A stretch of 58,554 nucleotides of DNA from Actinomycetota bacterium (GCA_041192345.1 JBEEND010000005.1:1-58554); one strand, 5' to 3'; numbered from the stretch's first letter, positions 1-58,554 are shown. Program-made: numbers and translations. Notes: a model not told the origin generated them from the letters alone.

Positions 1-30
1 CGATCCTTCGGTAGATCAAGGAGTTACGGC

Positions 31-1776
31 ATGTCAAAACAAATCACAGGCGCCGAGAGCCTAGTTAAATCTCTGGAACACGCAGATGTCGAAGTAGTTT
101 TCGGTATCCCAGGTGGCGCAATCCTTCCGGTCTATGACCCATTAATGGATTCCCCAACCGTTCGTCATATTTTGGTTCGCCATGAACAAGGCGCAGGTCA
201 CGCAGCCGAAGGTTATGCCGCAGCGAGTAATCGTGTTGGCGTTTGCATGGCAACAAGTGGACCGGGCGCAACTAACTTAGTAACGCCGATCGCTGATGCG
301 CACATGGACTCAGTTCCCATGGTTGCAATTACAGGTCAAGTGCCAAGCCAGTTCATTGGCTCCGATGCATTTCAAGAAGCCGACATTCGTGGAATCACGA
401 TGCCTATTACCAAGCACAATTATTTAATTACCCGCGCTGAAGATATTCCACGCGCGATCAAAGAAGCATTTCACTTAGCAAACTCCGGTCGCCCTGGTCC
501 CGTACTTGTTGACATTACAAAAGATGCTTTACAAGCCAGAGCCGAATTTGTTTGGCCGACATCAATTGATCTGCCGGGTTACAAGCCAACAACTAAGCCA
601 CACGCCCGCCAGATAAAAGATGCGGCGCGCATGATTGTGGAATCACACCGTCCAGTTTTTTATGTCGGTGGTGGCGTAATTCGATCTAAGGCCGATAAAG
701 AACTTCGACAGCTTGCTGAATTAACGGGAATCCCAGTTGTCACAACCTTGATGGCTCGCGGCGCATTCCCAGATTCGCATGTTCAGCATATGGGTATGCC
801 AGGTATGCATGGAACTGTTGGCGCAGTTGGCGCATTGCAAAAAGCCGATCTCTTGATCGTTCTTGGAGCTCGTTTTGATGATCGAGTAACAGGCAAACTT
901 GAATCATTTTCGCCAAAATCTAAAGTTATCCACATTGATATTGATCCTGCAGAAATTGGTAAGAATCGCCATGCCGACATTCCTATCGTTGCGGATGTGC
1001 GCGAGGCCATCGCACAATTGATTCCGGCGGTAACAAGTGAGTTTGATGCGGGAAATCGCGCTGATTTAACGGCTTGGTGGATTACTTTGAATCATTGGCG
1101 CGAAACTTACCCGCTTGGGTATGACTCACCTACTGATGGCACTTTGTCACCACAATACGTAATCGAGCGTCTTGGCAAGATTTCTGGTCCAGAAACTATT
1201 TACACTGCCGGAGTTGGACAGCACCAAATGTGGGCTGCGCAATTTATCGGCTATGAATATCCAAACACTTGGCTTAACAGTGGTGGCTTAGGAACTATGG
1301 GTTATTCCATTCCAGCAGCCATGGGCGCGAAAGTTGGTTGTCCCGATAAAACTGTTTGGGCAATCGATGGTGATGGTTGTTTCCAGATGACAAATCAGGA
1401 ACTTGCAACTTGCACTATTAATGACATTCAAATCAAAGTTGCGCTGATTAATAACGCATCTCTTGGCATGGTGCGTCAGTGGCAGAACTTGTTTTACAAC
1501 GAGCGCTATAGCAATACCGATTTAAATTCCCATTCAGTTCCCGACTTCGTAAAACTTGCGGATGCGTATGGCTGCCACGGAATTCGGGTTACTAAAGCCG
1601 AAGAAGTTGATAAAGCGATCGAAAAGTCAATGGAGCTAAACGATGCTCCCGTGGTTATTGATTTCCAAGTTCATCGTGATGCCATGGTTTGGCCTATGGT
1701 CGCAGCTGGTACCGGAAATGATGAAATTCAATTTGCCCGAGACATAGCTCCAACCTGGGAACGGGGAGATGACTAG
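31..1776 (+). CDS. ilvB: Acetolactate synthase large subunit
   Basis: [28 protein letters not shown] and ThDP motif GDGCFQM; SD AAGGAG upstream; followed by ilvN and ilvC. Confidence 0.97.
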
Positions 1777-1778
1777 TC

Positions 1779-2300
1779 ATGGCCCGTCATACTTTATCTA
1801 TTTTGGTTCAGGATCAACCTGGCGTTTTGGCTCGGATCTCGGCGTTATTTTCGCGTCGCGGTTACAACATTGAATCTTTAGCAGTAGGCACAACCGAAAC
1901 TGAAGGTGTATCACGCATGACTGTCGTGGTAAATGTGGACGACCATGCTTTGGAGCAGGTTACTAAGCAACTTAACAAACTTATAAACGTGTTAAAAATT
2001 GTCGAGCTAGATGACACCACCGCGATCTCTCGGGAATTGATGCTAATCAAAGTCAAAGCTGACGATGCATCCCGGAGCAAGGTTTTGGAATTCGTGGAGT
2101 TATTTCGGGCCAAAGTTGTTGATGTCAGCGGCGACGCTGTCACAATCGAGGCAACTGGTTCACGCGACAAGCTTGAGGCATTCCTTGATGTCCTAGCGCC
2201 TCATGGAATAAAGGAAATTGTGCAGTCAGGTGTTGTCGCATTAGCCCGCGGCAGCCGTTCAATTGCAGATCGATCCAACAAGAATCCGGACCGCACCTAG
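1779..2300 (+). CDS. ilvN: Acetolactate synthase small (regulatory ACT) subunit
   Basis: QDQPGVLARISALFSRRGYNIESLAV; 2 nt after ilvB. Confidence 0.97.
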   Translation: MARHTLSILVQDQPGVLARISALFSRRGYNIESLAVGTTETEGVSRMTVVVNVDDHALEQVTKQLNKLINVLKIVELDDTTAISRELMLIKVKADDASRSKVLEFVELFRAKVVDVSGDAVTIEATGSRDKLEAFLDVLAPHGIKEIVQSGVVALARGSRSIADRSNKNPDRT

Positions 2301-2354
2301 CCCAAATTCACACCAAGTCAAGAATCTGACAGACTAACCGAACGAGCGAAATAG

Positions 2355-3392
<1,038 letters not shown>

Positions 3393-3402
3393 TTCGTTAA
3401 AA

Positions 3403-4371
3403 ATGCGTGCGATACAGGTAGCCAGCCCGGGTGGACCAGAAGTCCTATCGGTAGCTGAGCTACCTGTTCCCGTTTGCGGACCCGACCAACTGCTAGTTGA
3501 TCTTGCCTTCAGTGGCGTGAACTTCATCGACATTTATCAACGGCAAGGTATTTACCCAATGCCAAGTCCGTATGTGCCAGGACTTGAAGGCTCTGGAATT
3601 GTCATCGAAGTTGGTAGCGCAGTCTCTGGATTCTCAGTCGGGGACCAAATTGCATGGCCATCAGTTCTAGGTAGCTACTGCGAAATTCATGCTGTTAATG
3701 CAGGCTCTGTCGTGAAAGTTCCAAAAGATGTAGCACTTGACGCCGCTTGTGCTGCGATGTTGCAAGGCATGACCGCGCATTATTTGGTCGCTTCACTTTA
3801 TGAAATCAAACCTGGCGATTTTGCGCTTGTGCACGCTGGCGCTGGCGGAGTTGGGCAGCTACTTTGCCAAATGATCTCAGCTCGTGGCGCGACTGCAATC
3901 GCAACCGTTTCAACGGATGCTAAGGCAGCTATTGCCACCAAAGCAGGCGCTCAGCACGTTATTAGATATGACAAAGACGATGTGGCCGTAGAAGTTAAGA
4001 AACTAACTGGGGGAATTGGTGTTGATGTTGTTTATGACGGTGTTGGCGCGTCAACTTTCCAAGCCAGTCTTGCCTCACTAAAGCGCCGCGGCATGATGGC
4101 ACTTTTTGGTGGCGCCAGCGGAATGGTGCCAGCTTTCGACCTGCAATCTCTAAGTCGAATGGGTTCACTATTTGTAACTCGTCCAACTTTGGCGGACTAC
4201 ATTGTCGCGCCTGGGGAAATGCAATGGCGCGCTGACGAGATTTTTTCTGCTCATAGCGCTGGCAAATTAGATTTCGCAATTGGAAAAACATATGACTTAG
4301 CGGATGCAACTTTGGCCCACAGCGACTTGGCTGCGCGCAAAACGACTGGAAAACTTCTCTTAGTTCCCTAG
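3403..4371 (+). CDS. qor: NADPH:quinone oxidoreductase (zeta-crystallin/MDR family)
   Basis: GVNFIDIYQRQG, PGLEGSG, HAGAGGVG, RKTTGKLLL; start moved to ATG 3403 to remove the overlap with ilvC. Confidence 0.88.
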   Translation: MRAIQVASPGGPEVLSVAELPVPVCGPDQLLVDLAFSGVNFIDIYQRQGIYPMPSPYVPGLEGSGIVIEVGSAVSGFSVGDQIAWPSVLGSYCEIHAVNAGSVVKVPKDVALDAACAAMLQGMTAHYLVASLYEIKPGDFALVHAGAGGVGQLLCQMISARGATAIATVSTDAKAAIATKAGAQHVIRYDKDDVAVEVKKLTGGIGVDVVYDGVGASTFQASLASLKRRGMMALFGGASGMVPAFDLQSLSRMGSLFVTRPTLADYIVAPGEMQWRADEIFSAHSAGKLDFAIGKTYDLADATLAHSDLAARKTTGKLLLVP

Positions 4372-4430
4372 TCCATGAACCGTGACTTCTTGGCTTTTTT
4401 CGGTCTTAAATTTCAAGATAGGCTTGCGAT

Positions 4431-5501
4431 ATGCCAGCAGCATTAGTCACCGGGACTTTCAATCCGCCGCATATGGGTCACGTAAAACTCATCAAAGCAG
4501 CGATTGAAAAGCGTGACCATGTCGTTGTTGTTGTACTGGCTCAGCCGCATGATCGCTTAGCCGCCCACGATAGAGCTCGAGCGTTATTGCAAGACTGCGT
4601 CGCTGAAGGCGTTGTCGAATCTGCTATGACGATTGTTCATGGCTATGAATCCACTCCTTATAAACCAGATAATCCTGATGTTGCTAAGTCAAATGCTCGA
4701 GTCATCGAAGCACATTTACGCCATACCCCGCCCGTTGACCTGCTGGTAACTTCAGAAATTAACGGTGAGCAATTTGCTCAACTATTGGGACTGCATAGTT
4801 TTAGCTTTGATCCAGAGCGCACCCAAGTGCCAGTTTCATCAACTCAGATTCGTGATGGTCTTGCGAAAAACTGGCACTTACTTGGTCCGGGATCACGCGA
4901 ACTGCTCGCGATACGAGCAGTGTTTATTGGCGCAGAATCAACTGGTACGACAACAACTACTTTGGCGGTGAAGGCCGAGTTAATAAAGCGCGGCGGAAAC
5001 TTCACCAGCACGAATTGGATTCGAGAGTATGGTCGCGACTTGACTATGCGAAAAGCCGAACAAGCTGAGGCCATGGGACTACCAGAATATGAAGTCCCTT
5101 GGACAACAAATGACTTTGTAGAAATTGCAATCGTGCAACAGCAACTTGAAGACGTCGCAGCTCGAACTGGTGGACCAGTAGTTTGTTGCGATACCGATGT
5201 GTTTGCAACAATCATTTGGGAACGGCGTTATCTTGGCGGAAAAGCTTCACTTCCAATGCCGGCAGACTCGCAGAATCGCATCTATTTTGTAACGCAACCT
5301 GATGGTGTGCCTTTCGTTCAGGACAAGATTCGAAATTCGGAAGGGCTGAGAGAAACTATGACCCGGGAATTTGAAGATGATTTGATCAGCACTGGCCGTT
5401 CGTGGATGGCGCTCGATGGCAGTGTTGAAACAAGAGTGGCAATTGCGCTAGATGCAATTGATGCTGCCATGGCACAAGCTTTTGATTTTCATACACACTA
5501 A
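4431..5501 (+). CDS. NadR-like two-domain protein (HxGH nucleotidyltransferase plus P-loop ribosylnicotinamide-kinase-like domain), no HTH
   Basis: GTFNPPHMGH, PVSSTQIR, GAESTGTTT, EYGR, CDTD, VPFVQDKIR; TAGGCT 6 nt before ATG. Confidence 0.8.
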   Translation: MPAALVTGTFNPPHMGHVKLIKAAIEKRDHVVVVVLAQPHDRLAAHDRARALLQDCVAEGVVESAMTIVHGYESTPYKPDNPDVAKSNARVIEAHLRHTPPVDLLVTSEINGEQFAQLLGLHSFSFDPERTQVPVSSTQIRDGLAKNWHLLGPGSRELLAIRAVFIGAESTGTTTTTLAVKAELIKRGGNFTSTNWIREYGRDLTMRKAEQAEAMGLPEYEVPWTTNDFVEIAIVQQQLEDVAARTGGPVVCCDTDVFATIIWERRYLGGKASLPMPADSQNRIYFVTQPDGVPFVQDKIRNSEGLRETMTREFEDDLISTGRSWMALDGSVETRVAIALDAIDAAMAQAFDFHTH

Positions 5502-5551
5502 ATCCAAGATTCATTACTTTTTCGTAAGCCCCACGCTCTAAACTCGTAGAC

Positions 5552-6589
5552 ATGCGTTCTGTAAAAACTATTCATGTTGTCAGTTGTCATGCCGAAGGTG
5601 AAGTCGGCGATGTAATCGTTGGTGGAGTAAATCCACCGCCAGGGGAAACGCTTTATGAGCAATCTAGATTTATTGCCTCTGACAATGAACTTAGACAGTT
5701 CGTTTTAAACGAACCACGGGGTGGCGTATTTCGCCATGTAAACATGTTGGTTCCGCCAAAAGATCCAAGAGCTGCGGTTGGATTCATAATTATGGAGCCA
5801 GAAGACACTCCCTTGATGTCGGGTTCAAACTCAATGTGTGTTGCCACGGTTGTTTTGGAAACAGGTATTGTTCCAATGATTGAGCCAGAAACTCATTTCT
5901 TTATGGAGGCGCCCGCTGGTCTAGTTGAAGTTTTTGCAACTTGTAAAGATGGCAAGGCTCTGCAAATTAAAGTTCACAATGTCCCATCATTTGCAGCCAC
6001 CCTTGATACCAAACTAGAAGTTGCAGGTTTAGGAACTTTAACCGTGGACACTGCCTGGGGCGGCGATTCTTTTGTAATTGTGAATGCAAAAGAACTTGGA
6101 TTTAGCTTAGATCCCAGTGAAGCCCGCGACCTGGCTGTTATGGGTATTGGAATTACTAAAGCAGCAAATGAACAACTCACTTTTAAGCATCCAATCATCG
6201 ATGGCTGGTCCCACTTTTCATTTTGCCAACTTGCTATGCCAGTTTTTGAAGAAAATGGCATGCTCATCAGCCATAATGCCGTTGCAGTGCAACCGGGCAA
6301 GATCGATCGCTCACCGACTGGAACTGGGGTTTCTGCACGGATGGCAGTTTTGCACGCCCGAGGTGTAATGAAACTTGGCGATAGGTTGCGGGGCCGTTCC
6401 ATAATTGGCTCTCACTTCGAAGGACGCATTGAACAGGAAGTAATGATTGGGGATAAGCCGGGAATTATCCCCTCGATTGCTGGCCAAGCTTGGCTAACTG
6501 GAACTCATCAACACATGCTTGATCCAACTGACCCTTATCCGCTTGGTTACATTGTTAGCGATACTTGGCCGCGTATTGGAAAAGATTAA
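5552..6589 (+). CDS. Proline racemase-family protein with Ser/Thr active site, probable trans-3-hydroxy-L-proline dehydratase
   Basis: HAEGE, MSGSN (replacing MCGH), [13 protein letters not shown] (replacing DRSPCGTG). Confidence 0.85.
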
Positions 6590-6597
6590 TTCCAAAA

Positions 6598-7803
6598 ATG
6601 CAAGAAACCCCAAATGTTGCCCACTTAGATTTTTCGGAGACTGGATTTTCAATCCGCTCTGATCAAGTTATGCAGGCCCGAGAGCAGCATTGGTATGCAA
6701 CCACGAATTTCGGAATTGCAATTTTGCGATACGAAGATTCCAACGCATTACTAAAGGACAAACGGCTTTATCAAGGAACTCGCAGGTGGCCCTCACACTT
6801 TGGCATCAAAGAAGGCTTGCTTGCTAAGTGGTGGCCCGACATTATGCTCAGCATCGAAGGCGAAGATCACCTTCGGCTTCGTAAACTTTCTGGACCAGCA
6901 TTTTCACCAAAAGTTCTTGAACCACTGATCCCCACTTTTTCAGAACTTGCTCATGAATTGATAGATGGATTTTGTGAGCGTGGCACCGCAGAGTTTATGA
7001 GCGAGTTTGCCGAAGCATATTCAGCTCGAGTAATAACGGGCCTTCTCGGTATTGATAAATCCAGGTGGCGAGATGTTGCAGATCTTGCAACTGAACTTGG
7101 GTATGTCTTTAGCGTCACGATCAAAGATGACCTAGACGTTATCGAGCATGGCTTGTCTGGACTTTTAGAAATCTCTAAGACTCTAATAGAAAGCCGGCTA
7201 GGCACTGACGGCGAGGATTTTGTCGGGGCGCTAATCAGGGCAAATTCAGATGGCCAGAAGATAACCGATCATGAGTTATTGATGTTGGTGAGCTTCATTA
7301 TTTTTGCTGGCTTTGATACCACGCGAAATCAACTCGGACTCGGTTTGCAAACTTTTGCTAGCCACATGGATCAGTGGCAAAGCTTGGGTAATAATCCAGA
7401 CTTAGCTCGAAGCGCAGTTGAAGAAGTCATGCGCGTTAACCCAACAATTACTTGGGTTAGTCGAGAGGCCTGCGTTGATGTTGAATACAAAGACCTGTTA
7501 ATACCGCAAGGTAAGACCATCCACTTGCTAACAATTCCTTCTGGCAGCGATCCGCGTCGTTTTGAAAAAATAGAATTCGATATCACCGCCCAGAGACCAC
7601 CTCACTTTGGGTTCGGTGGCGGCATGCATCACTGCTTAGGGCACTATGTGGCTCGCCTTGATATGGCTGAAGCTTATAAAGCACTTGCCAAACGAATCCC
7701 AGACTTTGAGATCCTGACGGGCGCCTCTTATCTTCCAGATAGCGGAAACACTGGTCCCATTGAACTGCCAATAAAGTTCACACCTTCACTGCGCAGGTCA
7801 TAA
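6598..7803 (+). CDS. Cytochrome P450
   Basis: I-helix AGFDTT, EEVMR (ExxR), haem motif FGGGMHHCLG; ATG 6598 lies 8 nt after the upstream stop. Confidence 0.95.
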   Translation: MQETPNVAHLDFSETGFSIRSDQVMQAREQHWYATTNFGIAILRYEDSNALLKDKRLYQGTRRWPSHFGIKEGLLAKWWPDIMLSIEGEDHLRLRKLSGPAFSPKVLEPLIPTFSELAHELIDGFCERGTAEFMSEFAEAYSARVITGLLGIDKSRWRDVADLATELGYVFSVTIKDDLDVIEHGLSGLLEISKTLIESRLGTDGEDFVGALIRANSDGQKITDHELLMLVSFIIFAGFDTTRNQLGLGLQTFASHMDQWQSLGNNPDLARSAVEEVMRVNPTITWVSREACVDVEYKDLLIPQGKTIHLLTIPSGSDPRRFEKIEFDITAQRPPHFGFGGGMHHCLGHYVARLDMAEAYKALAKRIPDFEILTGASYLPDSGNTGPIELPIKFTPSLRRS

Positions 7804-8453
7804 TGCCCGAGAAACCTAAATCTCCACCAAAATTGAAATCCATAAAGTCCATTCAGGCTTATCTTGCAACGCAGGATAAGCGACTAGGAAGATTCTTGGA
7901 GAACGCTCCGCTTTATCCAGTTGCAAAAGAACCAGCACATAACTCTCACTTCGAGACGATAATTTTTGCAGTTATTGGCCAACAAGTTTCTGGCAAAGCA
8001 GCGGATACCATAACCCATCGGTTAATAGCTAAAAGTGGTTCTCCAGTAAAGCCAGCAAAACTTCTAAAACTTGGTCACTTGCAACTGCGCGAAGCCGGAT
8101 TAAGCAATGCAAAAGCGCGAACTATTCTCGAGTTGAGTCAGGCAGTTGTTGAGGGCTTTGATTTAGAGTCAGTAGGCGAATTGCCAGACGATGAAGTGGT
8201 CAAGGCACTTACGCAATTCTGGGGCATAGGTCGTTGGACCGTAGAAATGTTCATGATGTTTCGCCTAGGGCGTATGGATGTTTGGCCCATTGGGGATTTA
8301 GGTGTCAGGCGTGGTTGGGGAATTATTCAGGGGCTTGGCTACACCCCAACTGAAAAAGAAGTAATCGGTGTTACTGATCACTTATCGCCATATAGAAGTG
8401 TGGTGGCTTGGCATTGTTGGCGAGCCACCGATGAAGAACCAGACTTCTGGTAG
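7803..8453 (+). CDS. DNA-3-methyladenine glycosylase II-like (HhH-GPD family)
   Basis: IGQQVS, HhH LTQFWGIGRWTVEMF, GDLGVRRG, SPYRS; TAATG coupling to P450. Confidence 0.88.
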   Translation: MPEKPKSPPKLKSIKSIQAYLATQDKRLGRFLENAPLYPVAKEPAHNSHFETIIFAVIGQQVSGKAADTITHRLIAKSGSPVKPAKLLKLGHLQLREAGLSNAKARTILELSQAVVEGFDLESVGELPDDEVVKALTQFWGIGRWTVEMFMMFRLGRMDVWPIGDLGVRRGWGIIQGLGYTPTEKEVIGVTDHLSPYRSVVAWHCWRATDEEPDFW

Positions 8454-8509
8454 TTGTGGCTGCGAAATCTTTGCAGATCAATTTCTTTGGAGTCACTTAG
8501 AATCAAGTT

Positions 8510-9472
8510 ATGTCAAAACCAATTGTTCTTATTGCTGAAGAGTTATCCCCTGCAACAATCGCAGTTCTTGGTGACGGTTTTGAAATTCGCTATTGTGATG
8601 GCGCGAATCAGGATGAATTACTTCCGGCCCTTGCCCAAGCGAATGCTGTTCTGATTCGCTCTGCAACGAAGTTAGACGCGCAAGCAATCGCCGCTGCGCC
8701 AAATCTCAAGATCATCGCTCGCGCGGGAGTTGGACTGGACAATGTTGATATTCCAGCTGCCACCAGCGCTGGCGTACTGGTTGTTAATGCACCAACGAGC
8801 AATATTGTTTCTGCAGCAGAGTTAGCAGTTGCATTGCTTTTGGCAGTTGCCCGAAACGTTGTGCCAGCAAATCTGGCATTGCGCGAGGGTAAGTGGAAAC
8901 GTTCCCAATTTGGGGGAGTAGAACTACAGGGTAAAACTGTTGGCATCATCGGGATGGGCAAAATTGGCTTACTTGTTGCCCAACGACTAGCTGGCTTTGA
9001 CATGAAGTTTGTTGCTTACGATCCTTATGTGAAAGTTGCTCCAAGCGGTGGACCCTCGATCACGATGGTTCCCTTGGATGAACTATTAGGTCAATCTGAC
9101 TTTGTAACCATTCACATCCCAAAGACTCCAGAGACTTCGGGCCTGATTAACGCAGCCGCACTTTCAAAAATGAAGCCATCGGCGTTTTTAATTAATGCTG
9201 CCCGCGGCGGCGTGCTTGATGAAGCAGATTTATTTCAGGCATTGCAGGCAGGAAAGATTGCTGGCGCGGGTCTGGATGTTTATGCAACGGAGCCATGCAC
9301 CGTTTCACCGTTATTTGCACTGGACAACGTAGTTGCAACTCCGCATCTTGGGGCCTCCACAGAAGAAGCCCAAGAAAAAGCTGGAATTGCTGTTGCCGAA
9401 TCAGTAGTCGAAGCGTTTGCTGGCCGAGAAGTTCCGGGCGCAGTAAACGCTAGTGAAGTTTCAACTAACTAG
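8510..9472 (+). CDS. serA: D-3-phosphoglycerate dehydrogenase, short form without ASB/ACT domains
   Basis: RAGVGLDNVD, NAPTSN, GMGKIG, NAARGG, DVYATEP, TPHLGAST; ilvC-serA-leuB synteny; only 320 aa. Confidence 0.85.
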   Translation: MSKPIVLIAEELSPATIAVLGDGFEIRYCDGANQDELLPALAQANAVLIRSATKLDAQAIAAAPNLKIIARAGVGLDNVDIPAATSAGVLVVNAPTSNIVSAAELAVALLLAVARNVVPANLALREGKWKRSQFGGVELQGKTVGIIGMGKIGLLVAQRLAGFDMKFVAYDPYVKVAPSGGPSITMVPLDELLGQSDFVTIHIPKTPETSGLINAAALSKMKPSAFLINAARGGVLDEADLFQALQAGKIAGAGLDVYATEPCTVSPLFALDNVVATPHLGASTEEAQEKAGIAVAESVVEAFAGREVPGAVNASEVSTN

Positions 9473-10694
9473 TTAAACCCTCACGAAATAGCGCAACCAT
9501 CTGATCAATTTCATCTGCGCTCGTGGTTAGCGGCGGCGCTACTTGCATTGCGCCACCCCAGATAGCGCGGGAAATTACTCCCACATCGCGACACTTGGCA
9601 TACATTGCTGGCGCCATGGCTGGATCTGCCATTTGGATACCGCCGAGGAAGCCAACGCCAGTTCGAACTTCGCTTACAACATCTATGTCTTCCAAAGTGC
9701 GAAGCGCAGTGGCGAACTTGTCTTCAAGTTTGGCCACATGTGATGGAAGTTGCTCGCGCATCATGATGTTGATGTTTGCAATGCCAGCAGCAGCTGCGGT
9801 GGCATGACCACCATATGTGTATCCATGACGAAATACGCCAGCTGTTTCTGAGTAAAACGCTTCCCAAACCGATGGCGCTGCAATAACTGCGCCCATTGGT
9901 GCATATCCCGAAGTTAATCCTTTTGCGACGGCGATTAGATCAGGCTGTAAGCCATAACGCGTTGAGGCAAACCAGTCGCCACAGCGACCAAAGCCATTTA
10001 TGACTTCATCAGCCACAAACAAAATGTTTCGTTCCGCACACGCCTTGCGAACAGTTTGAAGATAAAGATCAGGTGGGATCCGAACGCCACCAGCGCCTTG
10101 AATTGGCTCGCAGAAAAAAGCTGCAATGTTATCTTCGCCAATGCGATCGATTGTTGCGATCATTTCTTCGGCATCATCCCAGGGAACTTGAACTACATCT
10201 TCAACTAATTCTGAGTAACCGTCATTGTTTGGTCCGATGCCGGCAATTGATGTGCCACCTGCGTGCATACCGTGGTAACCGTTTTCGCGGAAAACGATCA
10301 CTTTCTTACTTGGCTTACCTTGCAGTGTCCAATAGCGACGTGACATCTTGAGCGCAGTATCAATACTGTCACTACCACCTGATGTGAAAAATATTTTAGA
10401 GTCTGGAACTGGAGAAATTGAAGCTACTAAATCTGCTAACTCAATGGTGGGAGCAGTAGTGCACTCGCCAAATGAGGAGTATGAGGCAATGTTGCTTGCC
10501 TGCGCCGCCATTGCTTCGCCGATTTCTTTTCGGCCATGGCCAACGTTCATGTACCAAAGTGCGCCGGCAGCATCGAAATACTTTTTGCCCTTTTCATCCC
10601 AAACCCAAGAGCCTTCACCTTTAGTCATAACAAGTGGACCATTCTTGGAAATTGCATGCATGTCGGCAAAGCCATGCCAGAAAGCGTTAGCCAT
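9465..10694 (-). CDS. Class III PLP aminotransferase (omega-amine/putrescine:pyruvate transaminase-like)
   Basis: FTSGGSDS, YHG, EPIQGAGG, DEVINGFGR, AKGLTSGY, HGYTYGGH; SD AAAGGAG before ATG 10694. Confidence 0.9.
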   Translation of the reverse strand: MANAFWHGFADMHAISKNGPLVMTKGEGSWVWDEKGKKYFDAAGALWYMNVGHGRKEIGEAMAAQASNIASYSSFGECTTAPTIELADLVASISPVPDSKIFFTSGGSDSIDTALKMSRRYWTLQGKPSKKVIVFRENGYHGMHAGGTSIAGIGPNNDGYSELVEDVVQVPWDDAEEMIATIDRIGEDNIAAFFCEPIQGAGGVRIPPDLYLQTVRKACAERNILFVADEVINGFGRCGDWFASTRYGLQPDLIAVAKGLTSGYAPMGAVIAAPSVWEAFYSETAGVFRHGYTYGGHATAAAAGIANINIMMREQLPSHVAKLEDKFATALRTLEDIDVVSEVRTGVGFLGGIQMADPAMAPAMYAKCRDVGVISRAIWGGAMQVAPPLTTSADEIDQMVALFREGLTS

Positions 10695-10740
10695 ATTCAC
10701 TCCTTTTAGGTGACTCCAGACTACCGATTGAAACAGGGCT

Positions 10741-10758
10741 TGTGGCATAGTTGCCACA
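10741..10758. promoter_or_regulatory. Perfect 7-bp inverted repeat TGTGGCA-N4-TGCCACA in a divergent intergenic region (candidate operator)
   Basis: Read directly; its last base is the A of the GNAT ATG. Confidence 0.4.
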
Positions 10759-11312
10759 TGATTTCTTGGCCAGTAAGCGAGCCCGTTTTGGTGGACCAGA
10801 CTTTAATGCTTAGGCCGTGGGATATCCAAGATGCCGGGCACGTTTCGCAGATATGCCAGGATCCTGCAATTCAAGAATTCACCACGGTGCCGCTGCCATA
10901 TACCCGCGAGATTGCAGATTTTTGGATTAAGTCCAGAACTAAGAGCTACCAGGATCGCAACGCGATTTCTTTAGCTGGCATTCGAAACGGCGAATTAGTT
11001 TTGTCCGTTAGTTTGCACAACATAAAGGAATTCGATCACGTCGGTGAGATTGGCTATTGGGTAAGCCCAGCTGCCAGAGGCGAGGGGCTTGCCGCACATG
11101 CTGTTGAGATGTTAACTAATTTCGCTTTTGGAATTGGATTTCGAAGAGTGAGCGCACTGACTTTGCCCGAGAACAGCGCCTCGCAAAAAACCTTGGTTAA
11201 GGCAGGATTTGAGATGGAAACTCTGTTGCGTGATGCCATGACAAAACGCGATGGATCTCAGACTAACTCTGTTATTTTTTCTAAATTTCCAAATGTGAAA
11301 ATCGAAGAATAG
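10758..11312 (+). CDS. GNAT N-acetyltransferase, RimJ/RimL family
   Basis: LRPW, EIGYWVSPAARGEGLA, ENSASQKTLVKAGF. Confidence 0.88.
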   Translation: MISWPVSEPVLVDQTLMLRPWDIQDAGHVSQICQDPAIQEFTTVPLPYTREIADFWIKSRTKSYQDRNAISLAGIRNGELVLSVSLHNIKEFDHVGEIGYWVSPAARGEGLAAHAVEMLTNFAFGIGFRRVSALTLPENSASQKTLVKAGFEMETLLRDAMTKRDGSQTNSVIFSKFPNVKIEE

Positions 11313-11329
11313 GAATTTTTTCGCAGAGA

Positions 11330-13322
<1,993 letters not shown>

Positions 13323-13443
13323 TTAGTATCTCCGAAAATCTGGGAATGTATGGGAAAAGGACGTCCGGCGCGTGCGCAATCTCCGCAACGAGTGGGCCGG
13401 GTTAGGCCTCGTTGCGGCGCGAAAGGAGCAGGTTCACCAACAT
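13323..13443 (-). promoter_or_regulatory. leuA leader / LEU-element-type attenuator
   Basis: Perfect 10-bp helix (13383-13392 with 13408-13417) overlapping the leader ORF end; loop CCGGC can pair with a downstream GCCGG (pseudoknot); pyrimidine tract before SD GGAG. Confidence 0.8.
13402..13443 (-). CDS. Leucine-rich leader peptide MLVNLLLSRRNEA (not in ORF track)
   Basis: ATG TTG GTG AAC CTG CTC CTT TCG CGC CGC AAC GAG GCC TAA; TAAACT 7 nt upstream (leaderless). Confidence 0.8.
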   Translation of the reverse strand: MLVNLLLSRRNEA

Positions 13444-13564
13444 TGTCTTGAGTTTAGCACCGGGAATGGTTAGGGAAAAAGCCAACGAACGCCAGACAGT
13501 GGGCACCTGGGCTGACAAAATCTTGTTTTTTCGATTCCTGCCCTAGCCCACTACCCTTAATTCC

Positions 13565-14608
13565 ATGGCTAGCAACATTAAATTGGCAGTAATACCCGGT
13601 GATGGCATTGGCGTGGAGGTAGTAGAGCAGGGGCTAAAAGTCCTTGCCGCGATCGCGCCAAGTGTGGGCTTAAACATTTCCACCACTGACTATGACTTAG
13701 GTGCTCGCCGGTATAACGCAACTGGCGAAACTTTGCCGGACAGCGTGGTAACTGAACTAAAACAACATGATGCCATTTTGCTGGGCGCGATTGGTGACCC
13801 ATCAGTTAAACCAGGAATCTTAGAACGTGGCGTTTTATTGCCACTGCGCTTTCAATTGGATCACCATTTAAATTTGCGACCAGTAAAGCTTTATCCAGGG
13901 GTGATATCGCCAATTGCCGGCAAGGGCCCAAAGGATATTGATTTTGTGGTTTGTCGTGAAGGTACTGAGGGTCCGTATGTCGGAGCTGGCGGATTTTTGC
14001 GTCAAGGCACAAAACATGAAGTCGCAACCGAAGTAAGTATCAACACTCGTTTTGGCGCTGAGCGAATCATCCGAGATGCTTTTGAACGCGCGGGTCGTCG
14101 TCGCGGCAAAGTAACTCTTGTACACAAAACTAATGTCGTTGTTTACGCCGGAGATCTTTGGCAACGTGCCTTTAATGATGTGGCTGCTGAATACCCAAAT
14201 ATTGAAACCGATTACTGCCACGTAGATGCTGCGAGCATGTTCTTCTTAACTTCACCGGAGCGCTTCGATGTAATTGTCACCGATAACTTATTCGGTGACA
14301 TATTGACTGACATCGGAGCTGCAATTGCGGGCGGCATCGGACTTGCAGCTAGTGGAAACATAGACCCAAGCAGAACTAATCCAAGTATGTTCGAACCAGT
14401 TCATGGCAGTGCGCCAGATATTGTTGGGCAAGGAAAAGCCGATCCAACTGCGACCGTTTTAAGTATTGCAATGTTGCTCGATCATCTTGGTTACGCCGAT
14501 GCGGCTAAGAAAATTGATGACGCAGTAGCAGCCGATTTGGTATCTCGAAGTGGCGCGCGATCAACAACTCAAATTGGCGACGCCCTAGCAACTGCAGTAG
14601 CGAACTAA
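13565..14608 (+). CDS. leuB: 3-isopropylmalate dehydrogenase
   Basis: [43 protein letters not shown]. Confidence 0.96.
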
Positions 14609-14632
14609 CCGGAATTAGCGAAAGATATAGCC

Positions 14633-15823
14633 ATGACAACATTCGTTCACTCTGACCTTGACGTATCAGCAGCGAAAGTGGTGGCTTCGGGCCAAGCACT
14701 TTATCCAACGCAAGCTCGAGCTAGTGCTGCAGCTGGAATTGCCCTGCACCCAAATACTTCACCTATGTCTGAGGCTGATCGCTCAAAGATTTTGGAAAAC
14801 CCAGGATTTGGCCAGTACTTTTCTGACAATGTGGTGCGCGCTACTTGGAATAAAGCACAGGGTTGGACTTCTGGAGAATTGATTTCCTCGTCAACCAGTT
14901 CTGGCGGCTTTGGAATGAACGCTTTACATTATGGGCAATCCATATTCGAGGGCTTAAAGGCTTACCGCCACGAAGATGGCAGTATCTATACTTTCCGACC
15001 AGAAGCTAACGCACTTAGATTTCAACGTTCAGCAACCAGGCTCGCGCTGCCACCGGTTCCAACGGACTTATTTATCGGCGCAATCGAAACATTAGTTCGC
15101 CAAGATCAAGCTTGGGTGCCAAACGATCCAGACAAGTCGCTTTACTTGCGTCCCTTGGAATTTGGCTCCGAGAACGCTCTTGGTGTTAGGCCTTCACTAG
15201 AGGTCACATATGTATTGATGGCATGCCCAGTTGGCGCTTATTTCCCAAAGGGTGTGAAACCAGTTTCCGTTTGGTTAAGTGATGATTACGTTCGCGCCGC
15301 TCCAGGGGGTACTGGTGAGGCCAAGTGTGCTGGAAATTACGCAGCAAGTTTGGTGGCTCAAGCCGAAGCAACTGAAAACGGTTGTGATCAAGTGGTGTGG
15401 ATCGATGCAACGGAACGTAAGTACATTGAAGAAATGGGTGGCATGAACATGTTCTTTGTTTATGGCTCAGGAGCTTCCGCTCGCCTTGTTACACCGCGCC
15501 TTACTGGCACATTACTTCCGGGCGTCACACGAGATTCCGTATTAACTCTGGCTCGTGATCTTGGTTACCAAGTCGAAGAAGGAACCATATCGGTTGAACA
15601 GTGGCGTGAGGGTTGCGCCTCAGGAGAGATTACTGAAACGTTTGCTTGCGGCACTGCAGCTGTAATAACTCCAGTTGGTCGCGTTGATAGTAAAAACAGT
15701 GGAGCTTGGACGATTGCTGATGGTGGTTCAGGTGATGTGACTATGAAGCTTCGCGCTGCTCTAGTTGAGATTCAAACTGGCCGGGCACCTGATACCCACA
15801 ACTGGCTGCATCGGATTGTCTAA
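14633..15823 (+). CDS. ilvE: Branched-chain amino acid aminotransferase
   Basis: LHYGQSIFEGLKAY, LYLRP, AKCAGNY, EEMGGMN, LLPGVTR, CGTAAVITP; exact start uncertain. Confidence 0.95.
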   Translation: MTTFVHSDLDVSAAKVVASGQALYPTQARASAAAGIALHPNTSPMSEADRSKILENPGFGQYFSDNVVRATWNKAQGWTSGELISSSTSSGGFGMNALHYGQSIFEGLKAYRHEDGSIYTFRPEANALRFQRSATRLALPPVPTDLFIGAIETLVRQDQAWVPNDPDKSLYLRPLEFGSENALGVRPSLEVTYVLMACPVGAYFPKGVKPVSVWLSDDYVRAAPGGTGEAKCAGNYAASLVAQAEATENGCDQVVWIDATERKYIEEMGGMNMFFVYGSGASARLVTPRLTGTLLPGVTRDSVLTLARDLGYQVEEGTISVEQWREGCASGEITETFACGTAAVITPVGRVDSKNSGAWTIADGGSGDVTMKLRAALVEIQTGRAPDTHNWLHRIV

Positions 15824-17418
15824 TGACAAAATCTTCCCCAGTTACTGACGCGTTTCATTTATATGACACAACCCTGCGCGATGGCGCGCAGCGTGAAGGT
15901 ATTACCTATTCCGTCGAAGACAAATTAACAGTTGCAAAAATACTAGATAACTTTGGCGTTGGCTTTATCGAAGGTGGCTGGCCTGGAGCGTTACCAAAAG
16001 ATACTGAGTTCTTTGCCCGGATAGCAGCTGGCGAATTAGTTTTGAAAAATGCCAAGCTCGTGGCATTTGGCGCTACCCGCAAGGCCGGAATAACAGTGCA
16101 GGAAGATGCGCAAGTCAAAGCCCTGCTGGATTCGCAAGCTCCGGTGATAACCCTGGTTGCAAAGAGTGACGTTTGGCATGTTGAGCAAGCCCTAAAGACC
16201 ACTAAAGAAGAAAACTTAGCGATGATCAGCGACACTGTGGAGTATTTAGTTTCAAATGGCCGCCGAGTATTCGTGGATTTTGAACATTTCTTTGATGGCT
16301 ACAAGCATGATGCTGAATACGGCATCCAAGCAGTTAACGTGGCGATGAAAGCGGGGGCGGACGTCGCAGTACTTTGCGATACCAACGGCGGCATGCTGCC
16401 AAGTGGAATTAGCAAAATCGTGACTGATGTTTTAGAAAAAACAAATGCTCGCATTGGCATTCATTGCCAAGATGACACTGGCTGCGCTATTGCTAACAGC
16501 ATTGCTGCAGTAGAGGCCGGCGCAACTCATGTGCAGTGCACTGCAAATGGATATGGCGAAAGAACTGGTAACGCCGATCTATTTAGTGTGTCTGCAAACT
16601 TAGAGTTGAAACTTGGAATCAGATGTTTACCTGATGGCGCACTAAAGGACATGATGCGTGTCTCACATGCGCTAGCTGAAATCGCAAACTTGCCACCAAA
16701 TACTCACCAACCATACGTTGGCGTTTCATCTTTTGCCCACAAAGCTGGATTACACGCCAGTGCATTAAAAGTGAATCATGAACTTTATAACCACATTGAC
16801 GCCGCTGTGGTTGGTAACGATATGCGAATTCTTGTTACTGAGATGGCGGGCCGAGCATCAATTGAGATGAAGGGTCAAGAGCTTGGTTATGACCTTTCAA
16901 AGCAACCAGAAGCAATTACAAAAGTTGTTGAGCAAGTTAAAGATCTGGAAGCACATGGCTGGTCATTTGAAGCAGCAGATGCCTCCTTTGAATTGCTGTT
17001 ACAGGACGCTTTGGCAGGTGAGTCGACCAAGAAGTTCACGGTTGAGTCTTGGCGCACAATTGTTGAGCAGCGCGAAGATGGTCAGATAGTTAGCGAAGCA
17101 ACCGTTAAAGTTCACGCCGGTGGAAATCGCATTGTTGCAACAGGTGAAGGAAATGGTCCCGTTAACGCGTTAGATAATGCATTGCGCAGCGCCTTGGTTC
17201 AGCACTTTCCGCTAATTGGCGAACTTGAATTGGTTGACTATAAAGTTCGTATCCTCGATGGCGGCATGGGAACTGGCGCTGTCACACGCGTACTTATTGA
17301 AACTGCGCAAAAAGGTCGCCGTTGGACCACAGTCGGTGTCAGCGAAAACGTAATTGCTGCTTCTTGGTTAGCACTAGAGGATGCAATTTCATACGGGCTG
17401 TTAGGAAAAAGCACTTAA
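15823..17418 (+). CDS. cimA: Citramalate synthase
   Basis: DTTLRDGAQREG, EGGWPG, EHFFDG, CDTNGG, GYGERTGN, FAHKAGLH, GNGPVNALD. Confidence 0.93.
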   Translation: MTKSSPVTDAFHLYDTTLRDGAQREGITYSVEDKLTVAKILDNFGVGFIEGGWPGALPKDTEFFARIAAGELVLKNAKLVAFGATRKAGITVQEDAQVKALLDSQAPVITLVAKSDVWHVEQALKTTKEENLAMISDTVEYLVSNGRRVFVDFEHFFDGYKHDAEYGIQAVNVAMKAGADVAVLCDTNGGMLPSGISKIVTDVLEKTNARIGIHCQDDTGCAIANSIAAVEAGATHVQCTANGYGERTGNADLFSVSANLELKLGIRCLPDGALKDMMRVSHALAEIANLPPNTHQPYVGVSSFAHKAGLHASALKVNHELYNHIDAAVVGNDMRILVTEMAGRASIEMKGQELGYDLSKQPEAITKVVEQVKDLEAHGWSFEAADASFELLLQDALAGESTKKFTVESWRTIVEQREDGQIVSEATVKVHAGGNRIVATGEGNGPVNALDNALRSALVQHFPLIGELELVDYKVRILDGGMGTGAVTRVLIETAQKGRRWTTVGVSENVIAASWLALEDAISYGLLGKST

Positions 17419-17441
17419 CGCAAAGCCGATAGTCTTAAGTA

Positions 17442-18206
17442 ATGAGAGTTGCTCGAGTTTCTGTTCCTGGTGTGGAGTTTCCGGTCTACGGAGTAATCAC
17501 AGGCGACAAAATTGAATTAATCACTGGCTTGCCGTGGCCTGACATCAGCGATCCAGTGGCTGCATTAAATTTAGCTGATGTAAAAATCTTGGCCCCCGTC
17601 ATCCCAAGCAAAGTCGTGTGCGTTGGCAAGAACTATGCCGATCACGCTAAGGAAATGGGCGGCGAAGTTCCAGCTGAGCCGGTAATTTTCATTAAGCCAA
17701 ACACCACGGTTATAGGTGAAGGTGACTACATAGTCTTGCCACCGCAGTCAGTAAATGTTCACCATGAAGCCGAATTAGCAATTGTGATTGGCGCATTAGC
17801 TAAGAATGTCGAAGTAGATCGGGCCGATGAAGTAATTTTTGGCTACACCTGCGCCAATGACGTAACTGCGCGTGATTTACAAAATAGTGACGGACAGTGG
17901 ACTCGTTCCAAGAGCTTTGACACTTTCTGCCCACTTGGTCCATGGATTGAAACTGATCTGGATCCGCAGGACCTGGCAATTTCGTGTTCGGTAAATGGCG
18001 AAATTCGACAAGATGGAAACACCAGTGATTTGGTGCGCAGCGCTCGTGAAATGGTTTCTTGGATTTCACACATGATGACCCTGCTGCCGGGTGATGTAAT
18101 TTTGACTGGCACGCCAGCAGGCGTTAGCCAAATTGTGAACGGTGATTCGGTAACAGTAACTATTGCGGAAATTGGTACTCTTACTAATCCAGTAATAGTT
18201 CGATAA
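17442..18206 (+). CDS. Fumarylacetoacetate hydrolase-family protein
   Basis: VGKNYADH, FIKP, HHEAELA, NDVTARD, KSFDTFCP, TGTPAG; usual position upstream of gltX. Confidence 0.92.
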   Translation: MRVARVSVPGVEFPVYGVITGDKIELITGLPWPDISDPVAALNLADVKILAPVIPSKVVCVGKNYADHAKEMGGEVPAEPVIFIKPNTTVIGEGDYIVLPPQSVNVHHEAELAIVIGALAKNVEVDRADEVIFGYTCANDVTARDLQNSDGQWTRSKSFDTFCPLGPWIETDLDPQDLAISCSVNGEIRQDGNTSDLVRSAREMVSWISHMMTLLPGDVILTGTPAGVSQIVNGDSVTVTIAEIGTLTNPVIVR

Positions 18207-18231
18207 CTTAATTTCTAAACCAGGAGAAATT

Positions 18232-19713
18232 GTGTCAAACGTTCGAGTTCGATTCTGTCCTTCCCCGACAGGCAACCCGCATGTGGGAATGATTCGAACT
18301 GCTCTATTCAATTGGGCCTATGCCCGTCACACTGGTGGAACTTTCGTATTTCGAATCGAAGACACTGATATCGCTCGAGATTCACAGCAGTCCTATATCG
18401 ACTTACTTGATGCCCTTCGCTGGTTAGGTTTGGATTGGGATGAAGGCCCCGAAATAGGTGGTCCTCATGGACCGTATCGCCAATCTGAACGCATGGATAT
18501 CTACAAAGAAATAGCTGACAAGTTGTTAGCATCCGGTCATGCTTACCATTGCTATTGCTCGCAAGAAGAACTCGAAGAACGTCGGGAAGCTGCGCGCGCA
18601 GCGAGTAAGACACCAGGATATGACGGCGCATGTAGAAAATTATCTGACTATCAAGTTGCTGAATACAAAGCCCAAGATCGCCGTCCAGTGGTTAGATTTC
18701 GAATGCCCGATACCGACTTCACTTGGACAGATTTAGTTCGCGGCGACGTTACTTTTGCTGCCGAGCATGTTCCAGATTACGTAATAGTAAGAGCAACAGG
18801 CGAACCGCTTTACACGCTGGTAAATCCAGTCGATGACGTCCTTATGGAAATCACGCACGTTCTTCGCGGTGAGGATCTCCTGAGTAGCACACCAAGGCAA
18901 CTTGCACTTTATGATGCACTAAATGACATTGGAGTAGCAAAAGGCGAACGACCACTTTATGGACACTTACCTTATGTAATGGGCGAAGGAAATAAAAAAC
19001 TTTCAAAACGAGATCCAGAATCAAGCCTGTTAATGTATCGCGAAGAGGGATATTTACCAGAGGGTTTACTCAACTACCTGGCACTTTTGGGTTGGGCATT
19101 TGGCAATGATGTTGAATTCTTCTCAAAAGAAGAGATGGCTACCGTTTTTGATGTTGCCCGAGTAAATGCAAATCCAGCGCGCTTTGATTTGAAAAAATGC
19201 ACTTCAATAAATGGAGATTGGATCAGGACGCTCTCGCCCGCAGATTTAGTAGCTCGACTCACTCCTTATTTAATTAAAGAAGGCGTGCTTTCAGCAGAAC
19301 CATCAAGTGATCAGATGTCAGTTTTGCTTCGCGCCATCCCGTTAATCCAAGAACGCATGGAGACACTTCGCCAAGGTGTCGGGATGCTCGGATTCTTATT
19401 CGCAGATCAACCAGGTAGTGCGAGCTTTGAAGTTGATCCAATTGAAGCTGAAAAAGTTTTGACGCCAGATGCGCAACCAGTTTTGTTGGCCGCTCGGGAC
19501 GCCCTTGTTGCAATCAGTGAATGGACTACACAAAACATTGAAGAGGCACTTCGAGTGGCGTTAGTAGATGGCATGGAATTAAAACCTAAGGTTGCATTTG
19601 GCCCAGTTCGGGTCGCTGTTACTGGCCGCAGAGTTTCGCCACCGCTTTTTGAATCCTTAGAAATTCTTGGTCAAGAGCGTTCGCTGGCTCGAATCACCTC
19701 TGCCATCAAATAA
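18232..19713 (+). CDS. gltX: Glutamate--tRNA ligase
   Basis: RFCPSPTGNPHVG, RIEDTD, RGEDLL, KKLSKR; SD AGGAG with GTG start. Confidence 0.97.
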   Translation: MSNVRVRFCPSPTGNPHVGMIRTALFNWAYARHTGGTFVFRIEDTDIARDSQQSYIDLLDALRWLGLDWDEGPEIGGPHGPYRQSERMDIYKEIADKLLASGHAYHCYCSQEELEERREAARAASKTPGYDGACRKLSDYQVAEYKAQDRRPVVRFRMPDTDFTWTDLVRGDVTFAAEHVPDYVIVRATGEPLYTLVNPVDDVLMEITHVLRGEDLLSSTPRQLALYDALNDIGVAKGERPLYGHLPYVMGEGNKKLSKRDPESSLLMYREEGYLPEGLLNYLALLGWAFGNDVEFFSKEEMATVFDVARVNANPARFDLKKCTSINGDWIRTLSPADLVARLTPYLIKEGVLSAEPSSDQMSVLLRAIPLIQERMETLRQGVGMLGFLFADQPGSASFEVDPIEAEKVLTPDAQPVLLAARDALVAISEWTTQNIEEALRVALVDGMELKPKVAFGPVRVAVTGRRVSPPLFESLEILGQERSLARITSAIK

Positions 19714-19767
19714 GCATTTCACTCTAAAGCGCGCCCTGAGATAGAATTTCCTAGGCGTAATGCCGAT

Positions 19768-19842
19768 TGGGATATGGGGTAATTGGCAGCCCAACTGATT
19801 CTGGTTCAGTTAGTCTTGGTTCGAGTCCAGGTATCCCAGCCA
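19768..19842 (+). tRNA. tRNA-Gln(CTG), CCA encoded
   Basis: TGGGATA/TATCCCA acceptor stem, ACTGA-TT-CTG-GT-TCAGT anticodon arm, GGTTCGAGTCC T arm; TAGAAT at 19742-19747. Confidence 0.96.
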
Positions 19843-19861
19843 GATCTGCAATAGTTAAGCC

Positions 19862-21085
19862 ATGGGTAAGCGTCAATTTCCGCGATGGTCCGATCTCAAG
19901 CCAATAATCGGATTTAAGTCACCATTTTCACGTTCTAGTGAAGTGTCCAGAGCAGTAACAATCTCCCAATTACGCAGCATCGGAAAAGCTAAAACTCCGC
20001 GCGCAGTATTTGATTACACCGATGGGGCAGCTGGCGAGGAACTAAGTTATGGCCGAGCTTATGAGGCCTATCGGCAATTGGAATTTCATCCCAGAGTTTT
20101 GCGAGACGTCTCTACCGTTGATACTTCAATAACAATTTTTGGAAAGAGCTCCGCGTTACCATTCGTATTTAGCCCAACCGGCTTTACTCGAATGATGCAC
20201 TATCACGGTGAAGCGGCTGTGGCTAAAGTCGCCGCAGAATTTGGAATTCCATACACGCTCTCAACCCTGGGCACAACTTCAATTGAAGATTTAGCTGCTG
20301 CTGCGCCAAATACACGCAAATGGTTTCAGCTCTACCTGTGGCGCGATAAGACCACACGTTATGAATTAGTCGAACGGGCGGCAACTGCGGGCTATGAAGC
20401 CATCATGTTGACGGTTGATACTGTCGTTGGCGGCATGCGAGTTCGAGATGTAAAAAATGGACTCACTATTCCGCCGCAATTGACCCTTAAAACGATGGCT
20501 GACATGGCGCGTTATCCAAAATGGTGGGGGAACTTACTGACTAGCGCACCGCTTGAATTCGCATCTTTGAAATCAACAGGTGGCACGGTAGCCGAACTAA
20601 TGAATAGTGTTTTCGATCCTTCCATAACCATGAAAGACGTGGAATGGCTGAAAGAAAACTGGCCAGGGAAGTTAATCGTTAAAGGTGTGCAAAATGTAGC
20701 GGATGCAAAGATGCTTGCTGATGCAGGTGTGGACGCAGTCGTGTTATCAAATCATGGCGGACGACAACTTGATCGTTCGGTAGTTCCACTGGAATTATTG
20801 CCCTCAGTTAAATCTGCAATTTCGGGATCGAGCACACAACTATTTATCGACGGTGGCGCTCTTTCAGGTTCTGATGTTGTTGGCGGCATTGGCTTAGGCG
20901 CTGACGCAGTATTAATTGGCAGAGCGTACCTTTATGGAATCATGGCCGGCGGGGAAGCAGGAGTGCGAAGAGCAGCTCAAATTTTGCAGGGCGAAGTAGA
21001 ACAAACTATGCGACTCATGGGGATTACATCCTTAGCTCAGTTAACGCCTGACATGGTCCGCTTTCGCCACCAGGCAAAATCTTAA
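19862..21085 (+). CDS. lldD: FMN-dependent alpha-hydroxy acid dehydrogenase (L-lactate dehydrogenase LldD-like)
   Basis: FDYTDGAA, PTGFTR, WFQLY, LTVDT, IVKG, SNHGGRQLD, GRAYLYG. Confidence 0.85.
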   Translation: MGKRQFPRWSDLKPIIGFKSPFSRSSEVSRAVTISQLRSIGKAKTPRAVFDYTDGAAGEELSYGRAYEAYRQLEFHPRVLRDVSTVDTSITIFGKSSALPFVFSPTGFTRMMHYHGEAAVAKVAAEFGIPYTLSTLGTTSIEDLAAAAPNTRKWFQLYLWRDKTTRYELVERAATAGYEAIMLTVDTVVGGMRVRDVKNGLTIPPQLTLKTMADMARYPKWWGNLLTSAPLEFASLKSTGGTVAELMNSVFDPSITMKDVEWLKENWPGKLIVKGVQNVADAKMLADAGVDAVVLSNHGGRQLDRSVVPLELLPSVKSAISGSSTQLFIDGGALSGSDVVGGIGLGADAVLIGRAYLYGIMAGGEAGVRRAAQILQGEVEQTMRLMGITSLAQLTPDMVRFRHQAKS

Positions 21086-21101
21086 AAAGTTCTTCGTTAA
21101 A

Positions 21102-21123
21102 TAAAAAAGACCCCTGAGGGTCT
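21102..21123 (-). terminator. Intrinsic terminator after tRNA-Glu (may also serve lldD)
   Basis: AGACCC-CTGA-GGGTCT hairpin with T-run on the minus strand. Confidence 0.65.
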
Positions 21124-21133
21124 GATTCATTTG

Positions 21134-21206
21134 TAGCCCCGACGGGATTCGAACCCGCGCTACCGCCTTGAGAGGGCGGCGTGCTAGGCCGCTACACAAC
21201 GGGGCC
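21134..21206 (-). tRNA. tRNA-Glu(CTC)
   Basis: Reverse complement GGCCCCGTTGTGTAGCGGCCTAGCACGCCGCCCT-CTC-AAGGCGGTAGCGCGGGTTCGAATCCCGTCGGGGCTA. Confidence 0.96.
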
Positions 21207-21259
21207 GCACCTGTTCACAATAACGTAAATTTGGCCAAGTCCTAAATGCCTAGTATTAA

Positions 21260-21979
21260 CTAGCCGCGTGCTTTGAGTGAATCGCTAATGCGATTAGCTG
21301 CCGTTACAACAGCCAAACTATGTAGTCGACCTGGCATGCGAGTTAGTCGTTCAATGGGTCCGGATATAGAAACTGCGGCAACAATTTTTCCATTTGCTCC
21401 GCGGATCGGAGCGCTAACAGAGGCAACGCCTGGTTCCCGCTCGCCAAGTGATTGCGCCCAACCGCGTCTGCGCACTCCAGATAAATCTGAGGCAGTAAAT
21501 GTTGCACCTTGTAAGCCACGATGTAATCGATCTGGCTCTTCCCAAGCCAACAAAATTTGGGCAGCAGATCCCGCGCTCATAGTTAATCCAGCGCCAACGG
21601 GCACGGTATCGCGCAGTCCAGTCATTCGCTCCGAAGCTGCAACACAGATTCTTAGCTCACCTTGTCGGCGATATAGTTGAGCGCTTTCCTTGGTGGCATC
21701 ACGCAATGCAATCAGAATTGGATTTGCGATGGAAAGCAATTTATCTTCGCCCGCAGCGCTGGCTAGTTCGGTGATGCGTGGCCCAAGTATGAAACGTCCA
21801 TTTAGATCCCGAGCCACTAAGCGATGGTGTTCTAGCGCGGTTGCTAATCTGTGCGCAGTTGGCCGAGCTAGGCCGGTGGCAGCCACTAAACCTGCCAAAG
21901 TCAATGGTCCAGATTCCAAAGCGTCCAGAATGTGGGCAGCTTTATCCAGAACCCCAACACCGCTACTACTATCTTTCAT
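21260..21979 (-). CDS. ndgR: IclR-family regulator, NdgR/LtbR-type, divergent from leuCD
   Basis: SGVGVLDKA, HTH LARPTAHRLA, GLRDTVPVG, EREPGVASVSAP; conserved position next to leuC. Confidence 0.88.
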   Translation of the reverse strand: MKDSSSGVGVLDKAAHILDALESGPLTLAGLVAATGLARPTAHRLATALEHHRLVARDLNGRFILGPRITELASAAGEDKLLSIANPILIALRDATKESAQLYRRQGELRICVAASERMTGLRDTVPVGAGLTMSAGSAAQILLAWEEPDRLHRGLQGATFTASDLSGVRRRGWAQSLGEREPGVASVSAPIRGANGKIVAAVSISGPIERLTRMPGRLHSLAVVTAANRISDSLKARG

Positions 21980-21984
21980 ATAGT

Positions 21985-22019
21985 GATATTGCTATCTCGA
22001 ATGATGAGATGTCAATATC
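21985..22019. promoter_or_regulatory. Symmetric overlapping divergent promoters with central palindromic operator
   Basis: GATATTG-CT-ATCTC-N7-GAGAT-GT-CAATATC; TTGCTA-N18-CAATAT on plus and TTGACA-N18-CAATAT on minus. Confidence 0.7.
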
Positions 22020-22040
22020 CAGAGTTATTAGGAGGCAGTT

Positions 22041-23453
22041 ATGGGCCGGACATTGGCACAAAAAGTATGGGATGACCATGTAGTTCGTCGCGCAGAGGGT
22101 GAACCAGACTTGCTTTACATTGATTTGCACTTAACTCATGAAGTGACTAGCCCCCAGGCTTTTGATGGCTTGCGCGCAGCTGGTCGCACAGTTCGGCGCA
22201 AAGACTTAACTATTGCCACTGAGGATCACAACGTTCCAACAACTGATATTGATAAACCAATTGTGGATCCAATCAGCCGGGCCCAGATTGAGGCATTACG
22301 CATAAACACTAAAGAATTTGGAATTGAAAATTACGAATTAGGAAATAAAGAACAAGGAATTGTCCACATCATTGCTCCGCAGTCGGGATTAACTCAGCCG
22401 GGAATGACCATAGTTTGTGGCGACTCCCATACTTCAACACACGGCGCCTTTGGTTCCATCGGCATGGGTATTGGAACCAGTGAAGTTGAGCATGTACTTG
22501 CTACCCAAACTTTGCCACTTAAGCCTTTCAAGACCATGGCAATCACAGTGGAAGGAAAGCTTCCACTTGGCGTGACTGCAAAGGATTTAATTTTGGCGAT
22601 CATCGCTGAAATTGGAACTGGCGGCGGCCAGGGTTACATTCTGGAATATCGCGGCGAAGCAATTCGCGGGCTTTCCATGGAAGGCCGCATGACAATGTGC
22701 AACATGAGCATCGAAGCTGGCGCTCGCGCCGGAATGATCGCGCCAGATGAAACAACGTTTGAATACGTAAAGGGACGCGAACATGCGCCCAAGGGTTCAG
22801 ATTGGGACGATGCCGTTGCATATTGGAAAACTTTGCCAACTGATGCGGACGCAGTTTTTGATCGCGAAGTAATCATTGATGCAACTAAGCTCAGCCCATT
22901 TGTAACTTGGGGAACTAACCCAGGTCAAGGTGCGCCACTTTCTGCCAATGTGCCAAGCCCAGATGACTACACCGACCCAGTGGATAAATCTGCTACCGAA
23001 AATGCTCTGGCTTACATGGACCTAACTGCTGGCATGGCGATTCGCGACATCAAAATTGATACTGTTTTCGTCGGGTCGTGCACAAACGGCCGAATTGAAG
23101 ATTTGCGCGCAGCGGCTGAAATTCTAAAAGGCAAAAAGATTGCCAGCGGATTGCGCATGATGGTTGTTCCTGGATCTGTTCGGGTTCGCCTAGAGGCAAT
23201 GGCTGAAGGTCTGGACAAAGTATTTTCCGATGCTGGCGCCGAATGGCGCGAGGCAGGTTGCTCAATGTGTCTTGGTATGAATCCGGACAAATTAGCGCCT
23301 GGCGAGCGAAGTGCTTCAACTTCGAATCGCAACTTTGAAGGACGCCAAGGCCCAGGGGGCCGAACACATTTAGTTTCGCCGCAGGTTGCAGCAGCAACTG
23401 CAATTCGCGGAACGCTGTCATCACCAGCTGACCTAGTAGGAAGTGCAAACTAA
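22041..23453 (+). CDS. leuC: 3-isopropylmalate dehydratase large subunit
   Basis: [37 protein letters not shown]; SD AGGAGG. Confidence 0.98.
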
Positions 23454-24040
23454 TGGATAAGTTCACAGTTCATACCGGCACAGCTGCCCCGCTTCGGGCC
23501 AGCAACGTTGATACCGATCAGATCATTCCGGCCGAATACTTAAAGCGAATTACGCGCCATGGCTTTGAGGATGGGTTATTTAACTCATGGCGCAAAGATT
23601 CAAATTTTGTTTTGAACCGCCCGCAGTACCAAGGGGTAAGTGTTTTAGTTGCTGGACCAGATTTTGGAACTGGTTCAAGCCGCGAACATGCAGTTTGGGC
23701 GCTTATGGATTACGGATTCAAAGTAGTAATTTCTTCTAGGTTCGCAGACATCTTCCGCGGCAACTCTGGTAAGCAAGGACTACTAACGGCCGTAGTTGAG
23801 CAGAGTTCAGTAGAGCAACTATGGAAAATTATCGAAGAAGACCCAGCAACTCCAGTAACTGTTGACTTGGACGCCCAAGTAATCACTGCGGCTGGGTTTA
23901 CTGCGAAGTTTGAAGTAGATAGTTATGTGAGATGGCGCCTAATGGAGGGGCTAGATGACATTGGCTTGACCCTTAAGCACGTAGATGAGATCACTGCCTT
24001 TGAGGCCAAACGCCCAGGATTTAAGCCAACCACGGTCTAA
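23453..24040 (+). CDS. leuD: 3-isopropylmalate dehydratase small subunit
   Basis: [32 protein letters not shown]; TAATG overlap. Confidence 0.98.
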
Positions 24041-24054
24041 AACTGGCAAAATCA

Positions 24055-24086
24055 GCAAAATATCCCAAGAAATTGGGATTTTTTGC
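24055..24086 (+). terminator. Intrinsic terminator after leuD
   Basis: ATCCCAA-GAAA-TTGGGAT stem followed by a T-run, with flanking GCAAAA/TTTTGC. Confidence 0.7.
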
Positions 24087-24258
24087 GTTTCTTGGGCGTG
24101 TCAGGTGAAAAACCCTTGTTTTTGAGCCGTAAAGTCACAAGTGAGCCAGGCGGGGAAGTCTGGAGCAACTCAAAGGTTCGTTAATTCGCAAGGGTTAATG
24201 AGAAACAAAGATAGCCGGCATTCATCATTGGAAGTCGGGAAACTATGGAGGATCCAAA

Positions 24259-24537
24259 GTGAACAAGGCAGAACTAATTGATGGTGTAGCTGAAGCAGCA
24301 GGCTTAAGCAAAAAAGATGCAACAGCAGCTGTAGATGCAGTATTTGATAGCATTTCCCGCGCTGTAGCCAAGGGTGACAAAGTTTCCCTAACTGGCTTTG
24401 GTATCTTCGAGAAGTCAGACCGCGCAGCACGTGTTGGTCGCAATCCACAGACTGGCGCGCCAGTTCAGATTGCAGCAACATCTGTACCTAAATTCCGCGC
24501 AGGTGCTGAATTCAAGAAAAAAGTTTCAGGCAAGTAA
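24259..24537 (+). CDS. hup: HU family nucleoid protein (92 aa, no Lys/Ala tail)
   Basis: [32 protein letters not shown]; SD GGAGG. Confidence 0.96.
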
Positions 24538-24554
24538 GCCTTAAAACATTTAGC

Positions 24555-24596
24555 GAATCGGACTCGTTGGGAAACCAACGAGTCCGATTCATTTTT
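24555..24596 (+). terminator. Strong terminator after hup
   Basis: Perfect 16-bp stem GAATCGGACTCGTTGG-GAAA-CCAACGAGTCCGATTC then ATTTTT. Confidence 0.9.
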
Positions 24597-24615
24597 GTGT
24601 CAGGATAATGAAGTT

Positions 24616-25356
24616 ATGAGTAAATTCCCCGCGCAGTCACCCCGCGGCTTTTGGTATCGATTCATCTCCGCAGTCTTGCGCCCGCTTCTGCTGGCAGCCA
24701 CTGCGCGAGATTGGCGTGGTGGGCAATACCTGCGAATTGATCGCGGAATTGTGGTGGCCATGAATCACTTGTCTTGGTATGACCCGTTAGTTGCCGCACA
24801 TTTTGTCAACGACAATGGCCGCCCAGTTCGTTTTTTGGCAAAAGCAGAAATTTTTAAGGTTCCAGTACTTGGCGCAATTTTAAAAAGCGCTGGACAGATT
24901 CCAGTTCAACGCGGCAACTCTGATGCGGCAGCCGGATCGCTACGAGCAGCTTTCTCGGCGATTGAAGATAAGCAATGTGTTGTGATTTACCCCGAGGGAA
25001 CTTTAACGCGCGATCCAAAGCTTTGGCCTATGACTGCAAAGACTGGTGCTGCCCGAATTGCGCTCATGACTGGAGCACCGGTAATACCTGCAGCGCAATG
25101 GGGACCACAAGATGTGCTTGCTCCGTACAGTAAGCGCCTGCGTTTATTTCCACGCAAAACTATGCACGTCTGGGCAGGGCCAGAAGTGGACTTAGATGAC
25201 CTTCGCGCATTGCCAGTAAGCGCGGCAACGCTACGGGAAGCGACTGAAAGAATTATGCGAGACATTACGAAGATATTGGCAACCCAACGTGATGAAGTGC
25301 CGCCCGCAGTCCCACTAGATCGCCGGATTGCACTTCAAAAGAAAGCAGACTCATAA
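24616..25356 (+). CDS. plsC: 1-acyl-sn-glycerol-3-phosphate acyltransferase
   Basis: NHLSWYD (HX4D), FLAK, IPVQR, YPEGT. Confidence 0.9.
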   Translation: MSKFPAQSPRGFWYRFISAVLRPLLLAATARDWRGGQYLRIDRGIVVAMNHLSWYDPLVAAHFVNDNGRPVRFLAKAEIFKVPVLGAILKSAGQIPVQRGNSDAAAGSLRAAFSAIEDKQCVVIYPEGTLTRDPKLWPMTAKTGAARIALMTGAPVIPAAQWGPQDVLAPYSKRLRLFPRKTMHVWAGPEVDLDDLRALPVSAATLREATERIMRDITKILATQRDEVPPAVPLDRRIALQKKADS

Positions 25357-26375
25357 TGCGCGTAGCCGTAATGGGAGCTGGTTCTTGGGGCTCGGTATTT
25401 TCCATGATTCTTTCGGATGCAAATTGTGATGTCACGCTTTGGGCGCGCAGTAGTGAAGTTGCTGATGACATCAACAGCACCCACATCAATCACGCATACC
25501 AACCTGACTTAATCCTGCCGACAAATGTCGTGTCAACAACCAATCCTGATCAAGCACTTGCGGGCGCTGACTTAGTTGTATTGGCAATGCCAGCTCAGAC
25601 GCTTCGAAGTAATTTGTCGTCATGGAATGCTTCGATTCCGAGTCAGGCCGTTATGGTCTCCCTTATTAAAGGTGTCGAACTTGGCACTGCAGAACGCATG
25701 ACTGAAGTTATTGCCGAAGTTGCAAAAGTCTCACCTGACCAAGTTGCTGTGGTGTCCGGCCCTAACTTGGCACATGAAATTGCGGCAAAAGAGCCAGCGG
25801 CCACAACTGTGGCGTGCGCTAATGAAGTATTTGCCAAACGCATTCAAGATGCCTGCACGACAGATTATTTCCGGCCGTATTACACAACAGATGTGGTTGG
25901 GGTAGAAATCGCTGGGGCAGTTAAGAATGTAATTGCGCTGGCAAACGGAATGGCAGTGGGCCTTGGTTACGGGGAAAACTCGCAGTCAGCTCTGATGACG
26001 CGCGGCCTGGCCGAAATGTCCAGGCTGGGTGTGGCACTGGGCGCGAATCCACTAACTTTCGCTGGCCTTGCCGGGGTCGGCGACTTAATTGCTACTTGCC
26101 AGTCGCCACTTTCGCGAAATCGCACCATCGGGGTTTATCTAGGCGAAGGCAAAACAATTGCCCAAGCCCAAGCGCTAACTAAAACTACTTCCGAAGGCGT
26201 GCAAAGCTGTCAATCAATTTTGGACTTAGCAACCAGGCATGGTGTGGAAATGCCAATTACTGAGCAAGTTGTAAATGTGATTCACCATGGCACGAGTGCG
26301 GAAAAAGTATTAAAGGCCTTTATGTCTCGGCCGACAACTGCCGAAGAAGGTCAAGAACAAATGGAGCACATGTAA
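25356..26375 (+). CDS. gpsA: NAD(P)H-dependent glycerol-3-phosphate dehydrogenase
   Basis: GAGSWG, SGPNLA, GAVKNVIA, GVGDLIATC, SRNR. Confidence 0.96.
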   Translation: MRVAVMGAGSWGSVFSMILSDANCDVTLWARSSEVADDINSTHINHAYQPDLILPTNVVSTTNPDQALAGADLVVLAMPAQTLRSNLSSWNASIPSQAVMVSLIKGVELGTAERMTEVIAEVAKVSPDQVAVVSGPNLAHEIAAKEPAATTVACANEVFAKRIQDACTTDYFRPYYTTDVVGVEIAGAVKNVIALANGMAVGLGYGENSQSALMTRGLAEMSRLGVALGANPLTFAGLAGVGDLIATCQSPLSRNRTIGVYLGEGKTIAQAQALTKTTSEGVQSCQSILDLATRHGVEMPITEQVVNVIHHGTSAEKVLKAFMSRPTTAEEGQEQMEHM

Positions 26376-26378
26376 TTG

Positions 26379-27581
26379 CTAGTAACCCATTTTGGGTTGG
26401 GTTTGATTTTCAATTTCTCCAGTTGAATTAAGTGCTTGATCTAGATCCGCCCAAATGTCGTTTACATTTTCGATGCCTACTGAAACTCGAATTAAATTCT
26501 CTGGTACTGCGGAATTTTCTTTTGGCCACCGTCGCCTACGTTCCATCAGAGTTTCAACGCCACCAAGTGAAGTTGCGTAAGTAACTAAATTCACGGACTG
26601 ACAAACTCGTTCGGCGTCTTGGGCATCGCCATCGACTTCAAAAGCCAACATGAATCCTGGGCCATCAGTTTGTCGCTTTGCTATGTCTGCATTCTTGTGC
26701 CCACCAAGACCTGGGTAATGCACTGCGCGCACTTTGCTGTGACCTGCTAATTTCTCTGCAATGAATTGCGCATTTGATTCAGCACGATCAATTCGAACTG
26801 CAAGGGTTCGAATTCCGCGCAGCGCTAAGTAAGAATCAAATGCACTAGGAACAGCTCCCAATAAAACACGACGGCCAATAATTTTTTGGGACAGTTCCGC
26901 ATCGGCAGTAACAAGTGCGCCCATAAGTAGGTCCGAGTGTCCGGCCAAGCCTTTTGTTGCGCTGTGCATAACTAAATGCGCACCAAGTTCAAGTGGGCGC
27001 TGGCGTAGTGGTGTCATAAAAGTGTTGTCGACAGCTAAGTAAGCGCCGTAGTGACGAGCCACAGTTGCGGTTGCTTCAATGTCACAAATTTCCATCATCG
27101 GATTTGTTGGAGTTTCAATCCAGACCCACGAAGCTGGATTGCCATCACCTGCAATCGCCGCTTTGACTGCTGCGTCATCGGTAACATCAACTAATCGCAA
27201 TTCAATGCGACCAAGGTCATGAAGTTCCTGCAGGCGAACTGCTACTCCGGTGTAGGAGTACTGACTTGCGACAACTGGTTTTCCATTTGGAAATAAATCG
27301 AAAATAGCATTTGCTGCGGCCATGCCACTGGAAAACGTGGTGCACCTGCCACCTTCAAGTGCGCCAATTGCTACTTCAAGTGATTCCAACGTGGCATTCC
27401 AATCACGCATGTAGCCATAAGGGCCACCGGCGTGCAATGTGCTGGACAGAACTATCGGGGGATTCACGGGACCATCTGGTGTAACCGGTGGTCTGCCAGC
27501 TTGCACCACAGCAGTTTCCAGATTTGTGAAACTGGCATGGGTAGGTAACTTAGGCTGATCTGAATTATGCGGCGCGCTCAT
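26379..27581 (-). CDS. metB: Cystathionine gamma-synthase/lyase family PLP enzyme
   Basis: FSSGMAA, WIETPTNP, VDNTF, HSATKGLAGHSD, TSLGGVE, RVSVGIE; TAGTGT 7 nt before ATG 27581; exact reaction not resolvable. Confidence 0.8.
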   Translation of the reverse strand: MSAPHNSDQPKLPTHASFTNLETAVVQAGRPPVTPDGPVNPPIVLSSTLHAGGPYGYMRDWNATLESLEVAIGALEGGRCTTFSSGMAAANAIFDLFPNGKPVVASQYSYTGVAVRLQELHDLGRIELRLVDVTDDAAVKAAIAGDGNPASWVWIETPTNPMMEICDIEATATVARHYGAYLAVDNTFMTPLRQRPLELGAHLVMHSATKGLAGHSDLLMGALVTADAELSQKIIGRRVLLGAVPSAFDSYLALRGIRTLAVRIDRAESNAQFIAEKLAGHSKVRAVHYPGLGGHKNADIAKRQTDGPGFMLAFEVDGDAQDAERVCQSVNLVTYATSLGGVETLMERRRRWPKENSAVPENLIRVSVGIENVNDIWADLDQALNSTGEIENQTQPKMGY

Positions 27582-27634
27582 AGGGAAAACACTAGTGCCC
27601 AAGGATTTCCCAGGGATTCGGTAGCGTTGTTCAG

Positions 27635-28729
27635 GTGAGTAAAAAAATCCGAGTCGCTGTTATCTTTGGTGGGCGCAGCAGCGAACACTCAATTTCCTGC
27701 ATTTCTGCGGGAAGCGTGCTGCGCGCCTTGGATCGCTCTAAATATGAAGTAGTTCCGATCGGCATTACTAAGTCTGGCAACTGGGTGCTCGAGCAAGATG
27801 ATGCCCAGCGGCTAACCGTCAAAGATGGTGTGTTCCCGCAGGTTGATGACAAAAATCCGACGCTGCTTTTCACACCCAATCCCGATGCAACGACTATCAA
27901 ATTGCAGCGAGACACCAATGAAGCTATTGCCCAAGTTGATGTGGCCTTCCCAGTACTTCACGGACCATGGGGTGAGGACGGCACCATTCAAGGTCTACTA
28001 GAACTTGCTGGTATTCCTTACGTTGGTTCCGGAGTGTTTGCCAGCGCCGCTGCAATGGACAAAGCGCACCTCAAGGCCATGATGCAATCGGCTGGAATTG
28101 CTGTTGGGCCATATGAAGTTGTGACAAATGCGCAGTGGACTTCCCAGCGCGAGGCTAGCTTGATGCGCATTAAATTGCTGGGGCTCCCTGTGTTTGTGAA
28201 GCCAAGTCGAGCTGGATCAAGTGTTGGAATTTCTAAAGTGAAATCCGAAGCTGAACTTGTTGCAGCAATTGAGTTTGCTCGCCAGCACGATCCAAAAATA
28301 ATTGTTGAAGCAAGTATTGAAAATGCCCGTGAAATTGAATGTGGTGTTTTAGATAGTCCAACTGGCCCAATGGCGAGCGTATGCGCCGAAATCATTGTGC
28401 GTGATGGCCATGAGTTTTATGACTTCGAAGCAAAGTACGTTGATGACTCAGTTGAGTTATCAGTTCCAGCAAAACTTGATCCAGCGTTACACGAAAAAAT
28501 TCGCGCTCTAGCAATCGAGGCTTTCCTTGCAATGGCCGGTGAGGGTCTGGCTCGGGTAGATATGTTTGTCTCTGGCACAGATGTAGTTATCAACGAAATA
28601 AATACCATGCCAGGATTTACCCCGATTTCGATGTATCCGCGGATGTGGGCGGAAACAGGTTTGGATTACCCAGCATTAGTTGATGCGTTAGTACAAGACG
28701 CACTTCGCCGTGGCGTCGGCCTGCGCTAA
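27635..28729 (+). CDS. ddl: D-alanine--D-alanine ligase
   Basis: FGGRSSEHSIS, LHGPWGEDG, KPSRAGSSVG, FYDFEAKY, NEINTMPG. Confidence 0.97.
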   Translation: MSKKIRVAVIFGGRSSEHSISCISAGSVLRALDRSKYEVVPIGITKSGNWVLEQDDAQRLTVKDGVFPQVDDKNPTLLFTPNPDATTIKLQRDTNEAIAQVDVAFPVLHGPWGEDGTIQGLLELAGIPYVGSGVFASAAAMDKAHLKAMMQSAGIAVGPYEVVTNAQWTSQREASLMRIKLLGLPVFVKPSRAGSSVGISKVKSEAELVAAIEFARQHDPKIIVEASIENAREIECGVLDSPTGPMASVCAEIIVRDGHEFYDFEAKYVDDSVELSVPAKLDPALHEKIRALAIEAFLAMAGEGLARVDMFVSGTDVVINEINTMPGFTPISMYPRMWAETGLDYPALVDALVQDALRRGVGLR

Positions 28730-28746
28730 TCGCTAACGTGTAACAC

Positions 28747-29700
28747 ATGAGCGAACAGAGTGTCGGAGAACTAGGCGAATTTGCGCTGATTGATGCCATT
28801 GCAGCTCGACTGGCCAAGTCATCAGCAGAGACTGTCTCAGTTGGCATTGGCGATGACTCTGCCGTTGTTTCAGCCAAAGGCGGCAATGTAGTTGCCTGCT
28901 TAGACATGCTTACGCAAGGTGTGCACTTTCGCCTTGATTGGTCGGAAGCAAAAGACATCGGCCGAAAAGCTGCAGCCCAAAATCTAGCGGACATTTTTGC
29001 AATGGGCGCCAGGCCCACTGCCTTACTAGTTGGACTTGCGCTACCACCAGAAACCCCGGTTGCTTGGGTTATGGGATTAGCCGATGGCTTAAGCGCCGAA
29101 GCAGCCGAAGTTGGTGTCACGGTAGTTGGCGGCGACATAGTTCGCAGCAGTTCAATCGTCATTAGCGTTACTGCGTTAGGTGAACTTGGAACTGCCAAAG
29201 CAATTTTACGAAGTGGCGCTAAACCAGGAAACGTTCTAGCCATTGCGGGGCGCCTTGGATTTGCCCAAGCAGGTTTACTCATGCTTTCGCGTGGCTTCCG
29301 GTCCCCACGAGTTTTAGTTGGTGCTCACCGAGTTCCCGAGCCACCATATGAGTTAGCAAAGTTGGCCACGCATGCCACAGCAATGATTGACATCAGTGAT
29401 GGCTTAGTTTCAGATTTAGAACACATTGCGCAAGCTTCTAAAGTCAAAATAAATATCGAATCTAATAAATTTCAAATTCCTGAAGCATTAGCCGCTGCTG
29501 CATCTGCATTTAATGGCGATGCTATGGAATGGATACTGTCCGGCGGAGAAGACCATGCCTTTGCTGCTACATTTAAGACTGCGCTGGATGTGCCAAGCGG
29601 CTGGACCATCATTGGTTCAGTTGACTCCGGTGAGCCTTTTGTAACAGTTGATGGTGAGAGCTATTCCGGTAAAGGCTGGGATCACTTCTCAACCAACTAA
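28747..29700 (+). CDS. thiL: Thiamine-monophosphate kinase
   Basis: GEFALI, GIGDDSA, NLADIFAMG, GGD, DISDGL, GGED. Confidence 0.95.
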   Translation: MSEQSVGELGEFALIDAIAARLAKSSAETVSVGIGDDSAVVSAKGGNVVACLDMLTQGVHFRLDWSEAKDIGRKAAAQNLADIFAMGARPTALLVGLALPPETPVAWVMGLADGLSAEAAEVGVTVVGGDIVRSSSIVISVTALGELGTAKAILRSGAKPGNVLAIAGRLGFAQAGLLMLSRGFRSPRVLVGAHRVPEPPYELAKLATHATAMIDISDGLVSDLEHIAQASKVKINIESNKFQIPEALAAAASAFNGDAMEWILSGGEDHAFAATFKTALDVPSGWTIIGSVDSGEPFVTVDGESYSGKGWDHFSTN

Positions 29701-29730
29701 AAATCCCCCCAGGTGAAAGCTGAGGGGATT
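29698..29730 (-). terminator. Terminator between convergent thiL and rpmB
   Basis: AATCCCC..CAG-loop-CTG..GGGGATT hairpin with T-run on the minus strand. Confidence 0.7.
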
Positions 29731-29748
29731 GTAAAATTTAGATTGCTA

Positions 29749-29937
29749 TCAGACGCGGGAGACTTTTCCAGCCTTGATGCAAGAGGTGCAAACATTTAGA
29801 CGCTTTGGCGAGTTGTTAACAACTGCGTGCACGGTCTGGATGTTTGGGTTGAAACGACGCTTGGTACGACGGTGGGAGTGGGAAATGGCATGGCCAAAGC
29901 CTGGGCCCTTGCTACAGACGTCACATACAGCAGCCAC
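29749..29937 (-). CDS. rpmB: 50S ribosomal protein bL28 (Zn-ribbon form)
   Basis: CDVC..GHAISHSHRRTKRRFNPNIQ..CTSC; SD AAGGAG. Confidence 0.97.
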   Translation of the reverse strand: MAAVCDVCSKGPGFGHAISHSHRRTKRRFNPNIQTVHAVVNNSPKRLNVCTSCIKAGKVSRV

Positions 29938-30126
29938 GATGACTCCTTGAAAGATTGATGGGTTTCACTTGGTTAAGCCTTGCCAGACTACCTGCGAACG
30001 CTCAGAAATTCCAATCCAGAACAGTACCTAGGTGGTTTCTGGTCTATGGGCTGGCTCATTTGGATATGTCTTTGACTTGGCCAGAACTTCAGGGACCTGG
30101 TCAGTTAGCACAGGTAATCTATGGGT

Positions 30127-31017
30127 GTGGCAAAAACGCGAACTTATGAGCAAGGCGCCACGCAGTTCTTGGAAACTACGCACTTTCTAGAAGCGCTTGC
30201 CAATTTCGCCAATTTACTTGAAAAACATGAACAAGTAATCAATGATCTAAACGTTTATCCAGTTCCAGATTCTGACACGGGGACTAATTCTTTGCTCACC
30301 ATCAGAGCTGGACTTGCTGGGCAATTAACTCCAGAAATTGGGTTAGGTGATGCTGCCGGGCAAGTTGGCGCATTGGCAAGCGCCGGCGCGATGGGAAATT
30401 CCGGGGTGATCTTGGCGCAGTATCTAGTTGGGTTAGCAAGTGAGTTACCAGATAAAGCTACGCAGCAAGATTGGGCAACCGCACTTAAAGTCGCATCCCA
30501 GGTAGCGCGCGCTGCGGTGCTCTCGCCAGAAGAAGGAACCATGCTGACAGTTGCGCAGGCCGCACTAGTTGCGCTGCCAAGTGAAAACTTTGAAAGTTAT
30601 TTTCGCCAGATTCAACGCGAGGTAAGGGCGTCATTAGTTAGCACACAAGAAATGCTGCCAGCTTTGAAGCTCGCTGAAGTTGTTGATGCTGGCGGAGTTG
30701 TAATCACACTTTTGCACGATAGTTTTGCGCAAGCCATTGGCGTGGTAACTGATCCGTTAGAAATTTTGCCTCGAACTGGCGTAGTTGAAAAGTATGACGG
30801 CGCCAAGTTCGAAGTCATGTTTTCCGTGAGTTGCAATTCGGAAACTAAAGTATCGCTGGAAAAAATATTGCTGACTTTAGGCGATTCAATTGCGCTAGCT
30901 GGGGCAGAGCCAAATTTCACAGTTCATGTTCACAGCAATGACCCGTCGGCAGTTATCGAAGCATGTGAACGCTTGGTTGAATTAAGCGACATTCGCGTAA
31001 TTGAATTCGGAAGTTAG
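30127..31017 (+). CDS. DAK2-domain (FakA/YloV-like) protein, C-terminally shortened
   Basis: INDLNVYPVPDSDTGTN, GAMGNSG, EGTMLTV, VVDAGG, VHVH; rpmB-recG position; TAATCT 6 nt before GTG 30127 (ATG 30121 alternative). Confidence 0.85.
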   Translation: MAKTRTYEQGATQFLETTHFLEALANFANLLEKHEQVINDLNVYPVPDSDTGTNSLLTIRAGLAGQLTPEIGLGDAAGQVGALASAGAMGNSGVILAQYLVGLASELPDKATQQDWATALKVASQVARAAVLSPEEGTMLTVAQAALVALPSENFESYFRQIQREVRASLVSTQEMLPALKLAEVVDAGGVVITLLHDSFAQAIGVVTDPLEILPRTGVVEKYDGAKFEVMFSVSCNSETKVSLEKILLTLGDSIALAGAEPNFTVHVHSNDPSAVIEACERLVELSDIRVIEFGS

Positions 31018-31039
31018 ATATTCCGATGCGGACGATGTT

Positions 31040-33205
31040 ATGACTGACTTAAGTACACCCATTGCAACCGTGGTTGGTGCTAAGACTGGCGCGCTTCTAA
31101 AGTCAGAATTCGAGATTGAATCTGTTGAAGATCTGCTTCGTCATTATCCGCGCCGATACGAACAGCGCGGCGCCCTAACTGACTTAGGCAGCTTAGAAAT
31201 TGGCGATCATGTCACGGTGCAGGCTCAAGTAACGAGTTTCAAGAATTTAAAAAATGCCAAGGGTGGAACCAGACAAGAAGTGGTAATTAGTGACGGCACC
31301 GGATCGCTCACACTAATGTTCTTTAATCAACATTGGCGCGAAAAAGATTTAGCACCAGGGCGCCAAGGTTTATTCGCTGGCCAAGTTTCGGTTTTTAATA
31401 ATAAGCGTCAATTAACGCATCCCGAATATGAATTGCTTGCAGATTTCACTGAAGTTAACGCAGATGATTATGCCGAAGCCTTCTTGCCGGTATACCCAGC
31501 CACTAAAAAATTACAAACTTGGACGATTGAGCGAAGTGTTGATCTAGTTTTAGCTGGGCTTGGGGAAGTGGAAGATTCTCTGCCAGTTGAAATTCGAAAA
31601 TCTCAAAATCTGATGGATCTAACGATCGCCCTGCGTGAGATACATAAACCTTCCTCGTTGGAATCACTGGAAGCCAGTCGCCTGCGCTTGAAATGGGACG
31701 AGGCTTTAGCGCTGCAAGTTGTATTAGCTATCCAGCGCCATGAAGAGGATTCTTGGCCAGCGATTTCGCGAAGTGAAAAGCCAGATGGCTTGCTGGCAGC
31801 TTTTGATGCCCGGCTACCTTTCACTTTGACGCAAGGCCAGCAGGACGTGGCGAAAACTATTGCTGAAGAAATGACCGCTGGTCATCCAATGCACAGATTG
31901 CTACAAGGTGAAGTTGGTAGCGGTAAGACCGTGGTTGCGGTGCGCGCGATGCTCACAGTTGTTGATTCTGGTGGGCAAGCGGCCCTGCTTGCCCCGACTG
32001 AAGTTTTGGCCGCGCAGCACTTTCGCGCAATTACCAATTTGCTTGGCCCCTTGGCGCAGCGCGGTCGACTTGGCGCTCACGACGAAGGCACTGGCGTTAC
32101 CTTGCTCACCGGCTCCATGACTACCGCAGCGCGTCGCCAAGCACTTTTGGACATCACATCAGGCCAAGCTGGAATTGTGATTGGCACCCACGCTCTGCTG
32201 GAAGAACGTGTGGACTTTTTTGATCTGGGCTTAGTTGTAATTGACGAGCAACATCGCTTTGGGGTTGAGCAGCGGGCAACTTTAGTAGCCAAAGCCGGTA
32301 GCGACCGACGACCGCATGTATTAGTTATGACGGCAACCCCAATCCCGCGCACAGTTGCGATGACGGCGTTTGGCGCACTTGATATTTCAACGCTAAGTGA
32401 ATTGCCGGCTGGTCGTTCGCCGATAACAACGCACGTCATTTTGGCAACTGAACAACCGTCGCACTTAACTCGCGCTTGGGAACGGGTAGTAGAAGAAGTT
32501 GCTGCTGGGCATCAGGCTTATGTTGTTGTGCCACGAATTGCCAGCCAAGAAGATAAAGAATTGTTACCCGGGCAGCGCCAGGCAATTGCGCTGGAAGATT
32601 TAGCACCACAACTAATTTCTGGGCCGCTCGCTGGCGTTCGAGTAGATGTGATGCATGGGCAAATGTCAGGGGCTGACAAAGACGATGTGATGCAACGCTT
32701 TGCTAATGGGCCTAGTCACGGCGATGGTATTGATGTTTTGATTTCAACCACCGTTATTGAAGTCGGCGTTGATGTCGCAAACGCCACGATGATGGTGATT
32801 ATGGACGCCGATCGTTTCGGCATAAGTGCGTTGCATCAATTGCGCGGTCGCGTGGGTCGGGGAAGCGCGCCAGGTTTGTGTCTGTTGGTGACTGAGGCGC
32901 CGCCGTTTTCACCAGCACGGGAACGCCTGACTGCTGTGGCATCCACAAATGATGGCTTTGAATTAGCTGCCCTTGATCTAGAGCAACGCCGCGAAGGTGA
33001 TGTCCTAGGTCGTAACCAATCTGGAATGCGCTCAAGTTTGAAACTAGTTAGCATCCTGCGTGATGAGGAAATTTTGGAGCAAGCCAGAATTGCCGCTGTG
33101 GCAATTGTTTCTAGTGACCCCGAACTAGTTACCCAGCCCGCGCTTGCTCGCGCAGTGCAGTCACTAATTGACCAAGCGCGCGCCGAGTTTGTGAAAAAAT
33201 CATGA
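31040..33205 (+). CDS. recG: ATP-dependent DNA helicase RecG
   Basis: HYPRRYE, LLQGEVGSGKT, DEQHRFG, MTATPIPR, QLRGRVGR. Confidence 0.97.
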   Translation: MTDLSTPIATVVGAKTGALLKSEFEIESVEDLLRHYPRRYEQRGALTDLGSLEIGDHVTVQAQVTSFKNLKNAKGGTRQEVVISDGTGSLTLMFFNQHWREKDLAPGRQGLFAGQVSVFNNKRQLTHPEYELLADFTEVNADDYAEAFLPVYPATKKLQTWTIERSVDLVLAGLGEVEDSLPVEIRKSQNLMDLTIALREIHKPSSLESLEASRLRLKWDEALALQVVLAIQRHEEDSWPAISRSEKPDGLLAAFDARLPFTLTQGQQDVAKTIAEEMTAGHPMHRLLQGEVGSGKTVVAVRAMLTVVDSGGQAALLAPTEVLAAQHFRAITNLLGPLAQRGRLGAHDEGTGVTLLTGSMTTAARRQALLDITSGQAGIVIGTHALLEERVDFFDLGLVVIDEQHRFGVEQRATLVAKAGSDRRPHVLVMTATPIPRTVAMTAFGALDISTLSELPAGRSPITTHVILATEQPSHLTRAWERVVEEVAAGHQAYVVVPRIASQEDKELLPGQRQAIALEDLAPQLISGPLAGVRVDVMHGQMSGADKDDVMQRFANGPSHGDGIDVLISTTVIEVGVDVANATMMVIMDADRFGISALHQLRGRVGRGSAPGLCLLVTEAPPFSPARERLTAVASTNDGFELAALDLEQRREGDVLGRNQSGMRSSLKLVSILRDEEILEQARIAAVAIVSSDPELVTQPALARAVQSLIDQARAEFVKKS

Positions 33206-33768
33206 CTCGAATTATTGGTGGCGATTTGCGAGGTCGTTCAATTAAAGTGCCTGATACGCAAACTCGACCAACTTCAAATCGCGTGCGGGAAGCAATTTTT
33301 TCCTCGGTTGAACATGCTGTCAGTGGTCTGAGTGATTTGCGAGTCTTAGACCTATTTGCTGGCTCGGGCGCTTTTGGAATTGAATCGATTTCACGGGGCG
33401 CGGCTGAAGCAGTACTAATCGAAAAAGATCTACAGGCAGCTGACACTTTGCATTCGAATATTGAATCTCTTGGGATCAAAACTGCTCGAGTGCTAATTGC
33501 TGATGTTTTTCTAAGAATCAGTGAACCATCAAGTGCTGGCAAATTTGATGTGATCTTTATAGATCCGCCGTATGACTTGGATGATGAGCAAGTAAATGCC
33601 CTGCTTGCACACTTGCCCAAAAATGGCTGGCTAGCGGACTATGGCCTGTTAGTTGTGGAGCGGGGTTCAAAATCAAAGGTGATTTGGCCAGAAAGCATTG
33701 AACAACTTCGAGAAAAGTTTTATGGTGACACAACTATTTGGTACGGTCAGTACCTGGAAGATTCTTAG
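33202..33768 (+). CDS. rsmD: 16S rRNA m2G966 methyltransferase
   Basis: RIIGG, TRPT, LDLFAGSG, DPPY, YGDT; ATGA overlap. Confidence 0.94.
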   Translation: MTRIIGGDLRGRSIKVPDTQTRPTSNRVREAIFSSVEHAVSGLSDLRVLDLFAGSGAFGIESISRGAAEAVLIEKDLQAADTLHSNIESLGIKTARVLIADVFLRISEPSSAGKFDVIFIDPPYDLDDEQVNALLAHLPKNGWLADYGLLVVERGSKSKVIWPESIEQLREKFYGDTTIWYGQYLEDS

Positions 33769-33834
33769 CCCCCTATTTGGCTTTTATTAGCTAAAGCAGA
33801 ACTAGTGGATCAACAGAGAAAAAAGGTGAATGAA

Positions 33835-34329
33835 ATGTCAAAAGACAAAGTTCGAAAAGCCGTTTGTCCTGGCTCTTTTGATCCCGTAACTTTTGGTCAC
33901 CTGGATGTTTTTGCCCGCGCCGCCGAACAGTTCGACCATGTCACTGTTGCAGTACTGCAAAATAGTACAAAAGCTGGATTGTTCACCATGGAACAGCGCA
34001 TTGAAATGATTACCGAGTGTGTTAAGCCATATCCAAATATCGTGGTTGATACCTTCAAGGGCTTATTAGTTGATTACTGCCGCGATCATGGAATTAGCGC
34101 AATCTTTAAAGGACTTCGCGCCGTTTCGGATTTCGACTACGAACTTCAAATGGCCCAAATGAACTCCCGCTTAGGCGTTGACACCCTGTTTGTGGCCACC
34201 AATCCGGAGTACAGTTTCCTGTCTTCGAGCATTGTTAAGGAAATAGCCAAATTCGGAGGGGATGTGGCTGGATTGGTTCCAGAAAACGTCCATCAGGCAT
34301 TGAAAGCCCAACTTCCTCAAAAATCCTAA
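33835..34329 (+). CDS. coaD: Phosphopantetheine adenylyltransferase
   Basis: PGSFDPVTFGH, KGLRAVSDFDYE, LSSSIVKE. Confidence 0.97.
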   Translation: MSKDKVRKAVCPGSFDPVTFGHLDVFARAAEQFDHVTVAVLQNSTKAGLFTMEQRIEMITECVKPYPNIVVDTFKGLLVDYCRDHGISAIFKGLRAVSDFDYELQMAQMNSRLGVDTLFVATNPEYSFLSSSIVKEIAKFGGDVAGLVPENVHQALKAQLPQKS

Positions 34330-34441
34330 TTTTGCGCGTGTTCGCAAGGTGCCTCGATTTGGGAGTGCCACTAAAAACGCGCTAATCTAGCCATTGGTCT
34401 TTCACGAGGCCGAATGAGCCATACTTCCAGCGAGGAATACT

Positions 34442-35005
34442 GTGTCTACCCTCGATCCAAGCTCGCCGCTAGTTCTAGATGCTAGAACTTTAGGCCGACG
34501 CGCGGGATCGATGAAGAAACTAGATTTCTCGGTGGCAGCCCCGGCTGATCTCGGCGTCGGATTGATTGCAGTCCCACCAGGATCTGAAATTGAGTTTGAT
34601 CTTCGGCTTGAATCAGTAATTGATGGGGTGCTCGTCACCGGTAGTGCTTTATTGACGGTAGCGGGTGAATGTTCACGGTGCTTGGAACCGTTGTCTTTCG
34701 ATACGGAAGTCGACCTTCAAGAACTTTTTGAATATCCCGCCACTGACTCCAGAGGCCGCCAGATTGCTTCTGGTAGCGATGACGAGGAACAACCGAAGCT
34801 AGACGATGATCTAATCGATCTAGAGCCGGTTATTCGCGACGCAGTGTTGTTGGCTATGCCGCTAGCTCCGCTGTGTCAACCAGATTGCGCAGGATTGTGC
34901 ATCACTTGTGGTGAAAACCTCAACGATGTGAGTGATCATTCGCATGAAGAAACTGATCCGCGTTGGGCAAGTCTTGCGAATCTTAAGGATTTAATCGAAG
35001 AATAA
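34442..35005 (+). CDS. YceD/DUF177 family protein
   Basis: ECSRCL, PLCQPDCAGLCITCG, DPRWASL; directly upstream of rpmF. Confidence 0.92.
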   Translation: MSTLDPSSPLVLDARTLGRRAGSMKKLDFSVAAPADLGVGLIAVPPGSEIEFDLRLESVIDGVLVTGSALLTVAGECSRCLEPLSFDTEVDLQELFEYPATDSRGRQIASGSDDEEQPKLDDDLIDLEPVIRDAVLLAMPLAPLCQPDCAGLCITCGENLNDVSDHSHEETDPRWASLANLKDLIEE

Positions 35006-35060
35006 GATCGACGTTTTGAACTAAAGAGTTTGAATCGACAACCTGAAAGGATGGCAGACC

Positions 35061-35234
35061 GTGGCCGTTCCCAAGCGTAAGACTTCTCGTAGCAACACCC
35101 GTCATCGTCGTTCCGCATGGAAGGCAACTGCCGCAAACCTTGCTACTTGCGATCGTTGCCGTGCGCCAAAGTTGCAGCACACTGCTTGCCCAACTTGTGG
35201 CACATACGACAAGCGCCAGGTCCTTAGCGTTTAA
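35061..35234 (+). CDS. rpmF: 50S ribosomal protein bL32 (57 aa, Zn-ribbon form; not in ORF track)
   Basis: Translated by hand: [57 protein letters not shown]; SD GAAAGGA. Confidence 0.97.
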
Positions 35235-35239
35235 TCGTC

Positions 35240-35947
35240 GTGGCCGCGTCCACATCGAACGATCAGCTGTATGACCGACTGGGCTACGTTTTCGATGCCC
35301 AGTTACTTGAGTTAGCTCTCACCCACAGGTCCTTCGCCTACGAGTCAGGCGGATTACCAACTAATGAGCGACTTGAGTTTTTAGGTGACGCCGTACTTGG
35401 TGTGGTTGTTACTGATGCGCTGTATCACCGGTATCCAGATTTACCTGAAGGCAATCTGGCAAAACTACGTTCCGCTGTTGTTAGTGCTCGCGCATTGGCA
35501 GTTCAAGCGCGCCGGCTAGGCCTTGGCGAATTTATTCGATTAGGTCGTGGCGAGGAAACAACTGGTGGCCGCGACAAATCCTCAATCTTGGCTGACACAT
35601 TCGAGGCAATACTTGGCGCAGTTTATATTGACTTAGGCATTGAGGTCTCGCGCGAATTAATTCTTCGTTTGCTCGATGAACAACTCGCCCAAGCTGCCGA
35701 ACTCGGCGCCGGATTAGATTGGAAAACCTCACTACAAGAGTTGACTGCAGAATTAGGTCTTGGTGTTCCGATTTATGCAATTTCGGAATCAGGTCCAGAT
35801 CATGCTAAACAATTCATTGCCCAAGTGGTTATTGCAAAGCAAAAATATGGCCATGGCACTGGAAGTAACAAGAAAGAAGCCGAACAAGAATCCGCTGCTA
35901 GCGCCTACGCCGAACTCATGGCGCAACGCGACGGCGAAGTTAACTAA
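35240..35947 (+). CDS. rnc: Ribonuclease III
   Basis: [24 protein letters not shown], ds[17 protein letters not shown]. Confidence 0.97.
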
Positions 35948-35962
35948 CCCTGGCGCGTAGAC

Positions 35963-36832
35963 ATGCCGGAATTACCTGAAGTTGAAGTTGTCCGCCGGGG
36001 GATTGATACCTGGGTTAGCGGGCGAACTATTGAAACTACCCAAGTTTTACATTCCCGCGCAGTACGTAATCACACTGGCGGGCCAAAAGATTTTGCGCGT
36101 CGATTAAAAGGCCGAACTGTTGTCTCAGTAAATCGTCGTGGGAAATTTATGTGGCTCAGTCTTGATGATGATCAAGCCCTGGTAACTCATCTGGGAATGA
36201 GTGGACAAGTTTTAGTGCAGCCACTTGACGCGGAACCTGAAAAACATATGCGAGTACGTTGTACTTTTACTGACGGTGGACGCGCTATGCATTTTGTTGA
36301 TCAACGCACATTTGGCGGTATGGCTATCCATGAATTAGTGGAAGTTGATCATGGCCAATGGGTTCCGCAGCCGGTAGTTCACATTGCGCGCGACCCACTT
36401 GATCCATTTTTCGATCCCGATTCATTCATCACGGGGATTCGAAAGAAGAATACTCAAGTCAAGCGGGCAATCTTGGACCAAACTTTAATTAGTGGAATAG
36501 GAAATATCTATGCCGATGAATCGCTCTGGCGCGCAAAGATTCACTGGGCAACTCCCACGAATCGTTTAACTAAAATCCAAGCGACGACATTGCTCACTCA
36601 TGCAACGCAAGTGATGAGCGAAGCGCTTGACCAAGGTGGAACGTCATTTGATTCGTTATACGTAAATGTGAATGGGGAAAGTGGGTATTTCTCGCATGAA
36701 CTAAATGCTTATGGCCGCGAAGGTGAACCCTGTGATCGCTGTGGCAGCATCATGTTGCGGGAGGCATTTGCAAATCGCTCATCATTTCGGTGCCCACGGT
36801 GCCAACGCAAGCCAAAAGCCGTAAAAACCTGA
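35963..36832 (+). CDS. mutM: Formamidopyrimidine-DNA glycosylase
   Basis: [36 protein letters not shown] zinc finger. Confidence 0.97.
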
Positions 36833-36864
36833 ATGATTATCGCTTCAAGAAACAAACTTGAGCT

Positions 36865-38178
36865 TTAGTAAACGCGAGCGTAACGTTCGCAAAGTTCTTC
36901 GTCGCTCATGTCCTTAGCGAGCGCAATCTCAGTGCGTTTAACAGCGACGTACGAATCATACATAGTTGGTGGCATCCACGCTTTCACTATGGCGTCAGCT
37001 TCCATCAAATCCAAAGCTTCAGCTAAGGAGCTTGGCAGTGGTTCAATTCCTAATTCAGAGCGTTGCTGTTCCGATAAATCATTCGGGTCAACATCAACTG
37101 ATTTTGGAAGCGGAAGCTTTTCCTTGATACCTTGCAGACCAGCAAGTACCAGAGCGCCCAAGACTAAATACGGACTTGCCGTAGCATCCGGAGCTCTAAG
37201 TTCCAGATTGTAGGCTTTTGCTGCCTTAGCTGGATTTTGATCTGGCGAAGGACAGATTCGCAGCGCAGCTTCGCGATTTTGAACTCCAAAACTCGAGTAG
37301 CCGCAAGACCAATGATTAGGGCCAAGACGCAGATAAGAAACTGGACTTGGCGAGGTGATGGCACAGATTGCCCTCATGTGTCTGGTAACACCGGCGATGA
37401 AGTGCTGCGCTACAACGCTGGCATTATTGGGCTGTGTTGCATCGTAAGTTGCGTTGTTGCCCTTGGAATCCAAAAAGCTGAAATGTACATGAGCGCCATT
37501 GCCGATTGCATCTGGCGCGGCTTTTGGTGTGAATGTTGCGCGATACCCAAGTCGACGAGCAGTCTCTCGAATTACTTCGCGAGTAATAATTGCCCGCTCA
37601 GCTGCTGCAAGGCCAACCGCTGGCGCGGAAGTGACTTCGTACTGGTTAACGCCAAATTCTGGTTCAACTGTCTCTAATCCAACGTTTGCTTGAGTTAATG
37701 CTTTAGTTAAATCTTGGGTGTAACGTGCAACATTTCTGATCGCTTCAATTGTGAAGGATGGCCCAGCCGCTATTGGGTCATCTAGCAGCGTGAATTCGTG
37801 TTCGAATGCGGCCAAAAATTCAAGTCCAGTTTCTTGACGGAATAATTCAAGAGCATTTTTGAAGAACCCACGCGTGCAGCACTCCCAGTTTTTCCCATCA
37901 TTAGTTTTGGAGTCACACAAGTAAAAATGAAATGGTGGGGCATCTTCCCAAATATCGATTCGAGTTTTAGTGCTCGCTACGGGAACTTGCCGAACTTCTA
38001 ACATTGGACCCCATGGATTTGGTGCCAATTCTGCAAATGGAGTTTGCGCCTGTCCTGCTACGGCCCAACCCAATCCAAACTCCATTCGAGCTTCGATTTG
38101 GTTTAATGGGACGCCACGGCAACGCATTAATCCGACATAGTCATTCCAGGCAAGAAGTACGATCTCTCCGTCAGTCAC
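36865..38178 (-). CDS. Glutamine synthetase-like gamma-glutamyl-amine ligase (GlnA3/PauA-like)
   Basis: FEHEF, EPEFGVNQYE, GNGAHVHFS, NREAALRI, LELRAPDA; flap reads SYLRLGPNHWSC instead of SYKRLVPGYEAP; SD GGAGG 8 nt before GTG. Confidence 0.85.
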   Translation of the reverse strand: MTDGEIVLLAWNDYVGLMRCRGVPLNQIEARMEFGLGWAVAGQAQTPFAELAPNPWGPMLEVRQVPVASTKTRIDIWEDAPPFHFYLCDSKTNDGKNWECCTRGFFKNALELFRQETGLEFLAAFEHEFTLLDDPIAAGPSFTIEAIRNVARYTQDLTKALTQANVGLETVEPEFGVNQYEVTSAPAVGLAAAERAIITREVIRETARRLGYRATFTPKAAPDAIGNGAHVHFSFLDSKGNNATYDATQPNNASVVAQHFIAGVTRHMRAICAITSPSPVSYLRLGPNHWSCGYSSFGVQNREAALRICPSPDQNPAKAAKAYNLELRAPDATASPYLVLGALVLAGLQGIKEKLPLPKSVDVDPNDLSEQQRSELGIEPLPSSLAEALDLMEADAIVKAWMPPTMYDSYVAVKRTEIALAKDMSDEELCERYARVY

Positions 38179-38250
38179 CGGTCATGCCTCCATACAAAAA
38201 TATTGAGAATACGCAACACAATGCTTAAAATTTTATCTAACATAGAAGGC

Positions 38251-39447
38251 ATGAATCCACCGATTTCAATAATTGACCTTGCCAATTCAATCGAGTTAAC
38301 AGACCATCATTGCCATGGAGTCGAAAAGACTAATTTAGAACGCGCTGATTTTGAAATTATCGCTACCGAATCTGATTGGCCCGAACCAAATGGGATGACA
38401 ATTTTTGACTCCCCAGTTGGAATCATGATGCGTGCGGAGTGCTCTGGCTTCCTTGGGTTACCAAAGCACTGCTCGCCAGATGACTATTTCGAAAGGCGCT
38501 ATGAACTTGGTCAAAATAAGGTAACTCAGTTGCTACTACCTGCAACGGGAATTAAAACCTTTTTAATCGACTCAGGTGCTCCACCCGTTAATACTGGCGC
38601 TGAAGTTAGACAAGATAGCAATGCATTTTCACATAATTCGATTACCACCTTTAAAGAAATGGCTGAAATAACGCCAGGAACTTCTGCATATGAGATTGTC
38701 CGCCTTGAATCAGTCGCAGAATCTATTGCCCACAAAACTTCAGCAGCAACATTTGCCGATGATTTTGCGAAGGCTTTATCGATCGCAGCCGTTCACGCAT
38801 TAGGTTTTAAATCCATAATTGCGTATCGATACGGACTTGACTTCAATCCTGCCCGACCAAGTGAGCGTGAAGTTGTTGTGGCTGCAGGAGAGTGGCTCGA
38901 AGCTACAGCGAATCAGCCTCGCCCAAGAATGAATCATCCGGTCTTGCTTCGCCACATTCTCTGGGAAGCAGTCGACTATGGAACGGCAATTCAGTTTCAT
39001 GTTGGTTATGGTGATTCGGATATCGTCATGCACAGATGCGACCCAACGCAAATGACTGAGTTTCTAAAAATGACTGTTGACAGTGGAACTTCAATTACGC
39101 TTCTGCATTGCTATCCATTTATTCGAGAAGCTGGATATTTAGCACAGGTTTATCCGCACGTTTATTTGGATACTGGCGCTGCTGCGCACTGGACGGGATT
39201 GTCGAGTGCAACAATTGTGGCCCAATCTGTTGAGATGGCCCCAATGAGTAAAGTTTTGTTTTCCTCCGATGCGTTTGGTTTACCAGAGCTTTATTACATT
39301 GGAACTCTGGTCTGGCGTCGCGCTATCGGTTCGATTCTTGATAAATGGGTTCAGTCAGATGGCCTTGGATACCAGGACGCAGTTAAATACTTAAATTGGA
39401 TGGCCAACGATAACGCTCGTCGGGCATACCGATTGCTTCCTGAGTAG
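38251..39447 (+). CDS. Amidohydrolase-2 family protein resembling the FluG/NodGS N-terminal domain
   Basis: DHHCH, FKSIIAYR, QFHVGYGD, LLHCYP, YPHVYLD, FSSDAFGLPE; TAACAT 7 nt before ATG 38251. Confidence 0.85.
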   Translation: MNPPISIIDLANSIELTDHHCHGVEKTNLERADFEIIATESDWPEPNGMTIFDSPVGIMMRAECSGFLGLPKHCSPDDYFERRYELGQNKVTQLLLPATGIKTFLIDSGAPPVNTGAEVRQDSNAFSHNSITTFKEMAEITPGTSAYEIVRLESVAESIAHKTSAATFADDFAKALSIAAVHALGFKSIIAYRYGLDFNPARPSEREVVVAAGEWLEATANQPRPRMNHPVLLRHILWEAVDYGTAIQFHVGYGDSDIVMHRCDPTQMTEFLKMTVDSGTSITLLHCYPFIREAGYLAQVYPHVYLDTGAAAHWTGLSSATIVAQSVEMAPMSKVLFSSDAFGLPELYYIGTLVWRRAIGSILDKWVQSDGLGYQDAVKYLNWMANDNARRAYRLLPE

Positions 39448-39463
39448 GCAGCATCACTTTCTC

Positions 39464-40297
39464 ATGACATACATGCCAGTAGATGGAAAACCCGATCGTG
39501 TTCATGTTGGTGCCCGTGCGCTTAACCTCGATGATTGGATTGAAATCAATCAAGATTATGAAGCTTATGTCGCTTACAAACTTGAATTATTAAGTACCAA
39601 ACATGATGAAGTTTTCGTTTCACTGCCGATGGGAGATCACGGCTCCCGTGAAGTACTTGCGCTTATTAGCGAACACTTGCCCCGAATTTTTCCGCAGCGT
39701 TGGCCAACTGGTGTGCCTGTCGATGAATCCAGGCATCCGTTGGAAGCTGCTTCACTTTTAGTGCAAGAAGATCTTTCGCTAATGACACAAGTTGGCACTG
39801 ATTGGATTCTTTCGGCGGCAAGTTTGTGTTTTCCAAGTCGCTGGGACGTTCGTGACAAGATTGGCAAAAACTTGCTGGGTATCCATGCCCCCGTGCCGCA
39901 TTACGAAGAAAAAATTGGCACAGCTACCCAAAACCTTTTCGACAAACTAACGGTTGAGCGCCCGATTTGGCGGGTGAACTGGACCGTTATGGATAGCGGC
40001 GAGCTTCATCAACCAACTGCCCCGCGAGGCCCCGACGCTCTGCAAATATCCTCGGAAAACATTGAGCAGTCCCTGCATTTTCGCCGGGAACGTCAAACCC
40101 TGCGAAAACTGCCTGAATCAGGCGACATTTTGTTCACAATTCGCACATATACTGACCCGTTTGCCACAGTAGTCGAGCAATTTCCGGAATTTCGCAGGAA
40201 CATCGGAACCACGATTGCAGGTGCCTCCCCGCAAACTGGGGAATACAAGGGCTGGGTCAAAATTCTTAATGACTTGCAGGCCTGGTCGAACGCCTAA
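39464..40297 (+). CDS. DUF3445 / haem-dependent oxidative N-demethylase alpha-subunit-like protein
   Basis: LLVQEDL, LCFPSRW, KIGK, IHAPVP, WRVNW, RRERQTLRKLPESGDILFTIRTY. Confidence 0.82.
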   Translation: MTYMPVDGKPDRVHVGARALNLDDWIEINQDYEAYVAYKLELLSTKHDEVFVSLPMGDHGSREVLALISEHLPRIFPQRWPTGVPVDESRHPLEAASLLVQEDLSLMTQVGTDWILSAASLCFPSRWDVRDKIGKNLLGIHAPVPHYEEKIGTATQNLFDKLTVERPIWRVNWTVMDSGELHQPTAPRGPDALQISSENIEQSLHFRRERQTLRKLPESGDILFTIRTYTDPFATVVEQFPEFRRNIGTTIAGASPQTGEYKGWVKILNDLQAWSNA

Positions 40298-40404
40298 TTT
40301 ACCTGCCCAAATCTAATGTTTGCAAGGGTAAAAGATAGACTGAGTGTGTTGATTTAACCGCCTGTGTCCACTTCCTCTGACCAGCGAAAACCAGAAAGAT
40401 TCGC

Positions 40405-43400
40405 GTGTACCTCAAGAGTCTGACGATCCGCGGCTTCAAGTCGTTTGCATCTTCAACGACTCTGCATTTCGAGCGAGGTATCACCGCAGTGGTTGGGCCA
40501 AACGGCTCCGGTAAATCCAATGTCGTAGATGCCATTGCGTGGGTTCTAGGTGAACAAGGCGCGAAAAGTCTTCGTGGCGGCAAAATGGAAGATGTTATTT
40601 TTGCTGGCTCATCTGGGCGAGCACCCCTTGGTCGCGCTGAAGTGTTGTTAACTATTGACAACACCGACGGCGCACTACCGATTGATTATTCCGAAGTAAC
40701 AATTTCGCGAACTATGTTTCGTAACGGCGGATCTGAATATGCGATCAATGGAACTACAACGCGCTTACTAGATGTTCAAGAATTATTAAGTGACTCTGGC
40801 ATTGGTCGAGAGATGCACGTCATAGTTGGCCAAGGTCAGCTCCGAGATATTTTGTTAGCAACACCTGAGCAACGACGCGGCTACATCGAAGAAGCTGCAG
40901 GTGTTCTAAAGCATCGCAAGCGAAAAGAAAAAGCTCTGCGCAAGCTTGATGCGATGGAAGTCAACCTCACTCGAGTTGAAGATTTAACAAACGAACTTCG
41001 CAGGCAGCTAAAACCACTTGGCCGCCAAGCAGAAGTAGCTCGTCGGGCAAATGTTATTCAATCCGATGTTCGCGATTCTCGCTTGCGCCTGCTGGCTGAT
41101 GATCTAACGCAAATGAAATTGGCACTAGCTGCTGAGATTGCTGATGAAACTGCTTTGCGGGAACGACGTAGTGAAGTGGAAAGTGAATTAACGGCAGCAA
41201 AAGCTCGGGAAGCAATTCTCGATGCTGCAATTACTGAATCTGCACCAACAGTTGATCGCTCGCAAAATACTTTTTATGGTCTGGGCGCTCAGCAAGAACG
41301 AATTCGTTCGACCATGGCACTTGCAAAAGAGCGAGTGCGGTTGGGCGAAAGTGAAGATGAAGAAGTCCAGCGCGGTCGGGATCCAGAAGAGATTGATCGG
41401 GAAGCTCATGCGCTGCGAGTGCAAGAATCGGAACTTGCGAGTCAAGTTGATTCAGATCGGTTAGCTCTTGCTGGCGCAATCAGTGAACGTACCGCTGCAG
41501 AGGCCGCGTTAGCTGCTGAAGATGCCAGATTGCAAGCCGCAACCAGAGCCGTGGCTGATCGCCGTGAAGGTCTAGCTCGCATTGCCGGACAAGTAGCCGC
41601 AGCGCAATCAAGATTAGAAGCACGCAGCGCAGAAATTTCCCGCTTAGATGAACGCTTAAGTGAAGCGCGAGATCGCGCCGATCAAGCAACTCAAGAATTT
41701 ACCGCCTTGGAAACCCAAGTGGCCGGTATGGACGCGGGCGAACTTGGCCTTGACAGTGAACACGATGAGGCAGCAAGGGCGCTTGCAAGTGCCGAGAAAG
41801 AATTGCAAGCCACCAAACATGAGGAACAGGAAGCCGAGCGCGAACGTGCCGGCGCTATTGCTCGACTGGAAGCACTCGAACAAGGTATGGCCCGCCGCGA
41901 TGGTGGCGCTGCAGTATTGGCCGCAACAGGCACTGTCTCTGGAATACTTGGTTCAGTTGCTGCCTTAATGCAGATTGAATCCGGTTGGGAAACAGCAATT
42001 GCTGCAGCCCTTGGATCAGCTGCTGATGCAATTGCAGTGGCGTCCACTGACGCAGCCGAAAACGCGGTACGGATGCTACGTCGCGATGACGCTGGCCGAG
42101 CTGCATTAGTTGTAGTTGGACAAAACTCAAGTGATCAAAGCAGCTGGCCTGCGCTAGCAAGTGGCCAACGTTATGCCATTGATTTGATAACTTGCGATAT
42201 AGATCTTCGTAATTCACTCTCGGGAATTTTGCAACGAGTTGTCATGACAAATTCCTTGGAAGAAGCTCGCCAAGTAGTTTCAAGTAATCGCGAATTGCGC
42301 GCAGTCACTCGTGACGGTGATGTTCTGGGCCACGGCTTTGTCCAAGGTGGATCAAAAGGCACACAAAGTTTGGTCGAAATTCAAGCAGCAGTAGATGAAG
42401 CGCGACTAAAACTTGAAGCTTCCGCCCATCGCGTTGATCGCGCAAAATTTGCAGTTGTTGGCGCAGTTCAAGAGCAAGAAGCAGCATTAGTTTTAGTAAG
42501 TAACTCACTTGAGCGGCTTCATGAGTCGGATGCCAGCATGGCTGCAATTGCCGTACAACTTGGAAGCTTGCAGTCATTAGTGCGCAGTGCAACGGGCGAG
42601 GCTGATCGTGTTGCAGCTGCAATTTCCTCGGCCAATAAAGCTCGCGAAGATGATTTGCGGAGTGTGCAAGAACTTGAAACCAGATTCTCAGCGGCCGAGA
42701 ATGATAAAATTTCAGAATCTGAACTCAGCGAAGAGGGTAGAGAAAACTTAGTTAAATCCCTTGAAGGAATTCGGCAAGCCGAACTTAACGGGCGACTCAC
42801 TGTGCGCACGGGCGAAGAAAGAGTTCGCGCACTTGGCACGCAGGCCGAACAGCTTGAGCATTCCGCAAATCTTGAACGGACATCTCGGGCTCGTGCGATC
42901 GAGTTACGTGATCGCCGCCGCCGCGAAGCCCAGATTGCCAGAGCAGTAGTTGTTGCAGCCGAGTCGGCGCTTGAGTTGCTGCGGCAATCGGTCGCACTTG
43001 CGCAATTCGAACGTGAACAAGCTGTGGCCACTCGCCAAACCCAAGAAGTGGAAGTGCGTAAAGTCCGCGAGCGAATCCGCGAGTTAACTGCTGACCTTGA
43101 TATCTTGACTGACTCGGTTCACCGCGATGAAGTTGCCCGCGCAGAACAACGGCTTCGCATTGAGGCTATGGAAAACAAGTCAATTGAAGATTTCGGTGTT
43201 GGACCAGATGAACTTCTTGCTGAGTACGGCCCAGAAGTATTAGTTCCACCGTCCCCGCCGGCACCTGGCGATGATGTAAATCCAAATGATCCTGAGCCAG
43301 TTGCTTACCCTTATGTTCGAACGCAACAAGAATCCCGACTAGCCGCAGCCGAGCGATCCCTTGCTTTACTTGGGCGAGTAAACCCACTTGCGCTCGAGGA

Positions 43401-44019
43401 ATTCTCGGCTCTTGAAGAACGTCACAAATTCTTGGGTGAGCAATTAGAGGATCTTCGCAAATCGCGTAATGATTTAATGAGTGTTATTCGCGACGTTGAT
43501 GCTCGTGTGCAAGAAGTGTTTGCAGAAGCATACGAGGACACTTCTCGAGAGTTCACCGAAGTCTTTGCGCGCTTATTCCCTGGCGGTGAGGCTCGCATGA
43601 TCCTTACTGAGCCAAATGATTTACTCAATTCAGGTGTTGAAATCGAAGCTCGTCCGCCCGGCAAAACTTACAAAAGACTTTCGCTGCTTTCAGGTGGCGA
43701 ACAAGCCCTCACTGCTGTCGCATTTTTGATTGCGTTATTCAAGTCCAGGCCAAGTCCGTTCTACATTCTCGATGAAGTTGAAGCCGCACTTGATGATGTG
43801 AACTTGGGTCGGTTACTTGAAATCTTGGCTGAACTTCGGGCAAACTCTCAACTATTGATTATCACGCACCAAAAGCGCACCATGGAAATTGCAGATGCAC
43901 TTTATGGTGTTTCGATGCGTGGCGATGGTGTCACTCAAGTAATTAGTCAGCGAATAACCCATGATGACCATGACAACCCCGAGCAAGTTGCCGACGCGCA
44001 AATGGCCACTAATTCCTAG
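40405..44019 (+). CDS. smc: Chromosome segregation protein SMC
   Basis: GFKSF, GPNGSGKSN, coiled coils and hinge, LSGGEQ, ILDEVEAALD, ITH. Confidence 0.97.
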   Translation: MYLKSLTIRGFKSFASSTTLHFERGITAVVGPNGSGKSNVVDAIAWVLGEQGAKSLRGGKMEDVIFAGSSGRAPLGRAEVLLTIDNTDGALPIDYSEVTISRTMFRNGGSEYAINGTTTRLLDVQELLSDSGIGREMHVIVGQGQLRDILLATPEQRRGYIEEAAGVLKHRKRKEKALRKLDAMEVNLTRVEDLTNELRRQLKPLGRQAEVARRANVIQSDVRDSRLRLLADDLTQMKLALAAEIADETALRERRSEVESELTAAKAREAILDAAITESAPTVDRSQNTFYGLGAQQERIRSTMALAKERVRLGESEDEEVQRGRDPEEIDREAHALRVQESELASQVDSDRLALAGAISERTAAEAALAAEDARLQAATRAVADRREGLARIAGQVAAAQSRLEARSAEISRLDERLSEARDRADQATQEFTALETQVAGMDAGELGLDSEHDEAARALASAEKELQATKHEEQEAERERAGAIARLEALEQGMARRDGGAAVLAATGTVSGILGSVAALMQIESGWETAIAAALGSAADAIAVASTDAAENAVRMLRRDDAGRAALVVVGQNSSDQSSWPALASGQRYAIDLITCDIDLRNSLSGILQRVVMTNSLEEARQVVSSNRELRAVTRDGDVLGHGFVQGGSKGTQSLVEIQAAVDEARLKLEASAHRVDRAKFAVVGAVQEQEAALVLVSNSLERLHESDASMAAIAVQLGSLQSLVRSATGEADRVAAAISSANKAREDDLRSVQELETRFSAAENDKISESELSEEGRENLVKSLEGIRQAELNGRLTVRTGEERVRALGTQAEQLEHSANLERTSRARAIELRDRRRREAQIARAVVVAAESALELLRQSVALAQFEREQAVATRQTQEVEVRKVRERIRELTADLDILTDSVHRDEVARAEQRLRIEAMENKSIEDFGVGPDELLAEYGPEVLVPPSPPAPGDDVNPNDPEPVAYPYVRTQQESRLAAAERSLALLGRVNPLALEEFSALEERHKFLGEQLEDLRKSRNDLMSVIRDVDARVQEVFAEAYEDTSREFTEVFARLFPGGEARMILTEPNDLLNSGVEIEARPPGKTYKRLSLLSGGEQALTAVAFLIALFKSRPSPFYILDEVEAALDDVNLGRLLEILAELRANSQLLIITHQKRTMEIADALYGVSMRGDGVTQVISQRITHDDHDNPEQVADAQMATNS

Positions 44020-44035
44020 TCTTAAGGATTAATCG

Positions 44036-45178
44036 GTGAACTCAAGTTTTTCATATTTAATCCCGGCGCTAATAGTGGCTTTGCTAATAGTTGGATTTCT
44101 ACTTCGCAAAAAAACTCAGAGTCCTAAGAGTGAAAAATCGCTAATCGTAGCGCCAGCTAAATCTGTTTCTGCCCTTGCGCCAGAAACAGAATTTGAAGTG
44201 TCAGCAGCCCAAATTCAAGGAACTGCTGATTCAGATTATGTTGTGCTCGATACTCCGTTATCCATGGAGCAAAGATCAGCAAAATTGCGCGAACGACTTG
44301 GCCGCTCGCAGGGATCACTTGGACAAGTATTTAGAAAAGTTTTTTCGGGCTCACAACTAGATGAAGCTGCTTGGCAAGATCTGGAAGACACCTTAATCAT
44401 GGCTGACTTAGGCGTGGCGGCAGCTTCGGACATAGTTCAAAAATTTAAAAATGCGGTAAAAAAATCAGGAGCAAATTCTCCGCAAGAACTCCTGGAAATT
44501 GCCAGCCGAGAATTAACCCAACTTGTTGATGGTGGATTTGATCGAAGCCTGAACATCACTCGCACTGATTCGAGTCCGGCCATTGTCTTAACAGTGGGTG
44601 TGAATGGCACCGGTAAAACTACGACTACTGGAAAACTTGCGCGCCTGCTTTCTGCGCAAGATAAGGATGTTTTGCTTGGCGCTGCTGACACTTTCCGAGC
44701 TGCGGCCGCGGAGCAATTAATTACTTGGGGTGAGCGTGTTGGCGTGCCAGTTGTTAGAGGTGCTGAAGGTACCGATTCCGCAAGTGTGGCATTTGAATCC
44801 GTGGCTGCTGGAATTGAACAAGAAGTCGATGTCGTATTAATTGATACTGCAGGTCGATTACACACCAAGCAAGGACTTATGGATGAGCTTGGCAAGGTCT
44901 ATCGAGTTGCCAGCAAATCAGCGCCAATCTCTGAAGTGCTGTTAGTAATTGATGCCACGACTGGCCAAAACGGATTAGCTCAAGCAAAAGTATTTAGCGA
45001 AGTAGTTCCAGTCACTGGCGTTGTATTAAGCAAATTGGATGGCACAGCTAAAGGCGGAATAATTATCGCGATTCAACAAGCACTTGGTGTGCCGGTGAAA
45101 TTAGTTGGCCTGGGCGAAGGTCCAGATGACCTTGCAATATTTAACCCAGCAGACTTTGTGGCGGGCTTGCTCAGCTAG
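44036..45178 (+). CDS. ftsY: SRP receptor FtsY with N-terminal hydrophobic anchor
   Basis: GVNGTGKTTT, DTFRAAA, DTAGR, SKLDGTAKGG; N-terminal YLIPALIVALLIVGFLL. Confidence 0.96.
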   Translation: MNSSFSYLIPALIVALLIVGFLLRKKTQSPKSEKSLIVAPAKSVSALAPETEFEVSAAQIQGTADSDYVVLDTPLSMEQRSAKLRERLGRSQGSLGQVFRKVFSGSQLDEAAWQDLEDTLIMADLGVAAASDIVQKFKNAVKKSGANSPQELLEIASRELTQLVDGGFDRSLNITRTDSSPAIVLTVGVNGTGKTTTTGKLARLLSAQDKDVLLGAADTFRAAAAEQLITWGERVGVPVVRGAEGTDSASVAFESVAAGIEQEVDVVLIDTAGRLHTKQGLMDELGKVYRVASKSAPISEVLLVIDATTGQNGLAQAKVFSEVVPVTGVVLSKLDGTAKGGIIIAIQQALGVPVKLVGLGEGPDDLAIFNPADFVAGLLS

Positions 45179-45528
45179 CCTACGTACGTTGAAGTTACGA
45201 TTCCGTCATCGATTTGAAGATTTATTCGATCAAGCCGGTAATCCATCGTGATCATAAAGCTTTCCTCATCCCTGCGGACTATTCGCGACGTCAAAGGTTC
45301 GCTGGAAATTCCTGCAATAGTTTCAATAGCGTCAGCTTCGCTCATTCCAATGACTTCATCAGCTACGGCTTGCGCGGTATCCGAAGGGGCAATTTCCATT
45401 TCAGATCCTGAACTTTCTGGGGCTGGGATAGTGGTTGTTGTCACGGAAGCCTCGGGAGTCGAGCCTTGCGGGCTGCATGCAGTCAGGGCCAGAGCTGCAG
45501 TTAACACCCCAAGGATCATTGATTTCAT
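45175..45528 (-). CDS. Lipoprotein with C-terminal peptidase inhibitor I78/potato inhibitor I-like domain
   Basis: Signal peptide with lipobox LTAC, S/T/P linker, VIG..RIVR..ITMDYRLDRINLQIDDGIV..VG. Confidence 0.7.
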   Translation of the reverse strand: MKSMILGVLTAALALTACSPQGSTPEASVTTTTIPAPESSGSEMEIAPSDTAQAVADEVIGMSEADAIETIAGISSEPLTSRIVRRDEESFMITMDYRLDRINLQIDDGIVTSTYVG

Positions 45529-45602
45529 AATTCAATTATGCCCAGATTCGCAGCAGTTAAGCGTGCACTAAAGTCAAAGACAAAGATCAAATGGAGTCAT
45601 TA

Positions 45603-47012
45603 ATGAATGGGCCGATTTCGCGAGTTGCAAGAGCAGTTGTTGCTAAGCAGATCTCGCCAACCCAAGCAGTCTCAAAAGCGCTAGAAAACATTGAGTCGAG
45701 TAATCCTGCGCTTAACTATGTGGCCCAACATTGTTCGGAGTCTGCCTTAAAAGACGCCGCAAATTCTTCCTTGTCAGGGCCGCTGGCCGGTGTTCCGGTA
45801 TTGGTAAAAGACTTAGAGCAAGTTGTTGGCTTACCTACTCGCAAAGGAAGCCTCGCCTTGGCGGACGCGCCACCAGAGACCTTTGATGGAACTGTGGTTG
45901 CGCGATTGAAGGCAGCTGGGGCAATTGTTGTAGGCAAAACTACGCTTCCAGAATTTGCAATCGAGGGTTACACAGCTAATCGCGCAACTGGAGTCACTCG
46001 AAATCCATGGAACTTGGAACTATCTCCTGGTGGATCAAGTGGCGGTTCAGCTGCCGCGCTCAGCGCTGGCGCAGTTCCAATCGCAACCGCAACAGATGGC
46101 GGGGGATCGATTCGAATCCCAGCAGCATTTTGCGGACTGGTGGGCTTAAAGCCATCAAATGGAGTTATCGGTCGCTGGCCAACTCCAGATTGGATCGATT
46201 TTTCAACTGAAGGACCATTCGCCACCACGGTAGATGACTTACGCCTTCTTATGTCAGTTATTGCTGGCGCAGTATCAGGTGATCCAATCGGCACCGTTGG
46301 AGTCGCACCTAAAGAATATTTGATTTTCAAAAATCAAACTCCAACCAAGATCTATGCCGCAACCAGGACTTCGGATTTTGGCGACTTGCCTACGCAGCTT
46401 GAGCAAGTTTTCCGTGGCGCTGTTTCGGAGTTGAGTTCCCAACTGAAGTTACCGGTTAACTGGATTGAACCTGGATCACTTTTCGGCACAGCTGATCCTG
46501 ACTTGGACTGGTTCACTATGGCTACTGCGGAACATTTAGTGTCCTTAGGTCGCGACTGGGTCGTTGAAAATTTTGAGTTGCTGCATCCATCTAGTCAAGA
46601 GTTTTTCACGCAAGGTATGAACGCTGACTTAGATGATTACATCGAAGCTCGCCGCCGCAGATTTGATTACATCCGAGTTATGGACGAATTGTTAGCAGGG
46701 GATGCAATTTTATTGACTCCAACTGTGGCCGAAACCGGCTGGTTTGCTGATGGTCGCTTGGCGGCAGATTCACCTGCAGGACTATCCCCACCCGAGAGTT
46801 ATTCAACTGCGCTGCAAAATATCACTGGTCATCCGGCTATTTCCTTGCCGCTACCTGTGATGAGTAGCGGACTACCGGGCGCACTTCAAATTACTGCGCC
46901 GAGATATCGGGAAGATTTGTTACTCGACATGGCCCAAAACTGGGAACGCACGAATCCATGGCAACTTAACGCAACTGGCTATGAATCTTTCGATGCGTTT
47001 CTAGATTCTTAG
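45603..47012 (+). CDS. Amidase-signature family amidase
   Basis: GVPVLVKD, GKT, PGGSSGGSAAA, TDGGGSIRIPA, GLKPS; GGAG SD favours ATG 45603 (45591 alternative). Confidence 0.92.
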   Translation: MNGPISRVARAVVAKQISPTQAVSKALENIESSNPALNYVAQHCSESALKDAANSSLSGPLAGVPVLVKDLEQVVGLPTRKGSLALADAPPETFDGTVVARLKAAGAIVVGKTTLPEFAIEGYTANRATGVTRNPWNLELSPGGSSGGSAAALSAGAVPIATATDGGGSIRIPAAFCGLVGLKPSNGVIGRWPTPDWIDFSTEGPFATTVDDLRLLMSVIAGAVSGDPIGTVGVAPKEYLIFKNQTPTKIYAATRTSDFGDLPTQLEQVFRGAVSELSSQLKLPVNWIEPGSLFGTADPDLDWFTMATAEHLVSLGRDWVVENFELLHPSSQEFFTQGMNADLDDYIEARRRRFDYIRVMDELLAGDAILLTPTVAETGWFADGRLAADSPAGLSPPESYSTALQNITGHPAISLPLPVMSSGLPGALQITAPRYREDLLLDMAQNWERTNPWQLNATGYESFDAFLDS

Positions 47013-47023
47013 TCGCCAAGTAT

Positions 47024-47992
47024 TTAACTGGGCGCCATAACGCTTAGTAAGTCATAGATCACATGAGAGGCAGCGATTCCCGTCATTTGCGCGTGGTCGT
47101 ATGCCGGGGCGACTTCAACAACGTCGGCTCCCACTATGTTCATTGCGCCAAATGAGCGAATTACCTTTAGCAGTTCCCGACTCGTTAAGCCGCCGGCCTC
47201 AGGTGTTCCAGTGCCAGGAGCGTGTGATGGATCCAATACGTCAATGTCGATTGATACATACATTGGACGATTCTGCACTCGGTCTCTAATTTTATCGATT
47301 GCTCCTTGAGCTCCAATATCTTCAAATTCAATACTTGAAAAAATTTCAAAGCCAAGACTTTTATCTTGATCTAAATCTTTCGCAGAATAAAGTGGTCCAC
47401 GAATTCCAACGTGAATTGAACCCTCGCGATCAATTAAGCCCTCTTCGGAAGCTCGGCGAAATGGCGTGCCGTGTGTGTAATCTTCGCCAAAGTAGGAATC
47501 CCAAGTATCTAGGTGAGCATCAAAGTGCACCACACTAATTGGGCCATGCTTTGCAGCCATAGTTCGAAGTAGTGGCAATGCAATGGTGTGATCGCCGCCA
47601 ATAGTGATTATTCGTTTAGCACGCTCATGTAAGTTTCGACTACCATTTTCGATTTGCTTGATTGCCTCTTCGATATGAAAGGGATTAGCTGCAATATCTC
47701 CAGCGTCTGCAACTTGCTGTGAGGCAAAAGGTGACTTACTTCCGGCTGGATTAAATGGCCGCAGAAGTCGTGAGGATTCGCGCACATGGCTTGGTCCAAA
47801 TCGAGCGCCAGGGCGGTAGCTCACGCCAGTATCAAATGGAATGCCAACAAGGGCAACGTCAACATCTGATACCTCATCAATGAATGGCAGCCGAGCAAAA
47901 GTGCCGAGTCCGGCATATCGCGGAATTTGTGTCGCATCGACTTGTCCAACAACATTTCCGGTAAGCAAGCGAGGCAAAGGTTCTTCAGCCAT
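47024..47992 (-). CDS. speB: Ureohydrolase (agmatinase/guanidinobutyrase type)
   Basis: [47 protein letters not shown]; substrate uncertain. Confidence 0.8.
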
Positions 47993-48100
47993 TTGGATCC
48001 AATCTCAGAATTCGATTATTTCGTTGTGATTCATACATTATCTAGCAAAAAAAGCCAAATTTCATTGGATTGTACAAGGCTGGCAATTACCAAAAATCCC

Positions 48101-48129
48101 TTGCAGGAAATTAGTTTTCGGTCTACGTT
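48101..48129 (+). promoter_or_regulatory. Candidate housekeeping-sigma promoter of coxSLM
   Basis: TTGCAG-N17-TACGTT, 56 nt before the coxS ATG. Confidence 0.5.
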
Positions 48130-48185
48130 TACAACATCTATTTCAGAAAAGCTGCGGTAGGCGTTGTTAATTGGTTGGAGTCCGG

Positions 48186-48653
48186 ATGACGAAAGTAAGT
48201 ATGACTGTTGATGGCGTGCTTCATGAAAATGATGTTGAGCCACGTACATTGTTAGTTCATTATCTGCGTGAACAAGTTGGAAAAATTGGAACAGTAGTCG
48301 GTTGCGATACTTCCTCTTGTGGCGCATGCACGATACTTCTTGACGGTAAGAGTGCAAAATCTTGCAGCGTTTTAGCCGTACAAGCCGACGGTTCCTCGGT
48401 AACCACAATTGAAGGTCTAGCCGGTGAAGAGTGGCACCCAGTTCAAGCAGCGTTTAAAGAATGTCATGGCTTGCAATGTGGATACTGCACACCAGGAATG
48501 GTGTTGTCAGCAGTTGACTTGCTAAGCGAGAACCCAAATCCAAGTGAAGCTGAAATCAGAGAAGGTCTTGAAGGCAATCTATGTCGCTGCACTGGTTACC
48601 ACAACATTGTTAAATCAGTCGCACTTGCAGCTGAAAATATGAAAGGCAGATAG
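48186..48653 (+). CDS. coxS: Molybdenum hydroxylase small 2x[2Fe-2S] subunit (CoxS-like)
   Basis: [30 protein letters not shown]; SD GGAG. Confidence 0.93.
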
Positions 48654-48655
48654 TA

Positions 48656-51037
48656 ATGACGGAATTAGCAGAACACGTAGCCGCTATCGGGCGTCCACTT
48701 AAGCGCAAGGAAGACGCTCGACTGTTAACTGGCAAGACGCAATGGACCGACAACATTCAGTTGGCAGGCGCTCTCCATATGGCAATCTTGCGTAGCCCAA
48801 TGGGTCACGCCAAGATCACAAAGCTTGATGTCTCAGGTGCACTTAAGTATCCAGGTGTCGAGGCAGCTTACGGCGCAGCCGAGTTGGGTGACCTAAATGC
48901 ATCTGTGCCATGTGTATGGCCGGTAACTGATGACATGGTCGCGCCTGACTTCCCAGCTCTTGCCAAGGGCGAAGTGCGTCACATGGGTGATTGCGTTGCA
49001 TTGGTGCTCGCAGGAACTGCGGCTCAGGCAGCCGATGCTCTTGAAGGCATCGTGGTTGAGTATTCCACTTTGCCAGCAGTTATAAATATGGATGACGCAA
49101 TCAAGGAAGGTAGCCCACTAGTTCACTCTGATAAGGGAACTAACAAGTGCTACACCTACAAGTTGCAACCGCAAGGCGATGGCGCTTATGCAGCAGCCAA
49201 AGCTAAGGCAGACGTTGTTGTTAAGCGTCGTTTTGTTAACCAGCGATTGATCCCAGCATTCATGGAGCCGCGCGCTGTCGTGGCTTCTCCAATGGGCACA
49301 TCCGGTGAACTAACAATTTGGTCAGCAACTCAGGTACCTCACGTACTTAGAGTGCTTCTTGCTTTGGTTACAGGGGTATCAGAAAACAAGTTGCGTGTAG
49401 TAGCTCCAGATGTCGGTGGCGGTTTCGGTGGCAAACTCCAGTGCTACCGCGAAGAAATTCTCTGCGTTGCGCTTGCTAACAAGCTTGGTCGACCAATTAA
49501 GTGGACCGAAACTCGCAGCGAAGACATGATGGCTACCCACCATGGTCGCGATCAACTTCAGGACATTGAAATTGCCGCAACCAAGGATGGCAAGCTACTT
49601 GGCCTAAAGGTTGACCTCATTGCAAACATGGGCGCATACCTACAGATCATCACACCAGGTATTCCATTACTGGGCATGTTTATGTATCCAGCGATTTACA
49701 AGATGGATGCCTATGACTTCTCTTGCATTGGGGTATTCACAAACACCACACCTACTGATGCATACCGCGGCGCCGGTCGACCGGAAGCTACTTATGCGAT
49801 TGAGCGAATTATCGATGAATTAGCTCATGAACTTGGCATGGAGCCAATGGAATTGCGTAAGAAGAACTGGATCAAGCACGAAGAGTTCCCTTACACAACA
49901 GTTGCTGGGTTAACTTACGATTCCGGTAATTACGAAGCCGCTACCGATAAGGCGATGGCTTTGTTCAAGTACGACGAATTGCGTAAAGAGCAAGTAAAGC
50001 GTCGTGCCTCCGGTGATAAAGTTCAGCTCGGTATCGGCATTTCGACATTTACTGAAATGTGTGGCCTTGCACCTTCCCGAACTTTAGGCGCTCTAAAGTA
50101 TGTCGCTGGTGGTTGGGAACACTGCACAATTCGCGTACTGCCAACTGGCAAGGTCGAATTGGTAACTGGAACTTCACCTCATGGTCAAGGCCATGAAACT
50201 GCGTGGAGCCAGATTGCAAGTGACACTCTTGGCATTCCAGTAGATGACATCGAAGTTATTCACGGTGACACTCGTACCTCGCCATACGGCATGGACACTT
50301 ATGGTTCACGATCGCTGGCAGTTGGTGGTCAGGCCATCCTGCGTGCAGGTGAAAAGGTAGTTGAGAAGGCTCGCTTGATTGCGGCTCATCAACTTGAGTG
50401 CAGCGCCAATGACTTGGAATTTGATCATGGTGTATTCCGCGTTAAGGGTGACCCTTCAAAGGAAAAGGCAATTCAAGCCGTGGCATTCGAGGCATTCTCT
50501 GCTCACGATTTGCCAGATGGCTTGGAGCCAACTTTGCAAGCTGAATCAACTGTGGATCCACAAGATTTCAGTTACCCACATGGCACGCACCTTTGTGCCA
50601 TCGAAGTTGATACTGAAACCGGTAAGAGCACAATTCGTTCTTATGTTTGTGTCGATGACATTGGTATTCAAATCAACCCGTTGATTGTTGAAGGTCAAGT
50701 ACATGGTGGTTTGGCCCAAGGAATTGCGCAAGCACTTTACGAAGGTGCGGTTTACGATTCCGAGGGTCAGTTACTGACTGCTTCATTTGCCGATTACTTG
50801 GTACCTAGCGCACCAGATCTGCCGTCGTTTGTAACGGATCACACAGTGACACCATCGACAACGAATCCACTTGGCACTAAGGGCGTAGGTGAAGCTGGCG
50901 CGATCGCATCAACCCCAGCAGTTATCAACGCCATCGTGGATGCGCTTCGACCATTTGGCGTAAACGATGTGCCGATGCCGGCACTTCCAATGACAGTGTG
51001 GCGAACGCTTAACGCTGCTCGCCAAGGAGGCAAATAA
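48656..51037 (+). CDS. coxL: Molybdenum hydroxylase large subunit, form II CoxL-like (not the form I CO dehydrogenase motif)
   Basis: RKEDARLL, GGGFGGK, active-site AYRGAGR, HGQGHET, GTKGVGEAG; S-L-M gene order. Confidence 0.9.
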   Translation: MTELAEHVAAIGRPLKRKEDARLLTGKTQWTDNIQLAGALHMAILRSPMGHAKITKLDVSGALKYPGVEAAYGAAELGDLNASVPCVWPVTDDMVAPDFPALAKGEVRHMGDCVALVLAGTAAQAADALEGIVVEYSTLPAVINMDDAIKEGSPLVHSDKGTNKCYTYKLQPQGDGAYAAAKAKADVVVKRRFVNQRLIPAFMEPRAVVASPMGTSGELTIWSATQVPHVLRVLLALVTGVSENKLRVVAPDVGGGFGGKLQCYREEILCVALANKLGRPIKWTETRSEDMMATHHGRDQLQDIEIAATKDGKLLGLKVDLIANMGAYLQIITPGIPLLGMFMYPAIYKMDAYDFSCIGVFTNTTPTDAYRGAGRPEATYAIERIIDELAHELGMEPMELRKKNWIKHEEFPYTTVAGLTYDSGNYEAATDKAMALFKYDELRKEQVKRRASGDKVQLGIGISTFTEMCGLAPSRTLGALKYVAGGWEHCTIRVLPTGKVELVTGTSPHGQGHETAWSQIASDTLGIPVDDIEVIHGDTRTSPYGMDTYGSRSLAVGGQAILRAGEKVVEKARLIAAHQLECSANDLEFDHGVFRVKGDPSKEKAIQAVAFEAFSAHDLPDGLEPTLQAESTVDPQDFSYPHGTHLCAIEVDTETGKSTIRSYVCVDDIGIQINPLIVEGQVHGGLAQGIAQALYEGAVYDSEGQLLTASFADYLVPSAPDLPSFVTDHTVTPSTTNPLGTKGVGEAGAIASTPAVINAIVDALRPFGVNDVPMPALPMTVWRTLNAARQGGK

Positions 51038-51894
51038 TGATTCCATCAACATTTGACTATGTTCGACCAAAGTCAGTTGACGAAGCCATCTCCGCACTAA
51101 AAGCTGGCGGCGAAGACTCCAAGGTAATTACTGGTGGCCAATCCATGCTTCCATTACTTCGATTGCGACTAGCCGCACCTTCAGTGCTGGTTGATTGCGG
51201 TCGCATCGACGAAATGAAAGGCATCAAAGACAATGGCGACTCAGTAACGATCGGTGCTGCATCAACGCACTGGGATGTATTGAACAGCGACATCGTCAAA
51301 ACTCACGTTAAGTTGCTCGCAGACGCCACCGCTACTGTTGCGGATCCGCAAATTCGCCACCGGGGAACTTTCGGTGGCGCATTAGCTCATGGTGATCCGG
51401 CAGGAGATTTACCTGCAGTCGTGCTGGCACTTGATGCGACGCTGGAAATTGCAGGTTCAAAAGGCCGCCGCCAAGTCGCCGCCAAGGACTTCTTCCTTGA
51501 CTATTTCACGACTGCAGTTGGTCCAGATGAAATCCTAGTTTCGATCACGATTCCTAAATTAGGAAAAGGCTGGGGCACTTGTTATGAAAAATTCAACCGA
51601 TCAGCAAATGGCTGGGCAGTTGTAGGCGTTGCAGCTGCGGTAAAGGTCGATGGTGGCAAAATCACCGAGGCCCGAATCGCACTTACTAACTGCGCCGCTG
51701 TTCCAGTGCGTGCCTCAAGTGTTGAATCAGCGCTTAAAGGCGTCGCAGTCTCGGCAAGCGAAATCGAAAAGGCATCTCAAAGCGCTGCTGATGGTACACG
51801 TGCCACAAGCGATTTAGCGGCCGACAAGGAATATCGAGAGCACTTGATGCGAGTAATTACTGCTCGAGCAGTTAGCTGTGCTGCTGGCGTCTAA
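51037..51894 (+). CDS. coxM: Molybdenum hydroxylase FAD subunit (CoxM-like)
   Basis: FDYVRP, GGQSMLP, IRHRGTFGG, DPAGD, YEKF; TAATG coupling. Confidence 0.92.
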   Translation: MIPSTFDYVRPKSVDEAISALKAGGEDSKVITGGQSMLPLLRLRLAAPSVLVDCGRIDEMKGIKDNGDSVTIGAASTHWDVLNSDIVKTHVKLLADATATVADPQIRHRGTFGGALAHGDPAGDLPAVVLALDATLEIAGSKGRRQVAAKDFFLDYFTTAVGPDEILVSITIPKLGKGWGTCYEKFNRSANGWAVVGVAAAVKVDGGKITEARIALTNCAAVPVRASSVESALKGVAVSASEIEKASQSAADGTRATSDLAADKEYREHLMRVITARAVSCAAGV

Positions 51895-51904
51895 TTTAAC
51901 AAAT

Positions 51905-51944
51905 TAAAAACCCCCAAATTGCGTTGCAGTCTGGGGGTTTTTTA
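51905..51944. terminator. Bidirectional intrinsic terminator after coxM
   Basis: TAAAAACCCCCA...TGGGGGTTTTTTA. Confidence 0.85.
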
Positions 51945-52029
51945 GTTAACGGCTCAAATGAAAATTAGTTTGCGCAGTTTGCTTGCGGTTAATACGGGGG
52001 ATCGACGTTAATTGTGTAATACAAAACAA

Positions 52030-52575
52030 TTAAGAACTAGGACGTTCGTCCATGTCTTCGCCAGTGGCTACGTCGCCCACCTCAACTAAAACAATTTCTT
52101 CTGAATGCTCAGAAATAAAGGCTCGAGCACCGTGGTCACCAGCAGCACTACGTGACAATTCTGGCCAAGTAGCGCGCGCGAATTTCACTGGGTGTCCTCG
52201 CATTGCGTCGTAACTTGCTACAACAATTTCACCTGGTGATTCAACGACTCGCGCTACTGCCTCGCTAGTTAAACCTGGAAGGTCAACCAAGGTAACAACT
52301 ACTTCTTCAATCTCAGAGTGACCGTTTAGATGCGCCAGACCAACTTGAAGTGAGGAACCCATGCCTGTTGGCCAATTTGGATTTTCCAAAACTATGGCAT
52401 TTGGAACCTCGCCAACCCAAGCACCAAGAACCACAAACACTTGACTGCAACCTGCTTTTGACAGCACTTGAACTGCGCGATCTACTAGTCGAACTCCGTC
52501 ATGAACATAGGGAGCTTTAGGTCCGCCAAAACGTTTACCCTCGCCAGCCGCAAGGACTAAGCCAGCAGTTGTCAT
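52030..52575 (-). CDS. mocA: Molybdenum cofactor cytidylyltransferase (MocA-like)
   Basis: LAAGEGKRFG, NPNWPTGMGSS, LVDLP, RGHPV, GDHGAR. Confidence 0.85.
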   Translation of the reverse strand: MTTAGLVLAAGEGKRFGGPKAPYVHDGVRLVDRAVQVLSKAGCSQVFVVLGAWVGEVPNAIVLENPNWPTGMGSSLQVGLAHLNGHSEIEEVVVTLVDLPGLTSEAVARVVESPGEIVVASYDAMRGHPVKFARATWPELSRSAAGDHGARAFISEHSEEIVLVEVGDVATGEDMDERPSS

Positions 52576-53678
52576 CGCGGGGCACCCGGATGAATAGTGC
52601 CTTGGGTTTGAGCCAAATTTTTACCAGTGCCACCCCAACGATCTTGAATAACTTCAGCAAGAATTGAGATTGCAGTCTCTTCGGGAGTGCGAGCACCTAA
52701 GTCGAGCCCGATAGGGGACTTTACTCTGAGCAAGTCTTGCGGGCTAATACCCGCTTCAATTAAGCGAGCCACGCGGTCATCATGAGTTTTACGGGATCCC
52801 ATTGCGCCAATGTAAGCCGCCTTAGTTTTTAGAGCTTCGATCACAACCGGAACATCGAATTTTGGATCATGGGTCAAGATACAAATCACTGCGCGAGCGT
52901 CAATATCTTGAGTGGCCAGCCAGCGGTGCGGCCAATCATTAACAACTTCATCGGCATCAGGAAACCGCTTTTTAGTGGCGAAGACTTCCCGGGCATCACA
53001 AACTGTGACATGGAATCCCAAAAACTTTCCAGCCTTAGCAACGGCAGCAGCAAAATCAATTGCACCAAAAACTAACATTCTGGGTTTCGGAGCAAATGTT
53101 GAAACGAAAATTTCTAACGCACCTTCAAGGCGTTCACCATCTATGCCATAGTGCAGAAATCCAGTTGTACCAGATTCAAGTAGACCTAAAACATCAGTGC
53201 CAACGGCTGAGTTCAAGCGATCGCTACCTAAATCGCCCGCTATTTTGTTTGGCCATACAACTAAGTGCTTACCCAGATGCGCTGGACCATTTACAACTGT
53301 GGCCACAGCAACAGGTTGGTCAGCTTGCACACTGGCAAATAAGTCAGGAAGTTCTGGCCAAGTTTCCTGGGAAATTTGTTCAACGAATACCTCAAGAATT
53401 CCGCCACAAGTTAAGCCAACTGCAAAGGCATCGTCATTACTGATGCCGTATTTTTCAAATTGCGGAACACCGTTTGCAATAACTTCGCTGGCCATTTCGT
53501 AAACTGCACCTTCAATGCAGCCACCGCTAACGGAACCTACGGCTTCGCCACCAGCAGTGACCATCATGGAAGCTCCTGCTGGGCGGGGCGCAGAACGCCA
53601 CGTTCGCACCACAGTTGCCATTGCTGTTGTGTTTCCAGCCTGGTATGCCGCAAACAATTCGTCGAGGACTTCTTTCAC
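52572..53678 (-). CDS. xdhC: XdhC/CoxI-family Moco chaperone
   Basis: SAPRPAGA, GSVSGGCIE, GLTCGG, THDPKFD, YIGAMGS, PIGLDLGARTPEE; GTG 53678 with SD AAGGA. Confidence 0.9.
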   Translation of the reverse strand: MKEVLDELFAAYQAGNTTAMATVVRTWRSAPRPAGASMMVTAGGEAVGSVSGGCIEGAVYEMASEVIANGVPQFEKYGISNDDAFAVGLTCGGILEVFVEQISQETWPELPDLFASVQADQPVAVATVVNGPAHLGKHLVVWPNKIAGDLGSDRLNSAVGTDVLGLLESGTTGFLHYGIDGERLEGALEIFVSTFAPKPRMLVFGAIDFAAAVAKAGKFLGFHVTVCDAREVFATKKRFPDADEVVNDWPHRWLATQDIDARAVICILTHDPKFDVPVVIEALKTKAAYIGAMGSRKTHDDRVARLIEAGISPQDLLRVKSPIGLDLGARTPEETAISILAEVIQDRWGGTGKNLAQTQGTIHPGAPR

Positions 53679-53709
53679 GCGAGATTCCTTAAGTTGACTT
53701 TGGATAAGC

Positions 53710-54906
53710 CTAAGGCAGATTGAGCCATGGCAGAATTTGCCCAGATACTGCGCCACCCGCAGGTAATACGGCGTATCCGTGAGCATCGACAAAACCACGA
53801 AGCATTGATGAATCCAGATGCTCTAGCGGGGTAACCACACCATCAGCTTCAGTGCATAAAACCAATCGAACTTCGCGCGCTGGTCCCTTAAGGTCTGCAT
53901 TAAAAGTTCGACTTTCCAGCGTCGGCATAATTTGGCCGTAAGAGCCAGCAATAAATGGCGCAACTAAACTCAGCAACCCGATTACAGCCGATTGCGGGTT
54001 TCCTGGAAGTCCGATCAAAAATTGGTCATTGATTCGAGCCATCAAGCTGTGGTAACCAGGTCTGACTAATACTGCGTCAATTATAAATTCGCCATTTACA
54101 TCTCGGATCGCATCGTGCAGGTGATCAACTGGGCCAGCAGCAGTTCCTCCAGTTGTGATGATTAAGTCAGACTTGGAATTAGTTATGGCGACAACGTGAT
54201 CATGCAAAGTATCTGCAACATGAATAATGTTGGTTAATGTTGCTCCCAAATGATCAATCCAAAATGGTAATTGCGGCCCAAGTGAATCTCGAACCTTTCC
54301 GTCACGTGATGGACCATCAAGTAATAATTCGTCACCAAAAATTAAAACGTCAACACTAATTTTCTTGTATGCCAAGACTTCGTTGCGGCCAGCAGCAGCA
54401 ACAACACCAATGATTGCTGGTGTTAATTTTGTTCCAGCACTTATTAATTTTTCACCAGCCCTAGCTTCATAACCGCTCGGGCGAACATCATGAAATAGTG
54501 GCAACTCATGTTTTTCGTTTAATAATTCTGCAGCACCATTTATCGCATGCACTTTGGAATCAATTAATGCACTCTCTTCGTCTTTGAGCGCAGCCGTTGC
54601 TCCCTGTGGCATGACAGCGCCAGTAGCAGTATGTACACAGTCACCAGATTTAAGTTCTTTTACGAATTCATGTCCAGCAAGTGCTTCTCCAACATGCCGC
54701 CATGGACCAGGACCACTAACTGCCCAGCCATCAACTCGAGATGCGGCAAATGGTGGCATGTCGCCGAGCGCGACAACGTCACTTGCAACAACCATGCCCC
54801 CAGCCTCGGAGAGCGCTAATAATTGACTTGGCGCTAATTTGGCTGCGCGATGAGCTAGCTTGCGAGCTTGCTGCCAAGTGACTTCAAACGCAGGGTTACT
54901 TTCCAT
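53710..54906 (-). CDS. moeA: Molybdopterin molybdotransferase
   Basis: PPFAASRVDGWA, TGAVMP, GDEL, TTGG, RPG, GLPGNP. Confidence 0.92.
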   Translation of the reverse strand: MESNPAFEVTWQQARKLAHRAAKLAPSQLLALSEAGGMVVASDVVALGDMPPFAASRVDGWAVSGPGPWRHVGEALAGHEFVKELKSGDCVHTATGAVMPQGATAALKDEESALIDSKVHAINGAAELLNEKHELPLFHDVRPSGYEARAGEKLISAGTKLTPAIIGVVAAAGRNEVLAYKKISVDVLIFGDELLLDGPSRDGKVRDSLGPQLPFWIDHLGATLTNIIHVADTLHDHVVAITNSKSDLIITTGGTAAGPVDHLHDAIRDVNGEFIIDAVLVRPGYHSLMARINDQFLIGLPGNPQSAVIGLLSLVAPFIAGSYGQIMPTLESRTFNADLKGPAREVRLVLCTEADGVVTPLEHLDSSMLRGFVDAHGYAVLPAGGAVSGQILPWLNLP

Positions 54907-55026
54907 TTACCTATTGTTCTAGATTTTCCAGCGAGATTCCCATAATGCGATACCTGGAATGGCGTAAAACCCACTAAATCTGAATCTACGGTGTCGCAAA
55001 TGGCAAAAGAGAACAATAATGAGTGC

Positions 55027-55449
55027 ATGACAAAGATTGCGAGCGCACTTGTGACGACAGACGTTATTTCAGTTGCTGATTTTGCAGCAGCAGTTCGGTC
55101 AAATGTTTCGGGCGCAGTAGTTACCTTTTCAGGGGATGTGCGAGATAACGATCACGGCCGAGCCGTAGCCTCTTTGGAATATGAGGCGCACCCAACGGCG
55201 CAAAGTCTGCTCGAAAAAGTCGCCCGCGAGGTGGCCGAACGTCACGAAGTTTTAAGTGTTTCAGTTGCCCATCGTCATGGACCAATACCCATCGGAGAAT
55301 CTGCGTTAGTTGCAGTGGTTTCAGCAAAACATCGTAAAGCTGCATTTTCTGCTTGTGCCGATTTAGTTGATGAAGTAAAGGCCCAAATTCCAATTTGGAA
55401 ACACCAAATTTTTTCCGATGGTACCGATGAATGGGTGAACTGCGCATGA
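55027..55449 (+). CDS. moaE: Molybdopterin synthase catalytic subunit
   Basis: GAVVTFSGDVR, LEYEAH, HR, PIWKHQ..DGTDEWV. Confidence 0.94.
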   Translation: MTKIASALVTTDVISVADFAAAVRSNVSGAVVTFSGDVRDNDHGRAVASLEYEAHPTAQSLLEKVAREVAERHEVLSVSVAHRHGPIPIGESALVAVVSAKHRKAAFSACADLVDEVKAQIPIWKHQIFSDGTDEWVNCA

Positions 55450-56447
55450 GTACATTAATCGATACTTTTGGGCGGGTGCATCGTGACATCCGCGTGTCCT
55501 TAACGGATCGCTGCAACCTTCGTTGCACTTATTGCATGCCGCACGATTTTGCAGCCTGGATGCCAACGGAAGACTTGCTCTCTACCGATGAATTAATGAC
55601 CATTCTTGAAGTTGGAATTGATGCAGGAATTGATGAAGTCCGATTAACAGGTGGCGAACCTCTTCTTCGCCCCGACATTGTAGACATTGTTGCCAGAATT
55701 AATGGATTGCCAAATCCTCCAAAACTTTCACTCACAACAAATGGCATTCGCCTGGCAGCACTTGCCCAACCACTTAAAGACGCCGGCTTGGAGCGCGTGA
55801 ATGTTTCATTAGACACTCTCAGCGCAGAGCGATTCAAGGCCATGACATTTCGAGATCGATTCGATGATGTGCTCAAGGGATTGCAAGCGGCCCGCGACGC
55901 GGACTTAACGCCAATTAAGATCAACACAGTATTGATGCCAGGTGTAAATGATGATGAAGCAGTAACGCTGCTAAAGTGGGCGTTAGACGAAGGATTCAAA
56001 TTAAGGTTTATTGAACAGATGCCTCTTGATGCAGGTGGCATTTGGGATCGTTCCACAATGGTCACTGCCGATGACGTATTTCATGCCTTGAATCCGGTGT
56101 ACTCATTAACTCCAGTTGAGGCCCGCGGTTCGGCGCCCGCTGAAGAATTCCTAGTCGATGGTGGACCAGAAACTGTTGGAATAATTGCAAGTGTTACCAG
56201 ACCATTTTGTGGTTCGTGCGATCGCTTGCGCTTAACATCTGATGGGCAATTACGTTCCTGCTTATTTGCAACTAAAGAAATGGATTTGCGTTCAGTACTC
56301 CGTGAATCCGATGACAGTGATGCTGCCAAGCGTGCTGAAATAGCGCTGCGCTTTGGTAAAACAGTGTTAAGCAAACTTCCAGGACATGGAATTAATGACC
56401 CAAGTTTTATTCAGCCAGCAAGGCCCATGTCAGCAATTGGCGGGTAG
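55446..56447 (+). CDS. moaA: GTP 3',8-cyclase (radical SAM)
   Basis: RVSLTDRCNLRCTYCMP, LTGGEP, FCGSCDRLRLTSDG..C, C-terminal IGG; ATGA overlap. Confidence 0.97.
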   Translation: MSTLIDTFGRVHRDIRVSLTDRCNLRCTYCMPHDFAAWMPTEDLLSTDELMTILEVGIDAGIDEVRLTGGEPLLRPDIVDIVARINGLPNPPKLSLTTNGIRLAALAQPLKDAGLERVNVSLDTLSAERFKAMTFRDRFDDVLKGLQAARDADLTPIKINTVLMPGVNDDEAVTLLKWALDEGFKLRFIEQMPLDAGGIWDRSTMVTADDVFHALNPVYSLTPVEARGSAPAEEFLVDGGPETVGIIASVTRPFCGSCDRLRLTSDGQLRSCLFATKEMDLRSVLRESDDSDAAKRAEIALRFGKTVLSKLPGHGINDPSFIQPARPMSAIGG

Positions 56448-56450
56448 CAA

Positions 56451-56690
56451 ATGGCCGTGACTTTGCGATTTTACGCAGCGGCTCGTAAGGCAACCGGAAC
56501 AAGTGAGATGACACTAGAGCCCTCAGTTGCGCTGCATCTGTTGGATCAAGCAGTAGCTGCTCATCCAAAATTGCTCGGCGTGCTCGGGCAGTGCAGTTTT
56601 TTATTGAATGAAGTAGCGCTACACGACTTTGATACTCAAGTGCCGGACGGCTCAACCTTAGATGTATTGCCGCCATTTGCTGGTGGCTAA
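56451..56690 (+). CDS. moaD: Molybdopterin synthase sulfur carrier
   Basis: FYAAARKATG, LDVLPPFAGG. Confidence 0.93.
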   Translation: MAVTLRFYAAARKATGTSEMTLEPSVALHLLDQAVAAHPKLLGVLGQCSFLLNEVALHDFDTQVPDGSTLDVLPPFAGG

Positions 56691-56814
56691 CTGCGTATCG
56701 CAATACGTTGCTGGAAACGTGAAGTAGCACACTGAGATTTTGAGTTTCTTCCCAATTTATGAGGGCAATTCGGTAAAGTTCTGCTATTCAGTATTTTAGG
56801 AAAGGGCGCCCCAT

Positions 56815-57438
56815 TTGGAACTCGAACACTCATTTACTGTTCCAGCAGACATTGATACTGCGTGGAACACTTTGCTCGATGTAGAGCGCATCGCGATGTG
56901 TATGCCTGGGGCAACTTTGTTGAATGTTGAAGGTGACACTTTTAACGGCCAAGTAAAAATTAAACTTGGCCCAATCACTATGGTTTTTGGTGGCGCCGCA
57001 TCTTTCGTGGAAAAAGACTTAGCAAATCACAGGTTAGTTATTAACGCGTCGGGAAGTGAAACCAAAGGGACTTCAACTGCGCAAGCAATAGTGACAACTC
57101 AACTCATAGCCGAGGGCCCTAATTTGACGCGAGTCGACGTGAATACCGATCTAGCAATTACGGGTAAGCCAGCTCAATTTGGACGAGGTGTTATGTCTGA
57201 TGTTGCGGGACGAATCATTGGACAGTTTGCTGGCAATCTCGAAGGCGTGATTGCGGCAGGCTCCGTGGACAATTCAAGTGGGCAAGATTCTGGCTCCCAA
57301 CCCCAAATAAGTACCCCAGCGCCGGTTGCCGATGCTATTGACATAATGCAAATGGGTGGCGGCGCGGTCGCCAAGAAATTGCTTCCCGTTGCCTTAGTAA
57401 TTCTGGTAATTGTTGCTGGCTGGCTCATACTGGGTTAA
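56815..57438 (+). CDS. coxG: CoxG (SRPBCC) protein with C-terminal membrane anchor
   Basis: HSFTVPA, CMPGA, IKLGP, GKPAQFGRG, C-terminal LLPVALVILVIVAGWLIL; TTG start after AGGAAAGG. Confidence 0.88.
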   Translation: MELEHSFTVPADIDTAWNTLLDVERIAMCMPGATLLNVEGDTFNGQVKIKLGPITMVFGGAASFVEKDLANHRLVINASGSETKGTSTAQAIVTTQLIAEGPNLTRVDVNTDLAITGKPAQFGRGVMSDVAGRIIGQFAGNLEGVIAAGSVDNSSGQDSGSQPQISTPAPVADAIDIMQMGGGAVAKKLLPVALVILVIVAGWLILG

Positions 57439-57538
57439 TTGCGCTAATTAAGGGCAACTCTAGAAGCAAGAATTTGGCCCATCTCGCATAACTGCTTAAA
57501 AAGAACGATAATTAAGAAACAGACTCGGGAGGTATCAG

Positions 57539-58426
57539 GTGCCAAAGATTCTCGCTTCGCGCGTTGCGGATCTTCAAAAATCCCGAACACCGTATGTGCA
57601 TGCCCGAGTCGTATTGGCGGAAAAGCCAACTTCGGCAAAGCCAGGGGATGAAGCCTTAATTTTTTCGGATGGAACTATTGAAGGTTTCGTGGGTGGCTCC
57701 TGTGCTGAGTCCACCGTTCGAACGCAAGGCATGTCGGTACTAGATGACGGCCATGCCTTACTATTGCGAATCGCGCCCATGCCGGAACCAGATACTCAAA
57801 TTGGAAAGCGCACAGTACACAACCCGTGTTTGTCCGGTGGGACACTTGAAATTTTCTTGGAGCCAGTTATGCCTGCACCATTAGTTGCTATTTTCGGAGA
57901 TAGTCCAATTTCAGAATCATTAATTAAGCAAGGACCCGGCGCTGGTTATGAAATGGTCGAATGGGATTCGAGTATTGATTTAGCAAAAACGTTTGCAATC
58001 ATCGTTGCAGCTCATGGTCGTGATGACGAAACAATGCTGCTCGAAGCTGCGGTAACTGCTGGCGTTCCATATGTTGGCTTAGTCGCAAGTCGTAAACGTG
58101 GCACCGCTGTCATTGAGATGTTGAGTTTGACTCCAGATGAAAAAGTTAAAATTCATTCCCCAGCTGGTTTAGATATTGGTGCACGCACACCGGATCACAT
58201 CGCACTTTCGATCTTGGCTCAAATGGTTCAAGAAATGGCAAACATTTCCGAACCGCGCAAGGCAGGACCAGTATGCGAAACTGCGATTGATCCAGTTTGC
58301 AACATGTCAGTACCAATGGTGAATGAATCGATCCATGCAGATTTTTCCGGAACGACAGTATGGTTTTGTGCTCCAGGATGCTTGAAGGCATACTCTGCAA
58401 ATCCTGAAGCATTTCAACTGGCTTAA
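57539..58426 (+). CDS. CoxF-like XdhC-family protein fused to a C-terminal YHS/TRASH domain
   Basis: PTSAKPGD, GFVGGSC, NPCLSGG, YVGLVAS, PAGLDIGARTP, then DPVCNM..WFCAPGC; SD GGAGG. Confidence 0.85.
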   Translation: MPKILASRVADLQKSRTPYVHARVVLAEKPTSAKPGDEALIFSDGTIEGFVGGSCAESTVRTQGMSVLDDGHALLLRIAPMPEPDTQIGKRTVHNPCLSGGTLEIFLEPVMPAPLVAIFGDSPISESLIKQGPGAGYEMVEWDSSIDLAKTFAIIVAAHGRDDETMLLEAAVTAGVPYVGLVASRKRGTAVIEMLSLTPDEKVKIHSPAGLDIGARTPDHIALSILAQMVQEMANISEPRKAGPVCETAIDPVCNMSVPMVNESIHADFSGTTVWFCAPGCLKAYSANPEAFQLA

Positions 58427-58429
58427 ATT

Positions 58430-58554
58430 ATGTCCGCGTCATTCGTATCCACGACTCAACTCCGTGATGCTCTTGCTGAAAATGGATATCTAACTGACGA
58501 TGGTTTGGCGACTGCACTTTTTGTCGCAATGTCCTTGCCACAACCACTCTTACT
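58430..58554 (+). CDS. coxD: CoxD-like MoxR AAA+ ATPase, N-terminal part (runs off window)
   Basis: Translated by hand: MSASFVSTTQLRDALAENGYLTDDGLATALFVAMSLPQPLL, the typical stretch preceding LEGEPGxGKT; 3 nt after the previous gene. Confidence 0.75.
   Translation, partial: MSASFVSTTQLRDALAENGYLTDDGLATALFVAMSLPQPLL

Follow-up and report, generated by a model that had tools for sequence, protein, structure and literature searches.

Two large protein families, the stand-alone DUF3445 proteins and the amidohydrolases of the FluG-N / 2QPX type, are without an assigned reaction. Members of both lie side by side, next to a GS-like ligase, in a 58,554-nt stretch of DNA (the whole of which is termed here the window) from an Actinomycetota bacterium (GCA_041192345.1 JBEEND010000005.1:1-58554). 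The question that this locus raises is whether its three genes (termed here the trio; 36865..40297) serve one pathway, or whether the DUF3445 gene has settled beside a pair that functions on its own. An earlier note on this DNA had favoured a single pathway, proposing an undescribed amine module that glutamylates, oxidatively N-dealkylates and hydrolyses methylated amines or polyamines. Taken as a whole, that interpretation is partly supported: the locus represents a known ligase/hydrolase module in a form specific to one lineage, and the DUF3445 protein is plausibly its oxidative partner. The features concerned are the following.

35963..36832, + strand: mutM (Fpg), left edge of the insertion site (PF01149, PF06831 and PF06827 all matched)
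36865..38178, - strand: GS-like gamma-glutamyl-amine ligase of the PA5508/GlnA3 branch, 437 aa (PF00120, 1.3e-77)
38179..38250, no strand: divergent spacer between the ligase and hydrolase genes, 72 nt, 65% A+T
38251..39447, + strand: Amidohydro_2 metal-dependent hydrolase, FluG-N / 2QPX type, 398 aa (PF04909, 7.1e-12)
39464..40297, + strand: stand-alone DUF3445 / HODM alpha-subunit-like protein of haem-PAS type, 277 aa (PF11927, 1.4e-58)
40405..44019, + strand: smc, right edge of the insertion site (PF02463, PF06470)

The Pfam matches listed confirm the three domains that had been named for the trio, and the two spacers are likewise as previously described. The hydrolase reading frame extends from 38203 to 39447 (+), and the ATG at 38251, which is preceded by GAAGG, yields the 398-aa product and the 72-nt AT-rich spacer; the hydrolase stop and the DUF3445 ATG are separated by 16 nt on the same strand. 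The distance from mutM to the ligase stop is 32 nt and that from the DUF3445 gene to smc is 107 nt. The flanking genes encode, by Pfam, RecG, Cons_hypoth95, CTP_transf_like, YceD and RNase III, and then SMC and SRP54-type FtsY. The trio's status as an insert at the mutM-smc boundary is borne out by three related genomes in which rnc, mutM and smc are contiguous and uninterrupted; in G393, G394 and G396 smc comes immediately after mutM. A composition profile across the trio region revealed neither a sharp G+C break nor an island signature (the G+C content of the window is 48.4%).

The best solved relative of the ligase is 4HPP (PA5508), which it matches over its full length (E 1e-103). Across seven GS-family proteins E126, E128, E174, E181, H230, H232, R284, R302, R307 and E326 are invariant, and the metal, ATP and glutamate ligands of the ligase are, as judged from sequence, conserved. 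Where the two true GS paralogues of the same genome read RLVPGYE and RLSGGGE, the ligase reads RLGPNHW, so that the replacement of the GS flap Glu by Trp, pointed out in the earlier note, is borne out against both; and where these paralogues read FDGSS or FDGSA, the ligase reads VAGQA, with Ala at the Asp50-equivalent position. These flap and Asp positions are taken here to correspond to Glu327 and Asp50 of enteric GS, with the roles presumed for those residues. The ligase is not a member of the gamma-glutamylputrescine synthetase equivalog (NF045547, GGputSyn), against whose cut-off of 650 bits it scores 276.4 bits. Ligases of the tandem type, described below, are 36-39% identical to it, and PA5508 is nearer.

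For the hydrolase, which scores 46.1 bits against PF04909 (cut-off 26.4), assignment to the FluG-N type is sustained both by sequence and by fold: its best solved relative is 2QPX (E 1.3e-34), to which its AF2 model (pLDDT 86) aligns with a TM of 0.81. Residues D18, H20, H22, H250, H286 and D340 are invariant in ten sequences and are presumably the amidohydrolase metal ligands (HxH, two further His and an Asp). An insert of 16 aa (about residues 112-127) occurs only in the window and in G083. The nearest characterised structural neighbours of the model are uronate isomerases, not gamma-glutamyl hydrolases. When longer, FluG-like forms of the hydrolase were sought by a weak, word-based search, only two such proteins came up, neither with a GS domain.

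The pairing of ligase and hydrolase is conserved and already familiar, as split FluG and as glnA3-SCO6961 of Streptomyces coelicolor. Within the family, 19 of 21 hydrolase loci have a GS-like gene next to the hydrolase (nine divergent and ten tandem, with two undetermined), and 55 of the 80 loci of a GTDB-wide scan have one at most 8 kb away; among those retrieved with this hydrolase as the query were Streptomyces loci of the tandem glnA3-SCO6961 type. The module cannot be called undescribed as far as the pair is concerned, which is already described, in the available part of PMC5403932, as the glnA3 (SCO6962)-SCO6961 operon; PMC6478659, in its available part, also points out that GS-like and amidohydrolase genes lie close together in bacteria. 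Within the window's own genome the combination of ligase and hydrolase is a recurrent design: two further GS-like paralogues each pair with a class-I GATase (one divergently, one in tandem), and one of these GATases also matches Peptidase_C26. Among other hydrolase/ligase loci there are some with different oxidoreductases close by (DAO in L093; GMC in L138 and L151) and some with Liv-type ABC importers.

The DUF3445 protein belongs, as had been recognized, to the family of the haem subunit of dimethylamine monooxygenase: besides the PF11927 match, its AF2 model (pLDDT 95.3) has a TM of 0.88 to 5LTH/5LTE (the HODM alpha subunit), and 5LTE is also matched by sequence (E 8e-16; 21% identity). W25, D103, P124, W127, H141, R170, R207, E209 and F224 are invariant in 78 DUF3445 sequences, and all nine are also present in 5LTE in a pairwise alignment. 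H141, the one invariant His, aligns with a His of 5LTE, and the protein may bind haem. LOV/PAS sensor domains rank next after HODM among the structural matches of the model; the PAS range of 5LTE is given in the available part of PMC8694187. The lack of reductase partners likewise holds: no DmmB-, DmmC- or DmmD-like gene occurs among the trio's neighbours (hydrolase, smc), and PF22290--a domain seen in a DmmB-like reductase beside another DUF3445 gene--has no match in the window's 95%-complete genome, where no Dmm-type reductase was found. At E<=1e-3, 3029 cluster representatives match DUF3445. Among the matches listed for a literature search on DUF3445, PF11927 and HODM, titles and abstract openings contain no link to GS-like or amidohydrolase proteins.

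How firmly is this protein tied to the pair? The trio occurs in nine species-level genomes (the window's own, G083, G053, G056, G064, G086, G393, G394 and G395) and in three genomic contexts, always with the DUF3445 gene on the same strand as the hydrolase and about 14-29 nt from it. The trio-linked DUF3445, hydrolase and ligase genes each form one clade in their own gene trees (SH-aLRT 99, 99 and 98, respectively). The linkage arose once, so that the nine genomes are not independent observations. An identical block of seven genes--GS-like 2, GATase_4, amino-acid permease, cyclase, ligase, hydrolase and DUF3445--lies at the mutM-smc site in G053 and at another, unrelated site in G393 and G394. 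The mutM genes of G393-G395 are 47-52% identical to that of the window, which is the level of another genus, whereas their DUF3445 proteins are 60-62% identical to the window's, as against 46-54% for congeneric FAS-linked copies; hence the block, including DUF3445, moved between genera. Within this block DUF3445 is the outermost gene, and could for that reason be a passenger. The linkage of DUF3445 to the pair is thus real but narrow. A different arrangement, in which DUF3445 would be a fixed resident of the mutM-smc site and the pair a variable insert, was dropped, because the trio also occurs away from this site in genomes where rnc, mutM and smc are contiguous and because the lone-DUF3445 state nests within trio-bearing branches.

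Of the co-occurrence that had been expected of the trio, then, the part concerning these nine genomes, with their three contexts and concordant trees, stands; among relatives, DUF3445 and the pair are often apart. The earlier note had itself named a DUF3445 unlinked to the pair in relatives as an outcome that would speak against its reading, and such separation is widespread. At the mutM-smc site, 15 of the 21 determinable orthologues have DUF3445 alone, the pair being gone from the site in these sister genomes; 75 of the 80 hydrolase loci of the GTDB-wide scan are without a DUF3445 gene in the surrounding 8 kb; and no GS-like or hydrolase gene was found near DUF3445 at any of nine loci in other Actinomycetota genomes. 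The lone state requires at least three independent losses of the pair, and lone DUF3445 is under strong purifying selection, with dN/dS of 0.036-0.065 as against 0.08-0.09 in trio genomes. For most of the gene pairs compared, dS comes close to saturation; L017/L020, the best of them, gives a dS of 0.73 and an omega of 0.052. This persistence after loss of the pair argues against an obligate three-step pathway, as do the many hydrolase loci devoid of DUF3445, the DUF3445 genes that stand apart from the pair elsewhere in the family and phylum, and the failure to find a Dmm-type reductase in the window's genome. Eight of the 15 lone-DUF3445 genomes keep a hydrolase homologue elsewhere, which a GS-like gene adjoins in seven; in one genome with DUF3445 (G062, 93% complete) no hydrolase homologue was found, and in genera g3, g4, g5 and g7 DUF3445 is present in 23 genomes, none of which has the hydrolase. 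The spacer between mutM and lone DUF3445 has, by eye only, no likeness to the window's junctions.

Family-wide, DUF3445 is a single-copy gene in 59 of 93 genomes and in five of eight genera, with other contexts that include PAP2/DUF3145/fatty-acid synthesis, PFK/rhodanese and GNAT/deacetylase genes. The window's genome also has a single copy; because its PAP2-DUF3145 slot is empty (a 169-nt gap), the cassette copy is the only one and has replaced the ancestral one.

The hydrolase and DUF3445 genes may be co-transcribed; a promoter and terminator scan found neither a terminator-like nor a promoter-like site in the gap between them. Metatranscriptome contigs from four lake studies cover all three trio genes, and three of these contigs span the hydrolase-DUF3445 junction, by which co-transcription is not demonstrated: other contigs extend across the facing ends of mutM and the ligase gene and across the divergent promoter, and carry-over of DNA is possible. 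Inside the divergent spacer is a promoter-like site, TTGAGA-17-TAAAAT (38203-38231, +), which is a mere consensus match since the scan of 3.8 kb yielded three such sites where 5.1 are expected by chance. An operator search of the divergent spacer found that relatives have a common short motif immediately 5' of the hydrolase start, which is not conserved in the window's spacer.

The reading preferred here, to which a probability of about 0.45 is assigned, is that a portable cassette for nitrogen scavenging, carried by freshwater actinobacteria with small genomes, is present here as a trimmed copy, with the ligase and hydrolase as its core and DUF3445 as an added oxidative step. For the ATP-dependent GS-like ligase the acceptor of glutamate would be an organic amine, not ammonium; the hydrolase, divergently transcribed from what would be a shared 72-nt control region, would most likely cut an amide bond in the ligase's route, either freeing glutamate from a modified gamma-glutamyl intermediate or freeing the amine from a precursor. 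A single event, in the common ancestor of a narrow clade, would have placed DUF3445 beside the pair, where it has since stayed and probably adds an oxidative (N-dealkylating) step on the same amine pool; it would nevertheless be independent of the pair, as a single family-wide copy that works from other genomic sites too.

This reading has to be weighed against one that is quite possible, though at clearly less than even odds, namely that only the pair functions as a module and that DUF3445, having an unrelated general role, was translocated once beside the hydrolase and rides at the edge of the block. Its broad single-copy distribution, its unrelated housekeeping contexts, the replacement of the ancestral copy, its retention under purifying selection after the losses of the pair and its terminal position all agree with a passenger. 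A passenger would not, however, readily account for a block edge that is kept exactly after DUF3445 at two unrelated sites and through transfer between genera, for a hydrolase-DUF3445 gap that remained nearly constant in nine of nine genomes while DUF3445 itself diverged to 60% identity, or for the hydrolase homologues, mostly with an adjoining GS-like gene, kept elsewhere in lone-DUF3445 genomes. At the opposite extreme is a strict cycle, in which a methylated amine or polyamine is first glutamylated by the ligase and, as its gamma-glutamyl amide, then oxidatively N-dealkylated by DUF3445, after which the hydrolase frees glutamate and the dealkylated product, all three being needed. The operon-like layout and conserved linkage would fit such a cycle, and a ligase and a hydrolase acting on one compound would be futile unless a step lay in between; the pathways for isopropylamine (Ipu) and putrescine (Puu) do have such a step, an oxidation of the gamma-glutamyl intermediate between glutamylation and hydrolysis. 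The cycle is nonetheless distinctly unlikely: DUF3445 is found and retained where the pair is missing, and the pair where DUF3445 is missing; the known route for methylated amines has the DUF3445 enzyme working on the free amine, before the GS-like ligase (PMC5520151, available part); and for PA5508, the nearest relative of the ligase, a preference for bulky or aromatic amines, and not for methylamine, has been reported (cited in PMC6478659, available part).

A further alternative, to which a small chance is given, is a biosynthetic or signalling role like that proposed for fungal FluG, whereby the pair would make a gamma-glutamylated metabolite, the hydrolase acting first to supply the ligase's substrate, and DUF3445 would tailor the product or serve as a haem-PAS sensor. 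The available part of PMC6478659 does propose that the amidohydrolase product feeds the FluG ligase; the uronate isomerase neighbours of the hydrolase and the LOV/PAS matches of the DUF3445 model also lean this way. Yet the fuller cassettes, with an amino-acid permease and a second ligase that has a GATase_4 neighbour, look like uptake and catabolism; Liv-type importers occur at other loci; the host genomes are streamlined (1-2 Mb); and all of the family-invariant DUF3445 residues are shared with an enzyme, HODM.

Inasmuch as one DUF3445 subfamily occurs within a seven-gene cassette, within a three-gene core or alone, the clade constitutes a natural experiment on this subfamily and supplies well-defined candidates for biochemistry. 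In its most specific form, which is improbable, the oxidative role would make stand-alone DUF3445 proteins haem N-dealkylases with no need of a dedicated Dmm reductase, the substrate here being a gamma-glutamyl-N-alkylamide formed by the PA5508-like ligase, from which the FluG-N-type hydrolase would then free glutamate. If true, this would be an undescribed route by which abundant freshwater actinobacteria gain nitrogen from methylated or alkylated amines, and the first biochemical role for stand-alone DUF3445 proteins and for bacterial split-FluG hydrolases; because the host lineage is a common group of freshwater plankton, such a route would bear on the turnover of dissolved organic nitrogen in lakes. 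If DUF3445 is instead a passenger, then the locus is one more known GS-like/amidohydrolase pairing.

Among characterised systems, HODM / DmmABC(D) shares with the window's DUF3445 protein PF11927, the alpha-subunit fold and nine residues, whereas overall identity is low and the DmmB, DmmC and DmmD neighbours and PF22290 are lacking; DmmA, DmmB and DmmC are all required for activity in E. coli (PMC5520151, available part). With pathways of the PuuA/PuuD type the shared logic is that of an ATP-dependent glutamylating ligase and a deglutamylating hydrolase, but the window's hydrolase is of an unrelated superfamily (a TIM-barrel metallo-amidohydrolase) and its ligase falls far below the GGputSyn cut-off. 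PA5508 (PauA7) of Pseudomonas aeruginosa, which the ligase resembles throughout its length, belongs to the GS homologues and attaches glutamate to organic amines, not to ammonia (cited in PMC6478659 and PMC11335346, available parts); unlike the window's ligase it is without an amidohydrolase partner, as P. aeruginosa has, according to the available part of PMC5403932, no SCO6961 orthologue. FluG of Aspergillus nidulans and plant NodGS contain the same two types of domain as the window's pair, fused into one polypeptide rather than encoded by two separate, divergent genes; in A. nidulans the 2QPX and 4HPP proteins together replaced the halves of FluG, 2QPX standing in for the N-half (PMC6478659, available part). 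Finally, the glnA3 (SCO6962)-SCO6961-SCO6960 operon of S. coelicolor is induced by polyamines, and SCO6961 is an amidohydrolase 2 protein that is predicted to be the hydrolase of its pathway (PMC5403932, available part). It likewise places a GS-like gamma-glutamyl-amine ligase beside an amidohydrolase-2 protein, but in tandem, whereas the window's pair is divergent, has a ligase nearer to PA5508 and, in the absence of a small SCO6960-like gene, is extended after the hydrolase by the DUF3445 gene.

The three genes lie between mutM and smc, with housekeeping genes around them encoding RecG, YceD, RNase III, SMC and FtsY:

35963-36832: mutM, left flank of the three ORFs
36865-38178, minus strand: glutamine synthetase (GS)-like gene, 437 residues (the ligase; Pfam Gln-synt_C, 1.3e-77)
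ORF open from 38203, ATG at 38251 preceded by GAAGG, plus strand: amidohydrolase gene, 398 residues (the hydrolase; Pfam Amidohydro_2, 7.1e-12, over cut-off)
39464-40297: DUF3445 gene, 277 residues (Pfam HODM_asu-like, 1.4e-58)
40405-44019: smc, right flank of the three ORFs

The ligase and hydrolase diverge across a 72-nt spacer (65% A+T, in a window of 48.4% G+C), and 16 nt separate the hydrolase from DUF3445. Because ORFs, spacers, domains and flanking genes all agree, the description of the locus in the earlier note is right in all particulars checked, and the HMM confirmation that it proposed yielded all three Pfam domains. NCBIfam provides no name for the hydrolase or DUF3445. At loci L060-L066 of relatives, a short motif occurs 5-10 nt ahead of the hydrolase ATG (GGTAGCGTAGCA at four loci, TAG(G/A)TAGCCTACG at three); the window's divergent spacer has no recognisable counterpart.

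The NCBIfam model closest to the ligase, gamma-glutamylputrescine synthetase, scores 276 bits, far under its cut-off of 650. Among solved structures, the ligase matches PA5508 best (4HPP; E 1e-103, along its whole length), far better than true GS or the glutamate-methylamine ligase 9QUR (4e-35). In an alignment with one relative and the five further GS-family genes that its 1.69-Mb genome encodes, the ligase retains the family's invariant acidic, His and Arg residues; it has Ala at the position of the FDGS Asp of the two true GS paralogues and, as had been claimed from the sequence, Trp in place of their GYE/GGE-motif Glu. These positions are presumably those of Asp50 (enteric GS numbering) and of the ammonium-site flap Glu, respectively. 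The six GS-family genes of this genome (L002-L007, on contigs C17, C21, C4 and C5) comprise two with the true-GS flap-Glu motif, one of which was compared with NCBIfam, and four amine-ligase-like genes without the flap Glu, two of which, each with a class-I GATase partner, lie 3 kb apart on C4. Two studies describe PA5508 as ligating bulky or aromatic amines without synthesizing glutamine, and place it beside GlnA3 in the phylogeny of such enzymes (PMC6478659, PMC11335346).

By sequence, the hydrolase has a single significant match among solved structures, 2QPX, a FluG-N-type hydrolase (1.3e-34), which the AF2 model (pLDDT 86) matches with a TM score of 0.81; the next structural matches are uronate isomerases and uncharacterised amidohydrolase-2 proteins. 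Ten homologues all share residues D18, H20, H22, H250, H286 and D340; among these ten, only the window's protein and that of genome G083 share a 16-residue insert (window 38584-38631, residues about 112-127), the model's one low-confidence stretch (pLDDT <50). An 858-residue protein, P0270, fuses a hydrolase homologue (42% identity, 96% coverage) to an amino-acid permease domain (PF13520/PF00324), which hints at an imported compound as hydrolase substrate. Of the homologues at L065 (G079, contig C86) and L076 (G061, contig C3), one has an in-frame TGA and the other is shortened, aligning over about 231 residues, and adjoins no GS-like gene; in some genomes the ligase/hydrolase pair seems to be in decay.

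Of the 93 genomes of the window's GTDB family, 20 carry the hydrolase, and these all belong to its own genus; a GS-like gene stands divergently at 9 and in tandem upstream at 10 of the 21 hydrolase loci (of the remaining two, one is broken by a contig end and one has a partial gene). A GTDB-wide scan confirmed 572 hydrolase relatives; the best 80 of these come from freshwater actinobacterial MAGs, Chloroflexota, Kribbella, Pseudonocardiaceae, Streptomyces and other groups, and 55 of the 80 loci have a GS-like ORF no more than 8 kb away. Hydrolase-locus neighbours include Liv-type ABC importers and assorted oxidoreductases (DAO, GMC). Moreover, in the window's genome a class-I GATase accompanies each of two further GS-like paralogues, divergently in one case and in tandem in the other, and one GATase also matches Peptidase_C26; ligase plus hydrolase is thus a recurring design. 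The pair is very probably a known type of gamma-glutamylation module.

The DUF3445 protein is modeled confidently (pLDDT 95.3, pTM 0.92) and superimposes upon the HODM alpha subunit (TM 0.88, 21% identity), with LOV/PAS domains next; nine residues invariant in 78 diverse homologues (W25, D103, P124, W127, H141, R170, R207, E209 and F224) are all matched in a pairwise alignment with that subunit (5LTE). According to PMC5520151, dimethylamine monooxygenase activity needs DmmABC jointly. The absence of reductase partners noticed earlier holds: no DmmB-, DmmC- or DmmD-like gene adjoins the window's DUF3445, and PF22290, a domain of the DmmB-like reductase beside DUF3445 at L170 (one mycobacterial-size genome), has no match in the window's 95%-complete genome.

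Among 22 DUF3445 orthologues of at least 72% identity, six belong to trios (i.e., DUF3445 with the pair), 15 have mutM directly upstream and no pair, and one is cut. A first-pass reading of these 22, that DUF3445 is unlinked to the pair, was changed by trios found beyond mutM-smc in wider sampling: in G064 and G086, where SDR genes and an MDMPI-like gene flank them, and in G393, G394 and G395, where the flanking genes encode a TM2 protein, an AMP-binding enzyme and glutamate dehydrogenase. In G086 (=G396), G393 and G394, rnc-mutM-smc is contiguous and DUF3445 single-copy. Genomes G053, G393 and G394 have in common a block of seven genes, encoding a second GS-like protein (GS-like 2), GATase_4, an amino-acid permease, a PF04199 cyclase, ligase, hydrolase and DUF3445:

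L041 (G053), 1315-9117: seven-gene block
L079, 234-8101: seven-gene block
L082, 2117-10000: seven-gene block

The G053 copy lies between mutM and smc and the G393/G394 copies at another site; hence different genera carry the block, at two sites that are unrelated. Only the last three of its genes are present in the window, as a trimmed copy of the block, and the window's genome has no orthologues of GS-like 2, the permease or the cyclase. Trio genomes form one clade in the DUF3445, hydrolase and ligase trees (SH-aLRT 99, 99 and 98), with the G393-395 branch basal for DUF3445 and for the ligase. The mutM genes of G393-395 are 47-52% identical to the window's, which is the level of other genera of the family (47-56%; within the genus, 64-100%), yet their DUF3445 is closer (60-62%) than are congeneric copies at the fatty-acid-synthesis locus (46-54%); therefore the block, including DUF3445, moved between genera. 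DUF3445 lies near the hydrolase at 5 of the best 80 of the 572 relatives' loci, all in these trio genomes.

DUF3445 also persists alone. Lone copies, which are nested within the trio clade of the DUF3445 tree, have at least three separate origins and show dN/dS of 0.036-0.065 versus 0.08-0.09 in trios, with most dS values near saturation (the lone pair L017/L020 has dS 0.73 and omega 0.052). Eight of 15 lone-DUF3445 genomes have a hydrolase homologue elsewhere, adjoined by a GS-like gene in seven of the eight; the other seven lone-DUF3445 genomes lack a homologue, and G062 alone among them exceeds 90% completeness. DUF3445 is single-copy in 59 of 93 family genomes, beyond the trio clade too, at such other sites as between PAP2 and DUF3145 by fatty-acid synthesis genes, with PFK and rhodanese, or with GNAT and deacetylase genes. 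In the window's genome PAP2 and DUF3145 are adjacent (contig C9, 28853-30400; 169-nt gap) and the slot, filled by a single DUF3445 in congeners, is empty; thus DUF3445 occupies either slot or cassette, never both. In genera g3, g4, g5 and g7 of the family, DUF3445 is present in 23 genomes and the hydrolase in no genome. In a phylum sample of 301 genomes, PF11927 occurs in 11, including the window's own; with one 2.9-kb contig left out, nine loci remain, and at none of them does a hydrolase or GS-like gene lie closer than about 7 kb to DUF3445. An SDR gene is nearby at three of these nine, and L170 (G161, contig C1), with a DmmA-like_N plus 2Fe-2S ferredoxin-domain protein at 8373-9761, is the only one with a canonical-looking partner.

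Accordingly, the co-occurrence that the earlier note proposed to check is upheld in part: the trio recurs at several sites and forms one clade per gene tree, but relatives often have DUF3445 without the pair. Because the linkage arose once, the nine trio genomes amount to one persisting evolutionary observation, not nine, and, most genomes being MAGs, gene absences are only as good as the stated completeness. That DUF3445 cooperates with the pair in this clade, its steps coming in any order, is plausible (probability roughly 0.45-0.55), because a single linkage was long kept, the block boundary is conserved, the block was transferred between genera, and a modifying step is needed between ligase and hydrolase. 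DUF3445 could instead be a passenger of the pair, a somewhat less probable account that fits its independence from the pair everywhere else and its position at the block's edge. Within the cooperative reading, the exact cycle envisaged earlier, in which the ligase glutamylates, DUF3445 N-dealkylates and the hydrolase cleaves, is improbable.

The pair itself has precedents. According to PMC6478659, the N and C halves of Aspergillus nidulans FluG can be replaced by 2QPX and PA5508, singly or fused, the reaction of the FluG-replacing hydrolase is stated not to be known, and GS-like and amidohydrolase genes often adjoin in bacteria. PMC5403932 reports that in Streptomyces coelicolor the amidohydrolase-2 gene SCO6961, the predicted pathway hydrolase, follows glnA3 and that polyamines induce both. 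Since the window's pair groups with glnA3-SCO6961 and split FluG, the pair, put forward earlier as part of a candidate undescribed module, is not itself undescribed. The literature searched, judged by titles and abstract openings, contained nothing on coupling of ligase/hydrolase with DUF3445. What is new relative to these systems is a divergent PA5508-like form coupled, in a lineage-specific manner, to a stand-alone DUF3445, and the placement of this coupling within a portable cassette that decays from seven genes to three to one.
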